Source: Thermoplasmatota archaeon (lineage in GTDB: Archaea > Thermoplasmatota > Penumbrarchaeia > Penumbrarchaeales > Penumbrarchaeaceae). From it: DNA of 21,152 bases. This document shows positions 1 through 21,152 of the stretch, piece by piece (position 1 is the first letter of the stretch; each line of letters begins with the position of its first letter). The DNA is taken from contig CBDDUX010000036.1 of assembly GCA_965234725.1 (NCBI GenBank), positions 1 through 21,152 on the forward strand. The letters run 5' to 3'. The notes beneath the pieces were generated by a model. It was not told the DNA's origin. It ran no database searches and saw nothing but the letters and a program-made list of their open reading frames with translations. A program made the position numbers and the translations under genes.

Positions 1-1933
1 GGAACATGAAATTGTCAAGAGCACTGTGGGCGAAAAGGGCTTCCTTGAAACCACCGATGACCTTAACATCAGCTGTTTGAAGCCCCATGTAATAGACATT
101 GTTGTAGAGGTCGTCGAGGGAACTCGAATAGATGATCCAGTAACAACCTTGGCCGCTGTTATCAATTCCATTATGGGAATGGACCATCAGCTCATCACGA
201 CCGTCACCATTCAGATCAGGAAGACCCTTGACACCAAGGTCAACTTCGGGATACGGGCCCCTTATCATGAGATCATAGTTCAATATCGATCTCTTACCTG
301 TGGGGAATAGGTTATCTCCATAGAAGATGAATATTCCACCTTTCAGATCAAAGAAACCCATGGGGGAACAGGTTATCAGGTCATCTATTCCATCTCCATT
401 CAGATCGGCGACTGCAACACGACCCAAACGGAAATTCGTGAACGAGGTTATATTTACATGGGAGTATTCGAAAAGGTCGATGGTCTCCGGAAGTCCGGAC
501 CCACCGAAAACCACCTCCACACTACCTGAAAGGACCCCTTCATATTGGATACCATCCGAGCCTATTATGATATCTTTGTAACTGTCACCGTTTATATCAC
601 CTAAACAAAGATCCGTGTTGGCAAAACCGGTAGCATTGACGCTGTTGACCACAACATGGGAATAATCACCCAGGGATACATTGTATTCGTTCTCGACGGA
701 ATCTGAACCATCGAAAACATAAACACGACCTGTGGGTGCTGGAACAAAAGGAGCACTGAATGCCTGTGCAGGGAAAACCTCCCATTCCTGGATCATGATA
801 TTTGATCCAGAATACATTTTGTAAAGCCGAATACTGGTTGTTTTACGTGGTTCGGTTAACTCGATATAATTATCATGGTTAGTACCGGTATCATCACCGG
901 AACTATAGCTCTGATCGGTCTGCCATTCCTTTCCATCATACCACTGGACCTCACAGGAATCGAGGCAGTAACTTGCTGCAAGATTTCGGTATCTTGTATA
1001 ATAGACCATCATTGCTCCGACCCAGACCTCATCTTCCCATGTTAACTGGACCCAACCATCTCTAGTTGTCCAGCAGTCATTGGTAGCTCCGGTAGTATCA
1101 CCATTGTTCAAATTAGCAGCTCCCCATACACCGGATCCTCCTCCGCTATGCGAGGCAACCGCGTCCAAGGCGATATCTGTGTCAAGGTCGATAGGGCCCC
1201 CACCACCGCCTCCACCACCTGCACCAGGTGGTGTCCATGGATCGACCTCGGAGATCACAACATCATCATAACCATCACCGGTAACATCGCCAAGCTCCAT
1301 ATCCCAGCCAAAAAGATGGTCCTTGGAGCTGCCTATATACACAGTATCAGCATCAACTGAAGAAATGGAACGGTCCCAACCATTCTTCCCAAGGAAAAGA
1401 TACACCTTGGGATAGTCCTCAAGAGAACGGTCCTCTATCCAGAGATCAGGGACCATAACGGAATCAGCATAACCGCCTACAAGAATATCGTCCCTTCCGT
1501 CATTATCAACATCCCCCACCTTGATCTTCATTCCAAAATAGGACCTCTCTTCGGGATTGTCTATCTTGACATCAGCATCAGTATAACCAAGGACACGGTT
1601 CTTGGACCCCGTGAAAAAGATGAAGACACCACCCCTGGATCCGTTGTAACCAGGAGCACCAAGGACAACATCGTCATTGCCGTCACCATTGAAATCTCCC
1701 CTGGCAGAGGAGTAACCGAGTTCATCATAGGCGAAATTCCCTGCTATATACTGCTCAAGGCTCTCTGCCTGAAAATCAATAACATCGGGAAGCTCGAATA
1801 TCTCCTCATCCATGGCCATTACGGAATCCTCACTGTCCTGACCTACTATCACTACCGGAACAGACATCAGAATGGCCATAAGGATCGAAAGGAACAGAAT
1901 CTTCCTACCACTACGTTTTGACATTTTCCCCAT
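1..1933 (-). CDS. Secreted FG-GAP (integrin-alpha-like beta-propeller) repeat protein with inserted discoidin/F5-8C-like domain; 3' end beyond window
   Basis: Manual translation from ATG 1933 is open to base 1 (~644 aa). SD GAGGTGA at 1944-1938. Signal/anchor MGKMSKRSGRKILFLSILMAILMSVPVVIVG. Six FG-GAP Ca-loops: GDFNGDGNDDVVLGAP, GDVDNDGRDDILVGG, GDVTGDGYDDVVIS, GDINGDSYKDIIIGS, ADLNGDGIDDLITCSP, PDLNGDGRDELMV. Confidence 0.92.
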   Translation of the reverse strand, partial: MGKMSKRSGRKILFLSILMAILMSVPVVIVGQDSEDSVMAMDEEIFELPDVIDFQAESLEQYIAGNFAYDELGYSSARGDFNGDGNDDVVLGAPGYNGSRGGVFIFFTGSKNRVLGYTDADVKIDNPEERSYFGMKIKVGDVDNDGRDDILVGGYADSVMVPDLWIEDRSLEDYPKVYLFLGKNGWDRSISSVDADTVYIGSSKDHLFGWDMELGDVTGDGYDDVVISEVDPWTPPGAGGGGGGGGPIDLDTDIALDAVASHSGGGSGVWGAANLNNGDTTGATNDCWTTRDGWVQLTWEDEVWVGAMMVYYTRYRNLAASYCLDSCEVQWYDGKEWQTDQSYSSGDDTGTNHDNYIELTEPRKTTSIRLYKMYSGSNIMIQEWEVFPAQAFSAPFVPAPTGRVYVFDGSDSVENEYNVSLGDYSHVVVNSVNATGFANTDLCLGDINGDSYKDIIIGSDGIQYEGVLSGSVEVVFGGSGLPETIDLFEYSHVNITSFTNFRLGRVAVADLNGDGIDDLITCSPMGFFDLKGGIFIFYGDNLFPTGKRSILNYDLMIRGPYPEVDLGVKGLPDLNGDGRDELMVHSHNGIDNSGQGCYWIIYSSSLDDLYNNVYYMGLQTADVKVIGGFKEALFAHSALDNFMF

Positions 1934-1995
1934 GCGTTCACCTCTTAGGAATCAACAGGCAATATTCATATTACCCTAATGAATAGACCTGGATT

Positions 1996-2068
1996 AGATT
2001 AATCTCATCAATTTCCTTATAAGGATGTGTTGGGATGGTATTTCCTTATTATAATAATATTTCCATTA
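1996..2068. promoter_or_regulatory. AT-rich putative promoter/operator region upstream of the FG-GAP gene
   Basis: Perfect palindromes AGATTAATCT (1996-2005), TCCTTATAAGGA (2014-2025) and TTATTATAATAA (2046-2057); ATTTCCTTAT direct repeat at 2011 and 2040. Confidence 0.4.
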
Positions 2069-2076
2069 ATAAATCA

Positions 2077-2745
2077 CTATGAGGAGATGAAACCATCTTT
2101 CATTCGAATATTTCTCCTGGACCTTTTTGAGATCTCCGGATCATGTGTGACAACGATTATTGTCTTTCTCATATCTTTGTTCAGGTCCCGGAGTATATCA
2201 ATGATCACCCTGGTACTCTCACTGTCCAGCTCCCCGGTGGGTTCATCTGCCAGGATCATTTTTGGATCGTTTGCAAGGGCCCTAGCTATGGCTACCCGTT
2301 GCTGCTCTCCTCCGGAAAGCTGTGAGGGGAGGTGGTCCTTCCTGTTTAACATCCCCATTTTATCTAAAAGGTTACGTGCCTTTTCCCTCCCCTTTGGACC
2401 AAAACCTTCTGCTTCTTTGATTGGTAAATAGACATTTTGAATGGCTGTTAGGGAAGGTAAGAGATAGAACTGCTGGAAGACGAATCCTATCTTTTCAAGC
2501 CTGATTCTTGACCGTCTCGATTCACTCATTGAGGTAATGTCTGCATCGTCGATCAGAACTTTTCCAGTTGTGGGAATATCAAGAGCTCCGATTATATTAA
2601 GGAGGGTCGTCTTCCCTGAACCGGAAGGACCCATGACGGTCAGGAATTCTCCATCCTTGACAGTTAGATCGATATCATTGAGAGCCCTTACAGGACCGGA
2701 AGCCATGTTGTAGATCTTGGATACCTTCTTTAGAGTGATCATCAA
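2077..2745 (-). CDS. ABC transporter ATP-binding protein, LolD/MacB (MJ0796-like) family
   Basis: Walker A GPSGSGKTT, Q-loop GFVFQQF, signature LSGGEQQRVAIARAL, Walker B ILADEPTGELD, H-switch VVTHD. Start is TTG 2745 or ATG 2742. Confidence 0.96.
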   Translation of the reverse strand: MMITLKKVSKIYNMASGPVRALNDIDLTVKDGEFLTVMGPSGSGKTTLLNIIGALDIPTTGKVLIDDADITSMSESRRSRIRLEKIGFVFQQFYLLPSLTAIQNVYLPIKEAEGFGPKGREKARNLLDKMGMLNRKDHLPSQLSGGEQQRVAIARALANDPKMILADEPTGELDSESTRVIIDILRDLNKDMRKTIIVVTHDPEISKRSRRNIRMKDGFISS

Positions 2746-2789
2746 CAGGTTCCCCAGGTATTGTCCATATGTTCGTGTCTGATATCAAA

Positions 2790-4112
2790 TTATCTATTAC
2801 CAAACCTTGCCAGTCCATCCCTTATGCCAACAGTGGTAGATCTTATCCCAGGCAAGATGGAGAATAATGATACAAATCCTAACAGAAATGCCAAACAGAG
2901 CATTGCCAGACCTGGAGTGAGAACAGAGAATGTCATATCCACACCATAAAAGGACCTTAGTCTATTGTCCAATAAAAAAGAGATTATATATGCAGGAAAG
3001 AGACCGAACAGAGCTCCCAATAAAGAGATCATCAGTGAATCCTTGAGTATCTGAAGATAAATTGTCCTTCTCGATATGCCTATCGCCCTCATAACTGATA
3101 TCTCTGCCCTCCTATCCTCTACATCAAGTACCATTACGGAAGAAAGAAATAAGGAACCAATGAAAAGTGTGGTCAATCCCACTCCATAAGAGAAAACCTG
3201 TAGGATCAATACTTCCTCCTCTAGACGGTACAATCTTGATTCCTTTGATGTGACCTTGAGACCTGGAAAGAGACCTTCCAGGTAGATTATTATCTCACGC
3301 TGAGAGGAGGGGTCCTTTTTCGTCTTATCCAGATCAATATATATCGCATTGACCAGGTCTGTTACATTACCTGATGGTGTGGACCTTCTATCATTTCCAG
3401 TCAATTCCTGGAGCTCAGATAAATGGAGGATCCCCATACCGGAAACAAGCTCCCTCGCCAAACCGCCCCCTATGATAGAGGACCCGATACTCCCTGATAT
3501 CGTGAGTGATGCTAATAGAGTTCCGTCCTGACCTACATAGTATACGGTATCCCCTTCATCAAGATCCATTTCGTCCATGATATTGTCGTCCAGTAGCAAT
3601 TCCGAGGTCCATAGGTCCTTTGAAATGAAATATGGATCTGCTTCTTCCTTGAACCATCCGTCCAACCTGATCCTTTCCGATCTCACAATCAGCTCCTCAC
3701 CGGAGATCAGGTCAGATGCCAGTTCCGGAACCAAACCCACCAGACCTACCTCGATCCTTGCAAAATCGGAAGAAGAAGGAGCAGGACCGCCTCCGGGAGG
3801 ATAGGATGGTCCATTTCCGGAAGGGGGTATGGCTATCTTTCCTATTACGGTCAACATGGGCATTACACCGGAAAAATTACTCGGGTCAGATTTCAGTTCA
3901 TAGGAAAGATCGTGGGCATTTTCAATCGTTGGTTCCAGACCTATGGAAGAAACCACAAGATCCCTGGGTGAATCCTCCAGTCTTTCATGAGATGCCAACT
4001 GGAGACCATAAGTAACCGAAGCAAGGGAAAGGACCATTGCGAAAGATATTGCAATAGCCGAGATAGTCAGCAGATTACGTTTCCATCTATTGAAGAATCT
4101 TGAATAAATCAG
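2790..4112 (-). CDS. ABC transporter permease, FtsX/MacB/LolC-E type (probable CTG start)
   Basis: C-terminal FtsX motif DRRAEISVMRAIGISRRTI followed by TM helices. The frame extends 25 codons upstream of ATG 4037 (LIYSRFFNRWKRNLLTISAIAISFA), covering the MacB N-terminal helix and most of TM1. SD GAGGTGA lies 6 nt before CTG 4112. Confidence 0.88.
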   Translation of the reverse strand: MIYSRFFNRWKRNLLTISAIAISFAMVLSLASVTYGLQLASHERLEDSPRDLVVSSIGLEPTIENAHDLSYELKSDPSNFSGVMPMLTVIGKIAIPPSGNGPSYPPGGGPAPSSSDFARIEVGLVGLVPELASDLISGEELIVRSERIRLDGWFKEEADPYFISKDLWTSELLLDDNIMDEMDLDEGDTVYYVGQDGTLLASLTISGSIGSSIIGGGLARELVSGMGILHLSELQELTGNDRRSTPSGNVTDLVNAIYIDLDKTKKDPSSQREIIIYLEGLFPGLKVTSKESRLYRLEEEVLILQVFSYGVGLTTLFIGSLFLSSVMVLDVEDRRAEISVMRAIGISRRTIYLQILKDSLMISLLGALFGLFPAYIISFLLDNRLRSFYGVDMTFSVLTPGLAMLCLAFLLGFVSLFSILPGIRSTTVGIRDGLARFGNR

Positions 4113-5365
4113 GAGATATCACCTCTTAGGGATTCCATGGGTGGTCTCCTGACAGTCCTTATAGCTGGTATCAAAGCTGAGATCATGGAGAGAAATAATG
4201 CTGCTAAAATGACCGAGAGAAGGATAATGGTGTCCACCCTAAAAAGGAGGAAACCTTCTGGAAGGGAACTGAATCTATTTTCAAGGAAGGTATTCAGTAC
4301 CAACATTGAGGATACACCGAGTAGTATTCCTGCAACAGATCCCAACATATAGAATAGTCCGGATTCCAACAATATCCACTTGAATATCTTGCTTGAGGGT
4401 ATCCCAATTGCTCTCAAAATAGCTGTATCCCTGGACCTTTCCTTTGCAGATATCATAAAGATCGCGGAAGTGAAGAAAAGACAAACTATCAAGGTCATTC
4501 CTATCACCATTATTGCAAAACCATCTATGATCAAAAGGAAATCCTGTATCTCTTCGAGGACCTCTTCCTTAGGGACAATGTCTACAATATCTTTGAAAGA
4601 GAAATCATCGGTCCTTGACCATCTGACAAGGTCCGAAGTACTCGTATGATCATCATAACCCAGTACTATTTCGGAAAGGGTATCCTTTTCAAGAAGTCCT
4701 TTGAGATATTGAAGTTCACCAAGATGGATCAATGCAGAGCGTGATAATCTTGAAAGAGTATCGATATAGGACCCTACCACACGGAAATTGAATGTTATAT
4801 TATTCTTCAGGGAAGGCGTCAAGTATATGGTATCTCCCACTTTTATCTTTAGGGAATTCAGGAATCTTTCGGAAAGCAGGATTTCCAAGGTCATGGATGT
4901 TTCTTTTACAGATCCAGTTTCGATAAATTCTTCTCTGATAGGGTCTCCACCTGTCTGGAACCAGTTCCCATCAACCAATCTGAATTGTTGGAAACCGGAT
5001 TCGAGAGAAGGCTCGATACCCATTACCTGTACCTCTCCTATGGTTTCATCGGTTTCAAAGAAAAGTGCATCCGATAATCTGGGAGATGTTCTGTCCGGTT
5101 TATTGGGAGCCCCATCCAATTCTCTTTGCACAGACCAACCTTGATCGAATCTCTGAAGATCAGTCAATAGGGGATGAAGGTCCTCAGGCACAACATAAAG
5201 GTCCACCCCTATCTCTTCGATCGACCTTCTAGAACTCGAACGGACACCCATGGAAAGACCTGAAAGTATCATGACCATGGCAATGGACGCTGTTATGGCC
5301 ATGATAATGATCGATGTCCTTAATGGATACCTCCTTGGATCAGATAAAAAGAGCACACGGGACAT
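4109..5365 (-). CDS. ABC transporter permease, FtsX/MacB/LolC-E type
   Basis: N-terminal RRYPLRTSIII plus TM1, large extracytoplasmic domain (VMGIEP, IKVGDTI, FRVVG), and C-terminal KERSRDTAILRAIG motif within three TMs. Confidence 0.93.
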   Translation of the reverse strand: MSRVLFLSDPRRYPLRTSIIIMAITASIAMVMILSGLSMGVRSSSRRSIEEIGVDLYVVPEDLHPLLTDLQRFDQGWSVQRELDGAPNKPDRTSPRLSDALFFETDETIGEVQVMGIEPSLESGFQQFRLVDGNWFQTGGDPIREEFIETGSVKETSMTLEILLSERFLNSLKIKVGDTIYLTPSLKNNITFNFRVVGSYIDTLSRLSRSALIHLGELQYLKGLLEKDTLSEIVLGYDDHTSTSDLVRWSRTDDFSFKDIVDIVPKEEVLEEIQDFLLIIDGFAIMVIGMTLIVCLFFTSAIFMISAKERSRDTAILRAIGIPSSKIFKWILLESGLFYMLGSVAGILLGVSSMLVLNTFLENRFSSLPEGFLLFRVDTIILLSVILAALFLSMISALIPAIRTVRRPPMESLRGDIS

Positions 5366-5391
5366 ATAACGGATAATATTATAAGTTTTGA

Positions 5392-5432
5392 GAAAATGAA
5401 AAAAAATAAAAAAAAAAGTAGAGAGAAAAAAA
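5392..5432 (-). terminator. Oligo-T archaeal terminator of the MoxR operon
   Basis: Several T7-T10 tracts on the minus strand immediately after the stop codon at 5435. Confidence 0.7.
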
Positions 5433-5434
5433 GC

Positions 5435-6427
5435 CTAATAATTCGGCTTTGTATTTCTCTCTACCTTTCTTCTCATCGCATCTTCCTCTTCGGCCTCTTT
5501 CCTATTCTTGAACTCCATCCAAAGGATCAGAACGATCCAGAGAGGGACAAAGATCAATGCCAATGTGAACACCACAGAGTATACGGAGTTCATCATCATG
5601 GAATTGGCCATCTGTTCGCTGAGATATGGTGTGATCCATCTGAAGAAGAAATTGATCACCAGAACGAGTTGGAATCCGAACCCGATTATTACCATAAGGA
5701 TGAAACCCATGATATAATAACTGTTAATGACCGGGGTCAAACTGAACTCACCTGATGCCTTCTCCTTGGCATACTTTATGATATCGTTGAACCTGTGAGC
5801 ACCATTATGAAGCTCCAGCATAAAGAGGAAGGACATGGCGAACAGGTACATAATCTCCCATCCTCCCCAGGTCAATTCCTCGATATCAAGAAGAGCATTG
5901 TTATTGAATCCTACCATGGAGATCCCGATTATTGTCGAGATTATCCCTACCGCATAAAGGGTAGTTGGTAGATCCTGGCTCATCCAGTTCATTATCTTCA
6001 GCGATGTTAGGAAGTTGGAGGCCATTAGACCTCCAGTTATAAGGACCGCCAGCACGATATAGAGAACAACGAACCATACCATGCTGGAATCAGAATATAC
6101 CTCCCATCCCTTATAGAGAATGGGAGAACCGAAAATAACGATCCACATCCAGGTAACGATACCCGTTATCGGGATCCTTGTCGTTCTAATCGGGTTCCAA
6201 CGTGTTACGAACTGGGATCCAAGTAGGAAAAGGCCCCCTGCAATATACATGATAGGACCGTAGGCCCCACCAAAATCCCAACCCACGGCAAGTCCCATGA
6301 ATACGAAGGACAGCAACCAGAACAAAGTCCCAAGTGCCCACATGATTATGGTCTCGCCTGCTTGCAGACCAATCTCGAAAGGCACGAGGTTTTCCAAATC
6401 ATCTCGGTATTCTGCCACTTTCCTCAC
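5435..6427 (-). CDS. Polytopic membrane protein of unknown function (last gene of MoxR operon)
   Basis: 330 aa with about 8-9 hydrophobic segments and a charged C-terminal tail. GTG start lies 1 nt after the DUF58 stop. Confidence 0.85.
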   Translation of the reverse strand: MRKVAEYRDDLENLVPFEIGLQAGETIIMWALGTLFWLLSFVFMGLAVGWDFGGAYGPIMYIAGGLFLLGSQFVTRWNPIRTTRIPITGIVTWMWIVIFGSPILYKGWEVYSDSSMVWFVVLYIVLAVLITGGLMASNFLTSLKIMNWMSQDLPTTLYAVGIISTIIGISMVGFNNNALLDIEELTWGGWEIMYLFAMSFLFMLELHNGAHRFNDIIKYAKEKASGEFSLTPVINSYYIMGFILMVIIGFGFQLVLVINFFFRWITPYLSEQMANSMMMNSVYSVVFTLALIFVPLWIVLILWMEFKNRKEAEEEDAMRRKVERNTKPNY

Positions 6428-6428
6428 C

Positions 6429-7739
6429 TCAATAGTTCCTCGCCTCCATCAGGATCTGAGTCAATGGCGTTGCGGGTTTCCAATCAAGGACCTTAACACC
6501 ATAACCTCTCAGTTCCTGCATTAATATCTCCCTCTCCAGTCTGAGAATATCGTAGGCGGCCTGATTTATCTTCTCACCTTTCTTCTGTTTGGCCATTATC
6601 TCAAACTCTATCGAGTTGGGTGATATCATCGTCACATCGAACTCCAGCATCATCATCATTGCTACTGCCTTCCTAATGGAGTCATCCTCCTCAAGGTTGG
6701 TAATTACAATGACAGGTGACTGCCTTGGCATATAGGGAATTGCCACTTCAACAATACCTGCGAGTGGAATATCTCCCTTGGCCTCTGCACCAGCCAGAGC
6801 GGTCAGGAGCTCGAAGAGCTGCTTTTGTCCAGTTCCCTTCTTTATCGTAAGCACTTTATCGGAATACACCACCATCTGGACTGAATCCCTCCTTTTCAGG
6901 AAGAAATTCGCCAGTGTTGCAGCGGCCCTTGCTCCGTATAAATTGGCATTATCCGAATCCATTCCATACCTTGAAGCTGTCCTGGAATCGAATAATATAG
7001 TGATATCGGAAACAGAGAGCCTTTCATGTTCATTGACCAGAAGCTTTCCAGTGGATGCATAGGCCTTCCAGTTGATATCTCTGAAAGGATCTCCCGGCAT
7101 GTAGTCCCTGATCGCAAAGAACTCAGAACCAGGACCTGGCATCTTGACCCTCATCTCCCCGGGATACATCTTGGGCTGTTTTGATTTGATATACAGCTCC
7201 TTGACATCCCTAACCTGCGGGAACACCGTCAGGTCGGATTCGAAGGCCACGGTCTTCTCCTTGTAGAACATGTTCAAGGGGTCATGTGTCCTCAGGGTGA
7301 TCGGGCCTACACTGTAGACCCCTTTGAGGGGACATTTGATGGTGTATTTGAGCCTGGTAGCTCCCTTGGGATTCAGATTCAGATAGGTATAGTTTGTACC
7401 CTCCTTCAACTGAATCGTACGGGGGAGTTTATCCCTAACTTCCAGGAAGCCTGTTTTACCTCCCTGGTTAAGGATCCTAAGCTCCACCTTCACTGTTCCA
7501 TCCTCAAAGATCTTCTCCTGGGACATCTCCCTGTCCGCCGTCAACCTGGTTGAGGTATTGGCGAACACGCTGACAGTGGTGTAGACGAGACCCGCTATGG
7601 CTATCATCACCAGTAAGAGATTACGGGTGGCCAAGCCTAGCAATGTCGCTATTATTGACATGCTCACGATGGAAGCTGCTTTTTTCGTCCACATATTCAC
7701 ACCACTTTCTTTTGGTCCATGGAAGGGTTCCATGGACAT
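6429..7739 (-). CDS. DUF58 domain protein (MoxR-associated, vWA-like) with N-terminal TM hairpin
   Basis: Motif GSEFFAIRDYMPGDPFRDINWKAYA..GKLLVNEHE, an Ig-like segment (KGVYSVGP..DPLNMF..LTVFP), and two N-terminal TMs. Confidence 0.93.
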   Translation of the reverse strand: MSMEPFHGPKESGVNMWTKKAASIVSMSIIATLLGLATRNLLLVMIAIAGLVYTTVSVFANTSTRLTADREMSQEKIFEDGTVKVELRILNQGGKTGFLEVRDKLPRTIQLKEGTNYTYLNLNPKGATRLKYTIKCPLKGVYSVGPITLRTHDPLNMFYKEKTVAFESDLTVFPQVRDVKELYIKSKQPKMYPGEMRVKMPGPGSEFFAIRDYMPGDPFRDINWKAYASTGKLLVNEHERLSVSDITILFDSRTASRYGMDSDNANLYGARAAATLANFFLKRRDSVQMVVYSDKVLTIKKGTGQKQLFELLTALAGAEAKGDIPLAGIVEVAIPYMPRQSPVIVITNLEEDDSIRKAVAMMMMLEFDVTMISPNSIEFEIMAKQKKGEKINQAAYDILRLEREILMQELRGYGVKVLDWKPATPLTQILMEARNY

Positions 7740-7752
7740 ACTCTACCTAGGA

Positions 7753-8850
7753 TCAGACCGCAGGTACAGGTACCTCAGCCAGAATCTTGTTGATGATATC
7801 CTGGGCCAGCACACCGCGGATCCTCGGTTCAGGTTTGAGAATTATTCTGTGTGCCAGTGAAGGCATCGCAACAGCCTTTATGTCATCTGGTGTTATGTAA
7901 TCCCTTCCCTGAAGGACAGCCCTTGCTCTTGATAGTTTGAAAAGAGCAAGTGAACCTCTGGGTGAAGCACCTACTACCACCCTTGGGTCCTCTCTTGTCC
8001 TGTATACGATCTCCACAATGTAGGTGAGGAGAGCAGGGTCCATATGGACCTTCTCCACAACCTGCTGCATGGCTATGATCTTCTCGGGAGAGGTTATGGT
8101 GTTGATATCTACCGCGTCCTTACCCCTTCTCATCCTACGGATAAGGATCTCCCTCTCGTCCTCTCTTGAAGGATAACCCATTGACATCTTCTGCATGAAC
8201 CTATCGACCTGAGCCTCAGGAAGCGGATATGTTCCTTCCTGTTCGATCGGGTTCTGGGTTGCCATCACAAGGAAAGGCTTTGGCAACCTGTGGGTTACAC
8301 CCTCAATGGACACCTGCCTCTCCTGCATAGCCTCCAACATGGCGGCTTGTGTCTTGGGAGGTGCCCTATTTATCTCGTCAGCCAGGATGATATTCGCAAA
8401 TATCGGTCCAGGTCTGAACTTGAACTCATTATCCTTCTCATCGAAGATATAGGTCCCAGTGATATCAGTGGGTAGCAGATCAGGCGTGAACTGTATACGC
8501 CTGTATTTGCATCCCAGAGCGTCAGCAAAGGTCATAACCATTAGAGACTTTGCTGTTCCCGGGAAATCCTCGAAGAGGATATGGCCGTCTGCCAGGATCG
8601 AAAGCAGAACATGCTCTAACACGTTTCTTTTTCCGATAATGGCCTTTTCTACCTCAGCTATGAGGGCTATCGAGGTTGCCGAAACTCCCTTGATTGCTCT
8701 TTGCACTTCCGGGGATGTCCCGGTGCCCTTCTTTGGGGCTGGTGCGCCCGCGGGGGGAGCTGCCATTGGGGCAGCCCCAGGTCTCGGGGGTAGCTGCTGA
8801 GGGGGCGCTCCCGGCGCCCTCGGTGCTGGTTGGGTTCCATCCGGTGTCAT
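7753..8850 (-). CDS. moxR: MoxR-family AAA+ ATPase with Pro/Ala-rich N-terminal extension
   Basis: GHILFEDFPGTAKS (Walker A), RIQFTPDLLPTDITG, LADEINRAPPKTQAAMLEAMQE, ATQNPIEQEGTYPLPEAQVDRF, GASPRG. SD AGGTGA upstream. Confidence 0.97.
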   Translation of the reverse strand: MTPDGTQPAPRAPGAPPQQLPPRPGAAPMAAPPAGAPAPKKGTGTSPEVQRAIKGVSATSIALIAEVEKAIIGKRNVLEHVLLSILADGHILFEDFPGTAKSLMVMTFADALGCKYRRIQFTPDLLPTDITGTYIFDEKDNEFKFRPGPIFANIILADEINRAPPKTQAAMLEAMQERQVSIEGVTHRLPKPFLVMATQNPIEQEGTYPLPEAQVDRFMQKMSMGYPSREDEREILIRRMRRGKDAVDINTITSPEKIIAMQQVVEKVHMDPALLTYIVEIVYRTREDPRVVVGASPRGSLALFKLSRARAVLQGRDYITPDDIKAVAMPSLAHRIILKPEPRIRGVLAQDIINKILAEVPVPAV

Positions 8851-8885
8851 TTCTCATCACCTTTTTTGTTTAATTCCATCCTTGA

Positions 8886-10970
8886 TCATATATTCTGGAT
8901 CTTCTTGATCTTCTCCATCAATCTGGAGATCTCCTGGCTAGAATAGATACGCTCCTGATTCTGAAGCAACTCTATAAGGTCAGGATCTTTAACACTGCTC
9001 ATAATGGTCCGTTCATTTAGAGAGGAGAATTCTTCTGGACTTAAACCTCGTATCAATCTAACCTTCTCTCTAAGGGCAAGACGTAATTTCGTAGTTTGAA
9101 GCTTGTTGTCGTTTGGAAGGGTTTTCCTCGGAACAAGCAGACTAATATCGAACTGATGAACCCAGCTCTCCTTGTCCTTGATAAGCAAAGCTGCAAACAT
9201 CAAAAGGAATCCGATAGAAATCACAATGGGATAGGCATAATACGGACTTGATGTCAGGAATCCGGTCACCTGCATTGTTCTGTAAACCGGTTTTAAAAGA
9301 TGGTTTTCAACGGAATGCCTGGATTCATCGATCAGTATAAGATTCGTCTCACCAGAATCAGCTGGAGAAAGATGATGGATAAGATCCAACAGGAAGTTCT
9401 TATTGTCATAATCGAGTTTTGGTTCACCCCTCATATCATCGGTGAGCCAATCGAAGGTGTCCACCTCTCTATCGGACCAGTAGTCAGGTGAATTATCAGC
9501 AACATTGTTCTTATCATCCTGGTCTTCTTTTGAGATATCTCCCGTCTCTCTCAATATCTCCCTGTCCTCATCGATCAATCCATCTCCGTCATCATCTTCG
9601 CCATTTCCTTCCGGATCGAATGGAAGGTTTACATCATACCTGATATGGTTAAGCATGTAGAGATCGTTCATGAATACTGATGGGTCTGAGATGAAAACGA
9701 TCGAACCCAGCTCGGTGATCAACTTATCGGACTCTGGATTGAGCTCCCTTACCTTGTATTTCTTGGGTTCGCCATCCGCATCTTTGATCGATTCAGAAGA
9801 TTCTCCGGTTACGATATCCACTGCTCCGGTACCGTCATCTGCAACAGGTATCTCAACGCAGAACTGAATCTCATTACCTACGGAGGATACCTCATCTGCA
9901 TTCTTACCTTCAAGATCTCCGCTGGGGATCGAAAGTATACCATTGTCATCCATGTCAATAAAGGATTTTGAGGACCCGGCAGCCCAGATCCATGGTCTAA
10001 CAGATGATGAAAGGCCTGTCGGTTTGTATGTTATGAGTTCGTATGACTGGAGATCCTCATCTATTATCTCATCTCCATCATTGTCGATTCCATCAATCCA
10101 TTCGATATCAACATTCTTGTGACCTTTCCAGAGTATCTCTGCGTCACCTCTGGGCCTGAAAACAAGATCGTCGTCAATGGGATCTTCATCAATACCTTCA
10201 TTTTCCTCATCGACTATCTCATCGTTATCATTATCCCTTAGGTCACCATCCAATCTGGAATTATCCCTGTCATCATCATAGTTCTTAGATGAACCAGTGC
10301 TATCATCCTCATCTATCCTACCATCTGCATCCTGATCATCATCCCAGACACCATCACCGTAAGGATCGGAGAGAGACCAGACTTTAACTCCGTCAACGTT
10401 GTAGATATCGCTGCCCATGTGGCCCTGAACGATAGTATAATTCGCATTCCGATCGAATCTTTCGTCGTAGAATTGACCTCCGAAGAAGGTTACACCATAT
10501 TCCTTGGCGATCTGGTTTGCATTCCCGAAATCGTCAGCGATAATGGCATGGCCACCCCTGGCAAGGAAGGAATTGAGTGCTCTTATCTCTTCCTGAGTAT
10601 ATTCTCTCTCGATCCCTATACCTAAATATATCGTGTCCTTGGGATCGATAAGGTCCCCAAGTAGGATGGTTGGAGTTGAAACAATAGAACGTACCTTATA
10701 ATCGTACACACCATCATTCTCTCCCCCTCCAGTATAGAAAATGGACCCACGAACATGACTATTATATCTTTCCACATCCTTGACGAATTCGCTGATATCA
10801 CTGTATCCATCCTCAAAGGCCGAGAACTTTGGATCAGCCTCAATAACTCCCGCTGTAGTCATGATCAGTGACCCGAGAGGATATATGATGAATATCAGCC
10901 CCATTAGTACTGCTATACCAATGGCGATTGCCTCGTTCCATTTCATAGGTATGACTTCCCCCTGTTTCAA
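8886..10970 (-). CDS. DUF4350-like membrane-anchored protein with acidic Ca-binding repeat insertions
   Basis: Core motifs YTQEEIRALNSFLARGGHAIIADDFGNANQI, GSIVFISDPSVFMND, DNKNFL and LIDESRH, with N- and C-terminal TMs. Start is TTG 10970 (TTGA overlap with upstream stop) or ATG 10946. Confidence 0.85.
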   Translation of the reverse strand: MKQGEVIPMKWNEAIAIGIAVLMGLIFIIYPLGSLIMTTAGVIEADPKFSAFEDGYSDISEFVKDVERYNSHVRGSIFYTGGGENDGVYDYKVRSIVSTPTILLGDLIDPKDTIYLGIGIEREYTQEEIRALNSFLARGGHAIIADDFGNANQIAKEYGVTFFGGQFYDERFDRNANYTIVQGHMGSDIYNVDGVKVWSLSDPYGDGVWDDDQDADGRIDEDDSTGSSKNYDDDRDNSRLDGDLRDNDNDEIVDEENEGIDEDPIDDDLVFRPRGDAEILWKGHKNVDIEWIDGIDNDGDEIIDEDLQSYELITYKPTGLSSSVRPWIWAAGSSKSFIDMDDNGILSIPSGDLEGKNADEVSSVGNEIQFCVEIPVADDGTGAVDIVTGESSESIKDADGEPKKYKVRELNPESDKLITELGSIVFISDPSVFMNDLYMLNHIRYDVNLPFDPEGNGEDDDGDGLIDEDREILRETGDISKEDQDDKNNVADNSPDYWSDREVDTFDWLTDDMRGEPKLDYDNKNFLLDLIHHLSPADSGETNLILIDESRHSVENHLLKPVYRTMQVTGFLTSSPYYAYPIVISIGFLLMFAALLIKDKESWVHQFDISLLVPRKTLPNDNKLQTTKLRLALREKVRLIRGLSPEEFSSLNERTIMSSVKDPDLIELLQNQERIYSSQEISRLMEKIKKIQNI

Positions 10971-13900
10971 CCATTAGGTCCGACGATCTCGGTCTCTACT
11001 ACATCCTCATCAGCAAGCTCCATCTGCCTGAGTGCGGCTTCCTCGTCGAGTATTATGCTATCAAGCGAGGTTTCCACCTGCCTCAAACATCCAATAGCCT
11101 TCTGTTTATGATTCTCTCCTATAACGTGCTTTGAATACCTGGCTTCTTCAAGGATATCCAAGAATGCATCCAGGCTCCTTTCATCAATGGGTAGGGCGGT
11201 CCTGACAGCATCTTCGAACTCCCTGAATGTGTCAGCATCACGCCTCATGAAGCCGTATCTTCTCAGATGAGCTCCAAGTTTCTGATATGCTTTGAAGATG
11301 ATATAGGAATAGGGATTTCCAGCTTCAAGTTGATCAGCTGCTTTCTTGATGATCTTCTTGAGTGATTTCAATCTTCTCTTCCTCTCAATGTATCTGTAGA
11401 AGAAGAAGAGGCCGATACCTCCAAGGATCAATACGACAAGAATAATGAATATGATCAAAGCTACCGGTGCAGGGGTTGGAGGTTCAGGCACATACCGATG
11501 GTAGGTACCTATCCTTGTCTTCGAGCTTGATGTGAAACCCTGTTTTCCAACGAACTTAACTTCAATTGAGATGTTCGAAGAATCCTGGTCAGCAGGAAGT
11601 GTGAAGAAATTACCTGTTGCCGTGTCCCTGAGCTTGGACGTGAAGTTGAAATGGACCCTTCCTCTAATATCAGAAATTGCTCTGGTAGTATTGACATATG
11701 GCCCCATGCTGATATTGAGCCAGACCACTCCGAATGTTACCGGTTCTCCACCGATATCAGATGTGCCTTCCAGAACCTGGAATGTGAAGACCAGATTATC
11801 TACCTTGTTCTCGTAAATATCGAATCTCCCATCGGGTATCTTGTCCTCGTCCTTGGGTCCGAAGTAGATCTCCTTTACCCTGGTAGAGGACCAAACCTCG
11901 GCAACGGTCCTATTTACAGATGGTTGATAGAGTGCTACACCTTCTGAACTTATTTCCGGTTCGAATTCAACAAGAACCTCTACATTTCCAACTTCCAGTT
12001 CTGAAACAACATTTGGAGTTTTTATCTCGAAGAAACCGTCAAACTCCGGAAGGTTCGGGTCCTTCTTGGTCCTACCGGTTCCTAGTTTGAATATCTCCTC
12101 ACCCTGTTTGAGATATGCAGTGACCGTTTGGCCTCCCACACCTCTGTTAACTGTTTTCCCTCTATACATCTCAAGTAATTTTCCAGTGATCCTAGCCTCT
12201 GCGTTCCTTACAAGAACGTTAGGAACCTGGTCCAATTCGACCACTGTCTCTGAGGTGATTATCATCTTTGTTGGATATGCGACCATATCCATGTAGGCAT
12301 CGTTGGGAAGATATCTGATCCCACCAAGACCGTATGGGAACTGTTGTGAACCATCGAATTTTGCAACTATCCAAACGGATCCAACAGACATGATCTCCTC
12401 GATGATATGATCATTGAATGTGAACTTCCCGATTGAGTTTGTTACAGCGGTTCCAATAGGTGTTCCAAGACCACCGCTGACCTTCAAGGAATTGTAATTT
12501 CCTCCCCAGGTCTCCAGTCTATACAGCTTGATTGTCCTGTTCCCGATACCAACCTGTCTGTCATCCTTTAGGTATCCGGAAACACTGATCGGTTTTCCTT
12601 TGATGGCAATGCTGGCATTGACTTCCAATGTCGTAAATGAAACAACCGAGAATGGTTGCCCATCATTGTCCACCATGGTAGATGAGTCGTAATAGTTTGT
12701 GAAATATTCTGTGCTGAATGTGACCCTAAGTGGTACTGGACCCAGAGCATGGTTGGCAGCAATGGGAATATCCTTCTCGAACCTGCCGTTTGAATCTGTT
12801 CTCAGTTCAAAGGTCTTCTGCCATGTCTTTCCGAATCCCCAGTAGAGGGTGATCTCTTGATTTGGTACACCAAGGACTATTGCTCCCGTTGATTGTGACA
12901 TATCCTTGAGAACACCTCTAATCCTTGCCACGTTCCAATCGTAAACCTTACCATCCGCACCTACGAACTCCTTCCGTGTAATGAAAGTGATAAGTGGTTC
13001 CCCATTGGGGCCTACCTCCTTTTCATCATTGACAGAATTCTTGTTCTGGTCCATCCAGAGGTCCAACTCCGTTGTAGACCTGACAATGAATGTCGTGGAA
13101 TTGTCGGAATTTGTATAGAACACCTTATCGTCCTGGTATGGATTATCGTCGAAATTGGTAGTAACTGTAACATCCACCGGACCTAAGGGTTGTGAACCTG
13201 CAGGTAATTCATATTGGAGCGAGAACGTTCCATTATCATCGGTGATGAACTGTCCCGACCAGATCTTGTAGAACGGCTGAATGGAATTGCCCCATTCAAC
13301 ATTGAACCTGTATTTGGTCCCGTAATCGTATCCTCCAATTTGGAGCCTGGGACCTTCTACCTGTTTCTTATCGTAATAAAGCTTGTCAACTATGGATCCA
13401 TTAATAAAAATGGTCGATCCCCTATAGACCCAGGTAACTCCATAGTTCGGATCAATATTATCGAAAAGTACAGTTGTAGGTCTCCTAACATAGATGGTGG
13501 TGGTCGCATTGCTGGGATCGAAATAATCATTATTTGTCTGGTTGAAACCAGGGCTGAATTCAACAGTGATCTTGTGTGGGCCTGCTGTTGCATCCCATGG
13601 CACCGTTTTTGTGAACTCGAAATTCGAGAAGTAACCAGATGTCGATGGCCTTGCCTCTGCATCAAACAGAGGTTGCCCGTCCCAGAACAACCTCATGGTT
13701 TTCCTCCCCATTTGGGTCTCTTCAAAGGAGATATCTGAGATCTGACCTTCTATGGTGAACTCCTCTCCAACATCCACTACTGCATGGGAGGGCTCAATAC
13801 CGGTGATAATGGTCTTTGTCTTGTGCCAGATTTCAACACCAAGCCTCTTCTCGAAACCCTTCCTTGCAATGAATGCATAGGGATCTTCATCGATGTATCC

Positions 13901-16114
13901 ATCGTTGTCATCATCGATCCCGTTCAGGATCTCCTCATCCACACCTTCGGGGTTCCCAATCTTGGTTATTCCGGGATATCCGTCATCGATAACACCGTCA
14001 TTATCATCGTCCAATCCGTTCCTCCATAGAGTTGATGGTTCTGGAGTACCAACAGGAAGTATCTTAGGACGACCGTCATCAATGCCCTCATCGATACCCT
14101 CATCGACCATACCATTCCCGTCGTTATCAATACCATCAGAGATCGCTGTGTCAAGGTCAATCCAATCCACATCAACATCGATATCGTAACCGATCCTGAC
14201 ATCGTAACCATTGGTGTTGTCCCAGACAAGTGAATAAGTTCCTGAAGCCGGTAGGGAAAAGGTACCCGTTCCATTGGAGGTATCAGTTGATATCCAGGTA
14301 GTGGATGTCCCATCGAAATATCCAAAATCTAATGGATGTTCACCGTTAGCATACCATGAATATGATATGTCGGATTCTCCCCTGTTTCCAATGTTCAGGA
14401 AATATCCAACACCTGATACAACACTCATACCTGTATCCATGAGATCCGGCCTGTCGATCGCTATCTGATAGGAGAAATTGGCCGTATCAGTAGCGTTATT
14501 GCTCTTCCATGATAGGATATAGGTATCGGCAGTGGTTATTGCAATGGAACCCGTGGCAGATGCCTGGTCTGTAACATACTGGGTAGGGGTCATTGATCCT
14601 CTCTGAAGAGACATGTTGAAGGTGCTGTAGAATGGTGTAGTCCAGTTGTTCTCTGCCCAGTTATAGGTGATCGAAGCTCCTGCTGGTAAATTCCCAAGGT
14701 ACACACTATTGGTGCCAAGGGGTGATATGTCCCAGAAGTATTCTGTCTGCTGGTCAGTGATCTGGATCTCATAGGAAAGACTGCAAACCTCGGTGCTAGA
14801 ACTGACAAATTGGAAGGAATAATTTCCGAATCCAGATATTACGTACTGACCTGATGCACCATATGAACCTGAAAGGAATGTATCAGGTGTTACCCCATCT
14901 GTGACCACAAGGGCAAAATTATCTGTCCTGTTAACACTGAAATCATAATCTATCACAGTTCCATTTGCAAGGGAACCAAGGTCAAGAGTTCTTGTGGCAC
15001 CTGGTTGAATTGTCGTTCCAGTTACCATATAATGGGATTCATACCTATCATTTCCAATCTCCTCTCCGATCTGGTATATTCCATCATTGTTCTTGGAGTT
15101 GCTACCATCATGGTAGGAATCAGGACTCATAGCTTCTCCATCACCATCGTTGTCGAGGAAATCAGCAATTCCATGAGGGGTCTGGATCCACCCTCCAGTA
15201 TTCATGTCTGTACCAACATCTTCCCCGGGTTGATAAATGGTGTCCGCTGCGAAACCGTTGGACCCATCCAGGAAAGAGTTGGGAGAAAACGGTTCGCCAT
15301 CTCCGTCATCATCCAGGTAATTGTTCTGTTTCTCCTGGGAATCACCATCATCATCATAACCGATTTTCTTGTTATATAGTACATTGAAAACCTCTTGTGT
15401 AAGATTGTAGAACCTTGCTCCATCAGTGGTCCATACTCCCTTATACGTAAGAACCAGTTCCACAGGATTCGCTGCAGTGGTGGAGATGTTTGCATACATC
15501 TGTATTTGATCGGTCTGATTTCCATTCTCATCATAGTTCCACAGGAAGTTGGAAGGCATCGAGAACCTGCCTGGTGTATAGTTAAGTTCTTGATTATCCC
15601 ATTCCGTCATCAGGTCCGCTTCGAATGCCCATTCGGTTCCGTCGGCCCAAAGCAGGGATACGAACTCCTTCATAACAGGAAGATCACCGGAGTTCCTTTC
15701 CCCGTCGGAGTTGTTATCCTCAAGCAGAAGACCATCAAGTTCCAGTTTATCGCCATAATGGACCTGCTTGGGTGCTTTTAGAATATATATAAGGGTCGAT
15801 GTGTTGGTCGCTCCCCTGGAAGGATCTGCATCGACTGGATCATATGGCCATGGTCGTCCCTCATCGATATCCCGGAAGACCATGATCGGGGATGCTGTAG
15901 GATCGATACTGAAGTCCTCGGATACAGTGTAACCTTCAGGAATATCAATATCGCTGTCTTGATCGGTTGGAAGACCCTTATCAATATCAGATATCAGGGT
16001 GTCCCTTTCATCAGCCATTTCCCCCGCAGTGGAAACTATCATAGACTCCACTGCGACGACAAAAGAAGCGGCTAACATGGTAAGCAATACGAGCGTTACA
16101 AGGCTCTTTCTCAT
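10967..16114 (-). CDS. Giant single-pass surface protein: signal peptide, about 7 Ig-like repeats, Ca-binding repeats, 3 GOLD-like domains, TM and cytoplasmic DUF4129
   Basis: ATG 16114 (MRKSLVTLVLLTMLAASFVVA) with SD GGAGGT at 16125-16120. Pro linker PEPPTPAP, then TM and basic stop-transfer RKRR. C-terminal YQKL..LRRYGFMR.DADTFREF..LEEARYS matches the DUF4129 pattern. Confidence 0.88.
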   Translation of the reverse strand: MRKSLVTLVLLTMLAASFVVAVESMIVSTAGEMADERDTLISDIDKGLPTDQDSDIDIPEGYTVSEDFSIDPTASPIMVFRDIDEGRPWPYDPVDADPSRGATNTSTLIYILKAPKQVHYGDKLELDGLLLEDNNSDGERNSGDLPVMKEFVSLLWADGTEWAFEADLMTEWDNQELNYTPGRFSMPSNFLWNYDENGNQTDQIQMYANISTTAANPVELVLTYKGVWTTDGARFYNLTQEVFNVLYNKKIGYDDDGDSQEKQNNYLDDDGDGEPFSPNSFLDGSNGFAADTIYQPGEDVGTDMNTGGWIQTPHGIADFLDNDGDGEAMSPDSYHDGSNSKNNDGIYQIGEEIGNDRYESHYMVTGTTIQPGATRTLDLGSLANGTVIDYDFSVNRTDNFALVVTDGVTPDTFLSGSYGASGQYVISGFGNYSFQFVSSSTEVCSLSYEIQITDQQTEYFWDISPLGTNSVYLGNLPAGASITYNWAENNWTTPFYSTFNMSLQRGSMTPTQYVTDQASATGSIAITTADTYILSWKSNNATDTANFSYQIAIDRPDLMDTGMSVVSGVGYFLNIGNRGESDISYSWYANGEHPLDFGYFDGTSTTWISTDTSNGTGTFSLPASGTYSLVWDNTNGYDVRIGYDIDVDVDWIDLDTAISDGIDNDGNGMVDEGIDEGIDDGRPKILPVGTPEPSTLWRNGLDDDNDGVIDDGYPGITKIGNPEGVDEEILNGIDDDNDGYIDEDPYAFIARKGFEKRLGVEIWHKTKTIITGIEPSHAVVDVGEEFTIEGQISDISFEETQMGRKTMRLFWDGQPLFDAEARPSTSGYFSNFEFTKTVPWDATAGPHKITVEFSPGFNQTNNDYFDPSNATTTIYVRRPTTVLFDNIDPNYGVTWVYRGSTIFINGSIVDKLYYDKKQVEGPRLQIGGYDYGTKYRFNVEWGNSIQPFYKIWSGQFITDDNGTFSLQYELPAGSQPLGPVDVTVTTNFDDNPYQDDKVFYTNSDNSTTFIVRSTTELDLWMDQNKNSVNDEKEVGPNGEPLITFITRKEFVGADGKVYDWNVARIRGVLKDMSQSTGAIVLGVPNQEITLYWGFGKTWQKTFELRTDSNGRFEKDIPIAANHALGPVPLRVTFSTEYFTNYYDSSTMVDNDGQPFSVVSFTTLEVNASIAIKGKPISVSGYLKDDRQVGIGNRTIKLYRLETWGGNYNSLKVSGGLGTPIGTAVTNSIGKFTFNDHIIEEIMSVGSVWIVAKFDGSQQFPYGLGGIRYLPNDAYMDMVAYPTKMIITSETVVELDQVPNVLVRNAEARITGKLLEMYRGKTVNRGVGGQTVTAYLKQGEEIFKLGTGRTKKDPNLPEFDGFFEIKTPNVVSELEVGNVEVLVEFEPEISSEGVALYQPSVNRTVAEVWSSTRVKEIYFGPKDEDKIPDGRFDIYENKVDNLVFTFQVLEGTSDIGGEPVTFGVVWLNISMGPYVNTTRAISDIRGRVHFNFTSKLRDTATGNFFTLPADQDSSNISIEVKFVGKQGFTSSSKTRIGTYHRYVPEPPTPAPVALIIFIILVVLILGGIGLFFFYRYIERKRRLKSLKKIIKKAADQLEAGNPYSYIIFKAYQKLGAHLRRYGFMRRDADTFREFEDAVRTALPIDERSLDAFLDILEEARYSKHVIGENHKQKAIGCLRQVETSLDSIILDEEAALRQMELADEDVVETEIVGPNG

Positions 16115-16130
16115 GGTATACCTCCAATGC

Positions 16131-16314
16131 TCCAACCTATCTGGATGATAGCATGATAGGATGGTTCCTCACAGGGAGTGGGCGGGATTGTAGCCCCTAA
16201 CACCCGCTCCGTATTTTAACCTTTGTGTGTTTGCCAGACACTGGATTATCACTTGTCTGGACAACCTTCCTTCGATGCTTATCAGTCCCGAATTATTGGA
16301 TTGACTGATGCGAA
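16131..16314 (-). other. Putative structured 5' leader with four consecutive hairpins
   Basis: Inverted repeats at 16281-87/16303-09, 16234-40/16254-60, 16175-84/16201-10 and 16136-41/16155-60, lying between the TATA box and the RBS. Confidence 0.5.
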
Positions 16315-16327
16315 CTATTGATAAGGG

Positions 16328-16348
16328 TTTTTATAAATATATTTTACT
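16328..16348 (-). promoter_or_regulatory. Putative BRE/TATA promoter of the surface-protein/MoxR operon
   Basis: Minus strand reads AGTAAAATATATTTATAAAAA, with a TTTATAAA core at 16337-16330. Confidence 0.55.
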
Positions 16349-16391
16349 CATGTGAGCCATGCTGGACTTTTTCCCATAGGTCCATCAAATT

Positions 16392-16400
16392 AAAAAAAAA
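16392..16400 (-). terminator. T9 terminator of gpmI
   Basis: Nine consecutive T on the minus strand about 18 nt after the gpmI stop. Confidence 0.55.
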
Positions 16401-16418
16401 GGTCCATCCAGTCATTTA

Positions 16419-18002
16419 TCAGGTAAATGGGACTCCATTATAGCTCTTTGGAACAGGTATGCCCATTTGTTTGAGGATCGTTGGAGCGACATCTGCAAGA
16501 GTTCCAATTCCATCTCTTAATATCATATCCTTGGTGACACGGCTGCCTATATGGATAAGAAAAACTGGATTTGTTGTATGTGCAGTAAATGGGATCCCCT
16601 TTTCTTCGTTCCACATCTTCTCTGAGTTGCCATGGTCTGCGGTAACGAGGAGTTGATAGCCATTCTCAATAGCAATTCTTACTACTGGTCCAAGGCACTT
16701 ATCAACTGTCTCTATCGCTCTCACAGCTGCATCCATTACCCCTGTATGACCCACCATATCAGGATTTGCAAAATTCACGATCCCGAATTCGAAAGAGCGA
16801 ATTGAGAGCTCCTTTATCAATCGATCCTTTATCTCCTCCGCTGACATCTCAGGTTGAAGGTCATAGGTAGGTACTTTGGGTGATGGGACAAGGATCCTCT
16901 TCTCACCGATGAAAGGTTCTTCACGACCTCCGCTGAAGAAAAAGGTCACATGAGCATATTTTTCCGTTTCTGCTATCCGAAGTTGGTTCAGGCCTCCCCG
17001 GGAGATCACATCGCCTAATGACAATTTGATCCTCGCTTCAGGAAACGCTACATGAGTGAATACGGAATCATCATAGTCGGTCATTGCAACAAAATGCGGT
17101 TTGACGACCTTTGGTCTGACGAATCCGTCGAAGAACGGGTAAATGAAAGCTTTGGTTATCTGTCTGGCTCTATCTGGTCTGAAATTGAAGAACACCAATG
17201 TATCATCATTATTCACCAGTCCAATTGGTTCCCCCTTTCCATTGACCATCTGAGCTGGACGAATAAATTCGTCTGTCTCACCTCTTCCATAGGATTCTAA
17301 GATCGCTTGTTCCGGGTCCAAGAAGGTATTCTCTTTTGGGATCACATAGTATTGGAAAGCCTCCCTGGTCCGATCCCATCTCCGATCCCTATCCATGGCA
17401 AAGAAACGTCCCATCAACGTGGCGATCTTGATTCTTCCTCCCGGATCCATTTCCACCAAACGTTGTTTCATTTCCCTGATATCTTCCAGGCCCGAATCCG
17501 GTGGTACGTCACGACCATCGGTGATGACATGAAGCCTTATCCTTTCAAGACCATTGTCCAGTGCCATTTTCATAAGTGCGTATAAATGATCGATGTGAGA
17601 ATGAACTCCCCCGTGCGAGGTCAGGCCAAGCAGATGTAAGGTCCCTCCCTTACTTTTACATAATTCCATTCCCTCTAATATCTTCTTATTCTTGAAAAAC
17701 GATCCATCCTTGATCTTGTTCGATATCTTGACAAGCGGTTGATGAATTACCCTTCCCGCTCCCAAGGTTAGATGGCCAACCTCGCTATTGCCCATTTGTC
17801 CTTCTGGAAGACCCACGAACTCACCTGAGGCTTCGATCAATCTCCAGGGATACTTCTCCAATAGATCATCGAAAACAGGAGTATCTCCCTTCTTTACAGC
17901 GTTGTACTCCACCTCGTCCGAATGGCCCCAACCATCTAGTACAACAAGTAGAAGTCTATCTGTAAGTGGAGCCTTTGTCATGGAATTTACCAATATGGTC
18001 AT
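16419..18002 (-). CDS. gpmI: 2,3-bisphosphoglycerate-independent phosphoglycerate mutase (bacterial-type iPGM)
   Basis: LVVLDGWG, GLPEGQMGNSEVGH (phospho-Ser), GGVHSH, DGRD, GRFFAMDRD, FNFRPDRARQ, AETEKYAHVTFFF, NFANPDMVGHTG, TADHGN, HTTNPV. Confidence 0.98.
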   Translation of the reverse strand: MTILVNSMTKAPLTDRLLLVVLDGWGHSDEVEYNAVKKGDTPVFDDLLEKYPWRLIEASGEFVGLPEGQMGNSEVGHLTLGAGRVIHQPLVKISNKIKDGSFFKNKKILEGMELCKSKGGTLHLLGLTSHGGVHSHIDHLYALMKMALDNGLERIRLHVITDGRDVPPDSGLEDIREMKQRLVEMDPGGRIKIATLMGRFFAMDRDRRWDRTREAFQYYVIPKENTFLDPEQAILESYGRGETDEFIRPAQMVNGKGEPIGLVNNDDTLVFFNFRPDRARQITKAFIYPFFDGFVRPKVVKPHFVAMTDYDDSVFTHVAFPEARIKLSLGDVISRGGLNQLRIAETEKYAHVTFFFSGGREEPFIGEKRILVPSPKVPTYDLQPEMSAEEIKDRLIKELSIRSFEFGIVNFANPDMVGHTGVMDAAVRAIETVDKCLGPVVRIAIENGYQLLVTADHGNSEKMWNEEKGIPFTAHTTNPVFLIHIGSRVTKDMILRDGIGTLADVAPTILKQMGIPVPKSYNGVPFT

Positions 18003-18039
18003 CCTAGGGAGGGGATTTATTGGTTTTGGTTGAAGGACC

Positions 18040-18843
18040 TCAAACCAATTGGACCATAAGCAAAAAGATCGGGATCGAACAGAGAGCGCCTAAACCAATG
18101 GTAACGAAATTTACGGTGTTATTTGTCAGAAGTCCCTTCTTTTGAAGGGTTGCGCCAAGGAGACTATCCAGCTGACATCCGAGCCAACCTATCCCGGTAA
18201 CCAGGATCACCGGGATGATGCCTGCGGAGAGCGTATGGGGAAACCAGGTAATAATAAGATCAGATACGAAAAGGATCCCAAAGAGTGAAATGATCAAAGC
18301 ACCAATGAACGCAGCCGTATTTCCCAGAAATGATACACCTCCATCGACCCCTGGTTTGACCTTTGTCCGAGGTGAAGTTATCATTCTGGGTACATCAGAA
18401 AGGATCCCTATTTCGCTCCCAAAGGTGTCTGCGGTTGCAATTGCGATGGCCGAAATAAACATGAATCCTGAAAGGCCGTCGGCAACCGAATCCAATGGTT
18501 CTGCAAGCAAAGCTATGATAAGGGGTACTATCCCATTTGCAAGGACATTCTTAACACCCCTTTCACCACCTTTACCTTCTGAGATGCCCCTTTCCCTCTT
18601 GTAATTATATCTCCAGACCGTCACAATGTAGGATACTATAAGGAAAAAGAGGAGAAGGAAGAACCAGAAAAGGTCAGTATAGAGGATGATGATCAGTCCG
18701 ATCAAAGAAGCAAGGATCGAAGCTCTGGAATCTAGTACCTTTTTTGAATATGCATAGAAACCTAGCATAGCACATAAGGTAAAGGATATGAGCAGAATGA
18801 CCCTGTCCACATCCGGAACCAGCCAAAGAGCTACGTCGGACAT
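18040..18843 (-). CDS. DUF92/TMEM19-family integral membrane protein
   Basis: RGVKNVLANG, ADTFGSEIG, PGVDGGVSFLG, DSLLGATLQ and NNTVNF motifs. ATG 18843 is preferred over 18909 because it avoids overlap with the divergent gene and follows a TATA-like box. Confidence 0.92.
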   Translation of the reverse strand: MSDVALWLVPDVDRVILLISFTLCAMLGFYAYSKKVLDSRASILASLIGLIIILYTDLFWFFLLLFFLIVSYIVTVWRYNYKRERGISEGKGGERGVKNVLANGIVPLIIALLAEPLDSVADGLSGFMFISAIAIATADTFGSEIGILSDVPRMITSPRTKVKPGVDGGVSFLGNTAAFIGALIISLFGILFVSDLIITWFPHTLSAGIIPVILVTGIGWLGCQLDSLLGATLQKKGLLTNNTVNFVTIGLGALCSIPIFLLMVQLV

Positions 18844-18927
18844 CCCGGGTAGAAAGGGATTGTTTATTAATTGTTTTCTGAAGAATGACCCTTGCAGGTT
18901 ATTTATCATGGATGCCTATTCACATAT
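18844..18927. promoter_or_regulatory. Compact divergent promoter region (likely two leaderless transcripts)
   Basis: Minus strand: CAGAAAACAATTAATAAAC about 20-27 nt before ATG 18843. Plus strand: TTATTTAT about 22-29 nt before GTG 18928. Neither start has an SD. Confidence 0.45.
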
Positions 18928-19560
18928 GTGGACGATGAAGAGGACACCTTTTCATTCCAGAAAAAATTGGAAGGTGTCAAAACATTTGATTTCGGCGGTT
19001 CAGCCGAGGTGAAAAGGGCCGAGGGAGCCGACTGGATAGAACCTTCGTTGGATGCGAAAGTGTTCGATCTTGAAAAAGTGACAGGAACCGTTAAGGTCCA
19101 AGGATTCGAACTTGATGAACCCACCCCTCCTGATGAAGATGCCGTGGAAAAGGCCCTGAAAAGATCCGACCCGAATGCTGATTACAAACGTAATAGCCAG
19201 GACTTTGGAATTATTTGCCCTATCTGTTTCGGAAAGGGGAAATGCGTCGAATGCAGGGGTACTGGACGCAGAAGATTGATATTGAAATGCAAGAACTGTG
19301 GTGGTTCAGGAAAATGCCCCGAATGTGAAAGGGATATCGAGGTCAGGTGTCCTCAATGCAGCGAGCCGATCTCAAAGTTCTCAGACACCTGTAAGAAATG
19401 CGGTCTGACCCTCAAATGTCATAATTGTGGGTCCAACCTTCCTGCAATGGCAACCAGATGTCCATCATGCAAGACCGAGTTCAAATGCAATAATTGCAAG
19501 AAGGCCTTTCCCACTCATTTTTCTTTAAGGTGTCCCCATTGCAACCATTGGAATGGATGA
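18928..19560 (+). CDS. Multi-zinc-finger protein (DnaJ-like CxxCxGxG finger plus zinc ribbons)
   Basis: Ten CxxC motifs, including CPICFGKG, CVECRGTG and CKNCGGSG, after an acidic N-terminal half. GTG 18928 is the probable start (track gives TTG 18892). Confidence 0.85.
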   Translation: MDDEEDTFSFQKKLEGVKTFDFGGSAEVKRAEGADWIEPSLDAKVFDLEKVTGTVKVQGFELDEPTPPDEDAVEKALKRSDPNADYKRNSQDFGIICPICFGKGKCVECRGTGRRRLILKCKNCGGSGKCPECERDIEVRCPQCSEPISKFSDTCKKCGLTLKCHNCGSNLPAMATRCPSCKTEFKCNNCKKAFPTHFSLRCPHCNHWNG

Positions 19561-19651
19561 ATGAACAAAAACAAAAAACGATCGAAATAACCCCTGCGAT
19601 TGAAACCTATTAATAGAGGGTTTGTTTGTAGGGCCTCCAGGTGTATTATAT

Positions 19652-19882
19652 ATGGTAATGCCGCAAAACCTTCTTGAAAAAAGCCTAAATGAAGAGGTCG
19701 AGATCCTTTTGAAGGATGGTAGGTTGATCAGAGGGGATCTAACAGGATATGATGAATATATGAACATGGTCCTGGAAAGTGCCGAGGAAGAGAAGAGAGA
19801 GGAGAAGAAAAGGCTCGGGACCGTAATTCTCAGAGGAAACAATGTAGTTTCCATCACTCCTCTTAAAAGCCAAGCGGAATGA
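19652..19882 (+). CDS. Sm-like archaeal protein (SmAP/Lsm)
   Basis: Sm1 motif LKDGRLIRGDLTGYDEYMNMVL and Sm2 motif LGTVILRGNNV. SD AGGTG at 19639-19643 before ATG 19652. Confidence 0.95.
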   Translation: MVMPQNLLEKSLNEEVEILLKDGRLIRGDLTGYDEYMNMVLESAEEEKREEKKRLGTVILRGNNVVSITPLKSQAE

Positions 19883-20600
19883 TGGTGCAAACCACCGGTG
19901 TGATCCTGTTCTCAATACATTTGTCCACAACTTTCATCATATCACCCAATGTTTCATCAAATGGAGTCCCAAGCAGGGCGTCATTTGTTCCTCCCTGAAT
20001 TATGCAATGATCGGGGAAATGTATCACTACCTCATTATCGAAACGATTCAGGATACCATATAGAGTATTACCCGCTATCCCTCTATTTATGAAGGTCTTC
20101 CCTGTTTCCTTTGTCAACCAATAAGGAAATTGGTGTGGAGAATCCATATCAAGGTCAACAGGCCGACCGTTTCCAGAGATATCATTCCTTACCGGAAATC
20201 CCTGGGTATCTGAATCTCCAAGGCATACGACCACATCAAAATCATCAATGTCATCAAAATATTCCTTCATCAATACATCTGACAACCTTTTCTGTCCGTC
20301 AATGTTCAAGTGGGCATTATCTCCAATAGCATATACTGGATCGAGAATATCCTCTCCATCCCCTCGAGAGAAGAATTTGTATAGATCTACCACAGGAACC
20401 GATCGATTATTACATTCTTTCAGGATACTGGCGTTCATCCTCCTGATGAAAAGGGAGGTCTTCTCCCGGAAGGTTTCTGCGTCCACGATCCGTCTTTTTC
20501 CGGTATCGATCTCCATGTGATAGGTTATCTTCTCGATAATATTAATCCGTTGGGCCATATGTTTATTCCCAATGTCTGGAACCTTCGAATTTTTTTTCAT
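19863..20600 (-). CDS. SGNH/GDSL hydrolase, circularly permuted
   Basis: Block V (GDNAHLN) precedes block I (VVCLGDSDTQG), block II (NRGIAGN) and block III (IIQGGTND). SD GAGGAGG upstream. Confidence 0.85.
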   Translation of the reverse strand: MKKNSKVPDIGNKHMAQRINIIEKITYHMEIDTGKRRIVDAETFREKTSLFIRRMNASILKECNNRSVPVVDLYKFFSRGDGEDILDPVYAIGDNAHLNIDGQKRLSDVLMKEYFDDIDDFDVVVCLGDSDTQGFPVRNDISGNGRPVDLDMDSPHQFPYWLTKETGKTFINRGIAGNTLYGILNRFDNEVVIHFPDHCIIQGGTNDALLGTPFDETLGDMMKVVDKCIENRITPVVCTIIPLGF

Positions 20601-20602
20601 CC

Positions 20603-21152
20603 TTATTCCTCCTCGATTTCACTCACAATCCTATTGAATTTTACATTTTTGATCGTATTTAGCTGTTGAAGAGCCGTTTTAATCTCTTCTTCTGAAGCCC
20701 GGATATACACACCCGTTGTGGTTATCTTAGAATGGCCATAAATCGCTTGGATTACAGAAATATCAATATTCTGCTTCCTCGCATTACGTCCAAACGTTCT
20801 ACGCAAAGTATGAAAACGGAATTCTGATTCTATCCTCTTTGAGAAACTAATTATCTTGTTGTAGTAAGTGCTTTTGGACATAGGTCGAATTTGACCCGCC
20901 CAATAGTGAATGAACAAATCCCCAGGATCTTTGACATTACCTGCTTTTTCCAAGGCTTTTTCCCGTTCCAATATCCATCTATCCAGAACCCTTGGGGTAT
21001 CACTTGTATAGTAGAGATATCTATATTTTCCAAATTTTCCAATAATTCTTATCCTATCCCCAGTGAAATCAGATACCTTCATATTCATTAATCCAACTAA
21101 TCTCAGTACTTCACTAAGTTCCTCCCAGATATGATGGATTTTCGTATACAAG
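20603..21152 (-). CDS. Tyrosine recombinase/integrase, C-terminal catalytic domain (5' part beyond window)
   Basis: GKFGKYR (catalytic Lys region), FHTLRRTFGR (HxxR) and IQAIYGHSKITTTGVY (His and catalytic Tyr). Visibly AT-richer than the rest of the window. Confidence 0.88.
   Translation of the reverse strand, partial: LYTKIHHIWEELSEVLRLVGLMNMKVSDFTGDRIRIIGKFGKYRYLYYTSDTPRVLDRWILEREKALEKAGNVKDPGDLFIHYWAGQIRPMSKSTYYNKIISFSKRIESEFRFHTLRRTFGRNARKQNIDISVIQAIYGHSKITTTGVYIRASEEEIKTALQQLNTIKNVKFNRIVSEIEEE

Follow-up and report, generated by a model that had tools for sequence, protein, structure and literature searches.

A circularly permuted protein of the SGNH/GDSL superfamily is encoded on the minus strand of the window, the whole 21,152-nucleotide stretch analysed here, which is an entire contig of a 3.5 Mb Thermoplasmatota genome in 114 contigs. 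The evidence supports the archaeal permuted family as real, and the core reading of the earlier note on this DNA holds; permuted SGNH proteins as such were already known. The best explanation overall, and in our judgement a probable one, is that the gene specifies a permuted SGNH/GDSL enzyme conserved in Thermoplasmatota and acting as a cytoplasmic serine esterase or acyl-hydrolase.

Block order and conserved residues

Canonical SGNH proteins follow the order beta1 (block I)-alpha1-beta2 (block II)-alpha2-beta3 (block III)-alpha3-beta4-alpha4-beta5 (block V)-alpha5. The open reading frame under study, 245 amino acids plus the stop, was found as the earlier note had described it (Table 1). It reads ...VPVVDLY...GDNAHLNIDG...FDDIDDFD...VVVCLGDSDTQG...NRGIAGNT...QGGTND...TPVVCTIIPLGF-stop and has the block order V-I-II-III. 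The N-terminal half (residues 1-121) and the C-terminal half (residues 122-245) were run one by one against Pfam. The C-terminal half matched the beginnings of the profiles, namely positions 1-109 of 178 of Lipase_GDSL_2 (E 4.6e-12) and 1-93 of 208 of Lipase_GDSL. The N-terminal half matched their ends: positions 120-206 of 208 of Lipase_GDSL (E 9.3e-4), 186-247 of 248 of the SGNH family (E 0.014) and 124-177 of 178 of Lipase_GDSL_2 (E 0.093), these matches by themselves lying under the curated cut-offs. PF13472 scored 57.0-57.5 bits against a Pfam cut-off of 32.9 and PF00657 42.8-43.6 bits against 23.6, and both were matched by 22/22 members of the permuted family; the NCBIfam TesA match was partial and weak (27 bits against a cut-off of 270).

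A search of PDB sequences with the profile of the permuted family returned 82 chains at E<=1, and among the matches listed all are canonical SGNH proteins whose pieces align in reversed order. In 9hi6_A (whole-sequence E 6.6e-21), profile positions 141-213 fall on chain positions 56-131 and profile positions 17-84 on chain positions 141-206, a reversal far above chance; 3p94_A gave the same order of pieces. Two separate part HMMs likewise placed V before I-III in 31/31 permuted rows and I-III before V in 37/37 canonical rows. The separate-half scans, which were the check proposed by the earlier note and gave the reversed profile order with a sub-cut-off N-terminal half, thus agree with the PDB search and the two-part HMMs that the motif order is rotated as claimed.

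Table 1. Features of the permuted gene and its upstream region (residue numbers are those of the 245-residue frame unless given otherwise).
Feature	Position	Strand	Basis or remark
Open reading frame of the earlier note	19863..20600	-	245 aa plus stop
Conserved coding region, 217 aa, Met29 (MEIDTG...) to ...IPLGF	19866..20516	-	homologue starts and lengths
28-codon 5' extension, probably non-coding	20517..20600	-	absent from homologues
TATA-like ATTAATATTA	20537-20546	-	21-30 nt ahead of ATG 20516
Helix, canonical alpha4, FREKTSLFIRRMNASILKECNNR, now N-terminal	20403..20471	-	model helix 13-37; PDB-chain alignment
Strand, canonical beta5, VPVVDLY	20379..20399	-	PDB-chain alignment and model
Block V, GDNAHLNIDG	20295..20324	-	Asp and His invariant in A1 and A2
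Asp94	20319-20321	-	block V triad residue; Asp66 in 217-aa numbering
His97	20310-20312	-	block V triad residue; His69 in 217-aa numbering
Acidic linker FDDIDDFD, new junction	20235..20258	-	variable among homologues
Block I, VVVCLGDSDTQG	20199..20234	-	G-D-S invariant; model strand 95-100
Predicted nucleophile Ser130	20211-20213	-	Ser102 in 217-aa numbering
Family-specific insert FPVRNDISGNGRPVDLDMDSPHQFPYWL between blocks I and II	20115..20198	-	conserved in close family
Block II, FINRGIAGNT (Gly177 at 20070-20072)	20064..20093	-	invariant in A1 and A2
Block III, CIIQGGTND (Asn206 at 19983-19985)	19980..20006	-	G-G-x-N invariant
Last strand, canonical beta4, TPVVCTIIPLGF, then stop	19866..19901	-	model strand 206-210
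Tyrosine recombinase/integrase, 3' part	20603..21151	-	Pfam Phage_integrase E 3.2e-15; NCBIfam XerA-like

The cut and the new joint can be placed on canonical chains. The helix FREKTSLFIRRMNASILKECNNR aligns with the region past strand beta4 in those chains, and at TPVVCTIIPLGF they run on into the segment that is N-terminal in the permuted protein; the latter ends directly past the strand after block III, as the earlier note had stated. The FDDIDDFD linker connects the old C-terminal helix with strand beta1. Two alignments, A1 (20 rows) and A2 (22 rows at 24-94% identity), share the invariant residues D94, H97, G128-D129-S130, G177 and G203-G204-x-N206. One frame therefore retains every catalytic residue (Asp, His, Ser, Gly, Asn), in line with the earlier note; from the usual block II pattern of the SGNH family we take Gly177 to be the oxyanion-hole glycine.

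Directly after the predicted nucleophile the window copy has GDSDTQG, against GDSHTQG in 19/19 other A1 rows (codon 20208-20210), and a C>G difference at 20210 in two related-strain contigs, X2 and X3, gives back the His. This Asp is probably tolerated, since distant members (A2) carry Leu or Ile at the position. The insert FPVRNDISGNGRPVDLDMDSPHQFPYWL is about 28 residues long, with P136, R138, N144 and P159 invariant in the close family (A1), and is shorter in the distant permuted members (A2); it is a candidate substrate-binding loop.

Start, conservation and genomic context

The earlier note had the protein begin at the ATG at 20600 behind its own Shine-Dalgarno sequence, and both proposals are probably wrong. 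Homologues are mostly 216-220 residues long and begin M/V-E-I-[ND]-T-G, which corresponds to Met29 (nt 20516), and in 18 genomes of the window's own family the profile matches over the span 19866..20516. The GGAGGA ahead of the ATG at 20600 represents the closing Glu codons of the neighbouring integrase frame, whose stop lies 2 nt before that ATG. Because the homologues start at Met29 and the supposed ribosome-binding site consists of integrase codons, the 217-residue form is likely the true protein, and the 5' extension is probably a non-coding promoter or leader. In the 92% identical relative G004, one TAA falls somewhere within the match to the 245-residue frame, and the open frame begins just 14 codons ahead of Met29. 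Relatives also have an A/T-rich element of the ATTAAT type some 20-30 nt ahead of the start, although the 70 nt upstream of the start vary between genera; ATTAATATTA may be a TATA-like promoter whose mRNA would have a short leader or none.

Permuted homologues, which the earlier note had proposed to look for, exist well beyond this genome. In a 90%-clustered protein collection, 37 colinear homologues were recovered (E 1e-135 to 7e-59), several of them named from Thermoplasmatota or Thermoplasmata MAGs. A match crossing the junction is present in 22/41 genomes of relatives, the own genome counted, and in 26/301 genomes of an even sample of the phylum, again with the own genome included, where it extends over 7 families; 5 further genomes of the 301 have half matches alone. 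Among one-genome-per-species contigs, 11/80 confirmed loci are colinear, all titled Thermoplasmatota, Thermoplasmatales or Thermoplasmata, and the remaining loci, from Bathyarchaeota, Desulfosporosinus, Desulfitobacterium, Bacteroidales and similar groups, match one half. The family profile matches 28,533 of 1.84 billion cluster representatives at E<=1e-3; within the best 150 of these, 12 have a single-stretch match over the junction, and the 11 that were read in sequence all have the permuted order. The ESM Atlas yielded canonical GDSL clusters only. Two candidate carriers were rejected: G010, of the window's family, has only a canonical, signal-bearing GDSL protein, and the bacterial locus L053 (query 55-216) encodes a canonical GDSL domain in a 486-residue protein.

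The gene lies 552 bp from the contig end, beside an integrase fragment, and its window copy has the odd Asp following the nucleophile. These features could be taken to mean that the frame is an artefact or in decay, that is, an assembly chimera or a functionless remnant of two tandem GDSL genes. However, contigs from a study different from that of the window's assembly cross the junction cleanly: X2 (Logan record 11) shows 24 differences over 19814-20561 and X3 (record 12) shows 22 over 19627-20431, with neither a joint nor an indel in either. Another contig, of 5788 nt, is identical to the window but comes from the probable source run and is not independent evidence. The same arrangement is retained down to 24-33% identity (G026, G036, G039, G040), the distant members keep intact frames and invariant catalytic residues, synteny around the gene is conserved, and the integrase is found in this genome only and starts upstream of the conserved gene. 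Moreover, no second or tandem GDSL copy was found in the own genome with this query (E<=10). As the order recurs in independent assemblies and studies, we reject a fragment or chimera, which is exceedingly improbable. Together with the one-domain model described below, the homologues, bridging contigs and invariant residues favour the conserved permuted subfamily that the earlier note proposed over a fragment.

The DUF92 (-), zinc-ribbon (+), LSm (+) and esterase (-) genes are kept together in 12/12 loci, which derive from 11 relatives of the window's family, one fetched twice. In the window the block at 18040-19882 comprises a DUF92 membrane protein (-), a 222-residue multi-zinc-ribbon protein (+) and an LSm (Sm-like) gene (19622..19882, +), the last having a 3' overlap of 20 nt with the esterase gene (19863-19882). 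This overlap is also seen in G004 (locus L002) and is absent in G008 (L010). An aquatic metatranscriptome yielded a 317-nt contig (X13; 19741-20051, 21 differences, about 93% identical) that spans the 3' ends of the convergent LSm and esterase genes of a relative, its strand and the transcribed gene being indistinguishable.

The integrase gene is cut by the contig end. The sequence common to the relatives stops at 20561/20562, X2 and X3 having loose ends at 20561, and beyond that point the contigs of a related strain diverge into G004-like upstream sequence. In G004 a tRNA-Arg(GCG) gene (L002 2244-2320) precedes the esterase gene by about 90 bp; no tRNA was found within the window. In run X1 the summed word depth climbs from 2155 to 3132-9036 past 20599, which suggests a multi-copy mobile element inserted just upstream of the esterase gene.

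Elsewhere in the window, a minus-strand run of genes at 5435-16135 comprises a 1722-residue frame without a Pfam match, a 694-residue DUF4350-like protein, a MoxR-type AAA ATPase, a DUF58 protein and a 330-residue frame without a match; it resembles a MoxR-DUF58 system with a giant uncharacterised partner. At 2-5365, also on the minus strand, an FG-GAP repeat gene truncated at the contig start is followed by genes for an ABC ATPase and for two permeases of the FtsX/MacB type; a cofactor-independent phosphoglycerate mutase lies at 16419..18002.

Predicted fold, activity and origin

An AlphaFold2 run on the 22-row alignment with the 217-residue form gave a single compact domain (pLDDT 92.5, pTM 0.88), so that the two halves are predicted to form one domain, as the earlier note had supposed. 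The model has a helix at 13-37, a short strand at about 42-43, a helix at 72-85, a strand at 95-100, a helix at 130-138, a strand at 141-146, a helix at 152-162, a strand at 170-174, a helix at 186-202 and a strand at 206-210, in the order alpha4-beta5-alpha5-beta1-alpha1-beta2-alpha2-beta3-alpha3-beta4. In this prediction all canonical SGNH elements are present with the chain opened after beta4, and the model contains core helices and strands only, without an added domain. Foldseek retrieved 4rsh_A as the top match (E 6.5e-8, TMq 0.43, 115 columns), TMq values being 0.37-0.45 with a sequential alignment that covers about half of the model. The rows of a VIA structural alignment mostly cover residues 84-217, one side of the permutation.

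Relative to the canonical protein the chain is opened in the loop past beta4 and the old termini are connected through the short acidic linker, giving the order alpha4-beta5-(V: Asp-x-x-His)-alpha5-linker-beta1-(I: Gly-Asp-Ser)-(II: Gly)-(III: Gly-x-Asn-Asp)-alpha3-beta4-stop. The N-terminus is hydrophilic, without a signal peptide or membrane anchor, and the 217-residue protein would therefore fold in the cytoplasm as one flavodoxin-like alpha/beta/alpha domain. In the proposed active site, Ser130 would be the nucleophile, activated by His97 and Asp94 in a putative Ser-His-Asp triad, and the backbone amide of Ser130, Gly177 and Asn206 would make up the oxyanion hole. Both the cytoplasmic location and the hydrolase activity are predictions, the latter being that of a serine esterase or acyl-hydrolase. 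Among proteins of solved structure, the closest relatives comprise uncharacterised 'acylhydrolases', thioesterase/lysophospholipases of the TesA type and acetyl esterases. A conceivable substrate would be a short-chain acyl or acetyl ester, perhaps on a sugar or a lipid-linked glycan.

The fold might instead be kept as a non-catalytic binding module, comparable to the OSK domain of Oskar, or have an active site needing a partner or dimerisation. The Pfam OSK family is indeed matched by 20/22 members (best E 2.1e-9), but this match reflects the shared SGNH core only and is weaker than the GDSL matches. That Ser, Gly, Asn, Asp and His never vary in the 22 rows, at 24-94% identity, is what selection for catalysis predicts, and the AlphaFold2 model is a confident monomeric domain; we thus consider a binding module very improbable and retain a catalytic SGNH enzyme.

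Distant permuted members stand in varied surroundings. The neighbours of six distant loci (BacA, DUF211, PGM/PMM, MscS-Usp, DHH, DUF92) are heterogeneous in content, with no shared operon or substrate clue among them. BacA, PGM/PMM and DUF92 offer a weak hint of sugar- or polyprenyl-phosphate-linked substrates. At the distant loci L013, L014 and L099, the permuted gene of family f12 immediately precedes BacA, of the polyprenyl-diphosphate phosphatase family, and that of family f13 follows a PGM/PMM-family phosphomutase, neighbours that may indicate a tie to glycan or lipid-carrier metabolism. DUF92 is also close to the permuted gene in the distant loci L026 and L027.

The closest canonical sequences come from archaea: P0093 takes its name from a Promethearchaeota archaeon and the P0050 cluster from a Euryarchaeota archaeon, while locus L030 belongs to Bathyarchaeota. 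The permuted gene probably arose when a canonical archaeal GDSL gene underwent tandem duplication or fusion and then lost both outer ends. A tandem two-domain protein is the expected intermediate in permutation by duplication. Tandem GDSL-GDSL proteins, namely P0081 (437 aa), P0127, P0071 and P0051, match the family profile over their domain junction, where the end of domain 1 and the start of domain 2 yield the order V-I-II-III seen in the permuted family, and fit a route of duplication and then truncation. Unlike the permuted family they have two complete canonical domains and signal peptides, and none is closely related to it (E 1e-25 to 1e-33, compared with 1e-96 inside the family). A search for longer fused or tandem close relatives (381-2000 residues) gave none, which is weak evidence.

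A quick IQ-TREE search was run on 68 rows and 201 columns, comprising 31 permuted rows, 35 canonical representatives (178-239 aa) hand-picked from the upper part of the profile-match list and 2 canonical frames from loci; multi-domain proteins, fragments and other canonical matches were left aside. On the resulting tree the permuted label has to change 3 times. Eighteen permuted rows form the window's clade, which groups with the canonical P0093 and P0097 (SH-aLRT 96) and is separated from the remaining 13, but one clade of all permuted rows was not rejected by the AU test (delta lnL 0.69, p 0.49). On these sequences both one and several permutation events are possible, and permutation may have occurred more than once among these archaeal enzymes. 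We put forward only tentatively, as the less probable case, that permutation arose here independently of AlgX/AlgJ/WssI and PatB1, and recently enough for canonical motifs and canonical sisters to survive. Were it true, the family would be a minimal natural model for re-threading of the alpha/beta hydrolase fold, with paired permuted and unpermuted proteins.

Comparison with known SGNH proteins

The earlier note assumed that SGNH hydrolases always run I-II-III-V, a premise contradicted by published permuted proteins. AlgX and AlgJ have a circularly permuted SGNH domain of the order H-S-G-x (PMC9487903 and PMC4148444), as does the cellulose O-acetyltransferase WssI (PMC10302187), and PatB1 of Bacillus cereus (DHHW family, 5V8E) has a permuted SGNH-like core of that order (PMC9487903 and PMC5697884). 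A 2022 review places the permuted AlgX and DHHW families inside the SGNH superfamily (PMC9487903). The published permuted SGNH-like proteins are strongly diverged extracytoplasmic acetyltransferases. Because these proteins are in print, the novelty of the present family is smaller than the earlier note assumed.

In the full-text literature outside subscription journals, AlgX/AlgJ, WssI and PatB1 were the only permuted SGNH proteins found, and no description of such an archaeal permuted family was met. PMC5408684, PMC2848206 and PMC3779223 were set aside as reports of permuted SGNH proteins, their matched text concerning other matters. Within that same coverage, the present family would be the first found in print to be permuted with canonical motifs, minimal, predicted to be cytoplasmic and archaeal. 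It opens no new biological mechanism; its interest lies in the fact that natural permutations with clear canonical relatives are test cases for folding, for evolution by duplication and truncation and for annotation, linear HMMs calling these proteins 'GDSL-type esterase/lipase' and reporting a partial domain only. A matched pair is available in which stability and catalysis can be compared between the topologies.

The likeness to AlgX/AlgJ, WssI and PatB1 also raises the alternative that the protein is permuted and catalytic but acts as an O-acyl/O-acetyl transferase on a glycan or lipid-linked sugar, which we regard as unlikely. A permuted cytoplasmic esterase or acyl-hydrolase remains the preferred reading, and the known permuted proteins differ from it in several respects. 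AlgX/AlgJ and WssI share the permuted order H-S-G-x with the archaeal protein but have GTSYS, DxH and Tyr/Asp in place of Asn, whereas the archaeal protein has GDS, DxxH and Asn. Further features of theirs, all absent here, are a cap domain, a pair of long antiparallel strands and a signal or anchor sequence, and they are bacterial transferases (AlgX/AlgJ being alginate O-acetyltransferases) acting outside the cytoplasm, in contrast to an archaeal protein. The His-Ser spacing is 33 residues here against about 96-102 in AlgX/AlgJ/WssI by their published numbering. None of the 22 members matched an AlgX-type family, which was absent from the 13 Pfam families matched at E<=1 and from those listed for the protein P0001, and structural alignment with AlgJ gave 10% identity over rows mostly covering residues 84-217.

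PatB1 is a secondary cell wall polysaccharide O-acetyltransferase with a Ser-His-Asp triad, an 8-stranded sheet, a beta-sandwich cap and the blocks KDS, DxRY and TDHHW. It shares the permuted SGNH-like core with the archaeal protein, but none of these blocks is present in A2, and the DHHW family is not among the Pfam families matched by the 22 members (E<=1).

The canonical Lipase_GDSL_2 type is represented by the solved 4rsh (Desulfitobacterium hafniense), E. coli TesA/TAP (1ivn) and the Bacteroidales 'putative acylhydrolases' 3p94, 4iyj, 4ppy and 4hf7. In contrast to these, the archaeal protein has alpha4-beta5-block V-alpha5 ahead of block I rather than after beta4, its chain stops after beta4, an insert of about 28 residues separates blocks I and II, and there is no signal peptide. 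We do not file it as a canonical GDSL protein because its block order is V-I-II-III. Given its canonical motifs, Pfam passes in 22/22 members, lack of an AlgX or DHHW match and of an extra domain, and archaeal distribution, we place the family within the SGNH superfamily as a permuted subfamily of its own, outside AlgX, DHHW and the canonical architecture.
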